DNA from: a virus
IMG/VR virus record: IMGVR_UViG_3300030419_007368
Location: 1-64,000 of that record
Length of the DNA: 64,000 bases
Reading direction: 5' to 3' (one strand)
Shown: piece by piece, positions 1 to 64,000 of the stretch
Layout of the letters: each line of letters starts with the position of its first letter
How positions within the stretch are numbered: the stretch's first letter is position 1
Made by a program: the position numbers and the translations under genes
The notes under the pieces: model-generated
Databases searched by the model: none
Seen by the model: the letters and a program-made list of their open reading frames with translations, nothing else
What the model was told of the DNA's origin: nothing

Positions 1-427
1 CATCAGCAACAGATTCGACACTCTGAGACAACTCCTTAATATTCTTCGTTATCTCTGCCACCGCCTTATCCATGCCCTTCTTCATCTCGACAGGTGATGC
101 GCCGGCAGCCAAGTACTTCTGACTATTGCGTAAAATCTCCCTAGCCAAGACAGTCGACGTCGTTGTACCGTCGCCAGCAACATTGTTGGTTTCAGATGCT
201 ACTTGTTTAATCAAGCTTGCCGCGGCATGCTCGAAAGGGTCATCCAGCTCCACAAAGTTAGCGACCGTCACACCGTCTTTTGTTATAACCGGGCGCCCTT
301 CTCCAGTAGACAAAATAACATTTCTGCCTTTTGGACCCAGCGTAGCTGCAACATTGTCAGCTAGCTTGTTAACGCCGTTTAGGATTTTTTGTTGCAGTTC
401 CGCTCTTTCAGCGTACAGCTTTGTCAT
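1..427 (-). CDS. groL: Chaperonin GroEL (5' part; runs off window)
   Basis: Hand translation from ATG at 427: MTKLYAERAELQQKILNGVNKLADNVAATLGPKGRNVI...ITKDGVTVA...VAGDGTTTSTVLA. The TLGPKG, TKDGVTVA and GDGTTT motifs are GroEL signatures. GAGG SD upstream. Missing from the ORF track because it is truncated. Confidence 0.97.
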   Translation of the reverse strand, partial: MTKLYAERAELQQKILNGVNKLADNVAATLGPKGRNVILSTGEGRPVITKDGVTVANFVELDDPFEHAAASLIKQVASETNNVAGDGTTTSTVLAREILRNSQKYLAAGASPVEMKKGMDKAVAEITKNIKELSQSVESVAD

Positions 428-482
428 ATAAACCTCGCTCAAATATAAAGTAATAACATTATAGAATAAAACAAGTTAAAGT

Positions 483-2027
483 TTAATCTTTTTCTGCTTT
501 TCTTACATATGTTCTTTGACGTTTTTCAATTTGACCGGCTGTCCTTGCAGCTTCAAGGCCCATGTCACGATCACCGCCGATAAAATAACCGTTGATTTCG
601 TTGGTTAATTTCTCAACTCTAGAAAACAGTTCAAAGATCTGCTCATTTAAGATGTCGACATACTGCTCGGCCAGGTCGCGCACGGCTTGCTGGCCGATCT
701 TGATCTGTCCAATGAAGCCGAAGCCGTCTTGGTCATAGCGCTTCGGTTTGTAATACCGAGCACTTACAATAAACTGTGTTTCGCCGGCAGAACCCTCGTA
801 ACCAGAAGTTCTAGCTATTAAAGACCAAAAATACTCCGGGCCTTTGGCCAGCGCGGCTCGAAGCATAGCAACCGACTCTCTATAGCTACGGTACCCCTCA
901 TAAGTTTTCGCACCTACGTTTCTCCATCGAGAGTCTCCGGGTGGTAATTTCTCAAAGGTGACTGGCTCGTTATCTTTGTACAACCTGAAGGTCTTACCGC
1001 GCGGCGGTCGACCTTCGAATTCATCTTCATCTCGCAGTTCTGCCCCTGCAAAGAACTCTTTCGCATAATCAGAGTCATAAGAAGCTAATATCTTTTTGTA
1101 TTGGTTTAAGCCGCCTGGACCGCCCTTGGCCCAGCGTCTTGCTTCGTCAGTGTCCATGGAGATAGGACTGTAAGCTTCGTCTTCTGTCGCAGAAGGTTCT
1201 CTTGATGGGTCGGAAGACAAGTCTTTTGGAAGCAACAGCAGCTTATAATTCTTCTGATAAGAAAGCAAAGATTCCAAAAATGTCTTCGCTGTGAAATCAA
1301 ACTGAAAAAATCTAATCGCCTGTGGGACGTCGCCGGTCAGCGCTTTGGCTGAGCCGGCCTCTTTAAATGTCTTCAAGCCAACAATGTAACTCATGCGGCC
1401 TTCGGCTCCAGCTTGGCCAACATAATGACCGCTCTCTGGGTCTTGTTTTAGTCCACCTGGATCGATGAAGTGGTCGACCAAATCTCTGTAACTTCCGTGC
1501 ACGTCTCCAGGCTTCTCGCCCAACAACTTCAAGCTGACCGGGTTCTGGTCATTGTCAAGCAAGTCTTGGATACCAGAGGTACCAGCAGGCACCTGATGGC
1601 CACTAAGCAATGCTGCAAGGAAACCTTCAAAAGCAAACCCAGCCGCAGAAGCGTTAAAGTGCAGCAAAATGTTCGTTAATGTGTCCAAAAGCACAATGTG
1701 CGAGAGGATCTCCGATACGTCGTCTGTCTCGGGTGGATTCTCAATAAATTCATTAATATATTGTATTTTTTCAGTTAAGTTGTTTCCTTTAGCGACAATC
1801 TTGGACAAAAGATTCTGAATAATCTCTCTGTCTTTTGTACCTTCCTTGCCCCACATCTTCTCTGAGATTCGGATGATCGGAAGTTTGAGGGTTACATCGC
1901 GGCGAGAAGGTTCTCCCCGCTCATTGATGTTCTGTCGAACTCGATCAATCATCTCGAAAATAAGTTTTAAATCAGCCCTATTCTCGAAATAGTTCTCTTT
2001 AATATACTGCAATTCTTTCTTATTCAT
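483..2027 (-). CDS. Hypothetical protein, possible PD-(D/E)XK-like nuclease domain
   Basis: 514 aa ORF with GAGG SD. Segment GFAFEGFLAAL...IQDL...PVSLKL resembles the E...D...(x)LK core of restriction-fold nucleases. Confidence 0.5.
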   Translation of the reverse strand: MNKKELQYIKENYFENRADLKLIFEMIDRVRQNINERGEPSRRDVTLKLPIIRISEKMWGKEGTKDREIIQNLLSKIVAKGNNLTEKIQYINEFIENPPETDDVSEILSHIVLLDTLTNILLHFNASAAGFAFEGFLAALLSGHQVPAGTSGIQDLLDNDQNPVSLKLLGEKPGDVHGSYRDLVDHFIDPGGLKQDPESGHYVGQAGAEGRMSYIVGLKTFKEAGSAKALTGDVPQAIRFFQFDFTAKTFLESLLSYQKNYKLLLLPKDLSSDPSREPSATEDEAYSPISMDTDEARRWAKGGPGGLNQYKKILASYDSDYAKEFFAGAELRDEDEFEGRPPRGKTFRLYKDNEPVTFEKLPPGDSRWRNVGAKTYEGYRSYRESVAMLRAALAKGPEYFWSLIARTSGYEGSAGETQFIVSARYYKPKRYDQDGFGFIGQIKIGQQAVRDLAEQYVDILNEQIFELFSRVEKLTNEINGYFIGGDRDMGLEAARTAGQIEKRQRTYVRKAEKD

Positions 2028-2043
2028 AAAAGTACCTCTGTAT

Positions 2044-2050
2044 TAATTAG
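2044..2050 (-). promoter_or_regulatory. Putative late-promoter motif (CTAATTA)
   Basis: Recurrent motif, 17 nt upstream of the 2027 start. Confidence 0.5.
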
Positions 2051-2688
2051 AAAATTATATCTGCAATACCCAACTTTACAGCTTCGTGTGCATCGAAATA
2101 GACATTTGTCCTCTTGTCTATCAACTTTTTAATATACTTTTCTTCCATGTTCGTCTCTGAAGCTAAAGATTGAATGTACATCTTCTGTGTTAATTTTGTT
2201 TCAGCGAACTCGTTTTCCATATCCGCTATGTGCCCTGACTGTCCGGCTGCAACACCATGAATCATCACCCGACAGTTAGCGCCGATGCGACGTTCTCCCG
2301 TTGTGCCAGCAGCCAACAGCAGGACTCCAGCGGACATAACCTTTCCCACACCATATGTGTGTATGGGAGTGTCTTCTCTGATCATCCTCATAGTGTCGTA
2401 CACTCCAAACATCTCAGCCGCGTGTCCGCCGTGAGAGGATACATAAAAACTTATTGGTTGTATGACCTCTTCATACTCTGGCTCCTCCTCGGTACCGCCA
2501 GTTACAATCAGGTTTTTGCTGGTACTGTGAAGGGCCAGCAGGCCGTACATAGCATCACAACAACGATCTTCGTTAATATCTCCATAAATGCCAGTAACTC
2601 TCAGTTCTGACTGGCTTGATATGGAACTCAGTATGGAGGCGTTAGGGTTAGCGCCTTCTTTTGTCTTCTCATTGAATTTCCTAAACAA
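2047..2688 (-). CDS. clpP: ClpP-family protease subunit
   Basis: ISFYVSSHGG, VYDTM, KVMSAG (catalytic Ser), RVMIH (His), EAVKLGIAD. Exact start uncertain. Confidence 0.92.
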   Translation of the reverse strand: MFRKFNEKTKEGANPNASILSSISSQSELRVTGIYGDINEDRCCDAMYGLLALHSTSKNLIVTGGTEEEPEYEEVIQPISFYVSSHGGHAAEMFGVYDTMRMIREDTPIHTYGVGKVMSAGVLLLAAGTTGERRIGANCRVMIHGVAAGQSGHIADMENEFAETKLTQKMYIQSLASETNMEEKYIKKLIDKRTNVYFDAHEAVKLGIADIIF

Positions 2689-3037
2689 TTTTGTTCTCCT
2701 TTTCGATTTTCTCTACCTCTGTTAGTATCCTCATAGCCAGCTGCCAATCTGTTATGGACATCTTCCTCCACATTTGATCGTTAACAGAGTTTTTAAGTGA
2801 AAACAGCGCTAAGCGCCGCCAGTGCTCAAACGCAGCTTCGACGTCAGCGCGAGAAGAAGGATCAACAGACTTTAATAAGTCCTGCGCCATTCCGTCTATA
2901 AATTTTAAAAGCGCGATGCAATTTATAAAAGTAATTCGGTAAGAACTACTTTTTGAATAGGCTCCAAACACTTTAATTGCAAATATGTGGGAAATTACTC
3001 CTCCAAAAAACATCATAAAAGCTAAACTAAGATCCAT
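2681..3037 (-). CDS. Hypothetical protein with N-terminal hydrophobic segment
   Basis: 118 aa, N-terminus LSLAFMMFFGGVISHIFAI; overlaps the clpP start. Confidence 0.7.
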   Translation of the reverse strand: MDLSLAFMMFFGGVISHIFAIKVFGAYSKSSSYRITFINCIALLKFIDGMAQDLLKSVDPSSRADVEAAFEHWRRLALFSLKNSVNDQMWRKMSITDWQLAMRILTEVEKIEKENKIV

Positions 3038-3053
3038 CTAACACCACCTTTTT

Positions 3054-3085
3054 AAAAAAAAAGGCAGGGAATAAATCCCTGCCTT
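3054..3085 (-). terminator. Rho-independent terminator
   Basis: Stem aaggcaggga/tccctgcctt (3061-3085) followed on the minus strand by a T run; lies downstream of 3112..3723. Confidence 0.85.
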
Positions 3086-3111
3086 CTAAAACAGCTTAAT
3101 AATTTAATACG

Positions 3112-3723
3112 TTACCTTCTTCGTCGGGCTCGTTTTTTCGAGCCACTCCTTTTTGCAGACATGAGTCTACGAGCCACTCGGCGAGCAACCTCATTAACGA
3201 GATCGCTGTCATCCTCAAGGAATACATCTTCCTCAAGTTCTTCACCTTCGCCTTCTTCTGGAGGAACGCCTTCTTCGCCGGCTGCGGCCACTGGCTCTTC
3301 GACTGGTGCCTCATCTCCTACGGGCTCGTCGAGCGCTGCTCCTTCGGGCTCCCCTCCGGAGACATCCATATCGATGCCAAGCTCTTGTGCCTTGTCAGCA
3401 GCTGCGCCTAAGATCGCCGCAAGCTTGTCCTCGGCGCTCATATCAGCGCCTTCTGCGCCGGCATCCGCCATCGGATCCTCGGCTGGCTCTTCGACTGGTG
3501 CATCATCTCCTACGGGTTCTTCTGCTGGAAGTTCTTCTCCACCACCCATTGCCATCTCACCGCCCATATCGGCGCCGCCGGCCTCAAGACCCTCTTCTTC
3601 GTCGTCCTTGTACATCATCCCGCCTTCGTCAAGTCTATCGACGAAGCCGTCTGCAAGACTGCCAATCTCAGCGAATTTCATGAACTTTCGGATTTCTTGT
3701 TCGTTTAAAAGCTGCTTTTTCAT
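3112..3723 (-). CDS. Highly acidic low-complexity protein (putative prohead core/internal protein)
   Basis: 203 aa, E/D/G/A/P rich. N-terminal LLNEQEIRKFMKFAEI and C-terminal LVNEVARRVARRL resemble segments of the scaffold protein. Has AGGAG SD, late motif and its own terminator. Confidence 0.65.
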   Translation of the reverse strand: MKKQLLNEQEIRKFMKFAEIGSLADGFVDRLDEGGMMYKDDEEEGLEAGGADMGGEMAMGGGEELPAEEPVGDDAPVEEPAEDPMADAGAEGADMSAEDKLAAILGAAADKAQELGIDMDVSGGEPEGAALDEPVGDEAPVEEPVAAAGEEGVPPEEGEGEELEEDVFLEDDSDLVNEVARRVARRLMSAKRSGSKKRARRRR

Positions 3724-3761
3724 TTAAAAATCTCCTTGAAATGTATTTTAGCAATACAATT

Positions 3762-3768
3762 TAAATAG
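3762..3768 (-). promoter_or_regulatory. Putative late-promoter motif (CTATTTA)
   Basis: Recurrent motif, 39 nt upstream of the 3723 start. Confidence 0.55.
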
Positions 3769-3769
3769 C

Positions 3770-4000
3770 TTAGTCTTTTAATAAATGACCTATTTTTTTT
3801 AAAGCAGAATCCTGTATTTGTTTGACCCTGACGAAACTCACGCCGAGACGGTCTGCAGCTTCTCTTAAAGTGAGTGCTCCGTGCCTCTCAACAGTTTCGA
3901 AAGTACAGTTATGTTCTTGCTCGTAAGATATCCAGTACCTACACTCTTCGATTGGGCATGCAACGTTTAATTTCTTGCAAGTCTGCAAACAGCTTTTCAT
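3770..4000 (-). CDS. Stand-alone sigma70 region-4 HTH protein with Cys-rich N-terminus
   Basis: LTLREAADRLGVSFVRVKQIQDSALKKI matches the sigma70 r4.2 pattern; Cys at positions 4, 8, 15, 20 and 32. Confidence 0.8.
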   Translation of the reverse strand: MKSCLQTCKKLNVACPIEECRYWISYEQEHNCTFETVERHGALTLREAADRLGVSFVRVKQIQDSALKKIGHLLKD

Positions 4001-4332
4001 AGATCATTCTCCACTTCTAATATGTCAAATATTGTTTTAATTTCTTCTTCTTTTAACGAAAATTTATCTTTATTTTCGCTAGCTAATCTGTGCATCTGCT
4101 TTATCTTTTTGCGCTTATTTTTGCCTTGTATCGCATTCTTTTCCTTACAAGAATCCAAAAAATTCAACACGCGCTCATCGCTCTCGATGTAACCGGTTAA
4201 CATAAAGCGAAAAAACTGTGATTGACTCAAGCCATCGTACTGACACCTTATCCTCAGCTTGGCTTGTCTTTCTGCGGTATCATAAAACATTATTTTCTTT
4301 CTTTCTTCAGTTTTAGAACCTTTGTCGCTCAT
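3997..4332 (-). CDS. Hypothetical protein (possible ribbon-helix-helix)
   Basis: 111 aa, ATGA-coupled to both neighbours; a short strand then two helices (KIMFY...AKLRIRC...LSQSQFFRFML). Confidence 0.6.
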   Translation of the reverse strand: MSDKGSKTEERKKIMFYDTAERQAKLRIRCQYDGLSQSQFFRFMLTGYIESDERVLNFLDSCKEKNAIQGKNKRKKIKQMHRLASENKDKFSLKEEEIKTIFDILEVENDL

Positions 4333-5351
4333 TTATCTCTCCAAAGGATGTGAGTTCCGGATTCGCTTTGGCCCGCTGAAGTCTGAGTCGTGAATTCACA
4401 GTTTAATTGCAGGTCTCTAATGCTAGTGCATCCTGAATAGGATAAGCCACTTCGAATGCCTCCGGCAATATCTCTCAACACTTCAGCGACCGGGCCGCGA
4501 TATGCAACAGTAGAGGACACGCCCTCTGGTGTAGAGGATTTCCCCCTCCAATCCTTTTGTGCGTTGCTCGAAGCCATCCCTCTATAAACCTTATATCTAG
4601 ACCCATCGGCGGAAGTAAACACTTGCCCCGGAGTCTCTTTTGTTCCAGCTAACATCGACCCCAACATCACAAAGTCAGCGCCGGCGGCTAGGGCCTTGAT
4701 TATATCGCCGCTAGTTTTGAAGCCGCCGTCAGCTACAATGGGTATTTCATGAGCAGTTCTTGCGCAATCGATGACGCTCTGCAACGTTGGTACACCATGC
4801 CCACTAACCAGCCGGGTGGAGCAAATAGAGCCACCGCCAATTCCGACACGAACTGAGTCGGCGCCCCATGAAGCAAGATCGTCAAACGCTTCTAGCGTTG
4901 CAACATTTCCCGCCATAAGGTGCACATCACGCCCAAATTTGTTCTTCAAACTGGACAGAGCATCTCTCATCATCACGTGATGGCCATGAGCTACGTCGAT
5001 ACAAAGTATGTTGGCGCCGGAGTCGACAACATTTTGCGCCCTCTCTAAGAAGTCGCCAGTCATACCGATTGCTGCAGCCACATGCTTGACGCCGGAAGTA
5101 TAAACATCAAAAACGATCTTAGCCTGTTCTTCGACAGAGTTATACCTGTGAATAATTCCCAACCCGCCGGCGGAAGACATAGACTTTGCCATGTTAAGCT
5201 CGGTAACCGTGTCCATGGGACTAGATATCACAGGTAGAGTAAGCTCAATGGATTCGGACAAGAACGCACTGGTATCGACATCAGACCTGCTGCGTATTTC
5301 ACTATATTTTGGCACTAGGAGTGTATCATCAAATGACAGCGATTTCTTCAT
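4329..5351 (-). CDS. IMP dehydrogenase / GMP reductase family, no CBS domains
   Basis: [37 protein letters not shown] (catalytic Cys), ADGG, YRGMAS. Start placed at ATG 5351, which overlaps the upstream stop (ATGA). Confidence 0.92.
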
Positions 5352-5680
5352 TGTTGACCGCCTCTTAGGTTGTTCAGTCTTCGCTGCAAATACCAAATTG
5401 CCTTCTCGATATCTCTCACTGCAGTGCCTTTGTGCATATGTCGGGATATATACTTGATGGCGTTACCGCAATTAAAGTCCAAATTCCAATCTTCTATAAC
5501 ATCAATGGTTTCATAAGCGCCATGATTGTAGTGCGAAGGGTGATCGACTAGGTTTAGCTTTACGTTCACTAAAGTACTGTTAGTTCCATCTGGATCGCAA
5601 GTCGAACCACCCTTAGGATGGCGATCTCGCATGTCCAGTTGCGCTGTGTTGTCGTGCCTGTTCTTTCTCTTATCTTTCAT
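5348..5680 (-). CDS. DUF3310 (T7 gp1.7-like nucleotide kinase family) protein
   Basis: VDHPSHY...ETIDVIE...FNCGNAIKYISR...KG...DIEKAIWYL; ATG 5680 has an AGGAG SD. Confidence 0.85.
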   Translation of the reverse strand: MKDKRKNRHDNTAQLDMRDRHPKGGSTCDPDGTNSTLVNVKLNLVDHPSHYNHGAYETIDVIEDWNLDFNCGNAIKYISRHMHKGTAVRDIEKAIWYLQRRLNNLRGGQQ

Positions 5681-5690
5681 GGTTTTCTCC

Positions 5691-6185
5691 TTAAAACCCA
5701 GACGGCATGCCATTTAGTGGGTTGTCGATTTTCTCATCTGTGCTGCCCAGGGCGCCGGTGCCGCGGCCTGATATAGTTATGTTATCACTGTATAACTGAC
5801 CCTCTACAAGTCTTGGTCGAAAGTGCACAACTGGGACTAAAATAAGTTGGGCGATCTTCGCGCCTCTCTCGACATACTGGGTCTCTCCCCCAATATTATG
5901 AAGGTCTACAAACACCTCCCCTTCGTAGCCACTGTCGACAATATGCGCGCCGACGACTAGGGACCGCTTTGCGCCCATACTTGACCGATTGCAAACCTGC
6001 AACATGTATCCATGCGGGATTCCAAAGCTAAGCCCAGTCGGGAGCAGCTTGTTTTCTCCCGGCTTTACACCTACCACCGAAGCCTTCGGGTCTTTAGGAC
6101 AGTAAAAAACATCCAAACCAGCGTCACTGGGGTTGGCTCGTGTCGGCGCTATCGCTCCGTGTCTCATCTTGTATTCCAAAATCAT
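5691..6185 (-). CDS. dut: Trimeric dUTPase
   Basis: DAGLD, RSS, IVDSGYEGE, KIAQL, RGTGALGST motifs; start at 6185 (or 6200). Confidence 0.95.
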   Translation of the reverse strand: MILEYKMRHGAIAPTRANPSDAGLDVFYCPKDPKASVVGVKPGENKLLPTGLSFGIPHGYMLQVCNRSSMGAKRSLVVGAHIVDSGYEGEVFVDLHNIGGETQYVERGAKIAQLILVPVVHFRPRLVEGQLYSDNITISGRGTGALGSTDEKIDNPLNGMPSGF

Positions 6186-6432
6186 TTTGTACCTCTTCAA
6201 TAATTTTCATTGCTGATCCCCAGCAATCTGGACAGTAAATCCTTACAACTTCTTCTTTCTCTCTCACAACAACATTCCAAGTCGTTGCATGTTCCTTTGA
6301 CTTTTTGTCAAAAGGCTTCTGACACATGTTGCACTCGTCACCGAGCATCCCGAACATCGTCATCTTTCTTTTAATTTCTTTTTTGGCTTTTTTGGCCTTG
6401 TTTCGGGCCATCTTTCTCTTCAAACTTCCCAT
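6124..6432 (-). CDS. Hypothetical CxxC...CxxC zinc-finger protein
   Basis: CNMC and YCPDC motifs; basic N-terminus; 3' end overlaps dut by about 60 nt. Confidence 0.7.
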   Translation of the reverse strand: MGSLKRKMARNKAKKAKKEIKRKMTMFGMLGDECNMCQKPFDKKSKEHATTWNVVVREKEEVVRIYCPDCWGSAMKIIEEVQNDFGIQDETRSDSADTSQPQ

Positions 6433-6434
6433 TA

Positions 6435-9400
6435 TTACCCCAATAATTTAAAAGTGTGGCGCACCGACCTGGTGCTGAATCCCCATTCTTCGCTAAAATC
6501 CAATTTAGCTGCATAGGGGCGATTAATATGTATAGTGTCAGTTTCTTTTACACCCCAGCACTTAATTGATGTCGTGGCTGAAGTCTCGTCGGTCACCTTA
6601 ACAATCCAATACGGCTTACCATTCTTAGTTTTCTTAACCAAGACTTCGCGGGGCACAAACCACGCGATACCGAGCTGTCGATCCCACTTACCAATTGGAG
6701 GCACCATGTGCTTGTCAATTGAGTCTCTAACCTGCTTGGACATAACCAGATCAAATGGGAAGATCCCGGTGAGGGAGGACACAAAATCAATTTTCTCTTC
6801 CTTAGAGAACTCTCCCTCCGGGGAATATAGATCTATATTCTCAAGCAACCGCTTCGTGGACTTTGGCTTATCTTGAATGCAAGCCATCCAAAAATGTTTT
6901 GATCCTGTGAAGCGATCATCGATTACGGACTTCAAAGCTTCCGAGCGACACAATACGTCGAGAGCCTTCTTGTTCAACTTTGAATACACAATATCTTCAT
7001 TAAACAACAATTCTTCCACATTGTTAAATGGTCGATTGTTGATAATCTGCTCAATCGCTTTGTCACCCAAGCCCTTGATAGAACTAAGAGGTTGAATTAG
7101 AGTTTTTCCATCCTCAGCGATCTCCCACTGCGCGGTTGATGTGTTAATGTCGAGAGCTTTAATCTTAAACCCGCTCTTCTGTGCTAAAGAAATAGCAGCC
7201 TCTTTGCGAGATTCGGGCTCCTTGTCAAGAAACGCAGCAATCCAACATTCAGGGTAATAGTTCAATAGCCATGCGCATTGAAAACTGAGTATAGAATAAG
7301 AAACAGCGTGAGACTTATTAAACCCATAACCGCTAAAGTACTCGAACGTTTGCCATAGGTCGCTTGCTGTGCTCTCCGCAATCTTCTTCTCCTTGCAGCC
7401 CTCGATAAATTTCTCTCTAATTTTATTCTTCTCTTGTGCACCTTTTCCAGTTCCTTTCTTTGTTAAAAGCTTGCGAAGTTTATTCCCCTCGTCAAGGGAA
7501 ATATCCTTTCCAAGTTTATGTGCAAGCAAGGCAATCTGCTCCTGAAATATAAGGAATCCAGCAGTTTCACTAGTGACCTCCTCAAAGACGTCATTAAAAT
7601 AGTAGACGTCATCCAAATTGTTCTTTGCCTTGACATATTTTTTATCGACGCCGGCGGAAAGTGGTCCTGGCCGGTAGATGGAAGTAATCGCAGAAATATC
7701 AATGATATTCTCTGGCTTTGCTCTTCGGGCTAGCCTTTGAGCGCCGGCATTAGTAAACTGGAAAACTCCAACAAATTTTCCTTTGTGGAAGATATTCTTG
7801 TACACTTTGCTGTCATTCAAATCGATCTTATCAGGGTGCAGGAACTTATCATAATAACCTTTGATGTCCTTAAAGGTTGGATTCTCGACATCATAATATC
7901 TCCTTAGCACGTGTGCCACTGCGGACTCGATCATCTCCAACGTAGAAAGCCCAAGTAAGTCAAATTTAATGAAGCCAAGGGGCTCAAGATGCCTCACATT
8001 CATTCCTTCTGACCACGGGGTCTGCATCACACCACCAGAACAAATCAAAGGCATGTGCTTGTCAAGGTCCTCTCCGATCACAACGCCGCCGGCATGACGG
8101 CTAGTTGACCTAACCTGGCCGACAAGAGACTCAACATGAGTCTTGATGTGGGGGTATTTGACAAGGAACATGTGTAGTGATTCAGAGTATTCCATAACCT
8201 CTTCAAAAGTTGGAACATACACACCAGCACGAATACCATGCTTTGCCTTCGCCTTCGGCGTAGCTTCTTTAACCATCCGACTTGTGACAGCGTTCACCTC
8301 TGGATATGGAACATCATAGAACTTTCCGATATCTTTGATGAGAGAACGAAGCTGCAAAGTGTTAAAGTTTGAGATGGGAACAACAGTGGTTTCTCCCCAC
8401 TCCTCGGCCAAGATCTCCTTAAGCCCGAATGCATCGCTGACGTCATAATCAATATCTGGATAATCTTTAGCATCAGATCGTAAAAACCTGCTGAAAAGTA
8501 GACCATGCTTAATTGGATCAACTTGTGTAATGCCAAGCACATAAGACACCAGAGAGCCAGCTGCGGATCCACGGCCCGGGCCAGCTAACATATGGTCCCC
8601 CGCCTTGTCTGATACTGCTTTCATGGTAAGAAAGTATTTACTGAAGCCTCTATTGTTGATGACAGTAAGCTCGTTTTTAAGTCGATCAACGTACTCTTGG
8701 TTGTCTTCCAGACCTAGTTTTCTCAGCCCAGCAATTGATTCTTTAACCAGCGTTTGTTCACCAGATTCGCCATCAGGGACAACAAACCCAGGGAGACGGA
8801 CAGTGTCATCCGGCATAAAGTCTTCAATTCTCTCATTAGCGATCCAATGAGTTTTTACAAGGGAATCATACACGATATCGTCGTTGTACGACACGCCGCA
8901 CTCTTCTGAATACTTCTTGTATGAGTCCCACATTTGATCGCCGTTCTTCGGATAAAGTTCCATGCCCATCTCATCGATATCGATTGGTAGCTCAGACTTC
9001 ATGTACTCTGGTACCTTTGATTTACCGAGCCAACCTAGGCGCTTATAAAGCTCGCGATCCTTCCAGGCCTCTGCGCTTGGATAGTGTGAATCAGCAGTAG
9101 AAATTAATTCAATTCCGAACTCTTCGTGCATTTTGATAACATACTTGTTTAATTCATGCTGCTCAGGCACGTTGTTCCATTGTAGCTCTCCGTACCAGCG
9201 ATCGCCCAGGCAGTCAATCATGCGTCGTGTGGTTGTGCGCATGGCCTCCAAGACGGCCTCTTCTCCCTCTTCTCGATTGTTCCAGTAATCCTTAGCATAT
9301 ACTCCACCTAAACATGCAGAGGAGGCGATTACTCCCTCTCCATATTCTTTAAGCAGAGCGTAATCCAAGCGCGGTTTGCGATAGAAATTATCGCCTTGGT

Positions 9401-9866
9401 GCGAATCAGATACAATCTTGAAGATGTTGTTAAGCCCAGTTTGATTCATTGCCAACAGAACAAGGTGGCCGCTGGAGTTGATTATACTCTTCGACTTACC
9501 TTTCGAAGCAGCTTCATCCTCGGTTTCGACCTTATCTGTGTCGTTAATGACTTTCCTAGCTTGCTTCTTATCTTCTTTAATGCGATCGTACTCTCGCTTC
9601 CATTCTTCAACGGAAGGCACGAAGTATGCTTCTACACCAAAGATGGGCTTAAAGTCTTTGCCGGCTTCCTTCATCTTTTTAGCGTGCAATACTTGATAAG
9701 ACATGCCATTCATATTTCCATGGTCAGTCAACGCTAGTGCGCTCATGCCGTTCTCATATGCAAAATCCATATGCTCTTGGGGGTATCCGAACCCGTCAAA
9801 GACCGAGCCGGCCACGCTGTGTGCATGCAAGCCTACGAAAGGAATGCTAGGTGTAGTTCTAGTCAT
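6435..9866 (-). CDS. dnaE: DNA polymerase III alpha subunit (family C)
   Basis: PHP domain (LHAHS, LTDHG, ADSHY), GRGSAAGSL, YPDIDYD, RHAGG, KFDLLGL, YGFNKSH; ATG 9866 with GGAG SD. Confidence 0.97.
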   Translation of the reverse strand: MTRTTPSIPFVGLHAHSVAGSVFDGFGYPQEHMDFAYENGMSALALTDHGNMNGMSYQVLHAKKMKEAGKDFKPIFGVEAYFVPSVEEWKREYDRIKEDKKQARKVINDTDKVETEDEAASKGKSKSIINSSGHLVLLAMNQTGLNNIFKIVSDSHQGDNFYRKPRLDYALLKEYGEGVIASSACLGGVYAKDYWNNREEGEEAVLEAMRTTTRRMIDCLGDRWYGELQWNNVPEQHELNKYVIKMHEEFGIELISTADSHYPSAEAWKDRELYKRLGWLGKSKVPEYMKSELPIDIDEMGMELYPKNGDQMWDSYKKYSEECGVSYNDDIVYDSLVKTHWIANERIEDFMPDDTVRLPGFVVPDGESGEQTLVKESIAGLRKLGLEDNQEYVDRLKNELTVINNRGFSKYFLTMKAVSDKAGDHMLAGPGRGSAAGSLVSYVLGITQVDPIKHGLLFSRFLRSDAKDYPDIDYDVSDAFGLKEILAEEWGETTVVPISNFNTLQLRSLIKDIGKFYDVPYPEVNAVTSRMVKEATPKAKAKHGIRAGVYVPTFEEVMEYSESLHMFLVKYPHIKTHVESLVGQVRSTSRHAGGVVIGEDLDKHMPLICSGGVMQTPWSEGMNVRHLEPLGFIKFDLLGLSTLEMIESAVAHVLRRYYDVENPTFKDIKGYYDKFLHPDKIDLNDSKVYKNIFHKGKFVGVFQFTNAGAQRLARRAKPENIIDISAITSIYRPGPLSAGVDKKYVKAKNNLDDVYYFNDVFEEVTSETAGFLIFQEQIALLAHKLGKDISLDEGNKLRKLLTKKGTGKGAQEKNKIREKFIEGCKEKKIAESTASDLWQTFEYFSGYGFNKSHAVSYSILSFQCAWLLNYYPECWIAAFLDKEPESRKEAAISLAQKSGFKIKALDINTSTAQWEIAEDGKTLIQPLSSIKGLGDKAIEQIINNRPFNNVEELLFNEDIVYSKLNKKALDVLCRSEALKSVIDDRFTGSKHFWMACIQDKPKSTKRLLENIDLYSPEGEFSKEEKIDFVSSLTGIFPFDLVMSKQVRDSIDKHMVPPIGKWDRQLGIAWFVPREVLVKKTKNGKPYWIVKVTDETSATTSIKCWGVKETDTIHINRPYAAKLDFSEEWGFSTRSVRHTFKLLG

Positions 9867-9894
9867 CAATACTTCTCCATGTTTACTACAAAAC

Positions 9895-9922
9895 AATATA
9901 AAAATATGTTATCGAAAGTAAA
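9895..9922 (-). promoter_or_regulatory. Possible sigma70-type promoter of dnaE
   Basis: TTTACT-16 nt-TATATT on the minus strand. Confidence 0.35.
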
Positions 9923-9929
9923 CAGGAGT

Positions 9930-11525
9930 TTAATTATTTAAGATTTCAGACTGTATAGACAATATCAACCTTTTAATTTCTTCCAGATTTCTGCGCTGGG
10001 CTGCGTCTTTATATACCTTTCGCTTGTGGTAGTGAGTATTGCCCTTGACTTTGCCGTAGACGCCGGATCCCATTGCGTCATAATACTTTTTTCCGACCCT
10101 ACTCAAGACCCACTTGTAGGTCTTGTTAACTACTTGCCTGTACTTTTGATAGTTATACTCTTTTCCGTGACAATTAATGGTCGCGGCCGGCCCGACAGGT
10201 GGAGGACCTCCCCACTCATCTACCTTATTTGCTAATTTTATAACGTACCTGGATACGTAATCCGAAAAAACCTCCGGGTCGAGCGCTCGACAGACGTCAT
10301 TACCACCAAGAGTAACAATTCTTATTGATGTGGGATTGTAAGCTGCAATAGTCTCTGCCATACTCTTCTGCTCTTGCAGTTTCTTTTTGTCCTTTTTCGA
10401 CTTGCCCTGTAGGTCGGCCTGCTTTGCCATAAACAAAGTTTCATACCACCATCTTGATGAAGCTCCGTTCCTGTACAGAACTCTAACCGCTCTGTCCGAC
10501 GTCTCAAATTTCTTAATTAAAGTTGCCTCCTGGTAGGCGGTCGACGAGTCTCCAATAAAAAGAATTCTTTCTTTATACTTCTCGAAGCTTTTTGGTACAA
10601 ATACGTACGTATAGGAAAAAGTAACGGCTATTGGAACGCCATTTTTCTTGGCCGGTGCAAACTCAGACCTCCGTAAAGCGTCCATAACGACCTGGACAAA
10701 TTCCTTTGTAACGCGCTTTGAATTGGGGCGGTCTGGGTCAAGCTTGGTGCCTATTACTTTCCCTTCAGCATCGAGGGTCACCAGCACAGACACACCTAGC
10801 CGAGCCTTTACGGTCGGCTCAGGGACCGGGCGAGCGAGCTTTAGTAACTTAGGGTTCTCAATACCGGCTGGGGCGGGGGGATCAGCATGCACCACTCCAT
10901 GATTTGGATAAAGCTGCTTAAACGCCTCTGCCCCCGTTTTTACTTTTGTGGCATAGCTTCTGACAGGTCGACCGTAGTATATGTCAGTAGTCTTAAGATA
11001 ATACTTCATATCTCCAGTTTTCACCGCTTTATTCGCTGGTATCACTAGTCTTTTTCCTACGGCTTTCACAAACCTGGTTAAAAGCTCCATGCTAACACGC
11101 GCCGGGTCGCTTTGATAAGCCTCCCAAGCTTGTTGAGGGTCGGGATAAATCTTCAAAAGATGACGACCCATGACTTGAAAAGTACCCCACGCGGTTGATG
11201 CAATTGCAGCTTTCGGAGCAATTTTAAAAGCCTTTTCGAAATTTCTATATTTTGCCCGGTGATCAGAGTAAGTTTTTTTTCCGGATTGGTGAGGGCCGAT
11301 ATGTAATTTTTGCTTTTTAAGCTCCGGTATTTTATCCTCTTCGCCGAACTCTTTTGCGCGAGCAAGTAAATGATTATTGTTGAATGCTCGGGCGCCTGGA
11401 GAAAACGAGGTTTCAACCAAAGCCATACCGGCTATCCAAGCCGGATGCACTCCTGTATTGCTCGCCGCTTCGATAAGCAAATCATAATTGCTTTTTATCT
11501 TTTTTTTAGCTTTTTCTATATTCAT
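9930..11525 (-). CDS. N-acetylmuramidase (DUF3380-like) + TonB C-terminal-like + SGNH hydrolase fusion
   Basis: N-terminal: ALVETS...AAIASTAWGTFQVMG. Middle: VLVTLDAEGKV...VMDALRRSEFAPAKKNGVPIAVTFSYTYVF. C-terminal: ILFIGDSS, NGASS, TLGGND, NTHY. Confidence 0.75.
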   Translation of the reverse strand: MNIEKAKKKIKSNYDLLIEAASNTGVHPAWIAGMALVETSFSPGARAFNNNHLLARAKEFGEEDKIPELKKQKLHIGPHQSGKKTYSDHRAKYRNFEKAFKIAPKAAIASTAWGTFQVMGRHLLKIYPDPQQAWEAYQSDPARVSMELLTRFVKAVGKRLVIPANKAVKTGDMKYYLKTTDIYYGRPVRSYATKVKTGAEAFKQLYPNHGVVHADPPAPAGIENPKLLKLARPVPEPTVKARLGVSVLVTLDAEGKVIGTKLDPDRPNSKRVTKEFVQVVMDALRRSEFAPAKKNGVPIAVTFSYTYVFVPKSFEKYKERILFIGDSSTAYQEATLIKKFETSDRAVRVLYRNGASSRWWYETLFMAKQADLQGKSKKDKKKLQEQKSMAETIAAYNPTSIRIVTLGGNDVCRALDPEVFSDYVSRYVIKLANKVDEWGGPPPVGPAATINCHGKEYNYQKYRQVVNKTYKWVLSRVGKKYYDAMGSGVYGKVKGNTHYHKRKVYKDAAQRRNLEEIKRLILSIQSEILNN

Positions 11526-11531
11526 TAATAA

Positions 11532-11539
11532 TAATTAGT
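11532..11539 (-). promoter_or_regulatory. Putative late-promoter motif (ACTAATTA)
   Basis: Recurrent motif, 7 nt upstream of the 11525 ATG; no SD. Confidence 0.55.
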
Positions 11540-11542
11540 TTT

Positions 11543-12397
11543 TTAATCATCAAATCCGATTTCATTCCACTCTGCGTAGGAAAGCGTCGCCGGCTTCTTA
11601 ATATATTTAGTTTCTCCTAGAAACTCACAGTATTTTTCCCAGCAATCAATTGAGAAATATTCTTCGACTGAGATAGTATGGTGGTTCTCAAAATCAAGGT
11701 TTTCAAATACTTTCTCCAAATCAAAATGTTTATATGAGTAGCGCTCTTCGACGGAAAGTCGTTCTTGGCGCTGGACTGGATCTCTCCACAACCCACTGGA
11801 TGAAGTGTGGGACTCCTTTTTCAACTGTTCGATATCATCCATGTCAAATGTGACCCCTAAATAAAGATTATCCTTCACAGTTCTCCCCTCATAACTAATT
11901 GCAACTTTTGAATCTAAGAGTTGTCGTCGAACATCGCGCACAACAGAAGGAATATAGTAACCATATGGCCATGCGACATAGAATCTGTCAGGCGCCAGCC
12001 AGCGACTTATGCCACTCGACACCTTATGGGCGGTAAGGGCGCCGTGAATCGCAGACCACGCTAAATTATCCCTCTTGTTGATATCCCTAATCGCCAGTGG
12101 AATGTAATATATTTTTATAGGTCTTTTGAAGTCGTTCTTGTTGTGTTCAAAATGTCTATAACTGTAAATTGGGTCCTGTATTTTCTCGCCGACATGATGC
12201 TTTATGAGGCTGGAGACGTCATCACCGCAAACAACCCATATAGTGTTGCAGCCGGCATATGCACACTCCAGCACAGCCCTCTCAACGGCTAGATAGTTTG
12301 GTGCTAGCGGCATCATACTAGCATGCCATGGCATGTTAAAATCAGATCTTATACCAGAGACAGGTACGATGCCGGCAATGTGTCTTTTTAAACTCAT
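11543..12397 (-). CDS. Divergent sugar-phosphate nucleotidyltransferase-like protein
   Basis: AGIVPVSG...PWHASMMPL...AVERAVLECAYAGCNTIWVV resembles the NTP_transferase N-terminus, but the GxGxR loop is degenerate. Confidence 0.6.
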   Translation of the reverse strand: MSLKRHIAGIVPVSGIRSDFNMPWHASMMPLAPNYLAVERAVLECAYAGCNTIWVVCGDDVSSLIKHHVGEKIQDPIYSYRHFEHNKNDFKRPIKIYYIPLAIRDINKRDNLAWSAIHGALTAHKVSSGISRWLAPDRFYVAWPYGYYIPSVVRDVRRQLLDSKVAISYEGRTVKDNLYLGVTFDMDDIEQLKKESHTSSSGLWRDPVQRQERLSVEERYSYKHFDLEKVFENLDFENHHTISVEEYFSIDCWEKYCEFLGETKYIKKPATLSYAEWNEIGFDD

Positions 12398-12420
12398 AAC
12401 CAGCTCAATAGCAGTTCAAC

Positions 12421-12837
12421 TCAATAATCTTTTTGATACTTTAACATCATCTCGTCGATGTATTCCGCCACGTGATCGTTCTGCGGAATGTCCGGCAGCA
12501 TTTTTCCAATTTCTCGAATTACATCGACGCATTGTGCTTCCGGGCCAAACTCGCGCTCGTCGTAGTCGTCATAGTATTCCTCATACAAGTCACCTTCTCC
12601 CATCAAGAAATCTTCCTCGTTGACCGGACCTACGTCCAGGCCGGTGGGTCCGTAATAATCATCGTCTTCTTCCTGGTAAAGGTAGTCGCTGGGGCCGAGC
12701 GCCCATGCGTCTTCCTCGTAAATGAGATCCTCGTCGAGTTCTTCCTCAAGCTCTTCTTCGAATTCTTCAAAAATGGGCGACAAAGCATCATACTCTTCTT
12801 TAATAATTTCTTGTAGTCTTTTTTTGGTAATCTTCAT
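12421..12837 (-). CDS. Acidic protein with MKITKKRLQEIIKEE leader (putative internal head protein)
   Basis: 138 aa, D/E/Y rich; AGGAG SD; late motif upstream. Confidence 0.65.
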   Translation of the reverse strand: MKITKKRLQEIIKEEYDALSPIFEEFEEELEEELDEDLIYEEDAWALGPSDYLYQEEDDDYYGPTGLDVGPVNEEDFLMGEGDLYEEYYDDYDEREFGPEAQCVDVIREIGKMLPDIPQNDHVAEYIDEMMLKYQKDY

Positions 12838-12855
12838 GCTGACTCTCCTGTATAT

Positions 12856-12863
12856 TAATTAGT
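12856..12863 (-). promoter_or_regulatory. Putative late-promoter motif (ACTAATTA)
   Basis: 19 nt upstream of the 12837 start. Confidence 0.55.
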
Positions 12864-14820
12864 CCCAACCACCCCAATCTTCACGATTTTCCGCTGGGGA
12901 CTTGGGAGTCATGGGTGGCATAGGCTTTTCCTTTCTCGTTACAGCTGCCACACGAGACTGCTTCGGTTTCGAAACTGTGCGCTTTCTTGGCGTCACAGCT
13001 TTTGCCACGGCGCGCTTCTTATCTGCAGGGACGTAGCAATCTGGATTAAGCCGGCACATTTTTTTCTTCCAGGCGGCAGAAGTTTCTCCTTTTAGCCTAG
13101 TATATATTGAGTACCTCTTACCAGGAACTTGGACTTTCAAATACCCCTTTCTCCTGGCTGCCCAATAAGCTTTTGAAAAGGACATTCCGGGATCTGGAAT
13201 GTAGACTGCAGCCTTCTCACCTTTTTGCTTCTTCGGTGCTTTGCTAACCTTTGCCGCTTGGCCTTTTGGTTTCTTTGGTGCTTTAGCTACGAGTTGTGCA
13301 CGTGAAGGCTTCTTTGGCTTCTTCGGGGTAGTTTTCTTCTCTCTTTTTTTCCAGAGTTCCCAATCATCACATACGCCGGCCGGCATTTCTCCGGGTCTGT
13401 TTTTGCAAAGAGAGTCCACCGTCGGCCGAAAGAGCTTGAGACAGCCATAGGTGTGTCGGCCGGTACAGTACTGCTTTGAGGCTTGATACTCTTGTTGTGT
13501 TGGTATGTCGTGAGGACTAGCCCGAGTCATCCACCTAAATTTTTCCGGAATCTTGAGGCCTCCTATACGCCTCCCACGAGAATCTCGTTTTGTCTTCTCC
13601 ATCGGCGTCTCTTTTCGATATTTTTTTAACTTCGCGGCTGTGGCCCAACTAAAACGCTCCCAAAGGTCCTTGTAAGCCTGGTTGGAGTGATTTGCCCAGG
13701 ATGGCTGTGGCAAGTATTTCATATCCTGTGGGCGGATCCGTGCATCCAGATAGTTCATACGGTAATGAATCCACAGCCTTGTCTTTTCCGCGCCTTGCTC
13801 CATGTCCGATGTGGCCCGGTAAGCCCAATTTTCCGCATTTTGAACAATTCGAATCACTCTGCGCTCTCCAGAAGAATAATCTGAAATTATCTTACGTATG
13901 TACTTGTATGATCTCATACCCCAAATGCCGTCTTCTTCGATCTTTTCCCACCCCTTGTATCTCTTCTCAATAACCTTATTGGCTGCAGCCTGTAGCTTCT
14001 TTACTTGCTCTCGGGTGCCCGGGGACAGATTGACACCCCGGTATCGACCTGTTCGATCACCATACTTTGGATGGCTTGGGTCTGGTCTGAAGTTTAGTAT
14101 ATATCTCAGAGCCTCGGAGTACTTAGGCCGTCGAGCTTTAGTTTTTTTTGTTTTAGGAGTGGGTACGCCGGCGAGGGCTCCGAGGGCAGAACCAGCACTT
14201 GCAATAGCGCCAAGGCCAGAACGGAATGGATCAATGATAGGCGCCAGGGTTGATTTGATATTTTTACTTCTCGGAGAAAAATGTTTCTTGCCATATGCAG
14301 GTTGGCGACGGACGATCCGTTTGCCGTCGCGGGTCATGTTAAAATAGAAAAAAGAATTTTTTCTTCTCTTGCCACTCTTTAAGATCCCTAGAACGCGCTT
14401 ATCAAGTTTCCGAGTACCATCCACCACCGCGTTGTGTGTCAAAGCCCACTCCACCCACCTTTGGGCTGTTAAGATCTTTGTCCTGTCTTGTTGCTTATCT
14501 AGCCTCGACCATGCTATTTTCCCAGCGCTGCTCTTTCTACGTCCTTTGTATCTAGGGTATCCACCGAGGGCGTAATATTCGTCTAAAATTCTTCGAACAT
14601 AGTTAATCTCTTTGGCTTTTATCTTGTACTTCTTTTCTGGGAAGCGACTCCGATCCCGGGCTGAGGGGCCGACAAGGGGGTGTCCGGGCCTAAAGATATC
14701 CGGGAGCACCCCTCTCGGATCTCTCACCTTCTTCTTGCCCTTCTTGCCCTTGGCTTCAAGAACACCCTCGCTTGGGTCATCTCCTGTTTGTGATTCTAAC
14801 TCGTCCAAAGTTAACTCCAA
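12859..14820 (-). CDS. Very basic protein with PG_binding_1-like segment; in frame with the upstream ORF across one TAG
   Basis: 653 aa, K/R rich; QVKKLQAAAN...EEDGIWGMRS resembles a peptidoglycan-binding domain; TTG start. Confidence 0.6.
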   Translation of the reverse strand: MELTLDELESQTGDDPSEGVLEAKGKKGKKKVRDPRGVLPDIFRPGHPLVGPSARDRSRFPEKKYKIKAKEINYVRRILDEYYALGGYPRYKGRRKSSAGKIAWSRLDKQQDRTKILTAQRWVEWALTHNAVVDGTRKLDKRVLGILKSGKRRKNSFFYFNMTRDGKRIVRRQPAYGKKHFSPRSKNIKSTLAPIIDPFRSGLGAIASAGSALGALAGVPTPKTKKTKARRPKYSEALRYILNFRPDPSHPKYGDRTGRYRGVNLSPGTREQVKKLQAAANKVIEKRYKGWEKIEEDGIWGMRSYKYIRKIISDYSSGERRVIRIVQNAENWAYRATSDMEQGAEKTRLWIHYRMNYLDARIRPQDMKYLPQPSWANHSNQAYKDLWERFSWATAAKLKKYRKETPMEKTKRDSRGRRIGGLKIPEKFRWMTRASPHDIPTQQEYQASKQYCTGRHTYGCLKLFRPTVDSLCKNRPGEMPAGVCDDWELWKKREKKTTPKKPKKPSRAQLVAKAPKKPKGQAAKVSKAPKKQKGEKAAVYIPDPGMSFSKAYWAARRKGYLKVQVPGKRYSIYTRLKGETSAAWKKKMCRLNPDCYVPADKKRAVAKAVTPRKRTVSKPKQSRVAAVTRKEKPMPPMTPKSPAENREDWGGWD

Positions 14821-14835
14821 ATCTACTGCCTCGCA

Positions 14836-15090
14836 CTATCCAACTTCGCATTCATTCTCCAACATAGAGGCATATGCTTCCGTAACAGCGTCTTCGACGC
14901 CGGCACAGATTGGGTCAGGGTCAGGCGACTCCGACAAAGCCTGAAGATAACCGTGTATGGCTGCGGCTTTATTAGCTAAAGCAACCAACTCCTCAACAGG
15001 TCTTTGTGGGCTGTCATCCATAACTGCTGAAGCCATGGCGTCCATTTCCTCTCTAATGATTTGCTTAAGTCGCGATCTAGTAATCTTCAT
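14836..15090 (-). CDS. Acidic protein with MKITRSRLKQIIREE leader
   Basis: ATG 15090 with GGAG SD, ATGA-coupled to the upstream gene; ends in TAG at 14838-14836. Confidence 0.65.
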   Translation of the reverse strand: MKITRSRLKQIIREEMDAMASAVMDDSPQRPVEELVALANKAAAIHGYLQALSESPDPDPICAGVEDAVTEAYASMLENECEVG

Positions 15091-15800
15091 GTCCCTCTCC
15101 AAAAAATAGAATCAACCTCTTTATAAATAGTCTGATAAATTGGATAAACATCTCTTTTCCAAAAAGCCAAACTAATCGCCGGCGAACCAAGTTTGCTGAG
15201 TATGTCAGCAGCCTTGATCCTCGCCATCGTATCAGAAAATCGATGGTCGTTTAGTTGTTCCGGAGACAGTAGTGATTCACAAACAATATCCTTATGATTG
15301 TTATTACCATCCACTCGACAACTATTAAAAAAACGTATCTCCCTAATAAAGCCGTCATCAAGGTGGATATCGCTAGAATGACTGCCAAGAGAGCGAGCGT
15401 CAAACCAATCCAAAACTCGATATCTTATAACTTTCCGAGAAAAGTACTCTTCCAGGCCGAAGACGTTCTCCAGATCAAACAAGTATAATTTATCATACCT
15501 TATTTGATGGAGGTTGTTATTCTTCGTGTGCACCGTTATTAGCTTGGCTTCTGGATCGATCCTCAGAGACTCTACCAAGTTTGTAAACGGGTTTAAACAC
15601 TTCTCGAACAGCTCATAACTACGTCGAGCCCAGTCTTCTTCTAGTGTACCAGCGTCGGAGTTGAGAAGTGGCTCATAAGAATGAAGATCAGGAAAACGAT
15701 TGAAAAGTATAGGAATCTCGTTCTCAAGGGCAAATCGTACTGCATCTAAGCCTCCTCCCAGAACAACTCTAGGCCAGTCTTTTTCAACACCCGCACCCAT
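15087..15800 (-). CDS. Hypothetical protein with degenerate FAD/NAD Rossmann-like N-terminus
   Basis: VVLGGGLDAVRFALENEIPILF resembles a GxGxxG/A beta-alpha-beta unit; start uncertain (15800 or 15839). Confidence 0.5.
   Translation of the reverse strand: MGAGVEKDWPRVVLGGGLDAVRFALENEIPILFNRFPDLHSYEPLLNSDAGTLEEDWARRSYELFEKCLNPFTNLVESLRIDPEAKLITVHTKNNNLHQIRYDKLYLFDLENVFGLEEYFSRKVIRYRVLDWFDARSLGSHSSDIHLDDGFIREIRFFNSCRVDGNNNHKDIVCESLLSPEQLNDHRFSDTMARIKAADILSKLGSPAISLAFWKRDVYPIYQTIYKEVDSIFWRGT
15124..15131 (-). promoter_or_regulatory. Putative late-promoter motif (ACTATTTA) inside the end of the upstream gene
   Basis: 34 nt upstream of the 15090 start. Confidence 0.5.
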
Positions 15801-16497
15801 CGTAACCCGAAATCTTGACCCTTTTTCTATATTTCTCAATGGACTTGTGCCACTTTTTCAACAGACGGTAGTGCTTAACCTTCTCGTAGCACCGACCCCC
15901 TTTTTTTGGAGCCCTGACGGCTGTAACCCAAGCGGCCAACCACTTGCGCTTTTCACTTTTAAAACTGCAATTTTTCTTGACGGATTTTTTTAGCTGTCTC
16001 TTGATTCGCTTCATCCAAAAATCTGCAGATTCTGTAGGATTTTCTCTGTCGATATACTTCTCAGCCCAAGGCCAAAACTGCAATATCCCTACAGCCTTTG
16101 GCTTTCTCTTTTTACTGAATTTTCTATCGCCCCTGGCTTGAGGATTGTAGCCACTCTCCATGCAGGCTGCTGCCAACAACATGCCTCTTAGACTTGGAGG
16201 AGGATTATATTTTTTTTCTATCGCTACAAGCTTCCAAAGCAACGCCTCGTTGACCTTCGTGACATTCCTCACATTAGGGCAATTGAAGACAGCCTCGTCG
16301 ATTAGTTCATCATACGTAACTGGGCTGTTCTTTCCAGTCTTTACGAAGTTCTTATCCGACCCATCACTCAACCTTATTGGTTTTACGAAGGAGCCAATAT
16401 CTGGAGTGCCCTTGTGTGATAGATTTTTGTAGTCTGGCTTCGCATCGCTGCCTGCGCCAGTTGGCAGTATCAAAAACAAAGCAAAAATAAAATTCAT
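15784..16497 (-). CDS. Signal-peptide-bearing lytic transglycosylase (SLT/lysozyme-like)
   Basis: MNFIFALFLILPTGAG signal-like N-terminus; AACMESGYNPQARGD (catalytic Glu), AVGILQF, NPTESA. Confidence 0.8.
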   Translation of the reverse strand: MNFIFALFLILPTGAGSDAKPDYKNLSHKGTPDIGSFVKPIRLSDGSDKNFVKTGKNSPVTYDELIDEAVFNCPNVRNVTKVNEALLWKLVAIEKKYNPPPSLRGMLLAAACMESGYNPQARGDRKFSKKRKPKAVGILQFWPWAEKYIDRENPTESADFWMKRIKRQLKKSVKKNCSFKSEKRKWLAAWVTAVRAPKKGGRCYEKVKHYRLLKKWHKSIEKYRKRVKISGYDGCGC

Positions 16498-16600
16498 GTG
16501 TTTCTCCCGGGTTAATGCCGGTTTTTAGTAAAAGATGTGTTAAGATACTTAATAATATATTTAGTTTTTAAAAAGTACTTTCGCTGATAAATCTTTCTTT

Positions 16601-16876
16601 CTAAAACTCGGCTTCTCCCACAAACCCTGTCACGTGGTTTTCCAAAACTACATGGTATTCCTCTCCCAGGACATTAATGCTTTCAAGTGCGTGCTTGGGC
16701 ACCACCAGTACCATTCCAGTTCTCAACTTAGATTCCACATGTGGTTCTAACAAAGTCACTAAGCAGTAGTTTGAAGTGTCCACTTCGACATCATCTGGCA
16801 ACAAGATAGAAGAACTCTCTTCCTTCTCCTCTTCTTTCGGTTTAACAACCAAATGTCTGTTAACTGGATAAATCAT
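16601..16876 (-). CDS. groS: Co-chaperonin GroES-like
   Basis: MIYPVNRHLVVKP...SSILLPD...GEEYHVVLENHVTG matches the Cpn10 layout; 91 aa. Confidence 0.8.
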   Translation of the reverse strand: MIYPVNRHLVVKPKEEEKEESSSILLPDDVEVDTSNYCLVTLLEPHVESKLRTGMVLVVPKHALESINVLGEEYHVVLENHVTGFVGEAEF

Positions 16877-16879
16877 CTT

Positions 16880-17128
16880 TCACGCTCCCGTAATTTTACG
16901 ATTTAGTTTATCAAAATAATCAGTGAATTGACTAATGTCATCACCCTTTTTCAGCATGCGATAAGCCCTCACCGCTTGCCTCATCTCTTCCTTAGATAGC
17001 CAGCCATTTTGAACATAGTTTTTTCGTAAGTCTCGCTTGTGTTCCTTATATGGTTCCATTTCATCTTCGATGGCCTGCAGGGCCTTGATGTATTCTACAA
17101 CGTACTCTTCAGTGGTAAGGTCACTCAT
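16880..17128 (-). CDS. Small dsDNA-binding protein (GapR/DUF2312 or T4 DsbA-like)
   Basis: 82 aa, helical: YIKALQAIEDEMEPYKEHKRDLRKNY..NGW..KEEMRQAVRAYR; AGGAGG SD. Confidence 0.55.
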   Translation of the reverse strand: MSDLTTEEYVVEYIKALQAIEDEMEPYKEHKRDLRKNYVQNGWLSKEEMRQAVRAYRMLKKGDDISQFTDYFDKLNRKITGA

Positions 17129-17154
17129 TTCATCCTCCTTTTGCGGATATTGTT

Positions 17155-17182
17155 AATGTAATAACATACAAAGATGTGTCAA
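17155..17182 (-). promoter_or_regulatory. Sigma70-type promoter
   Basis: TTGACA-16 nt-TACATT upstream of 17128. Confidence 0.55.
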
Positions 17183-17183
17183 C

Positions 17184-19040
17184 TTAAACTATTTCGCAAG
17201 CGCCGCCTGAGCAAGCTAGCTCTCCCGACAGATTCGTGTTGTCCTCTATCTCCACGACTTTCTTGATGTCAAAATCTGTCAGTGAATCAACAAGGACTTG
17301 ATATTTTTCTTTCGAGCAGTCCTCGAATGGCGCTTGCTTGTAGGTGTGGTCTTCAAATGGTAGAACAGACAGCCCATTGTAGCAATCTCTATTTTCCCAC
17401 ATCCAATCACCAACATCAGTCCACTCGGCCGGCCTGATAGAAATAGTAGCAGACACATTGTGGGTGTTCTGACCACGATGGTGGCCCGGGCGGATCCAGT
17501 TCTCTGTAACGCTCTTTACTCTCTTTAGAAGCTGGAGCGCGGACTCCTGGCGCGTGATAGCTCCCTCTGGGGCACACTGCGGCACTGAGATGACCGCAGT
17601 ATCGTGCGGTCTGAAGTACTCATCTTCAATCAGCTCAGGGTTGTTGACAAGCAAGTGTGTGTAAATTGCCTCGTTCTTTCCGACTCTCATCCTACGGACA
17701 TAGTAATCGTTATGCCAAGCGTGTATACCACTTGATGTACCTAAAGCTAGTGACGTCGTGCCGGCGGGCTTTACGCAGGTGGTTCGAGCGGCTGGCTTAA
17801 TACCTATTAGATCTGCGACGCGGCGATTCTCCTGTCTGACGGCCGTAGCCGCGGCCTTCATGTCTAAATCTAAAACCTTCCCAGATGCGATACCAGTCAT
17901 TGAAACGCCGATGAGGGCATCTTTTTCTGTCGTTCGTCGCCAGACTTCACGCAAATAATGAAAATCAGTATAACCAGCCTGCAAGGTAGCAATTAATGTT
18001 GCGGCGCGGACCCTGGATTCGTACTCTTCCTGTGACTCAAGATCAGAAGCGTTAACCTCCACCAAATTACAAAACTGGTAAGGGCGTAGAGCAATTTCGC
18101 AACAAGGATTTGTACCCCAGTCTTTATCATTGGTAAAATAGAAGCCGGGCTCTCCAGATCCAGAAGCTCGCACTCTCTCCCACAGGTTATCAAAAAATTC
18201 TTTAGTAATCCGGTGACGCATCAGGGCTATCGAGTTGTTTGCTCTACCTCTTTGGGGGTGCTTCTCCCACCAGTTTCCTGCCTTAGCTGCGAGAAGCTCT
18301 TCATCATCTGCTGAAAACAATGATATGAGAGCAGCGCGACGGATGCCCCCGGCAAGCACAGCATCAGCAATATGACAAACAATGTCGTGTACTTCGATTG
18401 TCTCAAGTTTATCTCCACTCTCCTTTTCCTCTAAAATGCCCTGAATTTTTACTAGACATTCTTTAAGAGGTTGCGGGCCAGGTGCGCGGCCCCCAGAAGT
18501 AACTAGCTTGGCGCCCTTCGCACGGATGTCACTAAAATCAAAACGTATTCTGGAGCCACCTTTAAAGTATGAGCCCATGAGGACTTTTATAGAGTCCGCC
18601 CACCCTTCAATAGAATCAGAAATTAGATATCTTCTAGTTCTTTTGGAGCTTGGCTTTTGGATTTCAGGTAATTTTTCAACGTGATGCTTTTGTACAGAAA
18701 ATCCAACACCAGTTCCCCCAAGTAGGAGAAACATTGTCTCACTAAAAGCCAAAGCATGATCAATAGGAAGGTAGGCACAATTGTAAATCCTGTTAGGAGC
18801 CACTTCAATCGGCTTTCCTCCGAACTGTAGTGACCGCATCGACGGAAGTACTTTCTTCTTGTATACATACTTATAGGCCCCCTCTATTTCTTCTTTGAGA
18901 TCTGGATATTTTTTAATATGCATCCTCTTATTACGAGTAACTATCTCCCGCCAGCTTTCCCGCCTTTCTTTTTTCGGAAGGTAACGGGCATATTTCATGT
19001 AAATTGTGATATCTGATAAAATCTCACTCGTTGGTTGCAT
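17184..19040 (-). CDS. nrdJ: Class II (AdoCbl-dependent) ribonucleotide reductase
   Basis: LPSMRSL, YNC, GGTGVGFS, TNPCCEI, CVKPAGTTS and C-terminal ACSGGACEIV; no beta-subunit gene nearby. Confidence 0.92.
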   Translation of the reverse strand: MQPTSEILSDITIYMKYARYLPKKERRESWREIVTRNKRMHIKKYPDLKEEIEGAYKYVYKKKVLPSMRSLQFGGKPIEVAPNRIYNCAYLPIDHALAFSETMFLLLGGTGVGFSVQKHHVEKLPEIQKPSSKRTRRYLISDSIEGWADSIKVLMGSYFKGGSRIRFDFSDIRAKGAKLVTSGGRAPGPQPLKECLVKIQGILEEKESGDKLETIEVHDIVCHIADAVLAGGIRRAALISLFSADDEELLAAKAGNWWEKHPQRGRANNSIALMRHRITKEFFDNLWERVRASGSGEPGFYFTNDKDWGTNPCCEIALRPYQFCNLVEVNASDLESQEEYESRVRAATLIATLQAGYTDFHYLREVWRRTTEKDALIGVSMTGIASGKVLDLDMKAAATAVRQENRRVADLIGIKPAARTTCVKPAGTTSLALGTSSGIHAWHNDYYVRRMRVGKNEAIYTHLLVNNPELIEDEYFRPHDTAVISVPQCAPEGAITRQESALQLLKRVKSVTENWIRPGHHRGQNTHNVSATISIRPAEWTDVGDWMWENRDCYNGLSVLPFEDHTYKQAPFEDCSKEKYQVLVDSLTDFDIKKVVEIEDNTNLSGELACSGGACEIV

Positions 19041-20430
19041 TTTTATTCCTCTCTTCTGATGATCTTTTGTGTTTTCTAAATAATTTGTACTTGTCTTTCA
19101 GGGCATCCGCTAGTTGACCTGGGTTCATGTTTGGTGTAACCACCGGGGTTTCAACCTGAGCCAAGACCTTAAGCTGAACACTCGTAGTGTCCATAAACAT
19201 TGGAAAAACCAAGCCATCAGGTCCATTTCTATTTTTAGCCACAAAGAGCCTAGCCGTGTTAGCATTTTTATCTTTGATCGTTCGAGAGATAGAGCAAACA
19301 AAATCAGCAACGAAGCATTTGTTAAATGCTTCAGATATCGACTCCATTGTTACCACCTCTGCGTTCAAACCAGTCCTATTTGTCTGCGAAGCCGTCCAAA
19401 CTGGACACTGAAACTCCTGTGCGAGGCCTCGCAGGTTTTCATAAATAGACTCCAATTCGTTTCTTTTCTCTTTGAAATGTGTGGCGGGACGTAGCAAATC
19501 AGCGTAATCCACTATAATCATATCGATTTTTTTATTTCTTTTTTTTAATTTTTCTAGATGACTCCTCAATGTATTGGGAGATGCTGTCTTTGTTGGGTAC
19601 TCCTTAACGATCAATGAGCCTTCGAGATCGCTGATCGCTTCTAAAACATCGTCCTTGCGATTAAAGAGCATACTTAGAGGCACCTCGCTGATGCAACTAT
19701 CATATCTTTGGCCTGTCACCGACTCCGACAATTCCAGCGTATAGTGCACAACATTCTTCCCAGACTTGATAGCCGCTGAGCCTAGGTGAGCAAGCGCCAT
19801 GGATTTTCCGGCGCCGGTCGGAGCAACAACTACACCCAGCTCACCTTTCCCCAGGCCCTTTCTCATCAGGCTATCAATCTTTGGCCAGCCTGTCGTTACA
19901 GGATTCCTGGCCTTAATCTGATAACGCATCTCAAAATCTTTAAAAAAATCATGACCAAAATCATTATCCGTTCCAAGCTCTAGAGCGTTGTTGATAACCT
20001 TCCTAACCTCATCATATGATGAGTTTTGGATTAGATCCACAGATTGCATCAAAGCTTCTTTTAATTTTTGCTTCTTGCAGAAGTCTAAAGATGTGTCCTT
20101 AATATATGCAGCATCAGTGACTTGCTTGATGCAGGCCCGGGCAAAATAATCCCTTACTTGTTTTTTTGCTGAATCGTTATGATTATCCAACTCCGTTCTC
20201 AAAATCGAGGCAAGGATCTTATCGGTAGGATGCACTCCATATTTTTGTCGATAATCGTATATTTTTGATATGAAAACACGTAAATACTTCAATTCAAAAA
20301 AGCTAATATCTAACACCTCCTCAATCTGATCCGCAAACGGACGGTCTTCCAAGATTAATTGTGCTAGCGACTCTTGAAACTGCTTCCCATATTTAGAAAA
20401 GCTGGTATCTTCCTTCATGTTGTTCTCCAA
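19024..20430 (-). CDS. Replicative helicase (DnaB / T4 gp41-like)
   Basis: APTGAGKS Walker A, YTLEL, IIVDYADL, TASQTNR, KNRNG. Confidence 0.93.
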   Translation of the reverse strand: MENNMKEDTSFSKYGKQFQESLAQLILEDRPFADQIEEVLDISFFELKYLRVFISKIYDYRQKYGVHPTDKILASILRTELDNHNDSAKKQVRDYFARACIKQVTDAAYIKDTSLDFCKKQKLKEALMQSVDLIQNSSYDEVRKVINNALELGTDNDFGHDFFKDFEMRYQIKARNPVTTGWPKIDSLMRKGLGKGELGVVVAPTGAGKSMALAHLGSAAIKSGKNVVHYTLELSESVTGQRYDSCISEVPLSMLFNRKDDVLEAISDLEGSLIVKEYPTKTASPNTLRSHLEKLKKRNKKIDMIIVDYADLLRPATHFKEKRNELESIYENLRGLAQEFQCPVWTASQTNRTGLNAEVVTMESISEAFNKCFVADFVCSISRTIKDKNANTARLFVAKNRNGPDGLVFPMFMDTTSVQLKVLAQVETPVVTPNMNPGQLADALKDKYKLFRKHKRSSEERNKNATNE

Positions 20431-20459
20431 ATTCTTTCTAATACTTTAAGTACGCGTGA

Positions 20460-21428
20460 TTAATTGTCCACGCAAATTTTATTGAAATGTTGGAATAACT
20501 CAATAAAGTTTATTTCTCCAAAACCGTCCTTTATCATCATTTTTATGAGACCGGTTTTATTAAAAGAGAAGTCCGGGTTTTCCAAAGTTTCTTTAATATT
20601 TTTTTTCGCAGCGATGTTTAGGATAGGAGCATACAGCTGCATCATGTGATAGTTTCTCCTCAAGACGTCTTCTTTTTCTAACACTGTTTGGTAAACCTTG
20701 ACATTTGTTTCTGACGACATCTTCTTGCAGTATTCCAAAATAGAATCGAATGTTGCGGATTCGGTCTCTCTAAGAAAAGGGAAGCGTCGGGCAGCTGTTT
20801 TAAGACCTACACCACCGACACCATCAATATTGTCTGATTTGTCACCAACCAGGGCCCGTGCAATGGCAAAATTTGCAGGATGTATGTCAAACTTCTCAAG
20901 GATTAATTTTTCATTCAAGACTTCTTTTTGGATTGGTCGATACAACACTGTCTTACCTGACAGTAGTTGAAAGAAGTCTTTGTCACTAGACAAAATTAAC
21001 TTCTCATGATCCTCCAAGCTCTTTAGCTGGGAAATATAGGCGATGACATCGTCCGCCTCAATTCCATCAAACATAAACTGGACCACAGGCGTGTGATTGA
21101 AATATTCTATCAACCTTGACTGCTGCCAGATCTTGTTTTCAACTTCCTCTGTGTTGGAAAGATTTCTCACGGCCCGGTTTAGTCTAATAGGTTTTCTGCC
21201 GGCCTTGTAATCCTTCTTGAGGAGTTTCCTCTTCTTCGAACCCCCAGGACCATCCCAGCAGACCACTATCAAGTCTGGCTTTGACTCCCTGACAATTTTT
21301 TGCAAACTTTGCAAACATCCTTTAAGTGCGCCAATTGGTGCACCGTCAACAGACAGACTAGGATTGACAATGTAGTTTCGAAAAAAGAGATTTAATTGAT
21401 CAATAATTAAAATTCTTTTCTTATGCAA
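20460..21428 (-). CDS. 5'-3' exonuclease / flap endonuclease (Pol I N-terminal or T4 RNase H-like)
   Basis: LIIDQLN, WDG, YKAGR, EADDVIA, SSDKDF, GDKSDNIDGVGGVGLKTA. Confidence 0.93.
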   Translation of the reverse strand: MHKKRILIIDQLNLFFRNYIVNPSLSVDGAPIGALKGCLQSLQKIVRESKPDLIVVCWDGPGGSKKRKLLKKDYKAGRKPIRLNRAVRNLSNTEEVENKIWQQSRLIEYFNHTPVVQFMFDGIEADDVIAYISQLKSLEDHEKLILSSDKDFFQLLSGKTVLYRPIQKEVLNEKLILEKFDIHPANFAIARALVGDKSDNIDGVGGVGLKTAARRFPFLRETESATFDSILEYCKKMSSETNVKVYQTVLEKEDVLRRNYHMMQLYAPILNIAAKKNIKETLENPDFSFNKTGLIKMMIKDGFGEINFIELFQHFNKICVDN

Positions 21429-21437
21429 TTTATTTTC

Positions 21438-21773
21438 CTAATTTCTATAAATTCTATTTCGAACTTTGTTTACTCTATAAGCAATAAAAGAGTGTACGCC
21501 ATCAATCTTCCTTGCGTCAATTGACATTCTTTGTAAATGCTCTTGTAAAGTTGGTTCTAGCTGAAAAAACTTAACCTTCAAGTAAGTTTTTTCGACTCGT
21601 GGTGAGACAGCCTTAGCTGGGCCGGCGACCGTGCAAACAGTTATCCCGCAAACCCCGCGTAAATTATCCGTTATTTTTGTAATGTTCTTGTCCCTGTCGG
21701 ACCTCATAACGACTTCCGCTTCATATAAAGTGTCGTAAAAATATTCTAAAATGAGTGACTTAATAGATTGCAT
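21438..21773 (-). CDS. Hypothetical protein
   Basis: ATG 21773 with GGAGGAAGG SD (alternative GTG at 21788); late motif upstream. Confidence 0.7.
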   Translation of the reverse strand: MQSIKSLILEYFYDTLYEAEVVMRSDRDKNITKITDNLRGVCGITVCTVAGPAKAVSPRVEKTYLKVKFFQLEPTLQEHLQRMSIDARKIDGVHSFIAYRVNKVRNRIYRN

Positions 21774-21791
21774 AAATCCTTCCTCCACATA

Positions 21792-21799
21792 TAAGTAGT
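21792..21799 (-). promoter_or_regulatory. Putative late-promoter motif (ACTACTTA)
   Basis: Variant of the recurrent motif, 19 nt upstream of 21773. Confidence 0.5.
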
Positions 21800-22258
21800 C
21801 TATAATTTATACATTTCAACAGTACCATTATTGGTTGTGTAGTACACTCTCTTAATGCCAACATGTTTCATGGCGTCATGACACATGCTGCAAGGCTTGC
21901 TATACCGGAAGTCCCCGCCTAGGTTGATACGACAAACATATAAATCTGCTCCGGATGTAGAAGCGCGAGAGATGCCCAGGATGCACCCCAATTCGGCATG
22001 TACAGTTGCATGTCCTCGATGTGGGGAGCGAAATCGACTACCAAAAGAACTGAAGTTGTCCTTGTTGAAGGAAGCATTTATCACAGAGCCACCTTTCACA
22101 AGGACGGCACCGTGGCGAAGTTTACCGTATGGACTGTTGTGCGCCATGTTGCGCGCCAGTTCAAGATATCGACTAGTCTTTTTCGAAACCTCGACCGGTT
22201 CGCCGCTTACCTCTGTTCTCTGCTTGAAGCCGTGCATTTTTGGATCACTTTGAAACAT
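21800..22258 (-). CDS. Zinc-dependent cytidine/dCMP deaminase-fold protein
   Basis: HGAVLV, VHAE, KPCSMC, GIKRVYY; start uncertain. Confidence 0.85.
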   Translation of the reverse strand: MFQSDPKMHGFKQRTEVSGEPVEVSKKTSRYLELARNMAHNSPYGKLRHGAVLVKGGSVINASFNKDNFSSFGSRFRSPHRGHATVHAELGCILGISRASTSGADLYVCRINLGGDFRYSKPCSMCHDAMKHVGIKRVYYTTNNGTVEMYKL

Positions 22259-22304
22259 CTTTACGTTAAAAAAAATATAAAAACGAAGATCGCCTAGTAA
22301 ATGC

Positions 22305-23441
22305 CTACTCTTCTGAGTCGATGTCGTAAAAGTCCTCGGCTTTGCCTTCCTTCTTATCAAATCGCATTATAATCTCTTCGTCCATTATCTGCAAGACCCG
22401 GGTGCGAAATTTCTCATTCTGAAGCTTTTCCATCCACCTGGATGCTTGAAACTTCTCAGACGTCCCATCTTCGAACTCTAAGTTGTACCAAGCGCCAGAC
22501 TGGTTTAAAGATCTTGAACTTTTTATAGCTTCGAACCAACTCTCTTCATCTTGAATGCCGACAGCAGAGCCCCAAAGAATTTTAAAAGTGCACTGTCGAC
22601 CCTCAGTACCAAAACGACTCTTCTTAAGAGTTACCTTGACTTCTGAGCCTACTCGAAAGCCGTTTTCGTCAAGTATATATGCTGCTTTTGCCTTTCTCTT
22701 GGTTAGCCAAATACGCAAAGAATAAGCGTAATGCATTGCTTTGCCACCCGGGGTGACATAAGGCGTGGTCATTGCCTCCGCGACGTTGTTGGTTATGTTA
22801 GTTTTAAGCTGGTTCAGTACCAAAAAAGCAGACTGCGAATTCGCAATTGGAACAGTCAACTTTGACATGCCTTTCGCAAGAATTCTTGCCTTCACTGCCA
22901 TAGACGATTGAGGATTGAAGTCCCCCTCGACGTCACTGATAGCCGGAGTCAAAGCGAGGCTGTCCCAAATAAACAACATTCTGTTGTCGTTTGAACCAAG
23001 TAGCTCCTCTAGCGTCTCTAAAACGAACTCGACACTCTCAGCTTGAACATACATAAACGAGCCGACGCCCGGAGGAGGTTCTTCGTCAAGGACACAGCCG
23101 GCCAACTTTAAAAAGGTCGGATCAATGGCTGACTCAGAATCAAAATATACAACATCTATATTCTTCTGTTGTGCATTCGCTGCAATCTGAGCAGCCATGT
23201 ATGACTTGCCTGATCCCTCTAAGCCTGCAATCTCTGTGATTTTTCCCATGGGGACACCGGCAAGGGAGCCGCGACATATCATGCTGTCCAGCCAACGTGA
23301 GCCAGTTGAGACCCACTCCTTTACTTCCGTAGGGTTGTCGCCAGATAGACTATGTGCAAGATTTGTTCCCGCCTTCTTGTTGATAAGATTGCGCATTTCC
23401 TTTAGATTTAATCTGCCTAATTTCTTAGCTTTTTTTGCCAT
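22305..23441 (-). CDS. recA: RecA/UvsX-like recombinase
   Basis: GLEGSGKS, YFDSE, IWDSL, LNQL, TPGGKAMHYAYSLRI. Confidence 0.93.
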   Translation of the reverse strand: MAKKAKKLGRLNLKEMRNLINKKAGTNLAHSLSGDNPTEVKEWVSTGSRWLDSMICRGSLAGVPMGKITEIAGLEGSGKSYMAAQIAANAQQKNIDVVYFDSESAIDPTFLKLAGCVLDEEPPPGVGSFMYVQAESVEFVLETLEELLGSNDNRMLFIWDSLALTPAISDVEGDFNPQSSMAVKARILAKGMSKLTVPIANSQSAFLVLNQLKTNITNNVAEAMTTPYVTPGGKAMHYAYSLRIWLTKRKAKAAYILDENGFRVGSEVKVTLKKSRFGTEGRQCTFKILWGSAVGIQDEESWFEAIKSSRSLNQSGAWYNLEFEDGTSEKFQASRWMEKLQNEKFRTRVLQIMDEEIIMRFDKKEGKAEDFYDIDSEE

Positions 23442-23512
23442 TCTTATTCCTTCTGGGCGTTTAAAAATTGAGGCACCTATAAACCCGTGCCTCCCTGCGG
23501 TTGGCCAAGGGC

Positions 23513-24259
23513 CTAGGAAGCGAGAAGCTCCTCAAAAGCTTTATCAACTGCGCTAACAGGCGCGTCATTCTCGTAACGAGAGCTTTCTGATGAGACTTCT
23601 TCAGCGTCGGACTCGTCTAGAAGAAACTCGTCCAGCATCGCTTGGACCTCCTCCGCAGTCTTTCGCTCAAAAACAGAATCAAACTCCGGAATAGTTTCCA
23701 GGAGCTTGCTAATCTCCTCATCTGTCTCTGCCAACCTTGATGGTCGGCGCCTAGGCGTGATGGTTGTCTGTGGGAACTGTGCTCCCGCAGGTTTTCCATA
23801 GTTGATAACCAAGTCAGTCCCCTCTGTCACATCAGTGATGTCACCGTATTCAGGATTCAGAACTAAGTTCAGCAACTCCTTGTAAGCCATCTTTCCAAAG
23901 CCCCATAATCGCACTCCCTCGCTCTCTTCTCCGCGGACCAAGACCGGGGAAAAGAAGCGCTGGCGAGCAGACAGGCTCTTGGCCATCTTAACGCTTTCAT
24001 CGCTACCGTCCTTGTACAGGTTACGGATAAAATCATCAAGAGGGTCAGCTTCTCCGAAGTTCTTCTTAGGGCTCAAGAATCCAGGATTCTTGCCTAAGTT
24101 GTAGTGAAACCAGAACTCCTTAAAGGGGTCTCCATCGGAAGGAGGAAGAATTCTGATTACTGTTTCTCCATCTTCCGGGCGCCAAAAGGCACTTTTTCCG
24201 TTGCCGCGATTCTCCAAGGCGTCGCGCTTCGCCTTCATTTTTGCAAAATCAATTCCCAT
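23513..24259 (-). CDS. Single-stranded DNA-binding protein (T4 gp32-like)
   Basis: FWRP...VIRILPP...PFKEFWFHY...LWGFGK...DITD..GTDL; acidic tail ending FEELLAS. Confidence 0.85.
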   Translation of the reverse strand: MGIDFAKMKAKRDALENRGNGKSAFWRPEDGETVIRILPPSDGDPFKEFWFHYNLGKNPGFLSPKKNFGEADPLDDFIRNLYKDGSDESVKMAKSLSARQRFFSPVLVRGEESEGVRLWGFGKMAYKELLNLVLNPEYGDITDVTEGTDLVINYGKPAGAQFPQTTITPRRRPSRLAETDEEISKLLETIPEFDSVFERKTAEEVQAMLDEFLLDESDAEEVSSESSRYENDAPVSAVDKAFEELLAS

Positions 24260-24323
24260 TGTTTTTCTCCTTTTTGCATTTAGCTATAGTACAGCCAGTG
24301 AATATCCTGACTGGCTCTTCTAT

Positions 24324-24351
24324 AGAATAAGAACGACAAATCAAAAGTTAA
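24324..24351 (-). promoter_or_regulatory. Possible sigma70-type promoter of ssb
   Basis: TTAACT-16 nt-TATTCT. Confidence 0.35.
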
Positions 24352-25184
24352 GAAATTATTTCTTCTTCTTGAATTAAAGTCGCGTATTCTACACAGTAAG
24401 CGTAGTTATGGTCATAATTTGTCTGGTATATAGCAAAGCCAGAATCGACCTTCTCTTCTTTGTTCTCTTCCGTAAAGCTTCTTATTTTAGTCAATAGTCC
24501 GCTTCCTTCTTTCAGAGTTTCTTCGTTTACTCCAAAAAAGTATCTTCTTGTTCTAGGCTTGTTCAGCGAGTAAAATCTTCTTTGGTTAAAATTATCAAAG
24601 CTCATAACACCGAACGTCCCGATCTTCGAGGTTGCCGGTATAGGAGACAGGTTCGTCAAAATAGGTTCCGTGTTTTCGAACACAGAAAGCATGTGATATG
24701 TACTTGATATTACGTTGTTGATGTCTTTCCAATAACTAGCTATGGAAACGTTCTCTATTACTGATTCAACCATCTTATTGTCCACCACGTACAAGCGCTT
24801 AAGCAGTCCGGATCTGGCATATTGTTGCAAAACTCCAAAAGTTATCCTATCGCGGAGACGAGCTGCTTCGCCCAGGTCGCCCGGGTTAGGTTTAACATAC
24901 AAGACGGTAATCTCACTTGCTTTGATCTGCTCTAAAATTCTTAAGGCGGCGCCGCTGATGTTTCCTGCGCCGGACAATACCAGTGTGGTTGGGCCCTTGC
25001 ATTTCGATAAATTTAGTTTCTTGTAGTTCTTTTCGTAGTCTTCGTGAGTGTCTTGTTTCGCAATTTTTAAAAATCTAGAGTAATTATTATCTTCGCAATC
25101 AATATAAAAAACATTATATTGAGGGTATTTTTCAAACTCTCGGGCGACGGAACACCCTGGTCTTCCCAATCCAACTATATTCAC
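24348..25184 (-). CDS. Tubulin/FtsZ-like protein, degenerate signature
   Basis: IVGLGRPGCSVA (T1 loop), FYID, LSGAGNISGAA (at the GGGTGSG position), YVKP, VVDN, DINNVIS; GTG start overlaps the upstream stop. Confidence 0.7.
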   Translation of the reverse strand: MNIVGLGRPGCSVAREFEKYPQYNVFYIDCEDNNYSRFLKIAKQDTHEDYEKNYKKLNLSKCKGPTTLVLSGAGNISGAALRILEQIKASEITVLYVKPNPGDLGEAARLRDRITFGVLQQYARSGLLKRLYVVDNKMVESVIENVSIASYWKDINNVISSTYHMLSVFENTEPILTNLSPIPATSKIGTFGVMSFDNFNQRRFYSLNKPRTRRYFFGVNEETLKEGSGLLTKIRSFTEENKEEKVDSGFAIYQTNYDHNYAYCVEYATLIQEEEIIS

Positions 25185-26359
25185 AGAATTTTCCTCATAT
25201 CGCCGAAACTCTTGCCGGCGCTTAAATTAGATTTAAAGTTGCCAAATTTAGTATCTGAAAAAACAGCCATAATTTCCTCTAACATGTGCTTGTCCTCCTT
25301 GCACAAATCAATGACCAGGCTATCATGGATGCAAAAAGAAATGAATGATTTCCTGTTACGCAACATCTTATCAATTTTTGTCGCAGACGTTAAGAACAAA
25401 TCGCTCGCAGTGCTCTGTACGAGGTAGTTTACAGCTTTTTCTTCTGGTGCCTCTATCTTTCTCCCAAAAGGAGTATAAATTCGGTCCCCATCATAGTATT
25501 TTTTAAGTACGTCTTCGCGGCGGAGATGTGAGTTTAGTTTCTTATTCTGGGCTTTTGGATTATACAACCAAGAGAAGACTCTCTTTTTAACTTCTTCCCT
25601 GTCGTACTTGCTGTTGAACACGTTTTCTCCAATCCACGTGTGAATATCACTTTCTGGCTGCTCCTCGCCCAAAAGGCCGAGTAGAGTGCGCAATTCAGAC
25701 GAATTATAATCTAATTCCACAAACATATCGTTATTGGGTACTAAAACGTTTCGCAATTCTCGGTTTAGCGTCAGTATTGGAAAGCTACCAGGGGACGTCG
25801 TAAGGCGGCCTGTGAGTGTGCCCCACGGATTATATTCTATATATGGATTAGAATGTTTTATTTTCCTAAAAGTATTTCGGACCGAGGGATTTATAAAATC
25901 TAAATTATCAGACCTTATGTGTAGTTTTCTATTTTTTATACCACTCAACATACCGTAAACTTCAACAATAAAATCATGATTTTCCGGCTTTTTGAAATGG
26001 TTGAACACCCACTCGCATATATCGTTTTTGATTCCAAAGTATTCTAAAAGAAACTTTCTTGGAACAAGGTCATAAAAACATACGTCATTCAAGTCCACCT
26101 TAGCTTCCTTGAAAGACTGCAGAAAAGCAGCTCCACGAGAAGAAGCTTCAAGCCAGCGACCACTAAGCTCATCTGGGCACACGTCTTGCAAACTGGATCC
26201 ATTAGCCCAAATTTTTGCGTACTCGATATCAAGCCCCCGAAGGTGAATGCTCGGAGCCCAAGTATGAGTCAGTTGCAGGGAGTTTGGATAGTGATATAGA
26301 TCACCATCGCAAAACAATGCATAGCACTCTTTTTTAGAATCTAAAGCTTGAAAAAGCAC
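25181..26359 (-). CDS. Family A DNA polymerase domain protein
   Basis: TLTGRL, LDYNSSELR (motif A), DIH, REEVKKRVFSWLY (motif B), TPFGR, NYLVQSTASD, IHDSL (motif C); GTG 26359 with GAGGT SD. Confidence 0.88.
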   Translation of the reverse strand: MLFQALDSKKECYALFCDGDLYHYPNSLQLTHTWAPSIHLRGLDIEYAKIWANGSSLQDVCPDELSGRWLEASSRGAAFLQSFKEAKVDLNDVCFYDLVPRKFLLEYFGIKNDICEWVFNHFKKPENHDFIVEVYGMLSGIKNRKLHIRSDNLDFINPSVRNTFRKIKHSNPYIEYNPWGTLTGRLTTSPGSFPILTLNRELRNVLVPNNDMFVELDYNSSELRTLLGLLGEEQPESDIHTWIGENVFNSKYDREEVKKRVFSWLYNPKAQNKKLNSHLRREDVLKKYYDGDRIYTPFGRKIEAPEEKAVNYLVQSTASDLFLTSATKIDKMLRNRKSFISFCIHDSLVIDLCKEDKHMLEEIMAVFSDTKFGNFKSNLSAGKSFGDMRKIL

Positions 26360-26366
26360 GAATACC

Positions 26367-27749
26367 TCACGAGGGGCCAAGAACACCAGTTAAGGCAAGG
26401 TCGACTCTAGACGGATTAAGAGAATTTTCTTTTGCTTCGCGCAATCTTTTCTCGTAATTAACGTTAGTCTCGCCATGCCAATATTTTCCTTTCGTAATAA
26501 ACTTAGTAGCGTGGATACCCCTAGTCAAGTTATTAATGTATTCTAGTGAAGATTCTGATCCATAAATTCGATAATTCCTGATTGTACGTTTCACAAAAAA
26601 TTGAAAATCGTGCACATCGTGCATAAAACCTGTCTCAATAAATCGCAACTTCAACAACATTTTCAGCCAAAACTCATCTGATGGGAACTCATTGGTAAAA
26701 CTTATATTATCTGTCTCGGGGTCGCGGGAGAGAGGGGGAGGCTCGCGGTCTTTTCTCTCAAAAATCATCCTACCCAGCACTTGGTCATTAATAGAAAAAT
26801 GAGGTTTCACAATCGCACTTCCTTTTTCGCAAACAACGTATTTGGTCTCTTGGAAAGTGTTGAATTGTAAATAAAATGCTTCATACATCGATGCTAGTTG
26901 TTTTTTTAAATTCGTCAACTCAGTTTCATATGCCCTTTCATAGTAGAATTTAAAAATGTTTTCGTAAGAAACTCCGTACTCGCTCATATATTTTTGTGCG
27001 GCGACGGGGCCATCGTCCCCTGAGTTCGCGGCGCCGGAAGCAATGTTGAAAACCAATCTCCACGGAGCGTTTTTATCAACCATGAAGCCGAATTTTTGTG
27101 CGGCCTTCACAAAAAATGTAAAATTTGCATCTTGAACATAATTTAAAATAGCAGCGTTGTTACTTGTGCCGTGTGGAACATTCGCTATTTCTATCATCAG
27201 CCCGCTAACAAACGGAGAACAGTGAGCAGACAAAATATATCCTGTCCTTGTTATCGGGAAGTTCCTGGCTATCTGGATTGCATAAAGTAAAAATTCTTTA
27301 ACAAAATCAGTAAAGTTTTTTATTTTCTCTTGGCGGCGGTCGATGCGTAAATATTCTTGTACAAAATTAGTGTATATTTTGTTTATATGGTTGTTGTATT
27401 TAAACTTTAAATCTCCTTGAGATCGCCAGGCTTTTTTTGCTACGATATTAGAATATGGACTATTCCTGTCTATAGAGTCGCTGTTAGCCATTTTCTGCAC
27501 ATACCTTCTCAAATCATCGAAAGCATCAGAAACGAAATCAACAGCGAACTCTGTGGCACTGGACATCCCGGTAAAGATTTGTTCTAAATTAGCTTCGTCG
27601 GTATAAACAGCATCGCCATTTTTGTCTATCCTGCCATAGAACAAATGCTTTCTCTCAAGATCGAACGCCGGAGTGTTGACAAACTGAGGGTAGAAATCAT
27701 TGACATTGTTTTTGGAATTGAAAATCGCTTCAGTTAGTTGTCTTGGCAT
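26367..27749 (-). CDS. Hypothetical protein (end of baseplate operon)
   Basis: 460 aa ORF with GGAGG SD; no motif recognised. Confidence 0.75.
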   Translation of the reverse strand: MPRQLTEAIFNSKNNVNDFYPQFVNTPAFDLERKHLFYGRIDKNGDAVYTDEANLEQIFTGMSSATEFAVDFVSDAFDDLRRYVQKMANSDSIDRNSPYSNIVAKKAWRSQGDLKFKYNNHINKIYTNFVQEYLRIDRRQEKIKNFTDFVKEFLLYAIQIARNFPITRTGYILSAHCSPFVSGLMIEIANVPHGTSNNAAILNYVQDANFTFFVKAAQKFGFMVDKNAPWRLVFNIASGAANSGDDGPVAAQKYMSEYGVSYENIFKFYYERAYETELTNLKKQLASMYEAFYLQFNTFQETKYVVCEKGSAIVKPHFSINDQVLGRMIFERKDREPPPLSRDPETDNISFTNEFPSDEFWLKMLLKLRFIETGFMHDVHDFQFFVKRTIRNYRIYGSESSLEYINNLTRGIHATKFITKGKYWHGETNVNYEKRLREAKENSLNPSRVDLALTGVLGPS

Positions 27750-27766
27750 AAACCTCCCCCCTATAA

Positions 27767-30616
27767 CTATCTAGCCGCCTGCGCCGTTTGTTTGCCGTTG
27801 ATTTCTGTTTTATATCCGCCATCTCTAGAAATAGTCATCGTTGTTTTTAAAACGATGTGATATCCGCCCAGATTCATTTGATATGCTAAAGATGATGGAC
27901 TCTCCACTCTACCAAGGCCGGCCAGACTAGGGTTGACATAATAATACATACCAGGTGTAAACAAAGAGGTGCCTATTAAGTTTAAATCAGTGTTATACGG
28001 AAACTTCAACTGCTCTAGCTGGTCGACGCCTTGTTCAGCCGCTTGCTCTGCTCGAAGTTCAGCGAGATGCGGAATTTGCACACGAGAAAACTTCATAGAT
28101 TTTAATAAGCCTTTGTCTGAACCAATATTAAAATGATATATTCCGTCTGCTAGATCTTCAACAACATCTGCCTTTCTTTTCGTCACGTCCTTCGCACTGG
28201 TTACATACACTAGCCAATAATCATATGACGTTTTAACCATCGTTTCGGATGACATCGGCTGACTTACCTTATCATAATAATCAAACTTATAATCAGCACT
28301 AGTAACGTCCACTACTCTCTTCATCGGTAGAAGCTCGGCTATTTTTCCCGCATCACGTCCGCAGACCTTGAAGTCTGATCCGGGGAGTTGTTTTCCTGGC
28401 AGACTCAGAGCAATCGCGCTTGACCTCGCTTTAGGTGGCTTAAGGGACTTAGGGAAGCCAACACCAAGGGAAGGTATAACTAGATCGTTCACTAGTGATA
28501 AAACAAAAGAGCCAAGAGGCATTTGAGTCCTCCTTCTTCGAACGATCTTGTTCAAGAACCACGCTCGAAAAAGATTAAACGAAACTGGAAACTGTGCCAA
28601 ATTTATTTTCTGTATTTTCCCGTTTCGATCATAATACTCTATCGGGCCAAGAAGCATCCTCACATTAGTCAGGGGATAATCTATACCCGTATCTGGGCCC
28701 TTTAAGTATGTCCCCACAGGGAAGATTGTTTTAGGCGAAGACTCCTGGTTCGTCGTTGGATCAAAAATAGGCTCATCGCCAAAATCGAGCATCTTCATAC
28801 CCGCATTTCGGCTTGCTAATTCAATAATATCTCCCAAAAACAGAAAATAAAATGGATACGCCTCTTTGTCGTAATTTAATATAGATTTCTTTGCTTTGTC
28901 CTGCTTCTTCTTTGTGGACTCTTTATCTTTTGACTCTGCTTCACCGTCAAGAGACGACACAAGTTGTTGTGCTGTCTCTTCTTTCAAATCTAGCTTGTCT
29001 TTGTCAAGTATATTGCACCTTCCAACGTCTATTTCTGACTTTGCCTTGCCTATTGCCAGCGAAGTTGACTTTATGACTTCCTCATCCGACAATGCGTCTA
29101 AATTTTGTTCCTCGACTCCTTTGTGCTTCGCTACATCTTTCGCAAGAACAACGCCCATGGATTTTTCTACATATTTTTTCGAAGCGCGCGTGCAAAAAAG
29201 ACGCGTTCCGTAACCGCCCTGTTTTGGTGGATTGCCGTCAATCAGTGCGTTTATAAAGGTCCCATACAGATCTTTTTTAAATCGGTTGACTGTCTTCTTT
29301 AGGAACGCTAGGACTGCAGTGGCGTTTTTCTCCACCTTAAACCATTTGTAAACTTCCTCACCATCACCCTTAATTTTAGTTTGATTCTTTTTTGTGACCG
29401 TTCCAGGGCCTCCTGCTTTTTTATAAACATCTGCGAAAAAAGCATCTTTTTCAATTAATTCTCGCAAAGTTTTTCGAGCAGGGCAGTTGGCGTCACTGGT
29501 GCAAGTCTCTTTCGCAAGTCCCGCTTGAATTCCTTTTATCGATGCGGCTAATTTATATATGTGTGCCGTGTTGGTCTTCATAGTAGAAACGCCGCTAGTT
29601 ACATCTAAGTTGCCACCTTTCTGAATTCGAAATGAATCCTGAAAGACATTGACCTGGTTGCTGCCTATAGTGGTCTCAATAGCCCCCCTGTACTTTGCTT
29701 TTAAAATAACCTGCCCATTCTCTTTAATATCAAAATCATAACTTATTAAAGCCAGCGACAATATTGTATTCATTTTTTCGATATTGGAAATGGCTGTGAT
29801 GTCTTCTTGACTTAAATTAACTCCGTTTAGGGACGCAATATCGGGAGCAGTATAGCCCATCAAAACTTTTATCTGATAATGCTTGGGGTTCCAAGCATCA
29901 GAGCCTTTAACAAATTTTGCTGGTGGCCACAATATCATGTCAACATATCTGAGGCCTCCTGAGCTTGGAGATGGCTCTCCGGGAGGTTGTGCGTTTAGAT
30001 CTTTTAAACTCTTGAAAGACAGCTCCAAGGTACATTCAATGTTGTTCTCTATCACACCGTGAGTTTCTCCGTTTTGATGTACGGAAAAAGATTTTAAACC
30101 AACATTTCGAAAAGTAGGTTTCGTACTCTCGTACGCAAGATAATCTTCTACGCTGGATGCTAGCTCATACCCAAAATTATCTGAAAATTTAAACTCTCTA
30201 TAACAAGGCACAGGCAAGGCGGTTAAGGTCGAGCCGTCAGGTGTGCCGTCAGGGCCCATCTTCAACTCCTCATAATTAACTTTATAAATCCTTATTTTCG
30301 GTTGCATTAAAGACAAGACAGATTGCTTAATCTTGTAAAAAACATCGAGGGCAGGAATCCCCTTCAGTTTATTAACAAGTTCTGGTCCGGGGCCGTTCAC
30401 CTGCCTAAACATACTATATTGAAAAAATTTTGGATTGGCTTTGGTGAAACGCTTAATAGCATCGATATTCTGACTTAGAACATATTGTTCTATGTTAGAT
30501 ACGTTCTTGTCATTGTTGGTGACCGCCTTTTTGTCTCTAAGGTTCTTGGAATCCTCTGCAGACGCGGTTTTGACGCTACCCTTGCCTTTTGGCGATGTAA
30601 TATCTGGCGTTGCCAT
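27767..30616 (-). CDS. Putative baseplate hub protein (gp27/GpD-like)
   Basis: 949 aa; follows TMP, tube-like and LysM genes; C-terminal LNLIGTSLFTPGMYYYV...GGYHIVLKTTMTI...YKTEING fits the hub beta-barrel pattern. Confidence 0.6.
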   Translation of the reverse strand: MATPDITSPKGKGSVKTASAEDSKNLRDKKAVTNNDKNVSNIEQYVLSQNIDAIKRFTKANPKFFQYSMFRQVNGPGPELVNKLKGIPALDVFYKIKQSVLSLMQPKIRIYKVNYEELKMGPDGTPDGSTLTALPVPCYREFKFSDNFGYELASSVEDYLAYESTKPTFRNVGLKSFSVHQNGETHGVIENNIECTLELSFKSLKDLNAQPPGEPSPSSGGLRYVDMILWPPAKFVKGSDAWNPKHYQIKVLMGYTAPDIASLNGVNLSQEDITAISNIEKMNTILSLALISYDFDIKENGQVILKAKYRGAIETTIGSNQVNVFQDSFRIQKGGNLDVTSGVSTMKTNTAHIYKLAASIKGIQAGLAKETCTSDANCPARKTLRELIEKDAFFADVYKKAGGPGTVTKKNQTKIKGDGEEVYKWFKVEKNATAVLAFLKKTVNRFKKDLYGTFINALIDGNPPKQGGYGTRLFCTRASKKYVEKSMGVVLAKDVAKHKGVEEQNLDALSDEEVIKSTSLAIGKAKSEIDVGRCNILDKDKLDLKEETAQQLVSSLDGEAESKDKESTKKKQDKAKKSILNYDKEAYPFYFLFLGDIIELASRNAGMKMLDFGDEPIFDPTTNQESSPKTIFPVGTYLKGPDTGIDYPLTNVRMLLGPIEYYDRNGKIQKINLAQFPVSFNLFRAWFLNKIVRRRRTQMPLGSFVLSLVNDLVIPSLGVGFPKSLKPPKARSSAIALSLPGKQLPGSDFKVCGRDAGKIAELLPMKRVVDVTSADYKFDYYDKVSQPMSSETMVKTSYDYWLVYVTSAKDVTKRKADVVEDLADGIYHFNIGSDKGLLKSMKFSRVQIPHLAELRAEQAAEQGVDQLEQLKFPYNTDLNLIGTSLFTPGMYYYVNPSLAGLGRVESPSSLAYQMNLGGYHIVLKTTMTISRDGGYKTEINGKQTAQAAR

Positions 30617-30628
30617 CGAAGACCCCTC

Positions 30629-30964
30629 TTAATACCCCATGTAATACAATGCGGCGTCTAGCGGAACTGGAATAAGAATAGTTTCACCTTGTTTGACATG
30701 AAATTCTGTTGGCTTCTGGTTAAAAAGAGCAATAACCCACCACTTCGTTGAATCTGCATAATATTGATAAGCCAATCTGTAATATCGATCTGCGCTCGTC
30801 CACACGTGAGGAATTCTTTCAAAGTTTTGCATGTCGGACGCTGACGGATGCTTAAGCTTTGGAGTGTTGAACTGACGTATACTATTCATACCCCTAGTCT
30901 TTTTTAAATATCGCCTATAGGCATCGTTATCGTTTGTATATACTGACTGGTTGTAATATCTCAT
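30629..30964 (-). CDS. LysM/tail-X-like baseplate wedge protein (gp53-like)
   Basis: DRYYRLAYQYY...WWVIALFN...GETILIP. Confidence 0.8.
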   Translation of the reverse strand: MRYYNQSVYTNDNDAYRRYLKKTRGMNSIRQFNTPKLKHPSASDMQNFERIPHVWTSADRYYRLAYQYYADSTKWWVIALFNQKPTEFHVKQGETILIPVPLDAALYYMGY

Positions 30965-31881
30965 TAGGGGCAGTCTCCTCTCTCTTCAACGCCAATATGG
31001 CCACCGCTCGATCTACCGATGTCGGCGCCGATTACACAATCATTCTTTGCCTTAGGACTGCCTGGGATAGGCGGCGCAGCGGGTGCAGCGGCAGCAGGAC
31101 GGGCAGGCGCCTCTCTTAGTACCCCAAAATTATACGGGAAGCCTGGGGCAACTGATCCCCCTCTCCATCGACCAGTGGCCGCATCCCAGCCCAGCGGATG
31201 ATCATGTACAACATTCAACGTACATGATACTTTAATTAATTTAGGCACCAACATCTTGTTCCCTTCCTTGACACGCCGCTGGAAGCCGGCTTCTTCGAGC
31301 AAGCGCGCATCTATATTGGCATTTGGTGATCCAGAGTTCTTAGGAGATATAGAAATAAAACCTACTTTTCCGTCATGGTTAATTTTAACACCTGTTATGG
31401 TACAAAGTATGCCCTGACCTCCGGATGTAGTAGAAGCTATTAAGTTTGCGTGACGGACGCGGAACAAAGGAGAAGCAGCTATCGAAGTGGCCACGTTAGA
31501 CTCTTTATATGCAGGATACAAAGAAGCTAGAAACCAACTTAAATTATTCATGTTCTCCAGAGCCATGGATCTAGAGCTTGAAGGTATCGACCACCCAACA
31601 CTGATTGTCCTCTTAGAACCTTTCCAGATATAATATGGGTCAGTTCTGCCAAACGGCTGTTCAGAGGTGTATTCAGGGCTGAAGCTATCCGACAATTGAT
31701 CAATATATGCGATAAACTGTATCAAAGGTGGGTTTTTAATATGCACAGGAATAACCTCCAGCAACGTACCGGCTACTGCTGAATCGGAATTTTCAAAATC
31801 ACCTTTTTTAAACTTCACGTTAGTGAACTTAGTTTTAGTGCCGTTGTATGCGGCGATTTCTGATTGAAAAAACTTTGGCAT
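30964..31881 (-). CDS. Tube-fold baseplate / tube initiator protein
   Basis: FIAYIDQLSDSFSPEY...FGRTDPYYIWKGSKRTIS...PKLIKVSCTL; lies between the TMP and LysM genes. Confidence 0.6.
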   Translation of the reverse strand: MPKFFQSEIAAYNGTKTKFTNVKFKKGDFENSDSAVAGTLLEVIPVHIKNPPLIQFIAYIDQLSDSFSPEYTSEQPFGRTDPYYIWKGSKRTISVGWSIPSSSRSMALENMNNLSWFLASLYPAYKESNVATSIAASPLFRVRHANLIASTTSGGQGILCTITGVKINHDGKVGFISISPKNSGSPNANIDARLLEEAGFQRRVKEGNKMLVPKLIKVSCTLNVVHDHPLGWDAATGRWRGGSVAPGFPYNFGVLREAPARPAAAAPAAPPIPGSPKAKNDCVIGADIGRSSGGHIGVEERGDCP

Positions 31882-31898
31882 ATCTACCTGCTCCTATA

Positions 31899-34028
31899 TT
31901 AAGCGTTTGCGCTCCAAACTGCTGTCCTTATCTTATCGTCAACTACAGCTACAGCTATTTTGCCCATCTTTTGCGCAAATTCCGTGCCATCTACGTTAAG
32001 ATTTATTGTTGTCGCAACATCACTGACAACTGGCGCTCCGGGAGAGCCCGCACCTCTTGCACCGCGTTCGGCTTCGCCTCTGCCCGCATCTGCTGTTCGA
32101 ACCTCAGGAAGGCCGGTCCGGCCGGCGAGTTCAAGTTTTCGCATGACAGCAGGAGACTCCAACCTCTTCAAAAGCTTTTTCTGGTCAGCAGAGGTTAAAT
32201 CGATGCCCATGCTCTTAAGTTGGTCGATGACTATATCACCAAAAGCTTTTATTCGAGATGCTGCTGATACAATAGGGATGTCGAAAGCCCTAAATATTCC
32301 AAGCATTTGAAGCGCGGCAGCTTGAGAATCTTTTGTATTCTTTACTAAGCTGCCGAAGCTATTCGTCACTGCGTTAGCTGCCTGCACAGCAGCGCCGCGG
32401 ACTTTACCCATGATCTTAAACATACCGCCGGCCATATTCGACAAGCTGGCTTTCATTCGTTCCATCGTATTCATTGAATCATGAATCCTCTTTTTGAGCT
32501 TGTCTTGAGACATAGCACTCGTATCCATATTCTTTTTCGCCAGTTCAAAATCTTCTTTACTACCAAAAATCCTTGCTGCTCCTGCGACATCTGTGCCCAG
32601 CATGGTAGCGATTATTTTCTTAACACGCCTGTTGGCGGTTTCAAAACTTATTCCGGAGCGATCCATGGCATCACGCAACATATCAATTTTTTCTGACGGT
32701 GTTGCCATGGCGAGATCAGCAGCTGATAAAACCGTATCCCCAATAACAGCATTAAAAGTCTGGGCCGCTTCGGCGGCGCCTTTAAACGTGTCTAAACGGT
32801 CAGTTATCTTAACAAGGTCGCCTACTTTAGAACCAGTAGCCACAGCTTGCGCCTGGAGATTAGCAAAAACTTCTACTGCTTTGTCACCCCACTGGGCAAG
32901 ATTCCCCATGTTAGCGTTAAAATCTGAAATGGACTGATTCACGTTAATTCCGAGGCTGTCTGCAACGTTAACCAATTGTTTAACTGATTTAGCTGCAATC
33001 TTCGGGGTTTGGCCAAAAACCTTCACAAAGCCATCTAAAGATTTAGTGGATGTCGGCAAGGCAACCCCTATCTTTTTAAGGCCAGCGACAAGATTGCCAG
33101 TAAAAGCTGCAACCTCAGGGTTCATCTTCACCCAAGATTGTCGAAAATAACTTACATTGTTAGTCAATGCCTGCATCGCAGCGCTGGCTTCGGGAGCGGT
33201 TATGCCAATACCTGCCATGGGGTCTAAACCCTCTTTCTTAAAGTCCATCAACTGGTCACGAACAGCGTCTAAAGGATCTATAATTGATATGTAAGTCTTT
33301 TTAAGCTCCTCAGTCGACAACCCAGTGGCCTTAACATAATTAAACCAGCCAGACTCCAGAGACTTGAACATAGCTTGCATTTCCAGCCGAAGAGTACCCA
33401 TTGTAAATTTCGTACCCATCAAGAGGGTCAAGCCGGCTAGCGAACCTTCGATGTTGTTGAACATCTTCAGCGCCTCTTCGCCAGTAGATGTGATTCCGGT
33501 CAGGGCGCCATCGCCAAGCTCTCGCCAGGTTTTCATATCTTTGAAATCTCTTCGGAAGTTGTTACTTCTATCTTCCGATATCTCTTTTAATCTTTTCGCC
33601 GCGGCATCATCACCACCGAGCTGCCTGTCGATTTCTTTGTTAAGTTCTTTACGCCACTTAACTATGTTCTTTAATTGCTGTTCCTGATCCTTGAAATGTT
33701 TTTTACGAGCTTTCGCCATCTTTTCAAGACGTTCAATTTGCTCGACATATTCGCTCGTTACTTTTTTTTGTTCATCCGATTCCAAGGCCTTGTATTGAGC
33801 GGATTCCTTCAGTTTTTTAAGCTGGTCTTCAACCAATTTTTTCTGCTTCTCATAGATGTTTCCTCCACGCTCCAACATCGACAAATAGATTTTCAACTGT
33901 GAGATCTGATTTTGTTGCGCAAGGGTAAGATCAGTTACGGACTTGTTCTGAGCTTCAATCAGCTCCTTGAGCTTCTCATAAGCTTCAGCCATTTCTTTAA
34001 TTTGCTCTGGTGTTTGCGGCGCCGCCAT
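31899..34028 (-). CDS. Tape measure protein
   Basis: 709 aa, helical and A/K/M rich, directly after the tail chaperone pair. Confidence 0.8.
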   Translation of the reverse strand: MAAPQTPEQIKEMAEAYEKLKELIEAQNKSVTDLTLAQQNQISQLKIYLSMLERGGNIYEKQKKLVEDQLKKLKESAQYKALESDEQKKVTSEYVEQIERLEKMAKARKKHFKDQEQQLKNIVKWRKELNKEIDRQLGGDDAAAKRLKEISEDRSNNFRRDFKDMKTWRELGDGALTGITSTGEEALKMFNNIEGSLAGLTLLMGTKFTMGTLRLEMQAMFKSLESGWFNYVKATGLSTEELKKTYISIIDPLDAVRDQLMDFKKEGLDPMAGIGITAPEASAAMQALTNNVSYFRQSWVKMNPEVAAFTGNLVAGLKKIGVALPTSTKSLDGFVKVFGQTPKIAAKSVKQLVNVADSLGINVNQSISDFNANMGNLAQWGDKAVEVFANLQAQAVATGSKVGDLVKITDRLDTFKGAAEAAQTFNAVIGDTVLSAADLAMATPSEKIDMLRDAMDRSGISFETANRRVKKIIATMLGTDVAGAARIFGSKEDFELAKKNMDTSAMSQDKLKKRIHDSMNTMERMKASLSNMAGGMFKIMGKVRGAAVQAANAVTNSFGSLVKNTKDSQAAALQMLGIFRAFDIPIVSAASRIKAFGDIVIDQLKSMGIDLTSADQKKLLKRLESPAVMRKLELAGRTGLPEVRTADAGRGEAERGARGAGSPGAPVVSDVATTINLNVDGTEFAQKMGKIAVAVVDDKIRTAVWSANA

Positions 34029-34055
34029 GTTGCGTGGTCTCCCTAGTGTGTACTA

Positions 34056-34063
34056 TAAATAGT
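34056..34063 (-). promoter_or_regulatory. Putative late-promoter motif (ACTATTTA)
   Basis: 28 nt upstream of the TMP start, just after a terminator. Confidence 0.65.
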
Positions 34064-34072
34064 TAGCTGACC

Positions 34073-34102
34073 AAAAATAAAAACCCTGCGTTAGCAGGGT
34101 TT
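34073..34102 (-). terminator. Rho-independent terminator
   Basis: Stem aaaccctgc/gcagggttt followed by a T-rich tail on the minus strand. Confidence 0.8.
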
Positions 34103-34103
34103 A

Positions 34104-34287
34104 TTAAGTTGCGTTTTCGATGGCTTCCCGTTCTGTATTGAATTGCTCGATTAGCTTATCCAAAAACCACTTCCGAAGACCAACAGGCAAGTTGTAAGCT
34201 TCTATAAAGCTCCAACCACCGTGATATTTTAAGGCAAAAAATTGCTCATAGACGGACTCCATGTATTCATCACCCAGGCCAAAAAAA
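34104..34287 (-). CDS. Tail assembly chaperone C-terminal extension (probably reached by frameshift)
   Basis: FFGLGDEYMESVYEQFFALKYHGGWSFIEAYNLPVGLRKWF lies in the +1 frame and overlaps the T7 run at the end of the upstream gene. Confidence 0.7.
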
Positions 34288-35094
34288 CTCCGCATTAAGC
34301 GGAACCCCCATTTCTTCGCTATGGAAGCAGGCAGCACATCTAAAAACATCACTTAGATCAATGTTCGGCGCTAGTTCTTTATAAATCTTTCTTAAGTGTC
34401 GAGCATCAGCAGCAGGCATAGTATGTACGAATTGCCGGATAGAGACAGGATTCGAGTCGCCGTTAACAGATACAATGAACGCGGAAAGAGCACTAGTTAT
34501 GGGAGCTTCGCTGTCCCCTTCATCAGGTACCTGATTTGTCGACAATATACCAACTTCAACAGTCATCTGACAAACTGGAAGTTTCAACGAAAACGTCTTC
34601 GTGTCATCGTTCAAATGAAGGTCATTTTCTTTTAAAAAGTCTTCATCAAAACATGCACCCTTAACCTGATCCGTTCTCAAATTAAAAGTAAAAGGCAGGG
34701 AGGTGCTACACACTGGACAAGTAATCCTTGTTTCATATTTTTCGCCATAAGCAGAGATTCTTGCTGCGACCATAATAGCATTTCGATCGCCAACAACAAG
34801 AGTTCGCGGATCAATCGCGTTATCAACAAGGAGGTTCTGTAATAACCTATCCAGCACAATACCTTTCTTGATGAGAGCTGTCGAAGATAATATATCTTCT
34901 TCTTTTGCTGTCATGTATTTAATTTCCACCGTTTCTTGGTTGTGCAGCGGGTGCCCTTCTGGATAGAACAGGCCTCTTGACGGTAGTTCGACAAACTCAG
35001 TCGGTACCGTGTACGACAGAGTGTTGTGACTCTGTGGCGGTGGATCAGTTGGCGCTGGGGATTGACCCCCTAAGCGTTTCTGATTATTTCTCAT
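34270..35094 (-). CDS. Tail/baseplate assembly chaperone (T4 gp26/gp51-like)
   Basis: VELPSRG, MTAKEEDIL, GDRNAIM, CPVC and CAAC, ends FFWPG; lies between tube and TMP. Confidence 0.8.
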   Translation of the reverse strand: MRNNQKRLGGQSPAPTDPPPQSHNTLSYTVPTEFVELPSRGLFYPEGHPLHNQETVEIKYMTAKEEDILSSTALIKKGIVLDRLLQNLLVDNAIDPRTLVVGDRNAIMVAARISAYGEKYETRITCPVCSTSLPFTFNLRTDQVKGACFDEDFLKENDLHLNDDTKTFSLKLPVCQMTVEVGILSTNQVPDEGDSEAPITSALSAFIVSVNGDSNPVSIRQFVHTMPAADARHLRKIYKELAPNIDLSDVFRCAACFHSEEMGVPLNAEFFWPG

Positions 35095-35113
35095 TTATAC
35101 CTCTCTAAACTTC

Positions 35114-35731
35114 TTAAACCTGGTAACTAGGGGCTGCGCCCGGGTCGAATGATGTTAGTTTAGCATAGTCATACTTAATTGTTAAATCAATACTAACCAA
35201 ATCATCAGTATTGTAGTCCAAGTCTCCAAATTTTGCACTAGTGATAAATGCGTTGTGGAGGATCCACTCTTCAATGTATTTTGTGGGACCAAGACCGGGA
35301 GGCGTTTCACCAGGATTCAGGATCAAATCTAGATTTCTGCCGCCGCCGTCAAGCTGTTTAATACTAACCTGTCCCAGCGCTGCATGTGCACCGGCTTTTG
35401 TAACCCCTGCCAGCAAATCACTTTGTGAACTTGGTGGCTCGTATCCGGAGCTTAAAAGAGAATTGTAGAAATTGCGGCCCACGTCAGGATTAACAGCATC
35501 AATAAAAGAAATGGTTACATCTTGCCACTTAACAATGTTGGGAAACTTAAACTCGTGATTCAAAACTCTATGTTGCGTAGAGTCCAAATTATAAGATGGC
35601 TTTGAGCACTTGGTCGCCATAAAAGAAAGACTATTCCCGCCAGGGGCTGTAGAGCCACCTATCTTAGAGAAGCTAACAATCCATCGAAATTTTCTTTTAG
35701 GCTGGAAATTGGGGTTGTTAAAAAACGACAT
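35114..35731 (-). CDS. Tail tube protein (gp19-like)
   Basis: QPKRKFRW, WQDVTISF, EEWILHNAF, FGDLDY, LTIKYDYA; follows the sheath gene. Confidence 0.88.
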   Translation of the reverse strand: MSFFNNPNFQPKRKFRWIVSFSKIGGSTAPGGNSLSFMATKCSKPSYNLDSTQHRVLNHEFKFPNIVKWQDVTISFIDAVNPDVGRNFYNSLLSSGYEPPSSQSDLLAGVTKAGAHAALGQVSIKQLDGGGRNLDLILNPGETPPGLGPTKYIEEWILHNAFITSAKFGDLDYNTDDLVSIDLTIKYDYAKLTSFDPGAAPSYQV

Positions 35732-35754
35732 CTACTACGGTCTCCTATCATATT

Positions 35755-35762
35755 TAAATAGT
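35755..35762 (-). promoter_or_regulatory. Putative late-promoter motif (ACTATTTA)
   Basis: 24 nt upstream of the tube start. Confidence 0.65.
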
Positions 35763-35774
35763 GGTAAAAATAAT

Positions 35775-38700
35775 TTAGTCATCAAAAGATGCCCCACTTC
35801 TGGCAATAATGAAATCTAAAGCGATAAATTCAATAGCTCTTGCCGGCTTCAAGAAGATCTTGGCATACAAAATATTCCTGTCGATCAAATCCGGGGTTGT
35901 AGTGGAGTCATCCAACACAACTCTGAAGTCGGTCAAGCCTAGCCCAGACTTAACACCGTCAAGGAAAGGAACAACTTCTCCCTTGAAACGGTCCCAAGTT
36001 TGTTGCACATTTTGCTCGAAAAGCATTCGTGACGCAATTCTGGAAATCTCTTTCTTAACAAATATTAGCAATCTTCGCACGTTAATCCTATCCAGAGCGG
36101 AAGGAGTGACCTGCAAGGTTTTTTGACCAAAGATCACGACGCCTTCTGCAGGAAAGCTGGCGATGGGGTTGATATTGGCGTCATATAGCTTGTCACGCTC
36201 CGCAGACGTAAGTCTCTGTCTCACACCGAGAACTGGCAAACCGGCCGAACCTTCACTCAACCCACCACGAGTAAACCCTGCCGGGGCGAACCAGACAGCA
36301 GATTTTCGCTGAGAACTTGAGAAAGTACCAAGTGCGACAACAGACGGCGGCACGTATAGCGACGCGTCATTTAAATTATCGCGAACTTTAACAAACGGAT
36401 AGAACATGCATCCATAACTTGAGTTGACAGCAAAAGTCTTAAGGTTGGTCACTGCTGTGTCAACGCTTCCAACTCTTGCTGACTCAAGAGTGTTTGTTTC
36501 GTGTGCGGGTGTGTAGCCGCCGGCAATATCAAGAATCGCTAAGGCATCGCCACGATCTTCACATACGTTGAGAATTTGATTATTTAACGTATTTCTGGTC
36601 AATCCAGGCACAGTAAGAACATCGAACTCTGCAAATTCAGCGTCGGAAACCAAATCAACTGCTTTCTTGATACTGTAGTATGCATAGTTAGTGGTTTCAT
36701 TTTCACTACCCTTAGAAATAAAGTTATTTCGGAGTGGGTCTTTTTCTGTGATATCAAACCCGTCAGTTCCACCGAACATCGGAACAGTAAATTGGTCATA
36801 GCCTCTGCTGAGTACGTAATGGTCGTTTGTCGCACCACTCACAGCAGTGAAGGAAAGGTCGCTGGCTCTTGAGCCGGAGACCCAAACTGCATGCTTAGCG
36901 TCTTCAGGAGACTCTTTCACGTCATCTAGTGTAAATACCCAAGAATACTGACTTGAACCAGCCACTCGTGCTGTTGGGTCGTGCCCAGCAACTCTGAGCC
37001 TGTGCAAATCCAAGTTGGTTGGGTCAAACCTTCTCGTGCCCTTGAGCACCGACTGATACCCAAAGTAAGCTTGCGAACCTAACACCATGTTTCCTTCTGA
37101 CGAAGAAACCCGTAGACGAGCAGTTGGAAATTCAAATGAAGAAGTCAACGCAAAACGGTTGTTCATCAAGTCTGTCTTGCCCAGCTGCCGAAAGGCGCTC
37201 GGGATGCTGGCGCTTGGCAGGCAGTTCGCGCTTCCGCTACCAACAACCCACGAAGAAATACCGGCGCCGCCGTTATCCGTCACGGTCGTGGCTGTTGAGC
37301 CGCTAAGTACCCTGAAAGTTACCGGGACAGTCGGCCCATATCCTCCATAGGGAAGGAGCGTTTTTTGTCCTGCAAGGCCATCTTTAATCTTTGGGGCAAC
37401 CTCGACACGAAGAATCTTCGAAACGTTGTCGTAGTTTCCGTGCTCCACAATTGTTTTATTATCGGAGTTATATTCGTAGTATCTATCTCCAATGGCTTTA
37501 GCAATGTAGTTCGTCGAAGTTGGGTCTAGATTAAGGCCACTGTATCTTTCCACAATTTGTGGCTTGTTGTCAGAATCCGAGTTTCTTCGCACCACAATAG
37601 AAAATGTGCCATATTTGTTGAATTTATCAGTCGGAGCTTTAATGTCCTGAATAGAAACTTTGTAATCTCTATTCGCGGAGGCGCCGCTATCCAAAGCATG
37701 GAACTTAAAGAGCAGCTCTGTGTGCTGAGTCGGATTGAAATTGGACGTTGTTGTCCCTCTCGTGTCTTGAGAAATAATCCAGCCAGTTTGTGCTGCTGTG
37801 GCTTGCTGCCTTTTATCCTGCCAGTCAATTGCTGAGCCATCGGCTGTGCCTTCTAGTCCAAGAATCACACCCAACATCTCACTGCCATCCGCAACTGCAG
37901 AACCAGTGACGGTAAGCTGACTGTTTTCAGACAGTTTCAGGTTGGAATCAAAAGTTTCTCCAAGCCAGTAATACTCCAAAGTCGTTGTGTCAGTGTTTAC
38001 CAAGTCCGCATTCGTTTTTGTTGGATCGGTATTGAACACTTTTCTGATATATAAGTCAGATGTTTCGTCGAAGTTAAAAGTGGCTGACTTAAGAACATTA
38101 GTGTTTGTCACTCCGTCCTTAACAACTTTAGCAGTAAATTTGGCTCCGCTATCGCCTTTAATAGGTACGCCGGCGGCGAAAGTCCTGGAGATGCCTTCAC
38201 GGTCATTGCCTTCCAGCACGACAGCGCCATCTTGAACATACCAAACAGCAGCTAGCGTTCCAGTTACTGGCCAGTTGTCTCCTTCATTGAAGAGTTGAGT
38301 AACCGTAGCGTTGCTCAAGCCCTCGACTATAGCAGTGTTCCCGAGTGGACCGGGAGACGACTGTGTTAGCTGCAATATAGGGCCGTCTGCAACGGCGGTG
38401 ATTTTTCCATTATGGCCGCTAGCATGATTGATGGATTGTGTAAGTGACTGCGCCACCACAGTAGCGCTGCTGGTGACGGCAAACTGCTGATTCTCATTAT
38501 CTTGTGTGTCCGCATGACCGGTGTATGTCACAGAAGTTCCGTCATATGAAATAAGTGTAAGAGTCTCTCCGTTCGAAGGATTGCCAGTAAAAGTTATTTC
38601 GGCAGTAGCGACCGTATTCCCGTAAGAATCCGGATTGGGAAACACAAACAGTCCATATGCGCCGCCCGCTTCGCCGATATCAACGTTCAAAGTATTGTCA

Positions 38701-39068
38701 GTAGTCCAGCCGGCCAGCGCAGTACTAACAGAAGAGTCTGCGTTTGAAGCGTTTTCACCCAACACCCTATAGACGGTGCATGGGGAGTTGTTGCGCAGCC
38801 AAGCTTGAGCCGCGTATGCAGCGTAAGTGGGCGCGGTTAACTCACCGTTGCGCCAAATATCGCCTTTGGCGTTCCCGGGTGATGGGTATCCGAAGACCTC
38901 TACAAATTCTTTAAATGAATTTACTCGCACCGGTCTGTTCGAAGGGCCTTTTTGGAAACGGCCAATAATCATAGGTCCCATCCGCGCAGGAAGCGCGGGC
39001 AGTCCTGATTCATCAATCTCTTCTAGGAAAACACCCGGTGAAACAAATTTAAACTTATCAACTGCCAT
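35775..39068 (-). CDS. Contractile tail sheath protein (gp18-like) with large insertions
   Basis: FVSPGVFLEEID, WFAPAGFTRG, LYDANINPI, FGQKTL, LDRINVRRL, KPARAIEFI. Confidence 0.95.
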   Translation of the reverse strand: MAVDKFKFVSPGVFLEEIDESGLPALPARMGPMIIGRFQKGPSNRPVRVNSFKEFVEVFGYPSPGNAKGDIWRNGELTAPTYAAYAAQAWLRNNSPCTVYRVLGENASNADSSVSTALAGWTTDNTLNVDIGEAGGAYGLFVFPNPDSYGNTVATAEITFTGNPSNGETLTLISYDGTSVTYTGHADTQDNENQQFAVTSSATVVAQSLTQSINHASGHNGKITAVADGPILQLTQSSPGPLGNTAIVEGLSNATVTQLFNEGDNWPVTGTLAAVWYVQDGAVVLEGNDREGISRTFAAGVPIKGDSGAKFTAKVVKDGVTNTNVLKSATFNFDETSDLYIRKVFNTDPTKTNADLVNTDTTTLEYYWLGETFDSNLKLSENSQLTVTGSAVADGSEMLGVILGLEGTADGSAIDWQDKRQQATAAQTGWIISQDTRGTTTSNFNPTQHTELLFKFHALDSGASANRDYKVSIQDIKAPTDKFNKYGTFSIVVRRNSDSDNKPQIVERYSGLNLDPTSTNYIAKAIGDRYYEYNSDNKTIVEHGNYDNVSKILRVEVAPKIKDGLAGQKTLLPYGGYGPTVPVTFRVLSGSTATTVTDNGGAGISSWVVGSGSANCLPSASIPSAFRQLGKTDLMNNRFALTSSFEFPTARLRVSSSEGNMVLGSQAYFGYQSVLKGTRRFDPTNLDLHRLRVAGHDPTARVAGSSQYSWVFTLDDVKESPEDAKHAVWVSGSRASDLSFTAVSGATNDHYVLSRGYDQFTVPMFGGTDGFDITEKDPLRNNFISKGSENETTNYAYYSIKKAVDLVSDAEFAEFDVLTVPGLTRNTLNNQILNVCEDRGDALAILDIAGGYTPAHETNTLESARVGSVDTAVTNLKTFAVNSSYGCMFYPFVKVRDNLNDASLYVPPSVVALGTFSSSQRKSAVWFAPAGFTRGGLSEGSAGLPVLGVRQRLTSAERDKLYDANINPIASFPAEGVVIFGQKTLQVTPSALDRINVRRLLIFVKKEISRIASRMLFEQNVQQTWDRFKGEVVPFLDGVKSGLGLTDFRVVLDDSTTTPDLIDRNILYAKIFLKPARAIEFIALDFIIARSGASFDD

Positions 39069-39120
39069 ATCTTTTTCGCTCCTTAATCAAAAGCCAGCTA
39101 CAAACAAACTTTTTCTTTAA

Positions 39121-39128
39121 TAAATAGT
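39121..39128 (-). promoter_or_regulatory. Putative late-promoter motif (ACTATTTA)
   Basis: 53 nt upstream of the sheath start. Confidence 0.65.
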
Positions 39129-39149
39129 CTCGCTACTCTACAAAGTCCT

Positions 39150-40004
39150 TTAAAATCTAAATTCCCCATCTTCATCTTGCACCACGATTCTTTCTCTAGC
39201 GAATCGTATTTGTACTGCGTTTTCATTTCTTACAACTCTTGGCTGTTTTTGGTTCTTTCCATCGCCGATAAGATAACCATAAACGTTCAGACCAATACTA
39301 GTTTCATACTTCCTCTCGTTGGATTCATAATTTGATATATTATTTTCAATAGTATAGTCTTCATCGAAGAATGCCTCATATTCGTTCATATTGTGACTTA
39401 TAATAATTCTTTTATGCGCGTTCGAAGAGCGTATAAATGGAGTCAACATGTCGTTCATTTGTTCCTGGTATTCACTCCTTAAGTATATTTTATAAACCAC
39501 CTCAACGTATATTGGTATTGGAATTGTGTGCGTTTCATATACGATCTTCTTATTACCTTTTTTTCGATGCATAGGAAAATTTTTCTGACCGTATAGCCGT
39601 TTAGCATCTGCATTGGCGAAATTACTCGTTTTATCTTGGTTAATCACTCTATTTATCACCAATGCTCCGCCTTTAAGGTCACCGACAGGATCAATCATAG
39701 CATATGGAATAACCCGGCTTTTATTAGTCTTTTTTACTGCAGTTCTCTCAACTGTAATCGCTGGAAGTGTCAAGTATCCAATTTTATCGCGATCCAGCGT
39801 ATCATCTTTGACGTTGTAAGCCCTCTCGGCGCCTGACCAAATTACAGGGACCTTTTCGAACCCCTTGTTAGTGCTAGTGCTAACATTCATCTGCTCATCA
39901 ACAAATTTAAACAGAGCAAAATCAATATCTTCCAAATCTGACTTATATCTTATAGCGTCGCTCATGGTCTCTTCATTGATCGACCCTTCTTTCTTAGGTG
40001 CCAT
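39150..40004 (-). CDS. Tail terminator / sheath stabiliser (gp15-like)
   Basis: KVPVIWSGAER, LPAITVER, PIPIYVEVVY...EQMND; lies between the neck genes and the sheath. Confidence 0.65.
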   Translation of the reverse strand: MAPKKEGSINEETMSDAIRYKSDLEDIDFALFKFVDEQMNVSTSTNKGFEKVPVIWSGAERAYNVKDDTLDRDKIGYLTLPAITVERTAVKKTNKSRVIPYAMIDPVGDLKGGALVINRVINQDKTSNFANADAKRLYGQKNFPMHRKKGNKKIVYETHTIPIPIYVEVVYKIYLRSEYQEQMNDMLTPFIRSSNAHKRIIISHNMNEYEAFFDEDYTIENNISNYESNERKYETSIGLNVYGYLIGDGKNQKQPRVVRNENAVQIRFARERIVVQDEDGEFRF

Positions 40005-40491
40005 CGAACAAACCCTCCCGTGCAGCAATACATTCAGCAGATATTTCGATTCTTCGATCGACTTGTCCAAAAAGCTCTTTTGGCTCTTTAAGCATTACAA
40101 TTTCAAAAAAACTTTCCCCATACAAAAGAAAATCACCTTCTCTCACAAATAAATTCTGATCTTCCGTGAGGCGCCTCTTGTGAAAGTGAACAGTTATTTT
40201 AGACATCTTGTCAATGCCCCATTTTTCAGTTTTTGTTTCTTGACCTTGATATTCGACGAGAGCATGCACACGAACAGGAGGCAAAAACGTCTTCACCAGC
40301 GCTTCTTTATAAAGTGGGTGGAAATTAGTTCGCTTCAAGTCTATGGGGTAATAAGCAACAACCTGGCCGATGACCCTTTCAATAAGCTCATCGTTAACTT
40401 GCTTAACCAGATCACGTTCTTTTTCTCCAAGAAAAAGCGGTGGTGGTGGGCTATTGGGCTGCGACCATTTTTTTTCTTCACTAGCCATCAA
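39994..40491 (-). CDS. Neck / head-closure protein (gp14-like)
   Basis: IGQVVAYY, HPLYKEA, VREGDFL, FFEI; synteny. Confidence 0.65.
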   Translation of the reverse strand: MMASEEKKWSQPNSPPPPLFLGEKERDLVKQVNDELIERVIGQVVAYYPIDLKRTNFHPLYKEALVKTFLPPVRVHALVEYQGQETKTEKWGIDKMSKITVHFHKRRLTEDQNLFVREGDFLLYGESFFEIVMLKEPKELFGQVDRRIEISAECIAAREGLFDGT

Positions 40492-40494
40492 AAA

Positions 40495-41811
40495 TTACCC
40501 CGTGTATATGAAATATGGATAAGTCTGAACAACCTCTTGGCTGTTCTTGGTTATATTCTTTTGTATCTCAGTTATTTTCTCGTAAGTCAACTCGTCCAAG
40601 ACTTTCTGAAGTTCCTCCCTTAAGGTTTTTTGCTCTTCTCTTGCCTCTGATATCAACTTATCTCCATTTAGCTGCACGTTGTTCCCTGGGATGGGAATTT
40701 GGCCAAATTTAGACCTGATTTGACCTAAAGTCTCTTTGACAAGAGCTAAGGCGAATCTTCTTATCCACTGCTTGCCAATTGAGTTTATGTTTTTGTATGG
40801 AACATTCGCCAACGGCAGCGTATTCAAGTTGTTCACGCCTTTTAGGCCATCTAGTCTGTCAGACTGGTCTTCCCAGGGATCCTCCTCAACCGTAAATTGA
40901 AACCACATCTTTTTTGGTGACTGTCGCACCGGCCAGGGGAATATTCTTAATTTATTATTTTTTATTTCGTAAGAATAGTGTGAATTCCTGGTATAGATAG
41001 CGTCTTCATAGGCCATGGCTTGAAGTTTGTTGTGCCATGGCGGTATAACCTCGTATGTTGAATCATCAGCATACATGCCGTATGTCGACATATTACCTAC
41101 CGTGTTCATACCGCCGTAATAGCCGTAAAATCTCCACATCGCATGCGGCGTCCTGTAGAACATCTTTCTAATTATAATCCTCTTATTGTTGACCTTGTTA
41201 TAAAAGTCTACGTCCGACATAGAAGAACTAGCTTGCACAATTGCCTGCAAATCATAATCTTGCTGTGTGTTAACCGTGTCAAAAGAGGCAGAGTATATCG
41301 GCGTACCTCCACCTAGACCGACTTCCGTTATGGTGTTGTCCATAACTCGTTTAGAATACCCAAACTCGAATTTTGGATATTTTAGCTCAACCTGGCTTCC
41401 AGAGCTGACATCGGTTCTCTGGCCATCTTGATCAAAAGTCCCCGTTGTTGCTCCCAAGGCACTGTGTAAGACGTTTTTAGCCTGGTGTACATTGACAATG
41501 TATGAGTATTCCAGAACTGCTTCTTCATAAGCTGCATATACGTTTTTCTGGTCTAGCTCGATGTCTAGTATATCACCTCCGAGCTTTCGAAAAGTATAAG
41601 AAACTTGTTCGACGGCGCCCGTTATGAAGTTTGCATCGTATAATTCATTAGTGGACGTGACATCTAAGCCATCGATGTCAACAAGCTTTGTCGACGCGAC
41701 GTAAAGACCATACGGATAATTTGCCGATCCGCTGGCTACAGCATAACTCCCTGTAGAGGGCAGCGCTACAGCAGACGTTTGTGAACTCGGTGTTAGTGTG
41801 GGTATCGCCAT
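40495..41811 (-). CDS. Neck / head-tail adaptor protein (gp13-like)
   Basis: LGGDILDIEL, QWIRRFALALVKETLGQIRSKF, IPGNNVQLNGDKLISEA. Confidence 0.8.
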   Translation of the reverse strand: MAIPTLTPSSQTSAVALPSTGSYAVASGSANYPYGLYVASTKLVDIDGLDVTSTNELYDANFITGAVEQVSYTFRKLGGDILDIELDQKNVYAAYEEAVLEYSYIVNVHQAKNVLHSALGATTGTFDQDGQRTDVSSGSQVELKYPKFEFGYSKRVMDNTITEVGLGGGTPIYSASFDTVNTQQDYDLQAIVQASSSMSDVDFYNKVNNKRIIIRKMFYRTPHAMWRFYGYYGGMNTVGNMSTYGMYADDSTYEVIPPWHNKLQAMAYEDAIYTRNSHYSYEIKNNKLRIFPWPVRQSPKKMWFQFTVEEDPWEDQSDRLDGLKGVNNLNTLPLANVPYKNINSIGKQWIRRFALALVKETLGQIRSKFGQIPIPGNNVQLNGDKLISEAREEQKTLREELQKVLDELTYEKITEIQKNITKNSQEVVQTYPYFIYTG

Positions 41812-41835
41812 TCATCAGGTCTCCTTATACACTAC

Positions 41836-41843
41836 TAATTAGT
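41836..41843 (-). promoter_or_regulatory. Putative late-promoter motif (ACTAATTA)
   Basis: 25 nt upstream of the neck gene start. Confidence 0.65.
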
Positions 41844-41876
41844 TGGAAGAGGGTGAATAACCTCCACGTTTATGTG

Positions 41877-42173
41877 TTAGGAGCGCTTAGCACTTTTTCT
41901 AGCAGCTTTTGCTAGCTCTTCTGCTTCTTTTGCAACACTTTTAGCATAATCGCAAATTGGGTCAAAAACCTCATTCAACTCTTCTACTGATATTTGTTGT
42001 GACGCGTGGAGAATCTTCTTTTTCATTTCTTCTAGTTGTTTCTCTTGATCGCTGTTCAGAGAATCAGGATTCATGCCGGAGTCTTTTATGTCAGAATCTA
42101 TTTTTGACAAAGTCTCTCGTAAATTGCCATACTTCTCTTTAAGCGCTGCGTACTTGTAAATCTTTTTCTTCAT
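41877..42173 (-). CDS. Hypothetical coiled-coil protein
   Basis: 98 aa ORF filling the intergenic space. Confidence 0.6.
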   Translation of the reverse strand: MKKKIYKYAALKEKYGNLRETLSKIDSDIKDSGMNPDSLNSDQEKQLEEMKKKILHASQQISVEELNEVFDPICDYAKSVAKEAEELAKAARKSAKRS

Positions 42174-42230
42174 AAAGTCAAAATCTCAAAAATTATCCTC
42201 GAAAAAAATTTGGCATATGCCGTTTTTCGA

Positions 42231-42264
42231 AAAAACCCGCTATAGGCTTCTATAGCGGGTTTTT
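42231..42264. terminator. Rho-independent terminator (potentially bidirectional)
   Basis: Perfect inverted repeat aaaaacccgctatag-gctt-ctatagcgggttttt. Confidence 0.85.
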
Positions 42265-42281
42265 AGTATAATAATAAATTA

Positions 42282-42479
42282 TTACTTTTTGCTTTTCGCT
42301 AGCGCATCAAGATAAGTGCGTCTTTTCTCTTTGCGCAGGCGGGCTCTTCTTTCTTTAAGCCAGTCATTTTGAAGAGCAGCGAGATCAATAACCACCTTCT
42401 TAGGCTTGGGGGCTGCCGCCTTTTTCTTGCTTGTGGTTGCTTTTTTTAACAACCCTTGTTTTTCTTTTGAATCAGCCAT
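42282..42479 (-). CDS. Small basic protein
   Basis: 65 aa, K/R rich; AAGGAGG SD. Confidence 0.65.
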   Translation of the reverse strand: MADSKEKQGLLKKATTSKKKAAAPKPKKVVIDLAALQNDWLKERRARLRKEKRRTYLDALAKSKK

Positions 42480-42507
42480 TTATAAGTCCCTCCTTATGCC
42501 AGGTTTA

Positions 42508-43332
42508 TTATTTCTCTACAAGACCCCATTTAACTTTACGCAGGATGACTTCACCAGCCACATGCGCCGCGTTAATATAATAGAAAAACGGTGTCACAAC
42601 TTCGCCATCGTCAAAAGTAAATGTATCGGCGCCGTCGGCACTATCGGTCGACGAGAGTGTGGGCGCGCTTCCATCAATTTTATAGGTAACGACGCCAGCT
42701 GAAGAGACATCAACTCTAAGAGTATGCACCTCGCCATCAGCCCAGTCTTTCAAAGTATCGTGGTCCAACGTGTCGCCATCATTTAAGATGTTTTGAATAT
42801 AAATATTACCGCTGACGGCATTCAACACAGCCATCTCGTCATAATCATCAAGATTTGCCTGCTCGGCTTCAACCTTACGGAAGCCAAAGGCGCAATCGTC
42901 AGTGCCGCTTACGTCTTCAATTGAAAATTCCAACTCAGCATAAAAAGCTCCATGAGTACCAACTGTAAAACGATCAACACCAGGGTAGCCTTTGTGCGTG
43001 TTCAGACTAGCAACCCACTGTACTCCTTCGTTGTTTGTTCCGTCATATCCATAATCCATACCAGTGGTAGCGGCGGCTGGAATTAGAACTGTTTGTGTAC
43101 CAATATTCTGTACGTGCAAGCGCAATCCATCAGCATATTGATGAACCATTATTGCTTCATCAGTGCCGGCGGCGACCGTGCTATCGTCGTCGATAACAAG
43201 CGGTGGCGCGCCGAAGTTTCCCTGACATGCACCCAATTGCGCACACATTGTTGAACCCGAAAGATTAATCTCTCTTTTTAAATTTTCTAATAAAGCCTCC
43301 ACTCTTGCGAGGCCTATTCTTTTAGTACCCAT
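42508..43332 (-). CDS. Putative capsid decoration/accessory structural protein, paralog 2
   Basis: MGTKRIGLARVEALLENLKRE N-terminus; beta-rich; co-linear with 43348..44166; follows the MCP. Confidence 0.6.
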   Translation of the reverse strand: MGTKRIGLARVEALLENLKREINLSGSTMCAQLGACQGNFGAPPLVIDDDSTVAAGTDEAIMVHQYADGLRLHVQNIGTQTVLIPAAATTGMDYGYDGTNNEGVQWVASLNTHKGYPGVDRFTVGTHGAFYAELEFSIEDVSGTDDCAFGFRKVEAEQANLDDYDEMAVLNAVSGNIYIQNILNDGDTLDHDTLKDWADGEVHTLRVDVSSAGVVTYKIDGSAPTLSSTDSADGADTFTFDDGEVVTPFFYYINAAHVAGEVILRKVKWGLVEK

Positions 43333-43565
43333 AGTATTAGTTTCCTCTTATTTGGGAAGAAGGCCCCACTGAACCTTCCTGTATACGATGCCGGCAGAAC
43401 TTCCTGCGGCGTGCGCGTGATACCCAAATGGTGTCACAACCTCGCCGTCGTCAAAAGTAAATGCTTGTGTAGTCGTCGGTGCGGATCCGTCGATCTTAAA
43501 AGTCACAACTCCAGCAGACGAGACATCAACTCTAAGAGTATGCACCTCGCCATCAGCCCAGTCTT
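42704..43565. repeat. 46-nt perfect direct repeat between the paralogs (42704-42749 and 43520-43565)
   Basis: gagacatcaactctaagagtatgcacctcgccatcagcccagtctt occurs in both genes. Confidence 0.85.
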
Positions 43566-44166
43566 GACCCGTGTCTGTAGCTGTGGTAGCAGCGTTATTC
43601 AAGATCGTTGCAGTAAAGATATTTCCCGCGTTGCAATTAAGGAACGCGGCCTCGTCATAAGCGTCAACATCTTCTGGCTGGAAAGCCTCAACTTTACGGA
43701 AACCAAATGCAACCGTATCTGCATCTGAAACGTCAGCTATACTAAGTTCCATCTCCATGTAAAAAGCGCCATGCGTTCCGACCGTAAATCTATCGACGCC
43801 AGGAGTGCCCTTGTGGGTATTCATGCTGGCCACCCACTGCACACCCTCGTTATCAGCAGCGTCGTATGAATAATCCATTCCAGTAGTAGAGGCGGCAGGA
43901 ACCAAGATGGTCTGGCCGTCAGTGCCACCTTCATGAATGTTCTGTACGTGTAATCTAAGCCCGTCTGAATATTGGTGGATTACGACCGCATTGTCAGCTC
44001 CGTCTGCGACTGTGCTGTCATCGTCAAGTACAATTGGGGGTGCACCGAAAGTACCTACGCAAGCGCCCAAAGGAGCACAAAGCGTAGAACCCGAAAGGTT
44101 GACCTCTCTTTTTAAATTTTCTAATAAAGCCTCAAGTCGCGCGAGACCAACTCTCTTAGTACCCAT
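43348..44166 (-). CDS. Putative capsid decoration/accessory structural protein, paralog 1
   Basis: MGTKRVGLARLEALLENLKRE N-terminus; GGAGG SD; late motif upstream. Confidence 0.6.
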   Translation of the reverse strand: MGTKRVGLARLEALLENLKREVNLSGSTLCAPLGACVGTFGAPPIVLDDDSTVADGADNAVVIHQYSDGLRLHVQNIHEGGTDGQTILVPAASTTGMDYSYDAADNEGVQWVASMNTHKGTPGVDRFTVGTHGAFYMEMELSIADVSDADTVAFGFRKVEAFQPEDVDAYDEAAFLNCNAGNIFTATILNNAATTATDTGQDWADGEVHTLRVDVSSAGVVTFKIDGSAPTTTQAFTFDDGEVVTPFGYHAHAAGSSAGIVYRKVQWGLLPK

Positions 44167-44261
44167 AGTTCAGAACCCTCCCTTGGTAAAACCATTTGTA
44201 ATCATGTCCTGCTTGAGCAGGGGCAGATTTTGATCTGCCTAAAAACTATGTTATGTGTTTA

Positions 44262-44269
44262 TAAATAGT
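44262..44269 (-). promoter_or_regulatory. Putative late-promoter motif (ACTATTTA)
   Basis: 96 nt upstream of 44166. Confidence 0.6.
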
Positions 44270-44302
44270 CAACTAAATTATCTTTTTACTCAAATTAACA
44301 AA

Positions 44303-44503
44303 CTATTCTTCTGTCTCAACTTCGGTTTCTTCTTCGGAAACTTCACCAGGAGGGACACTGAACATTTGAATTGCCTGCGCAACCAAAGAAGCCTCGTTCA
44401 AATCAAATGCGCCTCTCTTTTGAGCTACATGGGCGGCTTGAACTAACACACCAAGAGCCTGATTTGGGGTTTCTACGGTTTCTGCGTTTTCTTGTTGCGA
44501 CAT
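44303..44503 (-). CDS. Small acidic hypothetical protein
   Basis: 66 aa; AAGGAG SD; core NQALGVLVQAAHVAQKRGAFDLNEA. Confidence 0.75.
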   Translation of the reverse strand: MSQQENAETVETPNQALGVLVQAAHVAQKRGAFDLNEASLVAQAIQMFSVPPGEVSEEETEVETEE

Positions 44504-44535
44504 AATACTTTCTCCTTTAGTTATGTGCAGTACAG

Positions 44536-44564
44536 ATTATAATATGCCTTACTATCTGTGTTAA
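44536..44564 (-). promoter_or_regulatory. Sigma70-type promoter
   Basis: TTAACA-17 nt-TATAAT upstream of 44503. Confidence 0.65.
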
Positions 44565-44576
44565 GCTTTTTTTAAT

Positions 44577-44612
44577 AAAAAAAACCCCGTTTGGTATCTC
44601 TACCAAACGGGG
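44577..44612 (-). terminator. Rho-independent terminator of the major capsid gene
   Basis: 12-bp stem ccccgtttggta/taccaaacgggg, GAGA loop on the minus strand, T8 tail. Confidence 0.9.
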
Positions 44613-44637
44613 CTTCTTCCTAAGAGGTTAGCTTAGA

Positions 44638-46497
44638 TTAGCTAGTTGCGCCAGCCTCACCAAGCAAGCCACGTACGATCACAAGACCATACATATCAGG
44701 ACGTACCATCTTCTTAGCGTAGCGGGTCATAACGCCCTTACGCGGCACGAAGTCTTCCGGTCCAAAAATGGTCGGAGTGACTTGTAGCGGCACGTACGGA
44801 GCATACACATATCCACTCTCTAAGAAGCTTCCGCCTCTGCGGCCAACAAGGATGACGTTTCTTGGGAAGTAGGGATCAACCCACACGTCCCATTTCTTGG
44901 ACATCGATCCAACGTTGACAGCACCAACGGTGCCCCGATCTGCATCGGCAGTGATATTAGCACGGAAGCCAGCAGTAAACTCAAGGATGTTAGCAACTTC
45001 AGGTGAGGTCACCAGGAAGTTAGCTCCACCGCGGAGAGTCTTTCTGTGGATCTGGGCCGACACATCGTTGATCGTCTCAACGAGAGTCTCATACCACTCG
45101 CTGACAGTACCAGTGAAGTCTGGAGCAGCCGAAGATGCACCAAGCTCAGCGCCAGTTACTCTGTTAACGAACAAGCCAGGCGCTCGCGACCAGTAGTACG
45201 TGCTAGCGGTTGCACCTTCAATAAGATCCAGAACAATCTCACGATCAATCTCCAGAGCAATATGCTCAGAGAGGATTTGAGTAAGTTCGACTTCTGCATC
45301 GAGATTGTGGTAGGCATTGAGATCTTGTCCCAACTCCGGAGTCCACTTAGCCTTGAGCTTCTTGGTAACTGCGGTTACTGCGATACTCTCGACTTGAATG
45401 TCGATCTCTGGAATCTGGTTCTTCGCGTCAGACGAAGCTCCACCAGTAGGTGAAGTAGCAGCGCTAACGCCAGCCTCTTCAAGAGCCCACTCGGAAGCAC
45501 CTCGGACAGAACCTAATGCATCACCAGTCTCGAACGTATCAGCCAGAGGGCCAACAAGCCGGATGTCCTGCGCGTCCATGTCGCCAGCCGTAATAGAGCC
45601 GGTGAAATAGAACGTCAAACCGATATCCCCAGTTGAGGTGTCCTTGTAGGAAATAGTGTTAGTATCCCCCTCTCGAATACCCAAATGAGTCAAGCGACGA
45701 AGCTGATGAATTGCACTAAAGTTGGTTCCTGCAACATCCTCAAGGTGGAATGCACCAAGAGCGTTGAAGTTAAACTTGTCAGCGTTAGCTTTGCTCAGCT
45801 TCACTACCAGAGCCTGAACTTCGTTCGTGTCCGAAGACGCAAGAACGTCAGGATCATAGTTGATAGCAGCCTTCTGGTTCTCAGTTAAGTTCTGGACTTG
45901 GACCTCAGAACCACCCGTCCAGGGGCTAAGAGAAGCACCAATGACGTTAAACTCGTCAGAGCCCAGGGTACCCCAGTTGGCAGTCGTATCTTTCACCAGG
46001 TGAACTGAACCGGTTGGTGAAGAGTAAGCGTTTGCTAACTCGTAGAATCCACCACCATCCTCAGTGATGTCAGTAACACCAGTTTGGATGCCAGATCCGG
46101 TAACTCCACCACCGTAAACCGAGGGGTTTCCACCCAGGCCAAAGCGATTAGTGGTTTGGTCACTCAACGTGAAATCCAAGAAGAAAATCAGCCCAGAGGG
46201 CAGACTCATCGGCTGGACCGACACAAGGTCGTTGGCCAGAAGACCACCGAAAACACGGCGGACGATTGGGAAAGCGACCGAAGCGAAACCTTCGACGTCC
46301 CCAGTAGACATTGCAGATGCCTCTTTAAGCAGCTGCGCAGCCTGGTTTTCTAAAAGACGGGACATGCCCTGTCTCTTTGCATCGCCTTCGATACCCTCAA
46401 GAAGTCCGGTACGCTCCCATTTTTCTACAACGGCAGCACCTTCTCTTCTAAGGTTACGTTCAGCAATGCCTTCAGTTAGTTTTTGTAAAACAGACAT
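44638..46497 (-). CDS. Major capsid protein (T4 gp23-like)
   Basis: KWERTGLL, LLENQ, FPIVRRVF, VQPMSLPSGLIF, KLKAKWTPELGQDL, EIDREI, YAPYVPL, GVMTRYA. Confidence 0.96.
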   Translation of the reverse strand: MSVLQKLTEGIAERNLRREGAAVVEKWERTGLLEGIEGDAKRQGMSRLLENQAAQLLKEASAMSTGDVEGFASVAFPIVRRVFGGLLANDLVSVQPMSLPSGLIFFLDFTLSDQTTNRFGLGGNPSVYGGGVTGSGIQTGVTDITEDGGGFYELANAYSSPTGSVHLVKDTTANWGTLGSDEFNVIGASLSPWTGGSEVQVQNLTENQKAAINYDPDVLASSDTNEVQALVVKLSKANADKFNFNALGAFHLEDVAGTNFSAIHQLRRLTHLGIREGDTNTISYKDTSTGDIGLTFYFTGSITAGDMDAQDIRLVGPLADTFETGDALGSVRGASEWALEEAGVSAATSPTGGASSDAKNQIPEIDIQVESIAVTAVTKKLKAKWTPELGQDLNAYHNLDAEVELTQILSEHIALEIDREIVLDLIEGATASTYYWSRAPGLFVNRVTGAELGASSAAPDFTGTVSEWYETLVETINDVSAQIHRKTLRGGANFLVTSPEVANILEFTAGFRANITADADRGTVGAVNVGSMSKKWDVWVDPYFPRNVILVGRRGGSFLESGYVYAPYVPLQVTPTIFGPEDFVPRKGVMTRYAKKMVRPDMYGLVIVRGLLGEAGATS

Positions 46498-46522
46498 TTT
46501 TGAATCTCCTTATATATTAAAA

Positions 46523-47767
46523 TTAGTTATTGTCTATTCCAGCAAGGAATTTCCAGCGATCAAACACTGGAGCGTCTTTTTGTCTTCCTTTTTTCTCTCT
46601 TCTACTGGCGGACAAAATGACCGAAGAAGACTTCTCAACTGCCTCGCTCAGTGATTTTGGCTGCTTTTTGCGAGAGGTGCTGCCCACTGTGCTTTGAAGT
46701 GTTTCGAAAATAATTTTTGCTTCTTCAATTGTGTCGGCATGTGAAACAGCTTCGACAAGCTTGTGCTTTTGTCGCTCATTCAAGGAGTCGCTATTCAATG
46801 CCTTGTTTTGGTATAACAACTTTGCATTAGTCAGGCTAGACGTTTCCAGCCGTTCCTTCAAAGTCAATACCGCGTTTCTTAGTTCTACAATATGCTTCCC
46901 AGCTTGTGCAAGAGAGCCTTGTAGTTTTTCGTTTTGCCTAAATACAGTCTCATTGACCTTATCTAGTTCTTTAATTGCTTTGTTCTTGGCGGCGCGGTCT
47001 TCACGCACCTTGGAGTCTTGCTCTAAAGCAAGAAGCTCTTCTTCTGCGACCTCTAATACCGAGGTCGGGGTCCAAGTATACCCATCTTTAACAGACTCAA
47101 GGGCGACGTCGACGTTCAAAGCCTCTGCGATTTCATTAACCAAATCTTCGTCTAAATCGCTCTCTTCTTCAAGGCCAGCTTCTTCTTCAAGAGATTCAAA
47201 GTCCGACTCTTCTAGGTCTAGAAGCTCATCGATGAAGGGGACTTCTTCATCTTCTGGATCTGGAAGGGGCATCTCTTCATCTTCTGGATCTGGAAGGGGC
47301 ATCTCTTCATCTTCTGGAGTCTCTGGCTCATCTCCTGGAAGGGGCATCTCTTCATCTCCTGGATCCATTGGAATTCCAATATCGATGTCCGGATCGTCCA
47401 TAGCTAAGCCAAACTCTTCATTGATTGTTTTAATCTCTTTAAGCAGTTGGTCGAGAGGTATTTCAATTTGCTCATCACTTTCTTCCATAACAGCCAAGGG
47501 GATATGTTCCAGCACTGACGATGCGTCAAGAGACTGCTCTTGTTCACCGCCCATAGCAGGGTCGCCGGCGGGTGCATCTCCACCTCCTCCTTCGTCTGGG
47601 CCCCCTAATCCAAGCCCAGCAAGAGGGTCATCTTGCTCAAGTAATGTTTGAACTGCGTCTTTTATTTGCGCAGAGTATTTTTCCAACACCAAAGATTCAG
47701 CATTCTTAACAGCCGCGGTGCGGAGTGCCTCCGCGTCTACGATTGCTTGTTCTAACATATCTGACAT
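46523..47767 (-). CDS. Prohead core / scaffold protein (gp22-like)
   Basis: Very acidic middle, coiled-coil C-terminus, NAKLLY, ends DRWKFLAGI; immediately upstream of the MCP. Confidence 0.8.
   Translation of the reverse strand: MSDMLEQAIVDAEALRTAAVKNAESLVLEKYSAQIKDAVQTLLEQDDPLAGLGLGGPDEGGGGDAPAGDPAMGGEQEQSLDASSVLEHIPLAVMEESDEQIEIPLDQLLKEIKTINEEFGLAMDDPDIDIGIPMDPGDEEMPLPGDEPETPEDEEMPLPDPEDEEMPLPDPEDEEVPFIDELLDLEESDFESLEEEAGLEEESDLDEDLVNEIAEALNVDVALESVKDGYTWTPTSVLEVAEEELLALEQDSKVREDRAAKNKAIKELDKVNETVFRQNEKLQGSLAQAGKHIVELRNAVLTLKERLETSSLTNAKLLYQNKALNSDSLNERQKHKLVEAVSHADTIEEAKIIFETLQSTVGSTSRKKQPKSLSEAVEKSSSVILSASRREKKGRQKDAPVFDRWKFLAGIDNN
47244..47366. repeat. In-frame 30-nt tandem repeat (EDEEMPLPDP units) in the scaffold gene
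   Basis: tcttcatcttctggatctggaaggggcatc, about 2.5 exact copies plus a degenerate one. Confidence 0.9.
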
Positions 47768-47797
47768 TTAAATGCTCCTAGGAATATTTGTCAAAAA

Positions 47798-47805
47798 TAA
47801 ATAGT
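47798..47805 (-). promoter_or_regulatory. Putative late-promoter motif (ACTATTTA)
   Basis: 31 nt upstream of the scaffold start; heads the scaffold-MCP unit. Confidence 0.65.
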
Positions 47806-47837
47806 ATCTCATACACATAAATGACCGATTTTTAAAA

Positions 47838-50800
47838 TTACGCATCATACGCTTCAATGGTTGGGTTGTTGCTCATAAAGCCTTGCACCATCCAGAAGCC
47901 GTTTACAGAGACAACATCTATATAATCACCCGGGTGGCCAGCTGACCAAGTGATCTTACCGTCTGAGCCTGCAGGACCGGTTAATTGATCGGTATCCATG
48001 GCTGCATCGGTGGTATCATTGTTCACGGATTTAATCCAGCCGATCATATTGTTGGACGTTGATTTTAGGACGTGCGCGCGGCCTCCAGCTGAGATGAATT
48101 TAAAATGTACGCCGTCAGTATCTGCTGGCAGCGTTATTGTTCGTGCTGTATTCGAGGGCAGGACGATAATCATACCACTCATCGCAGCAGTAAGTGTGCG
48201 ATCGGCTTGGACACCAAATACTGGCAGCTTGTGGCCCAGGCCAGCACAGAAGTGGTTGGTGAGAGGAGACTCGGGATTTGTTCTAGCAATCTCAGTCGCA
48301 GAACTACCGCTCATCGAGGTAATAATTAAATTACCGGTCTCGTTGTCGCTCGACACATCAACCGACTGTGCTTCGATCTTTACATATTCAGTGTCTGTCG
48401 GAGTGCCATTGTCCTCTCCGTAAAAAGACAAGGTTCCAAGATAGTCATCATCCGAACCGTCGGTGCCGGCTGAATTCTCAAATCTTAAAATTGGGCCGCG
48501 AGCGTCTGCATTAGAATTCTTAAGTCTTAACAGTGGGTTAGCTTCAGACGCGACAGTGGTTTCAATGAGCACTGTCTCGCCGGCAGTATCCGCCATGGCG
48601 TCATTTAAAACATAAAGTCCTCGGGCGCCGACTGCGGCCGTGTTGTCGTTGTGAATCTTGACCAAGTCTCTAGCAGAGACATTAGCAGAATCTGAGGCGA
48701 GGTTCAAAATACTGCCACCCTGCAGGGCATCTGCTGAGATGGTAATAGCGCTACCAGTCATAAGCGAATCAGCAGTAACACTTACGACGTGCTGAGTCTT
48801 GTTAAGCGCGGTGATGTCTAAAGCTAGTTGATTTGTAACATGGTTTTCAATTTTAACCGCGGTGTTGCCGAATTCAGCAGGACTTTCGACCTCGAACATT
48901 GCTTGTGGGTTAGCTGTACCGACAGCGACAGTTCCGGAAACGAAGAGGGCAGCATAATTACTGTCTCCACCTGTGACGTTGACGTCTAATCCAACATTAT
49001 TAATTTGACCCGTGGCGTTGGATGACACAATATCAATGTCAATACCGGCCATCATGACAGATGAAGCGCCGTTGTTCGTTGCCGTATCATTTAGATCTAA
49101 ATCAAGACCAGTAATTGCAACAGCTTGTGCTGCACCTACAGTGCCAGTCTTGTCAATGTCAATATGAGCAACAGTCGTTACTTGATTTGATGTAGCTGTG
49201 TTGTCAACGTCAATAAAAAGCGCCTTTCCAGTAGTTAAGGAGGTCGCAGAAACATCAATAACATTCGCAGTTGTATTTGATGCATCGATATCAAGCGCAA
49301 CTTCGTCTACATCGTTATTGTCGATAAGTAAAGCAGGGTACCCGTTTGTGGAAGGGTTTTGGATGCTCATGGATGACGTTAGTGCGCCATGTATTGGGCT
49401 GAATTTCATGACATCAGTGCCGCCGGCTTCCAACACTAGAACGTCGTCCGCGGAGGCTCTAATTGAAGTATCATCATCAGCGTCCAAGTCAATGCGACCA
49501 TCTCCGCCTATGCTAATTGATCCTTGACCATTTAAATCAATATCGTCAACATAAAGCGTACGCCATGCGGTGCTGGATGAGCCAAGATCATCTGCACTAT
49601 CCCCACCGGGCAAAACATTACTACCGGCCGGGTCGAGAATAATATCGCCGCCGGCGGCAAGAGTTGTGTTGCCTCCGTCAGCTACAGACAAAGAAGAATC
49701 ATCTGCTGCGTCGTCGCCTTGGTCGGCGCTCAAGTATAAAGCTGCCGCGGCGCCATCAGCAACAGTTGTTAGATATACGCTGCCAGTCAAGAATAGGCCA
49801 TTCGGAGCCAGCTTCATTAAATCAGTACCGCCAACCTCAAAATCAATTTCATCATCACTGGACGAACGGATAGAAGTATCGGCATCGACGTCGAGATCTA
49901 AGCGGCCTTGGCCGTTGAGGTCGACATCATCAACATATAGCTTACGCCAGGCGATGGTCGGAGAGCCGAGGTCGTCTGCACTGTCGCTTCCTGGTAGCAC
50001 ATTGCTACCGCCCGGATCAAGAATAATATCATCAGCCGCAGTAACCGTAAAATCGCCCGAAGGTACGTCGATCGTAAGAGAAGAGCCCATCGAAAATGTT
50101 GCTTTTGTGGTACCGCCATCTTTAAAAATAACGTCCGCTCCATTAGCGTCCAGCACCACGTCGGTTGACGACGAAAGAGCTAGAATACCAGTTGAACTAA
50201 CAGTAATTGGCGAGCCGGCAATTACTGCGCCAGTCGACCCATCATGAGTAATAGTGAAATCGTTACCTGCACCCATGTTGAAAACTGCAGAGTCGGACGT
50301 CAGGGAAAGGTCGTCTCCTACAGACAGATCAGTCGAAAACTCACCTGAACCTGTAACAACCAAACCAGTAGAGATGTCGACAGCAGACCCTCCAGAAATA
50401 GGACCAACAACTTGCAGGCCGCCGGCAACTGTAGCGTTTCCATTAGTGGTCAAGTTTCCGGTGATAGTAACATTGTTGGGCAATCCGACTGTAACTGTGT
50501 TGCCGGTTGCAGATGTGTCAATCTCATTCGCTGTCCCTGCAATTGTAAGTGTCTCGCTGTCTAAATCAATTGCAATTGTGCCGGAGTCTGTAGTGACATC
50601 TAAGTCTTCAGCAGATACTGCAGCGTTAATTCTATCATCAATGGCTGCAGAGGTCATTAAGCTTGTGTTGTTGTCTGCGAAAGACTCAGCAGATGTTTGT
50701 ATTGCTGTCACACCGACATTATCAATGGTAACAGTACTATTAAAAGTTGCGCTACCTGTTACTGCGAGGTTGTCGTTAATAGATGTCTCTGATGTTGTAT

Positions 50801-51899
50801 GTCCAATAGACACTGGAACGCTACTTATAGTGCCTACCTTGATGCCATTGCTGGTGCTCCCCGCAGATAATGTTATTCCGCCGGTGGAATTTGTCGCGGA
50901 TAATGTTATTCCGCCGACATCTGAAACGAGAGAGATTGAATCATCTCCAGTGCCTTGGTTAGAGTTCACGATGATAGTTTCATCACTGCCTCCGTTGGCT
51001 TCAATTCTTATTGCGTTATCGCCATTCTTTCCTGAATATAGCCCTATACCGCCTACATCACTGACTAAATTAATTGATGCGTCGGTTGAATTACCTGCTG
51101 TGTTCGTACCAGTGCCTTGATCAGAATGGATTGAGATAGTCTCGTTTGCCCCACCATCAGCCTCGATTTGAATACAACCTTCTAAGTTCGCTGTCGACCT
51201 AATTCCTACTCCGCCGGCGAGGGCTGTAAACTGGATAGCCGACCCAGTAGGGCCGACGGATACGCCAGAAGTATTGGTTACTGAGTAAAGCTCCAGAGAT
51301 GGGGTGCCATGCGGTGCTATAATTGTTTCAACGGCGCCATTCTTTCCTAATTTTAGCGTCTGGCCATCTGCCAGGGTGGCGCCAACTGTTATAGAAGCAA
51401 CAGTTGAGTCAATCGCCACTTCTTGATTCGCGTTTACATCAAGTGCACCGTCCAGGGTAAATGTTAGATCAGCTGCAGCGGCGTCATCGTCAACAGTCGT
51501 GAAGGTTGTGGCGCCGTGTGTGTCCGTTGTGATGCTAAAATAATCCCCAGTATCACTGTCGTCCATCATCTTGAAAACAACATTAGCAACATCAAAATCG
51601 AAGACAGTCGTCGTGCCATCGTCCATTGTAATATTATCGCCATCTGCAGAAAGAGCAATATCGCCGGCGCTGTCTATAGTCAGACCGTTTGGTGCTGTAA
51701 GTGTGTTCGCGGTAATGGTTACAGAATCGCCAGAAGCATCACCAAGCACCATAGTATTGGCTGACACTTTGAAGTCTTCTACGTTGACGTCCATAGTTCC
51801 GGTAACAAACAAGTTTCCGCGGAAATGAGTATCGTCAGCAAGAACTGTTACCCTAGAGCCAGTCGCTGCAGTTATATTGTTTACGTAAAGTGTTCCCAT
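47838..51899 (-). CDS. Long beta-repeat fibre-like structural protein
   Basis: 1353 aa, G/T/S/D/A rich, with duplicated DIILDP..SNVLP..DSADDLGS...AWR.LYVDD modules. Confidence 0.75.
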   Translation of the reverse strand: MGTLYVNNITAATGSRVTVLADDTHFRGNLFVTGTMDVNVEDFKVSANTMVLGDASGDSVTITANTLTAPNGLTIDSAGDIALSADGDNITMDDGTTTVFDFDVANVVFKMMDDSDTGDYFSITTDTHGATTFTTVDDDAAAADLTFTLDGALDVNANQEVAIDSTVASITVGATLADGQTLKLGKNGAVETIIAPHGTPSLELYSVTNTSGVSVGPTGSAIQFTALAGGVGIRSTANLEGCIQIEADGGANETISIHSDQGTGTNTAGNSTDASINLVSDVGGIGLYSGKNGDNAIRIEANGGSDETIIVNSNQGTGDDSISLVSDVGGITLSATNSTGGITLSAGSTSNGIKVGTISSVPVSIGHTTSETSINDNLAVTGSATFNSTVTIDNVGVTAIQTSAESFADNNTSLMTSAAIDDRINAAVSAEDLDVTTDSGTIAIDLDSETLTIAGTANEIDTSATGNTVTVGLPNNVTITGNLTTNGNATVAGGLQVVGPISGGSAVDISTGLVVTGSGEFSTDLSVGDDLSLTSDSAVFNMGAGNDFTITHDGSTGAVIAGSPITVSSTGILALSSSTDVVLDANGADVIFKDGGTTKATFSMGSSLTIDVPSGDFTVTAADDIILDPGGSNVLPGSDSADDLGSPTIAWRKLYVDDVDLNGQGRLDLDVDADTSIRSSSDDEIDFEVGGTDLMKLAPNGLFLTGSVYLTTVADGAAAALYLSADQGDDAADDSSLSVADGGNTTLAAGGDIILDPAGSNVLPGGDSADDLGSSSTAWRTLYVDDIDLNGQGSISIGGDGRIDLDADDDTSIRASADDVLVLEAGGTDVMKFSPIHGALTSSMSIQNPSTNGYPALLIDNNDVDEVALDIDASNTTANVIDVSATSLTTGKALFIDVDNTATSNQVTTVAHIDIDKTGTVGAAQAVAITGLDLDLNDTATNNGASSVMMAGIDIDIVSSNATGQINNVGLDVNVTGGDSNYAALFVSGTVAVGTANPQAMFEVESPAEFGNTAVKIENHVTNQLALDITALNKTQHVVSVTADSLMTGSAITISADALQGGSILNLASDSANVSARDLVKIHNDNTAAVGARGLYVLNDAMADTAGETVLIETTVASEANPLLRLKNSNADARGPILRFENSAGTDGSDDDYLGTLSFYGEDNGTPTDTEYVKIEAQSVDVSSDNETGNLIITSMSGSSATEIARTNPESPLTNHFCAGLGHKLPVFGVQADRTLTAAMSGMIIVLPSNTARTITLPADTDGVHFKFISAGGRAHVLKSTSNNMIGWIKSVNNDTTDAAMDTDQLTGPAGSDGKITWSAGHPGDYIDVVSVNGFWMVQGFMSNNPTIEAYDA

Positions 51900-51920
51900 T
51901 ATTGTGCTTCCTTAAGTCTA

Positions 51921-51928
51921 TAAATAAA
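51921..51928 (-). promoter_or_regulatory. Possible late-promoter variant (ATTATTTA)
   Basis: One mismatch from consensus, 22 nt upstream of 51899. Confidence 0.35.
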
Positions 51929-51965
51929 TATGTGTGAACATTAGAAATGACTTTTAATTTTTAAG

Positions 51966-52784
51966 TTAGAAATCTGAATCGAGATCCCTGATTTTTAATT
52001 TGCAATTTGCTCCCACTGTTAAACTAACTCCGGCTGCGACTGTTATTGGGCCCCATAAAACAAAATTATAATTTTCAGGCAGTACAGCGTTAGAACTTAT
52101 AGTCGAATGATTTCCGAAACCTGCTGCAGTGCCAAGGCCTGAAAGTGTAGTTAACGGAGACACAACATTTACCCTAGAACCAGACAAAGCCATGCCTTTA
52201 GATGAGCCGGACATGGTCATAAAATCACTTCCGTTCTCGTCGTATTCTATGTACGAGTCTTTCTGGGAACCGAAATAAAGTTTCTTGTCATCAGATATAT
52301 GAAAATTACCAGTCAACATTAAATTGTTGCCAGGAGAACCTCCATAATAATCAAAAGTAAAGTTGTCTGAACCGGAATGCATCGTTCCAGAGGCAAAAAG
52401 AACATGCTTATCGTTGCCAGAACCTAAATGAAAAGATCCGCTAGAAAGATCCCCCAGGACGATTGAAGCAATGGTATCCTCAAAGGGTAGCTTTATCCAC
52501 TGACTTCCGGAGTAAATAACCCAGTCATTGTTATTCCAGTCATTAATGCTATCAATAGTTGTATTCAAGGAAGGTGTGGACGATCGCCACACTTGCCAAT
52601 AATGACCGTCAGATGCTGTTAAATTTGTTGAAGAGTGATACCCGCCGTTAACCAACAGCGTGGAAAAACTACCGGATGCAGCGTGAGGAAGTTGAGAGCC
52701 TGTACCATCGTTTCCGATGGCGTCCCAGTTTCCTTGGTAGCGCGCTGCGCCGAGAAACGATATACTTCCTGTTGCTGCTGGCAT
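51966..52784 (-). CDS. Fibre-associated structural protein
   Basis: YQGNWDA...GHYWQV...DWVIYSGSQWIK module; C-terminal WGPITVAAGVSLTV. Confidence 0.65.
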   Translation of the reverse strand: MPAATGSISFLGAARYQGNWDAIGNDGTGSQLPHAASGSFSTLLVNGGYHSSTNLTASDGHYWQVWRSSTPSLNTTIDSINDWNNNDWVIYSGSQWIKLPFEDTIASIVLGDLSSGSFHLGSGNDKHVLFASGTMHSGSDNFTFDYYGGSPGNNLMLTGNFHISDDKKLYFGSQKDSYIEYDENGSDFMTMSGSSKGMALSGSRVNVVSPLTTLSGLGTAAGFGNHSTISSNAVLPENYNFVLWGPITVAAGVSLTVGANCKLKIRDLDSDF

Positions 52785-52796
52785 TCAATCGGTCTC

Positions 52797-55700
52797 CTAT
52801 GAATTTAAGTTATAGGCGGCGCTTAAGGGGACTATTTTTCCTGCTTCCGAACTACTACTTACATCTGAAAAGGAAAAGGCGAAAACACGACCTTGTTGAG
52901 CGCCAATTGAGAAACCCGAGGTTCCGCCGCCCATGTCAGTAAAACCACTTCCAGGCGCTAACGTTACAGCATTAGAGCTTACGTTAATATATCTAAATGT
53001 TATCAACGTGTCTGTGCTACAATTAGGAATAGCTGCTACGACTTGAGCGGCTGTAGCTGTTGTATCTGTCTGGCTTGAATTTCGATTCATAGCTGTAAAG
53101 AAGCCATCGATTAGCTGCGCGGCTGTAATGGTTTGGCCGGCCGTATTGTTGCTCATAGTGTTGTTAGCAGCGTGAATAGTCGATCCTTCAATCTGCAGCG
53201 CAGGTCCAGCGCCATCTTGTGTTAGGCGCAAACATGCAGCATGCGTAGCAGAAGCGTGATCCTGGTGTATATGAGCCAAACTGCGAACAGTGGTACTAGC
53301 ACAGTCAGAAACGATCTTTAATGCTGCTCCGGACGTAAGAGCGTCTGCTGTGATATCAATTACATTTGCAGTAGTTACAGCATCTGCTGTGATGTCAATG
53401 ACATCAGCATCGATATTTGCTGCCTCGACAACAAGAGCGATTTGATCAGTGTCGTCGTTATCAAGAACGAGAGCAGCGGCGCCTGTGGACGAGCCATTTG
53501 CGATCTCACATGGCGCGTTAATTGTAACAAGAGAACCGTCAGAAGAAACAGAATCTAGAGAGATATCTCCAACATTTGTAATGTTTCTGTCTCCAAGATC
53601 CAAAGTACCAGCAATTGTTGTTGTAGAACCAGTACCTGCTCCGATCGTTACATCAATCTCTCCATCCGTTGCATGCTCCCCCTCTAGAGTCAGGCCGGCG
53701 GTGAGGGCAGTAGTAGTGCTGTCGCTTTCAGCAACAAAGAACTCTAGTTTGCCAGCTTCATCACCTTCATCAGATTCACTGATTGACGCGACAATCTTAG
53801 CAAACGCTGTATTGTTGTTTCCTTCGTCTTCACCGTAGAACGTAATCTGACCCAGTACTTCTCCATCTTCTGTATCAGCGGCATCCTTTAAGAACTGCAA
53901 CTCCCCTGAAGAAGTCTTAGTCGTGTGAGTTGTCTTTATAGTTAATACCGGCTTGCCGTCAGCAGAGTCTGCAACTGTGACCGCAGGGCCGTCAATAGTC
54001 ACCGCGGTTGATGCATCAATATCGACAGTGGGCGCGGTGACGTTGATAATGGAGTCCGCATCAATTCCAAGCTCACCATCTGCTTGCTGTTGAATAAAGC
54101 AAGCGGAGTCACCAAACATAAGCTTAGTTGTTCCGATGCCGGATGCATCCGACAATAACAAGCCCGTATCGTGCACGTGGCTCAAAGTAACTTCACCATC
54201 AGCGCCGAAGAGCAACTTGGCCCCATCGGTGTTTTGCCAAATACTACCAGCAAAAGTTGCTAGTTTGTTGCTGTCCAGCTTAAGAACTTGAGACTGCGAA
54301 GCATCAGCATCTGTTGTGTAGAAAACTAATGATGCGCCGTTTTCTGTGCCTGACCAAGCAGCGTCGCAAAGAGACTCGATTCTAGCTCCAACAGTAATTG
54401 TGTCTGAGGCATCTTCTGCGCCGGCAAATTCGATCACACCAAGTCGGTGGCCATCGCCCATGGCGGCGCCATCATCTGTAAACAATCTAAACACTGCGCC
54501 GGTATCTGCGGCGCTGGCTTTGTCACTGAATATTCTTACATTCGAATCATCGCCAGCCTGCAAAGTTATTGGACCAGAAGCATGACTGTTAAAAATTGTC
54601 ATGCCTTGGTTAGCCGAAGCGGACCACTTATTGTATTCAAGCAAGTTCGCTCCGCTGGTGCCAAAGGCAAGATCGTCTGCAAAACTATCAAATGTTAGAT
54701 TATTAAGCGTTACATTGCCAGAAGTATCAATTTTCAACGCTGTTACATTACCGCCGCCGCCGCCGCTCCCCAGAGCGCCTGTGCCAACATTAATCTCAAA
54801 AGCGTCTGAAGCTCCATCATTAACGCCCATAGTGTACTTAACAGTACCACCAAGTGCAAACTGAATTGCAGCATCACCGTCTGTTGCACTGTTTGTGATC
54901 TGTAGGTTCGTTGCTGCTGTATCGCTATCTATCGTGACGTTGCCAGTAAAAGTTGCTAACTTATCAGCATCTAATGTTAATACCAGCGATTCAGTTGTTC
55001 CATTAGTAGTGTAAAACTCTAAGTCTGCATCGTTATTTGAGCCATCCCAAGCATCTCTACAAATTGCTTGAATGCGGGCTCCTACACTAATGGTGTTGCT
55101 GGTATCTTCTGCGCCAGCAAACTCAATCACACCTAATCTATGATTATCGGCCATGACTGCACCATCGTCGGAAACCAATCTTATTGAACCACCTTCAGTT
55201 GCAGAGCTTGTTGTGGTGTCAGTAATCGTAAGGCCAGTCGTGTTGAGGGTTGTTCCAGCAGTTACATCAATGTCTAAAATACCCGCGTCAATATCTACAA
55301 TGGAGCCGGCATTTGCGTCTGCATCAATGTGCACAGCAACACCTGCTGTGTGTGCAGAAACTAGCGAGATATGTCCGTCTGCCGAAGTTGTTGTAATCAC
55401 AATTTCATCAGCGGCGTCGACGGTGATCGCGTCAGCAGAGTCGATATCCACACTGCCTGCGCTAGCGTTTAAGTGAAGTGCGCTGGCTCCTGTACCCGCA
55501 GAGGCTAATCTTAATTCCTGCGTACTGCCGCCGGCCACTGCAATGTCTAGATCTTTACCAGAAGCAGTAACAGTGAGGTTCGAGTCATCGGTGCCGTCTA
55601 TAGAAACTGTAGTAGCATCAATCGCGATTCCAGTTGTGGCGTTTATATCAATATCTGCCGCAGAAGTAATATCAACTTGTCCAGAAGTAGTTGTCTTAAG

Positions 55701-56096
55701 TTGTGCCTGAGCAGCTGTGGCATTAAGGGTAATAGAGTGACCGCTGCCGCCGGCAATAGAAATATTACTATCTCCAACGTTAATATCGTCTGCTGCAACG
55801 GCGCCTCCGGATGCGGCGGCGATGGAATTACCATTAGTGATTCTTACGTCATCGCCGTCGTCATTAGTAAAATAAAGGTCGTTTGGACTATTTGATTTAA
55901 CCCACAACTGACCATATGCAGCGGTGTCACCATCAGCGTTCGCCTGCTCTTTAAGAGTAACCGCACCCTCAACAGTTAGTTTTGTTTTCGGATCAGTTAG
56001 ACCAATACCAATTCTATTATTCGCTGCATCAACTGATAAAGTTCCGCTATCGACTTCCAGATCTGTTAAATTTCCACTTCCACCCTTAAAACCCAT
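52797..56096 (-). CDS. Long beta-repeat fibre-like structural protein
   Basis: 1099 aa; NNRIGIG..P..KLTV module and duplicated DDGA.M...HRLGVIEFAGAED modules. Confidence 0.75.
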   Translation of the reverse strand: MGFKGGSGNLTDLEVDSGTLSVDAANNRIGIGLTDPKTKLTVEGAVTLKEQANADGDTAAYGQLWVKSNSPNDLYFTNDDGDDVRITNGNSIAAASGGAVAADDINVGDSNISIAGGSGHSITLNATAAQAQLKTTTSGQVDITSAADIDINATTGIAIDATTVSIDGTDDSNLTVTASGKDLDIAVAGGSTQELRLASAGTGASALHLNASAGSVDIDSADAITVDAADEIVITTTSADGHISLVSAHTAGVAVHIDADANAGSIVDIDAGILDIDVTAGTTLNTTGLTITDTTTSSATEGGSIRLVSDDGAVMADNHRLGVIEFAGAEDTSNTISVGARIQAICRDAWDGSNNDADLEFYTTNGTTESLVLTLDADKLATFTGNVTIDSDTAATNLQITNSATDGDAAIQFALGGTVKYTMGVNDGASDAFEINVGTGALGSGGGGGNVTALKIDTSGNVTLNNLTFDSFADDLAFGTSGANLLEYNKWSASANQGMTIFNSHASGPITLQAGDDSNVRIFSDKASAADTGAVFRLFTDDGAAMGDGHRLGVIEFAGAEDASDTITVGARIESLCDAAWSGTENGASLVFYTTDADASQSQVLKLDSNKLATFAGSIWQNTDGAKLLFGADGEVTLSHVHDTGLLLSDASGIGTTKLMFGDSACFIQQQADGELGIDADSIINVTAPTVDIDASTAVTIDGPAVTVADSADGKPVLTIKTTHTTKTSSGELQFLKDAADTEDGEVLGQITFYGEDEGNNNTAFAKIVASISESDEGDEAGKLEFFVAESDSTTTALTAGLTLEGEHATDGEIDVTIGAGTGSTTTIAGTLDLGDRNITNVGDISLDSVSSDGSLVTINAPCEIANGSSTGAAALVLDNDDTDQIALVVEAANIDADVIDITADAVTTANVIDITADALTSGAALKIVSDCASTTVRSLAHIHQDHASATHAACLRLTQDGAGPALQIEGSTIHAANNTMSNNTAGQTITAAQLIDGFFTAMNRNSSQTDTTATAAQVVAAIPNCSTDTLITFRYINVSSNAVTLAPGSGFTDMGGGTSGFSIGAQQGRVFAFSFSDVSSSSEAGKIVPLSAAYNLNS

Positions 56097-56107
56097 AGTC
56101 TTTTTCC

Positions 56108-56545
56108 CTATCTCATTGCATCGATGCCAGATCCAGTAAGCTGGAACATGGCTGAGCTAGTAATAAAAGTAAGCGATGCATACAGTTGATATCCGGCGGC
56201 ATCTTTTGGCGCTTTGATATATATCTCTTTGCACTTTATGTCAAACTCCATGGAGTCTTCATGGCTATCTAGAGAAATATAGTGATGACTTCTTGCAACA
56301 TATCCAGCGGCTGTCTCCGGCACGAAGTATATCCTCAAGTCGTTGGTCGAAGAGCCCGATCCAATTACTGTGACCTTTTTTGTAACATTTGGAAACTGTA
56401 CTCTAACTTCTTCGCCGGCCTTGATGATGGCGCCCGTAACATAAGGATGCCCAGAAACCTGATATGAACCAACATTCCTTAAGCCTGCTCTAGGCGCGCC
56501 CTGAAACACAGGCGCTGATGTATTTTTGTCTGTCGGATGAGCCAT
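56108..56545 (-). CDS. Hypothetical (putative structural) protein
   Basis: 145 aa; AGGAG SD; GLRNVGSYQVSGHPYVT; in the head module. Confidence 0.65.
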   Translation of the reverse strand: MAHPTDKNTSAPVFQGAPRAGLRNVGSYQVSGHPYVTGAIIKAGEEVRVQFPNVTKKVTVIGSGSSTNDLRIYFVPETAAGYVARSHHYISLDSHEDSMEFDIKCKEIYIKAPKDAAGYQLYASLTFITSSAMFQLTGSGIDAMR

Positions 56546-56554
56546 TTTTTTCTC

Positions 56555-56788
56555 CTACCTTTTATCTAGTTTTTTATTTCTTTGTGTGTTAGCTTTTTGT
56601 GCATTTTGGAGCTTTCTTGCTTTCTCCATGCGCCTTTTTTTGGAAGGCTTTATATAGAATCGTCTATCTAAATAGTCTTCAACTATCCTTTCTTTTTTAC
56701 ACTTTTTAATAAATTTCTTTATTAATCGATGGGGGCAACCACCGACCTCTTTCAAAGAAACTTCAACATTGACGGTTTTGTTAGACAT
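56555..56788 (-). CDS. rpsU: Ribosomal protein bS21
   Basis: 77 aa, basic; RLIKKFIKKCKKERIVEDYLDRRFYIKPSKKRR matches the bS21 pattern (...F.R.....G.......R.FYEKPS). Confidence 0.88.
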   Translation of the reverse strand: MSNKTVNVEVSLKEVGGCPHRLIKKFIKKCKKERIVEDYLDRRFYIKPSKKRRMEKARKLQNAQKANTQRNKKLDKR

Positions 56789-56798
56789 AATTTAACAC

Positions 56799-57209
56799 CT
56801 ATATTAGATCTCTCCATTTATTTCCTACCAAATTCTGTATGTCGCTGATGTCGACGCCCCGGTCGTCAGATGCAACATTTGCGAAAGTAGAAGGTCCTGA
56901 TTTTCCGGGGGCGTCAGGTATATTTGGCACTCCAGAGAACACATCGACACCCCCTACGTCGGCAGACTCATTAAGCCGGCGGATTCTCTCTTGTCTGTTG
57001 GCTTCATACCGGTCCCTCTTCTCTTTCAAATCTTGCGACGGTTCTGGTGCTCTTTCTTTCTTGCTCGGAGCTTCAGTTAATACAGAAGATTGCAAGCCGC
57101 GAGCGACTTCCATTACGACGCTGGATAAGACGCCCTCCTCTAACAAAATTTCTTTTACGGTTTGCTTTATTAAAGGCTTTAAAATCTTCTTAAGTTGATT
57201 TGTCTTCAT
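56799..57209 (-). CDS. Hypothetical protein (putative prohead core component)
   Basis: MKTNQLKKILKPLIKQTVKEILLEE leader; overlaps the protease stop. Confidence 0.65.
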   Translation of the reverse strand: MKTNQLKKILKPLIKQTVKEILLEEGVLSSVVMEVARGLQSSVLTEAPSKKERAPEPSQDLKEKRDRYEANRQERIRRLNESADVGGVDVFSGVPNIPDAPGKSGPSTFANVASDDRGVDISDIQNLVGNKWRDLI

Positions 57210-57858
57210 TTTTCTCTCTTAAAATCATTTCAAACAAGTTGTCTAGTGTGCTATTTCTTGTCTTTCCGGATTCATTGATATAAGCAGATAGATTTCCGGT
57301 ACTAAGGCTTTTCGGAGGCGCTTTTATCTTGTCTGGAGACAGATAAGCCCCCGGAGTCGAAGGTTCTGACACAATATCAAAACATATTAGTTGAAAATCG
57401 TCTTCGACGATCGTCAAACCGTCCTTCTCCTTCACAGAACCCAAGCCTCTGGAAGAGATTCCAAGCTTTACATTTGCCGTAACTAACTGCTTCAAAGTCT
57501 TTCCGCTAGGAGTGTCAAGCACCTCGATTTTACCCATCACATTTCCTCCGTCCCACCACATTTTAGTAATAAGATGAGAAGCATTCTTCAAATTAATGAC
57601 AGAATCATCAGGATGGTCTAATTCGCCTAAAGAACGTCTCTCCTGGATGGCTTTTTGATAGTTCGACACCTCCCTTTGTAAGATATCTTTACTATACACC
57701 CTCCCGTTGCCGTTCTTTACACCTGATTTTTGACATATACCAACTAGATAAACGGCGCCTTCAGATATCTTCCTTCTTTCTGATTCAGTTAAGACATCTA
57801 TAGGACACCGGCCTTCAGGACATAGTTCAAAATACTCCTGTAATAGCACTTTCGACAT
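57190..57858 (-). CDS. Prohead protease (T4 gp21-like)
   Basis: NGNGRVY, GELDHP, SHLI, TPSG, GISSRGLGS, FDIVSEPS. Confidence 0.95.
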   Translation of the reverse strand: MSKVLLQEYFELCPEGRCPIDVLTESERRKISEGAVYLVGICQKSGVKNGNGRVYSKDILQREVSNYQKAIQERRSLGELDHPDDSVINLKNASHLITKMWWDGGNVMGKIEVLDTPSGKTLKQLVTANVKLGISSRGLGSVKEKDGLTIVEDDFQLICFDIVSEPSTPGAYLSPDKIKAPPKSLSTGNLSAYINESGKTRNSTLDNLFEMILREKNEDKST

Positions 57859-57870
57859 GTTTTTCACACC

Positions 57871-58023
57871 TTAGTTGTTTGGGCTCTTTTTCTTTCCCTT
57901 CCCAATCCACCAAGATCTTGGAACTTGATTAGCAACGCTCTTCTTCGTTCCATGGTTTCCGCCGCCGGCGCCATGGCCCTTAGGTGCATTGGAATTTTCT
58001 TTTACTACTTTCTTGTCAGACAT
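57871..58023 (-). CDS. Small 50-aa protein not in the ORF track
   Basis: MSDKKVVKENSNAPKGHGAGGGNHGTKKSVANQVPRSWWIGKGKKKSPNN; strong AAGGAG SD; fills the gap. Confidence 0.65.
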   Translation of the reverse strand: MSDKKVVKENSNAPKGHGAGGGNHGTKKSVANQVPRSWWIGKGKKKSPNN

Positions 58024-58026
58024 TTT

Positions 58027-58134
58027 TTAACTCCTTTTTATAAAAAATTTAATATGCGAGGCTCTCCCTCGCTTGCGTATGCTGCCGTTGCAGCAACGCC
58101 TTACTTCTGGGATATTACGACGTCTCATTTTCAT
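58027..58134 (-). CDS. Possible 35-aa Arg/Cys peptide
   Basis: MKMRRRNIPEVRRCCNGSIRKRGRASHIKFFIKRS; GGAGG upstream suits the second ATG; overlaps the end of the DUF1360-like gene. Confidence 0.35.
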   Translation of the reverse strand: MKMRRRNIPEVRRCCNGSIRKRGRASHIKFFIKRS

Positions 58135-58438
58135 CACCTCCTTTTACGTTTCTGAATTTAAAACCAAAATCATCCAATATCATACTTAAGAAGTAACTTG
58201 TCCCGGATGACAAACTACCCAAAAGCAAAGCATTTACCAAATTGTAATCATAGGTAAATAGTTCTGTGAAGTGATTGATACTCCACAAAAAAACACCAAC
58301 CCAAAAGCCCATACAAAGTGGACATTTAAATAATTGCCCTAGTTGGCCCTTTTTGGGCCTTATTGGGTTAAAAATAGATCCATATATTAGAATATATGTC
58401 ATCCCATATGCACACAAGATAAAATAAATTAATTGCAC
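58115..58438 (-). CDS. DUF1360-like membrane protein
   Basis: Hydrophobic segments with GSIFNPIR...LFKCPLCMGFWVG. Confidence 0.7.
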   Translation of the reverse strand: MQLIYFILCAYGMTYILIYGSIFNPIRPKKGQLGQLFKCPLCMGFWVGVFLWSINHFTELFTYDYNLVNALLLGSLSSGTSYFLSMILDDFGFKFRNVKGGDENETS

Positions 58439-58445
58439 ATATCAC

Positions 58446-58967
58446 CTATATTCTATAAATAGTATTAATGCCGTAGCTTTGAATGCGCGGCGGTAAAGAT
58501 CCCTTCTTCTCATCATGATATTTCTCTGGATCAAATTCAGTGTATTCATCCGGCTCAGGTTGTAAAAGCCTTTGTTCCTCATCAGCCTCGAACTCTTTCT
58601 GATCTCGATAATACGGAAGCTCGGCCTCTATAAACTGCGCGAGGGCATACAGCAAGTACTGTATGCTGTCACCTTTATCTGCTTTTGAGATGCTCGCCTC
58701 CATAGACATGAATAAATTTCCAGCTTGTACAGAGTCGTAAGCTATAACGCCTTTCTTGCTCAAAAACTTATATAACCTTTTCTGTGTATCATATACTTCA
58801 TCGTCAAGCTCCTCTTTCGGAAGAGCCACAATTTTACTTTTTTTGGGAAAAATCATCAAATCAACTTCTGGGTGGTCGCCGACAATTATATTGCCATCGA
58901 TAGTTTTTTTCGCATTTAAAAGTATTTTTTCAACTTCTGGCGCGCCTTTGATTGTGATTCTAATCAT
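58446..58967 (-). CDS. Hypothetical protein
   Basis: 173 aa ORF, coupled to the upstream gene. Confidence 0.75.
   Translation of the reverse strand: MIRITIKGAPEVEKILLNAKKTIDGNIIVGDHPEVDLMIFPKKSKIVALPKEELDDEVYDTQKRLYKFLSKKGVIAYDSVQAGNLFMSMEASISKADKGDSIQYLLYALAQFIEAELPYYRDQKEFEADEEQRLLQPEPDEYTEFDPEKYHDEKKGSLPPRIQSYGINTIYRI
58456..58463 (-). promoter_or_regulatory. Putative late-promoter motif (ACTATTTA)
   Basis: 18 nt upstream of 58438; heads the protease-bS21-fibre unit. Confidence 0.55.
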
Positions 58968-59775
58968 TGTTGTTCAACTCACTGACTAGGGACTGTATGC
59001 GAGTAACTTCAAGTACCAGCTCTCTACTTAGTGCTGTTTGGTTGTAGCCATCGACCCTCTCTAAGACCTTTCTAATTTTTGTAGAAACATTGGTGTCTCT
59101 CTGTTGCTTGAGATTTTCGTTTAGCTCTTTTTTAATGCGAGCTATCTCTTCATACAGATAAGCTTTGAACTCAAGGCTGTCATGACCACCCGTTACAATA
59201 TATTTATTCAAGAACTCTTTTTGTGCTTCGTTCAGGGCAGTAGAATACTCCTTGTTAAATTTTTCAAGAAAGTTCTTCATGGCCAGATTATTAATCTTGG
59301 GAAACATTTGCTTTTGTTTTTTCTCTGTCTCGAAAGAGCCAATTAGTTTATTCTCAATTATAACCTGTCTCTTTGGAGATAAATTTTGCTGTAATATTTG
59401 ATTTACCGTAGCCAAGCTTTTAAAGTTCGGGATAAAATTCGACCAAACTTGACGGCCAAATGCTTTATTAATTTTATCGATTGCCCTAGTCTGTACTTCA
59501 AAAACCCTTTGACGGTCTAAATTCATAAACTGCTTTTTTGCTTCTTTTATTATTTTTTCAACGACCGTACGACCTACCTCATCTAGATCTTCAAAAGATT
59601 TATATATTTCCAACTCTTTTCCCAGGATCCTACCTTTAGAGAAGTACTCTTTTAACAAAGATATTGCATGCTGTCTTTTATCTTGTTCCTCCTTCATAGA
59701 TGCCTTGGTCAATTCACACACCAAAGTCTCATAAATAAAAGCCGTGTTTCTTTTTTTGTTATGATTGAACTTCAT
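58960..59775 (-). CDS. Hypothetical helical protein next to the portal
   Basis: 271 aa, overlapping the portal stop. Confidence 0.75.
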   Translation of the reverse strand: MKFNHNKKRNTAFIYETLVCELTKASMKEEQDKRQHAISLLKEYFSKGRILGKELEIYKSFEDLDEVGRTVVEKIIKEAKKQFMNLDRQRVFEVQTRAIDKINKAFGRQVWSNFIPNFKSLATVNQILQQNLSPKRQVIIENKLIGSFETEKKQKQMFPKINNLAMKNFLEKFNKEYSTALNEAQKEFLNKYIVTGGHDSLEFKAYLYEEIARIKKELNENLKQQRDTNVSTKIRKVLERVDGYNQTALSRELVLEVTRIQSLVSELNNND

Positions 59776-61801
59776 CCGTAGACTTCTCCAATGATTCTAT
59801 CAGTTTTTTAATCTCGTTACTCTCTCTAAAGATCTTATCTTCCTGTTCGTCATAATAATTAGGATCTAAGTTTTCAGAAAGTCTATATAGTGAGTCTAAA
59901 TCTCTTTTTCCGGGAAGATAAGACCTTGTGTCTCCACCACGCAGGAATGCCGACCACTCACCTTTTTGAGAACGACGTCGACCGCCTGATTCTCTCCCGT
60001 CATAAGGTTTCGGCTCGTACATCTTGCCCTTTGATTTTGGGGTTGCTGTGAAAGTCCGACCAAACTTGTCTTTTATGGTGATGGTGCCTCCCTCGCCGAT
60101 ACTAAAATCATCTCTTTTTCCTGGAGCGCCTTCCTCACCGCCCCCTCCTGGCTCAGGAGTGGGCTCAGGGCCTTCTGGGCCGGCTCCCGCCGGCGTTGCC
60201 AATAACGGTCCCTCTTCAGCTGCTTCTTCAGGCGCACCTTCATCGCCTTCGGGTCCGCCGACGTCCATATCCGGACCGGGTTCATCGCCGCCTAGGTCGC
60301 CTCCAAGGCCGCCGGCTGCGGCGCCGCCTGCTGCTGCCGCTGCTTCACCAACCTGTTCCAAGGCAAAGTCGTGCTTCCTATCATAATACATCTCTTCTTG
60401 CATTCTCAAGAACTCTTCCTCACTAATATTAAGAATGTTGTTCGCCACCCACCTTCGACTAAAGAAGCCTTCAGTAGCGCCTTCTGCAGCTTCGAAGCGC
60501 GCTTTCCAATGTTCTAGTTCTTGCAACTCAGCTAGTTTCGAAGGGTTATTTAGAGCTAGTTTGAAAGAAAGCAAGTCTTTCCCTCTATATCCCAAAGTAA
60601 ACAAGTGAATTACAACAATCTTCTCTAATTCAGAAACAACAGCTCTCTGCAATCTTTGAATTGTCCTTGCAAACCTTATATCTTTTTGTGCTAAAGTGGC
60701 CTTATCTTCATCAGCGCCGTCGCCGCGGGCGAGATATGACATTGGCACCTTAAGAGCGCTAAACAGCTTATCTCTAAGGTATTTTACGTCTTCAATGTCG
60801 CCAGTATATTGGCCTCCACCAACTGTCGATATTTCAGTTCCGGAGGCCGTCCCGCGGACGGGAATATAGTAGTCCTCTTCGATGCTCAAAGGATTGTATC
60901 TTAGATCTACGCGACCGGTATTGACATCAAGAATCTGATTCCTCTTCATCTGAGTCATAACTTTTTGCATGTACTGCTCTACGTCTTGAGGAGGAATATT
61001 CCCAACGTCAATCTTAAAAACGCGGCGCTCTGGGGATCTAACAATTCTATACGCCATCACCGCGTCTTCCAAAAGGGTGAGCTGCCTCCAAATCCTTCGA
61101 GCTGGCTCTAAAATTGAAGTTCCATACGGAGCAAATTTGTCGTTGCCCAGTATTCTAAAATGTGCGACTTGCCAGTTCTCCAAAGTGATACCGGCACTAT
61201 TCCATTGATAAGTGACATAATTTGGATTATTCTTGTCTTCGCCTTCGAGCCTTTCTATCTCATTTGCCGGCATGCCTATCGAATTTTTTATACCCTCGTC
61301 TTCTTCTATATCCAGATAAAGAAAGAAATCTCCATATTTGCACATAGACCTGCACCAACCATATAGATTAAACTGCACGTTTAAAACATTATAAAGCAGA
61401 GTCTCGATAACCCCTTTAATCTCCTGGTTTTTGCACGCAATATTTAATATCGGCCGATATACAGACGAGGTAGTCATCTCATCTGCATATATGTCCATGG
61501 AAGATGCGATTTCTGGAGTATATTCCATTTGATCGAAATCAGTGTACCTGTCCATGCGGTTCTGATTCGAATAATAATCTGCCTGCAGCGAGCCGTAGAT
61601 CTCACCATAAGACGAAACCTTAAATTCTTGGCCGCTGGCGGATTTAAATCGAGATCGATATTTGTCTAGTCTTCTTCTTTTTAACTGTCTTGTGTCCTGC
61701 CTTCTATAATTGGTTAGCGGTCCGGACAACAGCTTCGTAAGCTGCTTGAAAAGAGACGAATCTGGATTTCTTGGATTTTTCTTATTAATTGGGGATACCA
61801 T
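59759..61801 (-). CDS. Portal protein (T4 gp20-like)
   Basis: PEIASSMDIYADE, GTSILE, LLEDAVMAYRIVRSPERRVFKIDVGN, EDYYIP, ALKVP; acidic C-terminal tail. Confidence 0.95.
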   Translation of the reverse strand: MVSPINKKNPRNPDSSLFKQLTKLLSGPLTNYRRQDTRQLKRRRLDKYRSRFKSASGQEFKVSSYGEIYGSLQADYYSNQNRMDRYTDFDQMEYTPEIASSMDIYADEMTTSSVYRPILNIACKNQEIKGVIETLLYNVLNVQFNLYGWCRSMCKYGDFFLYLDIEEDEGIKNSIGMPANEIERLEGEDKNNPNYVTYQWNSAGITLENWQVAHFRILGNDKFAPYGTSILEPARRIWRQLTLLEDAVMAYRIVRSPERRVFKIDVGNIPPQDVEQYMQKVMTQMKRNQILDVNTGRVDLRYNPLSIEEDYYIPVRGTASGTEISTVGGGQYTGDIEDVKYLRDKLFSALKVPMSYLARGDGADEDKATLAQKDIRFARTIQRLQRAVVSELEKIVVIHLFTLGYRGKDLLSFKLALNNPSKLAELQELEHWKARFEAAEGATEGFFSRRWVANNILNISEEEFLRMQEEMYYDRKHDFALEQVGEAAAAAGGAAAGGLGGDLGGDEPGPDMDVGGPEGDEGAPEEAAEEGPLLATPAGAGPEGPEPTPEPGGGGEEGAPGKRDDFSIGEGGTITIKDKFGRTFTATPKSKGKMYEPKPYDGRESGGRRRSQKGEWSAFLRGGDTRSYLPGKRDLDSLYRLSENLDPNYYDEQEDKIFRESNEIKKLIESLEKSTDEVQS

Positions 61802-61814
61802 ATTTTTTACACTC

Positions 61815-63398
61815 TCAACCTTTTAGAAGCCAGAGAAAATCTTTACTTTCTTTCATATCGTTTTCTAGCTTGTGTTCTCTTCTTACTTTTTCATATCCTA
61901 TCATACCTGGTATGGATGTGTTCAGAGATTTATTTGTTGTTGACATTGAAGATAAAAAGGCCTTTTGATATTCTACACTCCTCTGATTAACAGAGAACGC
62001 CATTTCTTTAACCCAACATCCAATGGCGCAAGCGATAATAAGGTCATCGTTGTGTTTTTTCATTGCCTGCGGCTTGCCATTATGCCATATAAACGTCTTC
62101 ATTTCATTAAAAAGCCTTTTTGATCTTATTGTAATTAGTTTATTTCTAACAAACTCTTCAAATTTAGCGACGACGAGGGGGCGCGTTTTTTGAGTCATAG
62201 AGAAACCGGGAACAACTCCAGTAGATTCTGCCATCAAAGAATCCACGTATTCATGTGTGGACTTCTTGGAGTAATAAATGTTAGGGTACCCAAGTTCCTC
62301 CATTTTAGTAACGACGGACCACCCAACTGAGTTGTTTTCAACAGCAGCAAGGCATTCGCCGAATTCACGCCCAGTGGTCGTAATCAAGTCCGCAAAAATA
62401 TCTGGTGTTGCTTTCCCTTGATATTCAGCTACAACTTCGTTAGTTTCCAGCTTAAAAATAAGAAAAGTAGAATAATCTTGTCCGTCGCCGCGCGCGACGT
62501 CAGCGGACAACATATAACTAAATTCAGGACTGTACTCTTCCCATATCCATAAATTTCGATCAAACCCCGTTCGGTACTTAGGCTCGCACAGGCATGCCTC
62601 TATCTCCTGCATGTCATCTGGATGAAACACTGTCTCTCCAGACATGTTGAAGTTACACTCCAGCTCTTGTGCAATCTGTCTGCGAGACATATTCTTTGTT
62701 TCTTTGTCGAACCACTCTTGATCACGGTCTGGATGTACAGACCATGGTAAATTAACTAGATGGAAATCGTTGTCGCCCATGTCTGCGTCGACGCAAGTCT
62801 GGTGGAACCAATTCCCAACACCATTTGGGGTCGAAAGAGCGATGCATCGACCACCGGTGGACAGTGTTGGGTACAGCCCTGTCCACAATTCTTCAAGACC
62901 CTCGACGTGCGCGGCCTCGTCAATCACCAACAAAGACAAAGCCTCGGAACGACCTGCGTCGGAAGACGTTGAAGAGGCTTTTATTTGTGAACCATTAGAC
63001 AATTCAAAAGATGTTCTATTGTCTATTGAGATCTCTGCTATTTTCATCCACGGCGGCAAGTGCTTGTGAATCGATTTAACTTTCTTCACTAGGTTAGCCG
63101 CTGTGCCAAACTTTGTAGCAATTACCAAAACGTTTTTATCGCGATGGAACATCATCATCCACGCGACATATGCTGCCGTTATAGTCGATATACCCAGCTG
63201 CCTAGCTTTAAGTATGACAGTGAATCTGTGATCGTTGTAATTGTTGACCAAATCAGTCTGAAAATCATAAGTCTTAAAAGGTATCAAGCCGCGCATTGGA
63301 TGAGATATCTTGGCATAATTGTTTATAAAATAAACGGGATCCTTACCAGACTTAATGATTTCTTTCAGAATTTGTTCTTTAGACAAATCAAAAGTCAT
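61815..63398 (-). CDS. Terminase large subunit (T4 gp17-like)
   Basis: KARQLGIST, LLVIDEAAH, STPNG, ADVARG..DYS, ENN, DDLI. Confidence 0.95.
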   Translation of the reverse strand: MTFDLSKEQILKEIIKSGKDPVYFINNYAKISHPMRGLIPFKTYDFQTDLVNNYNDHRFTVILKARQLGISTITAAYVAWMMMFHRDKNVLVIATKFGTAANLVKKVKSIHKHLPPWMKIAEISIDNRTSFELSNGSQIKASSTSSDAGRSEALSLLVIDEAAHVEGLEELWTGLYPTLSTGGRCIALSTPNGVGNWFHQTCVDADMGDNDFHLVNLPWSVHPDRDQEWFDKETKNMSRRQIAQELECNFNMSGETVFHPDDMQEIEACLCEPKYRTGFDRNLWIWEEYSPEFSYMLSADVARGDGQDYSTFLIFKLETNEVVAEYQGKATPDIFADLITTTGREFGECLAAVENNSVGWSVVTKMEELGYPNIYYSKKSTHEYVDSLMAESTGVVPGFSMTQKTRPLVVAKFEEFVRNKLITIRSKRLFNEMKTFIWHNGKPQAMKKHNDDLIIACAIGCWVKEMAFSVNQRSVEYQKAFLSSMSTTNKSLNTSIPGMIGYEKVRREHKLENDMKESKDFLWLLKG

Positions 63399-63409
63399 CT
63401 TATCTTACG

Positions 63410-63925
63410 CTAGTCTTTTCCAGCAGACGGCTTCCACCCACCTTGATCTAAAAATGCTTTAAAATCTTTGGAAAGGTTGTCCTCGCTGGGCTCTCTCTTG
63501 TTAATAACGTCAGTAAGATTCTTAATCTCGTAAAGTTTCGTAGCGACGACGAAAACACGCACTCTACTGGTTTTTTGTACGTGAGCATCGACTTCGCCTT
63601 TCTCCTTTAAACTGAGAGTCTCGCCAGTGATCGATTTATATCTCTTTTTGAGCGCTTTGGTTATGTCACTCATTGTTTGTTCAAGGTCCGACTCAAAATT
63701 GCCAGAATAAACTTCTTTTAAGGTGCACTCAGAGTGATAAGAACATATCAATGTCGGGCCGCTTATACGAACCTTGAACCCATCTATACGACGAGAGTCC
63801 AAAATAGGATTACCATCCTCTCTCTTAAGACCGATCTCTTCGTCTTCGACGATGTGTGCACCGTCATAACCAAGATCAGCACACGCTTGTGAAATTCCGC
63901 GAATTATTTTAAGATTATCTGCCAT
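63410..63925 (-). CDS. Hypothetical protein
   Basis: ATG 63925 with GGAGG SD. Confidence 0.75.
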   Translation of the reverse strand: MADNLKIIRGISQACADLGYDGAHIVEDEEIGLKREDGNPILDSRRIDGFKVRISGPTLICSYHSECTLKEVYSGNFESDLEQTMSDITKALKKRYKSITGETLSLKEKGEVDAHVQKTSRVRVFVVATKLYEIKNLTDVINKREPSEDNLSKDFKAFLDQGGWKPSAGKD

Positions 63926-64000
63926 TGTCAGGCCTCCACCCCGTTGTCCACCGGCCTTCTCGACCTGAAACATATTTTATAAAACATCCCTCGCAACATT
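63915..64000 (-). CDS. 3' end of an upstream Cys-containing protein (partial)
   Basis: Open frame CCEGCFIKYVSGREGRWTTGWRPDNGR* overlapping the next start. Confidence 0.55.
   Translation of the reverse strand, partial: CCEGCFIKYVSGREGRWTTGWRPDNGR

What the first reader, a model, noticed from the sequence alone, without database searches (positions are those of the whole stretch)
9930..11525. Three-domain fusion: muramidase + TonB C-terminal domain + SGNH esterase
Seen: DUF3380-type muramidase motifs (VETS, STAWGTFQVMG), a Pro-rich linker, a TonB_C-like domain (VTLDAEGKV...SEFAPAKKNGVPIAV) and SGNH blocks (GDS, G, GGND, a C-terminal His without the usual DxxH Asp). No signal peptide or membrane anchor. 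Known: O-acetylation blocks muramidases and is removed by SGNH-family Ape esterases; TonB_C binds TonB boxes of outer-membrane transporters and also peptidoglycan. Inference: an enzyme that docks under a TonB-dependent receptor, de-O-acetylates and cuts the wall during entry or lysis, or blocks TonB-dependent superinfection. I do not know this architecture from described phages.
Basis: partly seen in the sequence, partly recalled or inferred. Interest (0 to 1): 0.8.

Follow-up and report, generated by a model that had tools for sequence, protein, structure and literature searches.

The report
Phage wall enzyme with captured TonB domain
An uncultured marine phage encodes a cell-wall-cutting enzyme fused to an esterase-type domain, a pairing that recurs in related uncultured phages, and only this phage has a bacterial TonB C-terminal domain spliced between the two, a combination I found in no other virus.

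Summary
Window 9930-11525 (minus strand) is one 531-aa ORF on a 147-kb marine myovirus contig, and it has three real domains.

- Residues 1-213: a PF11860-type lysozyme fold. It matches phage AP3 endolysin with Z 14.8.
- Residues about 233-312: a TonB C-terminal domain. It hits TonB_C proteins at E 1e-8, and its model matches TonB C-terminal domains first.
- Residues 316-531: an SGNH fold, Z about 14.

Three things are new.

- The SGNH domain defines an undescribed family of uncultured phage proteins. In that family it is always fused to a wall-cutting domain (PF11860, SLT, T4 lysozyme or M74).
- The TonB_C domain is a roughly 270-nt, GC-rich insertion into the linker. Syntenic orthologues at 74% identity lack it, as did every other family member recovered.
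- This copy has Asn496/Tyr499 where relatives have the catalytic DxxH. Its subfamily also has Asn in place of the second muramidase Glu.

My best reading is a holin-released lysis enzyme. The esterase domain prepares peptidoglycan for cleavage, and the TonB_C domain acts as an envelope-binding module. Activity, ligand and timing are untested.

The scan earlier noted SGNH-lysin fusions on other DNA, but none with TonB_C.

The parts
9930..11525 (-). Whole gene, 531 aa plus stop. A single ORF that starts 18 nt after the stop of the upstream 284-aa gene.
10887..11525 (-). Residues 1-213: divergent PF11860-type lysozyme-fold (muramidase-like) domain
   Evidence: Pfam PF11860 E 2.3e-11. PHROG endolysin families. 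VIA Z 14.8 to 5nm7, 13.6 to Pae87, 13.1 to LysT84. pLDDT about 90. dN/dS about 0.07 against the orthologue.
11412..11414 (-). Glu38, the likely catalytic acid. It aligns with Pae87 Glu29 (AP3gp15 Glu101).
   Evidence: Alignment A6, where the column is invariant. Roles of the Pae87 residues come from PMC8972805.
11370..11393 (-). ARAFNNNH motif (residues 45-52). Asn49 sits where canonical PF11860 enzymes have the second catalytic Glu (LFERH in a Pae87-type endolysin).
   Evidence: motif conserved in all SGNH-fused relatives. Strand 46-49 followed by a helix in the model. The register is inferred, not read from a structural superposition.
10581..10846 (-). In-frame insertion of about 266 nt that is absent from the syntenic orthologue. 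GC is 51% against 43-44% in the flanks.
   Evidence: DNA alignment with L003. Protein alignment A1.
10590..10829 (-). Residues about 233-312: TonB C-terminal (TonB_C) domain, preceded by a Pro-rich stretch (215-232)
9933..10580 (-). Residues 316-531: SGNH-hydrolase-fold domain ending in a long C-terminal helix
10545..10553 (-). Block I, G325-D326-S327 (Ser327 is the putative nucleophile). Invariant in the family.
10296..10307 (-). Block III, G407-G408-N409-D410 (oxyanion Asn). GGN is invariant in the family.
10026..10040 (-). Block V position, N496-T-H498-Y499-H500. Relatives have D/E/N at 496 and His at 499. Here the codons are AAT and TAC, against GAC and CAC in the orthologue.
   Evidence: The position of the family His at the end of full-length Lipase_GDSL_2 matches comes.

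Best explanation
This is a modular peptidoglycan-degrading enzyme of an uncultured marine T4-like-capsid myovirus. It has no export signal, so it most likely reaches the wall at lysis through holin lesions, as the main or an accessory lysin.

Shown:
- An N-terminal lysozyme-fold domain of the PF11860 type with one clear catalytic Glu (E38).
- A C-terminal SGNH-fold domain. It belongs to a previously undescribed phage family that is always joined to a wall-cleaving domain.
- A TonB C-terminal domain of bacterial origin, inserted in the Pro-rich linker in this phage lineage only.

Inferred:
- The family's SGNH domain removes ester substituents from peptidoglycan, most plausibly 6-O-acetyl groups on MurNAc. 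These groups block lysozymes and lytic transglycosylases, so the domain would be a fused equivalent of the bacterial Ape1-LtgA partnership.
- The inserted TonB_C domain acts as a binding module that holds the enzyme at the peptidoglycan/outer-membrane interface. It would bind either by beta-strand pairing with the Ton box of abundant TonB-dependent transporters or by binding peptidoglycan.
- Because the canonical block V His is Tyr here, the esterase step in this particular copy may rely on a neighbouring His (498 or 500) or may be lost.
For: Domain identities.

The SGNH domain travels with wall-cleaving domains.
- Of 17 relatives, 7 carry SLT, 6 PF11860 and 2 Peptidase_M74.
- A profile search for longer proteins added 6 new members: 3 with PF11860, 2 with SLT and 1 with Phage_lysozyme PF00959. 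None has TonB_C.
- Block I GDS and block III GGN are invariant in the family.
- Published work shows O-acetylation blocks lytic transglycosylases and that Ape1 and LtgA form a synergistic complex (PMC7083599).

The TonB_C domain is an insertion.
- Orthologues P0002 and P0003 (74% identity, same gene neighbours in L003) lack residues about 228-315.
- The insert has 51% GC against 43-44% in the flanks.
- The TonB_C-to-SGNH junction is reproduced base for base in a separate public assembly contig.

Lysis role.
- Characterised PF11860 members are endolysins (5nm7, Pae87, LysT84).
- No Amidase_2, SLT, Phage_lysozyme or M23 match was found elsewhere in the 147-kb record.
- No hydrophobic N-terminal segment.
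- Strong purifying selection on the muramidase domain.
Against: - The gene is not in a lysis cassette. It lies between unknown genes and DNA polymerase III alpha, and no small membrane-protein gene is adjacent.
- In two related lineages the family member coexists with a separate Amidase_2 gene. That gene could be the true endolysin, which would make this family accessory.
- The record is only about 81% complete.
- The catalytic His column is Tyr and the Asp column is Asn in this copy.
- Structural matches to Ape1 and PatB tie with generic GDSL lipases, so substrate specificity is not indicated.
- The second catalytic Glu of PF11860 enzymes appears replaced by Asn.
- The TonB_C insertion is known from a single phage population, so selection on it cannot be measured.
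- No enzymatic or binding assay exists.
Confidence: 0.55

Rival explanations
1. It is a virion-associated or ejected lysin used at entry. The protein would be packaged and delivered into the periplasm when the tail penetrates. There the TonB_C domain grips the periplasmic Ton box of the receptor or a nearby transporter while the enzyme opens the wall.
For: - There is no export signal, and the protein is large for a Gram-negative endolysin.
- Relatives reach 600-1043 aa with several wall-cleaving domains, and some lie next to very large proteins of about 2000 aa.
- The SLT domains of relatives resemble those of T7-type internal virion protein gp16.
- Two related lineages have a separate Amidase_2 gene that could be the endolysin.
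- The upstream neighbours are a highly acidic and a highly basic protein of unknown function.
Against: - The gene lies in the replication and nucleotide-metabolism region, about 20 kb from the tail genes.
- It has no tail, baseplate or head-targeting domain.
- No other candidate endolysin was recognised in the record.
Confidence: 0.2
2. Only the lysozyme-fold domain still works. The esterase is a dead or decaying domain in this copy because it has lost the block V His and Asp. The TonB_C segment is a recent, neutral passenger acquired by illegitimate recombination into a tolerant linker.
For: - N496 and Y499 replace D and H, each by a single-base change relative to the orthologue.
- The insertion is unique to one phage population and still differs from the flanks in GC content.
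- A subgroup of the family (P0015, P0021, P0022) also lacks the His.
Against: - The insert is in frame and spans exactly one complete, confidently folding domain placed in the linker.
- GDS, G354 and GGND are intact.
- H498 and H500 flank the lost His and are conserved in the clade.
Confidence: 0.15
3. The SGNH domain is lipolytic, analogous to LysB, rather than a peptidoglycan de-O-acetylase. It would attack outer-membrane lipids or lipid-linked wall components from the periplasmic side. The TonB_C domain would tether it to outer-membrane transporters, giving a spanin-independent way to break the outer membrane.
For: - The top structural neighbours include GDSL lipases, TesA and lysophospholipases at the same Z as the carbohydrate esterases.
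- The established partner of TonB_C is an outer-membrane protein.
- Earlier scan notes describe SGNH esterases and lipases in phage lysis cassettes.
Against: The family's constant partner is a peptidoglycan-cleaving domain of four different kinds. That points to peptidoglycan as the shared substrate. No lipid-binding feature was identified.
Confidence: 0.1
4. It is a TonB competitor. The TonB_C domain would saturate the Ton boxes of host transporters to shut down TonB-dependent uptake, or to exclude phages and bacteriocins that need TonB.
For: The fold and homology are those of the Ton-box-binding domain.
Against: - There is no signal peptide or membrane anchor, so the protein is not in the periplasm before lysis.
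- The domain is fused between two wall-acting enzyme domains, not to an exported carrier.
- The YP motif of TonB_C proteins reads EP here.
Confidence: 0.05
5. It is an assembly chimera. The TonB_C segment would come from bacterial reads misjoined into the phage contig.
For: Only one long contig carries it, GC content is higher in the insert, and reads could not be examined.
Against: - The insertion is in frame and lies at a domain boundary.
- A separate public assembly holds a 516-bp contig that is 100% identical across the TonB_C-to-SGNH junction.
- No bacterial sequence closer than about 44% identity was found.
Confidence: 0.03

Closest known systems
PF11860 (DUF3380) endolysins: Burkholderia phage AP3 gp15 (5nm7), Pseudomonas phage JG004 Pae87 (7q4s/7q4t), E. 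coli phage LysT84 (7rum)
   Same: Same lysozyme-like fold (Z 13.1-14.8, 173-176 residues aligned). The central AWGxFQ(V/I)MG motif is shared, and so is the first catalytic Glu (E38 = Pae87 E29). AP3gp15 and LysT84 are also modular, with a wall-binding domain.
   Different: The N-terminal 70 residues fall outside the Pfam match. The second catalytic Glu (LFERH) appears replaced by Asn in ARAFNNNH. The binding module is TonB_C placed after the catalytic domain, not an N-terminal PG_binding_1. An SGNH domain is added.
Ape1 O-acetylpeptidoglycan esterase and its complex with the lytic transglycosylase LtgA (Neisseria; PMC7083599). C. jejuni Ape1 (8gkd), N. meningitidis Ape1 (4k3u).
   Same: An SGNH fold (Z 13.6-13.8) is functionally paired with a glycan-strand-cleaving enzyme. 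Here the pairing is covalent.
   Different: There is no sequence-level relationship. The match ties with generic GDSL esterases and with PatB and OatA acetyltransferases. No counterpart of Ape1's CBM35 module is evident: this SGNH domain is about 216 residues, against Ape1 chains of 350-356. The canonical His is absent in this copy. Activity is untested.
TonB C-terminal domain (E. coli 1u07, 2gsk, 2grx; P. aeruginosa 6i97, 6fip)
   Same: Same fold (best TMt 0.70), with significant sequence homology to TonB_C-bearing proteins. It is preceded by a Pro-rich stretch, as in TonB.
   Different: It has no N-terminal membrane helix and no motor-coupling region, so it cannot transduce energy. It sits inside a soluble phage enzyme. 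It scores below the Pfam gathering threshold. The YP motif reads EP. Its nearest relatives are bacterial proteins with 3-4 tandem TonB_C repeats, at 31-44% identity.
Multi-domain lysins with a central binding module between two catalytic domains (e.g. streptococcal lambdaSa2 lysin; own knowledge, not checked here)
   Same: The layout is catalytic domain, then binding module, then catalytic domain.
   Different: Those are lysins of Gram-positive hosts with Cpl-7 or SH3b modules. A TonB_C module implies a diderm host.
SGNH esterase nested in a lambda-R-type transglycosylase on a giant-phage tail spike (earlier scan notes e1-5364885 and e1-5364889)
   Same: An uncultured phage joins an SGNH esterase to a glycan-cleaving wall enzyme, with the same proposed de-O-acetylation logic.
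   Different: The lysin family, topology (nested rather than tandem) and location (tail spike) all differ, and there is no TonB_C. I did not compare the sequences.

Membership tests
Pfam PF11860 N-acetylmuramidase (DUF3380) | Match to the family HMM above the gathering score | tested here: met
   44.7 bits against a cut-off of 22.3, E 2.3e-11. The match covers only profile positions 48-133 of 175.
Pfam PF11860 N-acetylmuramidase (DUF3380) | Lysozyme-like alpha/beta fold shared with solved members | tested here: met
   Z 14.8 to 5nm7 (rmsd 2.9, 176 residues aligned), Z 13.6 to 7q4t, Z 13.1 to 7rum. Model pLDDT is about 90.
Pfam PF11860 N-acetylmuramidase (DUF3380) | First catalytic Glu at the end of the central helix (Pae87 E29, AP3gp15 E101) | tested here: met
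   E38 in LVETS aligns with the Glu of KVES in a Pae87-type endolysin. The column is invariant in A6. Residue roles come from PMC8972805.
Pfam PF11860 N-acetylmuramidase (DUF3380) | Second conserved catalytic Glu at the end of beta-strand 1 (Pae87 E46 in LFERH) | tested here: not met
   The corresponding strand (residues 46-49) reads RAFN, followed by NNH. The ARAFNN motif is conserved in all SGNH-fused relatives. The register is inferred from motif and secondary structure, not from a residue-level superposition.
SGNH/GDSL hydrolase superfamily | Block I GDS with the nucleophilic Ser | tested here: met
   G325-D326-S327, invariant in 17 relatives.
SGNH/GDSL hydrolase superfamily | Block II Gly and block III GxN(D) oxyanion residues | tested here: met
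   N353-G354, and G407-G408-N409-D410. GGN is invariant.
SGNH/GDSL hydrolase superfamily | Block V DxxH (catalytic His and Asp) | tested here: not met
   The family His column, which holds His in 11 of 17 relatives, is Y499. The Asp column is N496. H498 and H500 flank the site.
SGNH/GDSL hydrolase superfamily | Three-layer alpha/beta/alpha SGNH fold | tested here: met
   Foldseek E down to 7e-5. VIA Z 12.4-14.2 over residues 315-521 to more than 40 SGNH entries. Pfam Lipase_GDSL is below cut-off for this protein (19.7 against 23.6), but relatives reach Lipase_GDSL_2 at 3e-9.
Ape1-type O-acetylpeptidoglycan esterase | Specific release of 6-O-acetyl from MurNAc | not testable with these tools
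   Only context supports it: the domain is fused to four kinds of wall-cleaving domain. The structural match to Ape1 ties with generic esterases and with PatB.
Pfam PF03544 TonB_C domain | Match to the family HMM above the gathering score | tested here: not met
   16.3 bits against a cut-off of 24.6, E 0.013, covering profile positions 18-77 of 79.
Pfam PF03544 TonB_C domain | Significant homology to proteins that carry the domain | tested here: met
   15 phmmer hits at E 9.7e-9 to 7e-4 in a library of 1.8 billion proteins. All 15 carry PF03544.
Pfam PF03544 TonB_C domain | TonB C-terminal-domain fold (three-stranded sheet packed against a helix) | tested here: met
   The AF2 model has pLDDT 86.7 and pTM 0.73. 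PDB ranks 1-10 are all TonB C-terminal domains or the homologue FusB, with best TMt 0.70 and rmsd 3.2. Atlas TM is 0.74-0.79. Caveat: the model's alignment was made of TonB_C proteins.
TonB energy transducer (whole protein) | N-terminal membrane helix that couples to ExbBD, followed by a periplasm-spanning region | tested here: not met
   The N terminus is a soluble lysozyme-fold domain with no hydrophobic segment. Only the C-terminal domain of TonB is present.
TonB_C function | Binding of a Ton box by beta-strand pairing | not tested
   The host and its transporters are unknown, and no complex prediction was run.

The most novel reading that the evidence does not exclude
A phage has captured the Ton-box-binding domain of TonB and built it into a wall-degrading enzyme. 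On reaching the periplasm, the enzyme would latch onto the abundant TonB-dependent transporters of its host, possibly a marine Bacteroidota. It would then work at the inner face of the outer membrane. This would be the first viral TonB mimic and a new kind of targeting module for lysins of diderm bacteria.
Probability: 0.25. Interest if true: 0.8.

Novelty: new variant of a known kind. Interest (0 to 1): 0.55.

Why it matters
- Lysins of Gram-negative hosts rarely carry binding modules. The known ones are peptidoglycan-binding repeats. A TonB_C module would be a new way to position a lysin, and possibly a transplantable targeting domain for engineered lysins.
- The recurrent fusion of one SGNH family to four unrelated wall-cleaving domains in uncultured marine phages suggests that ester-modified peptidoglycan is a common obstacle for phages in the sea. 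It gives a defined set of proteins with which to test phage-borne de-O-acetylation, an activity I found described for no cultured phage.
- The natural pair of this protein and its insert-less, DxxH-intact orthologue is a ready-made experiment.

Tried and rejected
- **IMG/VR.** Scans with the middle domain and with the close-homologue alignment found no relatives. The 17-sequence alignment was too diverse to scan.
- **GenBank phages.** tblastn gave no match to the whole protein. A four-repeat TonB_C query hit a single uncultured faecal contig end. The SLT+SGNH relative P0011 matched only through its SLT domain.
- **BFVD.** The fold search with the TonB_C model gave nothing better than E 0.43.
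- **Donor search in 185,579 reference genomes.** It gave only 31-44% identical TonB_C segments, in Acidobacteriota, Fibrobacteres and Polyangiales, so no donor or host can be named.
- **PDB profile search with the family alignment.** It reached only the SLT/lysozyme part and not the SGNH domain.
- **Combined alignment.** Mixing TonB_C and SGNH relatives misaligned the domains and was not used for folding.
- **Whole-protein AF2 model.** It left the middle domain at low confidence because that alignment had no relatives for it. The domain was therefore folded alone.
- **Ser327-His distance.** It could not be measured because model coordinates are not exposed.
- **Lysis cassette.** No holin-like small membrane protein lies next to the gene. 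The nearest unassigned ORF with an N-terminal hydrophobic segment is at 2681-3037.
- **Complex prediction.** Not used. The host is unknown, and a stand-in Ton box would mostly test likeness to solved complexes.
- **Literature on peptidoglycan binding by the TonB C-terminal domain.** The searches did not retrieve a source. That possibility rests on my own recollection of Kaserer et al. 2008, unchecked.
Full report
**1. What is there**

Window 9930-11525 holds a single 531-aa ORF on the minus strand. The window is the first 64 kb of a 147,474-bp IMG/VR virus record estimated to be 81% complete.

The window encodes a T4-type major capsid protein, portal, large terminase, tail sheath, tape measure, DNA polymerase III alpha, ribonucleotide reductase and dUTPase, all on one strand. 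The capsid protein's nearest cultured relatives are Flavobacterium phages of the 'immuto' group (48% identity), followed by Microcystis and Rhodothermus phages. That is a weak hint of a Bacteroidota-like diderm host.

**2. The three domains**

(a) *Residues 1-213, muramidase-like.*
- Pfam PF11860 scores E 2.3e-11, above its cut-off, but covers only residues 70-155.
- PHROG endolysin families match, and PDB sequence hits are AP3gp15 and Pae87.
- In the AF2 model (pLDDT about 90), residues 12-207 superpose on AP3gp15 with Z 14.8. They superpose on Pae87 with Z 13.6 and on LysT84 with Z 13.1.
- E38 aligns with the first catalytic Glu of Pae87 (residue roles from PMC8972805).
- The second catalytic Glu of canonical members (LFERH) appears replaced. 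This protein and all its SGNH-fused relatives have ARAFNN(N/S/Y), and the model places strand 46-49 immediately before a helix, as in Pae87.
- So this is a divergent, single-Glu branch of the fold. Whether it hydrolyses or acts as a lytic transglycosylase is open.

(b) *Residues about 233-312, TonB_C.*
- Pfam TonB_C alone is weak (E 0.013).
- An exhaustive HMMER search of 1.84 billion representatives with residues 215-531 returned 15 proteins matching residues about 220-313 at E 9.7e-9 to 7e-4. All 15 carry PF03544, mostly as 3-4 tandem copies.
- Folded with these as the alignment, the domain gives pLDDT 86.7 and pTM 0.73. Its ten best PDB matches are all TonB C-terminal domains or the homologue FusB, with best TMt 0.70.
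- The ESM Atlas's own model gives TM 0.74-0.79 to TonB_C clusters.
- There is no TonB membrane helix. Only the C-terminal domain and a Pro-rich lead-in are present.

(c) *Residues 316-531, SGNH.*
- Pfam Lipase_GDSL is sub-threshold.
- Relatives found by the exhaustive search reach Lipase_GDSL_2 at 3e-9, Lipase_GDSL at 2.8e-8 and DUF459.
- The model (pLDDT above 90) matches more than 40 SGNH structures at Z 12.4-14.2.
- PatB (13.8), Ape1 (13.8 and 13.6) and OatA (12.5) are among these matches. They tie with generic esterases and lipases, so the structure does not indicate a substrate.

**3. The family and the insertion**

The SGNH domain defines a small family known only from metagenomes: 16 relatives and 6 new ones.

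In every member with a recognisable partner, that partner cleaves peptidoglycan. The partners are SLT, PF11860, Phage_lysozyme PF00959 and Peptidase_M74. None has TonB_C.

The contexts are phage-like.
- P0011 (SLT+SGNH) lies beside DNA polymerase III alpha, dUTPase and an IMPDH-like dehydrogenase on marine contigs ranging from a few kb to 146 kb, the longest shown being 102 kb. This is the same neighbourhood as in this window.
- P0009 lies among very large proteins.
- Both lineages also have a separate Amidase_2 gene.

The closest homologues (P0002, P0003, P0006; 68-74% identity) lack residues about 228-315. P0003 sits in the same gene order as here. P0006 appears truncated at its N terminus.

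At DNA level the difference is one in-frame block of about 266 nt inside the Pro-rich linker. Its GC is 51% against 43-44% in the flanks. This is therefore a recent, lineage-specific capture of a foreign domain.

A 516-bp contig from a separate public assembly is 100% identical and spans the TonB_C-to-SGNH junction. The upstream junction has no independent support, and reads could not be examined. The nearest bacterial TonB_C segments are only 31-44% identical, so no donor can be named.

**4. The active site of the esterase**

Block I GDS (325-327), G354 and GGND (407-410) are intact and family-invariant.

In block V the family column that carries His in 11 of 17 relatives is Tyr499 here, and the Asp/Glu column is Asn496. 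That His column lies at the end of full-length Lipase_GDSL_2 matches in P0011 and P0016.

The orthologue has GAC and CAC where the window has AAT and TAC. H498 and H500 flank the site and are conserved in the clade.

This copy is therefore either using a shifted His or has lost esterase activity. I could not measure the Ser-His geometry. A subgroup (P0015, P0021, P0022) also lacks the His.

**5. How it most likely works**

The protein has no signal peptide or hydrophobic segment. It must therefore reach the wall either through holin lesions at lysis or by being ejected from the virion.

I favour a lysis-stage enzyme for three reasons.
- Characterised PF11860 members are endolysins.
- No Amidase_2, SLT, Phage_lysozyme or M23 gene was found elsewhere in the record.
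- The gene is far from the tail module.

There are weak exceptions: an SLT-like hit in the ORF at 15784-16497 and an M15_4-like hit in a 1249-aa ORF outside the window.

Against this reading, there is no adjacent holin, and the separate Amidase_2 genes in related lineages suggest the family may be accessory.

The constant pairing with four kinds of wall-cleaving domain argues that the SGNH domain's substrate is peptidoglycan itself. 6-O-acetyl groups block both lysozymes and lytic transglycosylases. In Neisseria, the esterase Ape1 and the transglycosylase LtgA form a mutually stimulating complex (PMC7083599). A covalent phage version of that pair is the most economical reading, but it is an inference.

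The TonB_C insert most plausibly adds binding. The established ligand of this fold is the Ton box of outer-membrane transporters (solved complexes 2gsk, 2grx and 6i97 are among the hits). Peptidoglycan binding by the TonB C-terminal domain is a claim I recall from the literature but could not retrieve. Either ligand would hold the enzyme at the wall/outer-membrane interface.

**6. Novelty**

- No GenBank phage matches the protein.
- TonB_C is essentially absent from 50,697 phage records at tblastn sensitivity.
- No TonB_C-like fold was found among the BFVD models.
- IMG/VR gave no relatives.
- No PHROG family matches the middle or C-terminal domain.
- Earlier notes of this scan describe SGNH esterases joined to phage wall enzymes on other DNA, so the esterase-lysin theme is not unique to this window.

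The TonB_C insertion is unique so far, but it is a singleton of unknown function in a copy whose esterase site is altered. I rate it a new variant of a known kind (modular phage lysins), of moderate to good interest.

Noticed in passing
window 15784-16497 (-): A 237-aa ORF upstream has a weak, sub-threshold SLT match (E 0.0043, residues 104-148). It may be a second lysozyme-like protein in the same block of unknown genes.
   Followed up: partly
L008:5418-7982 and L010:10001-12765: The relative P0010 (854 aa) carries muramidase-like, SGNH and NUDIX domains in one protein. In the related contigs L010 and L011, the NUDIX protein (195 aa) is a separate gene immediately downstream of the lysin-SGNH gene. 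This is a gene fusion or fission of unclear meaning.
   Followed up: no
L005-L007 and window 4329-11525: A neighbourhood is conserved across distant marine phage lineages: DNA polymerase III alpha, lysin-SGNH gene, dUTPase and an IMPDH-like dehydrogenase. The lytic domain is swapped between them (SLT there, PF11860 here), and the lysin gene sits on the other side of the polymerase.
   Followed up: partly
window 11543-14820 (-): Three conserved genes with no family match lie directly upstream and are syntenic in L003: 284 aa, a very acidic 138 aa and a very basic Lys-rich 653 aa.
   Followed up: no
P0015, P0021, P0022 (e.g. L004:1459-4590): A subgroup of the SGNH family keeps GDS and GGND but has Pro in the catalytic His column and lacks the PPxGP segment. 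P0015 and P0021 carry SLT, and P0021 and P0022 carry M74. These may be non-catalytic esterase-fold domains.
   Followed up: partly
G000:C1 about 110008-113750 (-), outside the window (L009): A 1249-aa open frame has a weak Peptidase_M15_4-like stretch (E 0.008, below cut-off). It may be a virion-associated wall peptidase. Pfam found nothing in its C-terminal 711 aa.
   Followed up: partly
window 2681-3037 (-): A 118-aa ORF in an otherwise unassigned gap has a strongly hydrophobic N-terminal segment. It is the nearest small membrane-protein candidate to the lysin, but it lies 7 kb away.
   Followed up: no
window 44638-46497 (-): The major capsid protein is closest to Flavobacterium phage vB_FspM_immuto (48%), Microcystis phage Mel-JY01, Rhodothermus phage RM378 and two uncultured huge phages (LR756508, LR756511). 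The phage thus belongs to a deep T4-like branch with few cultured members.
   Followed up: partly
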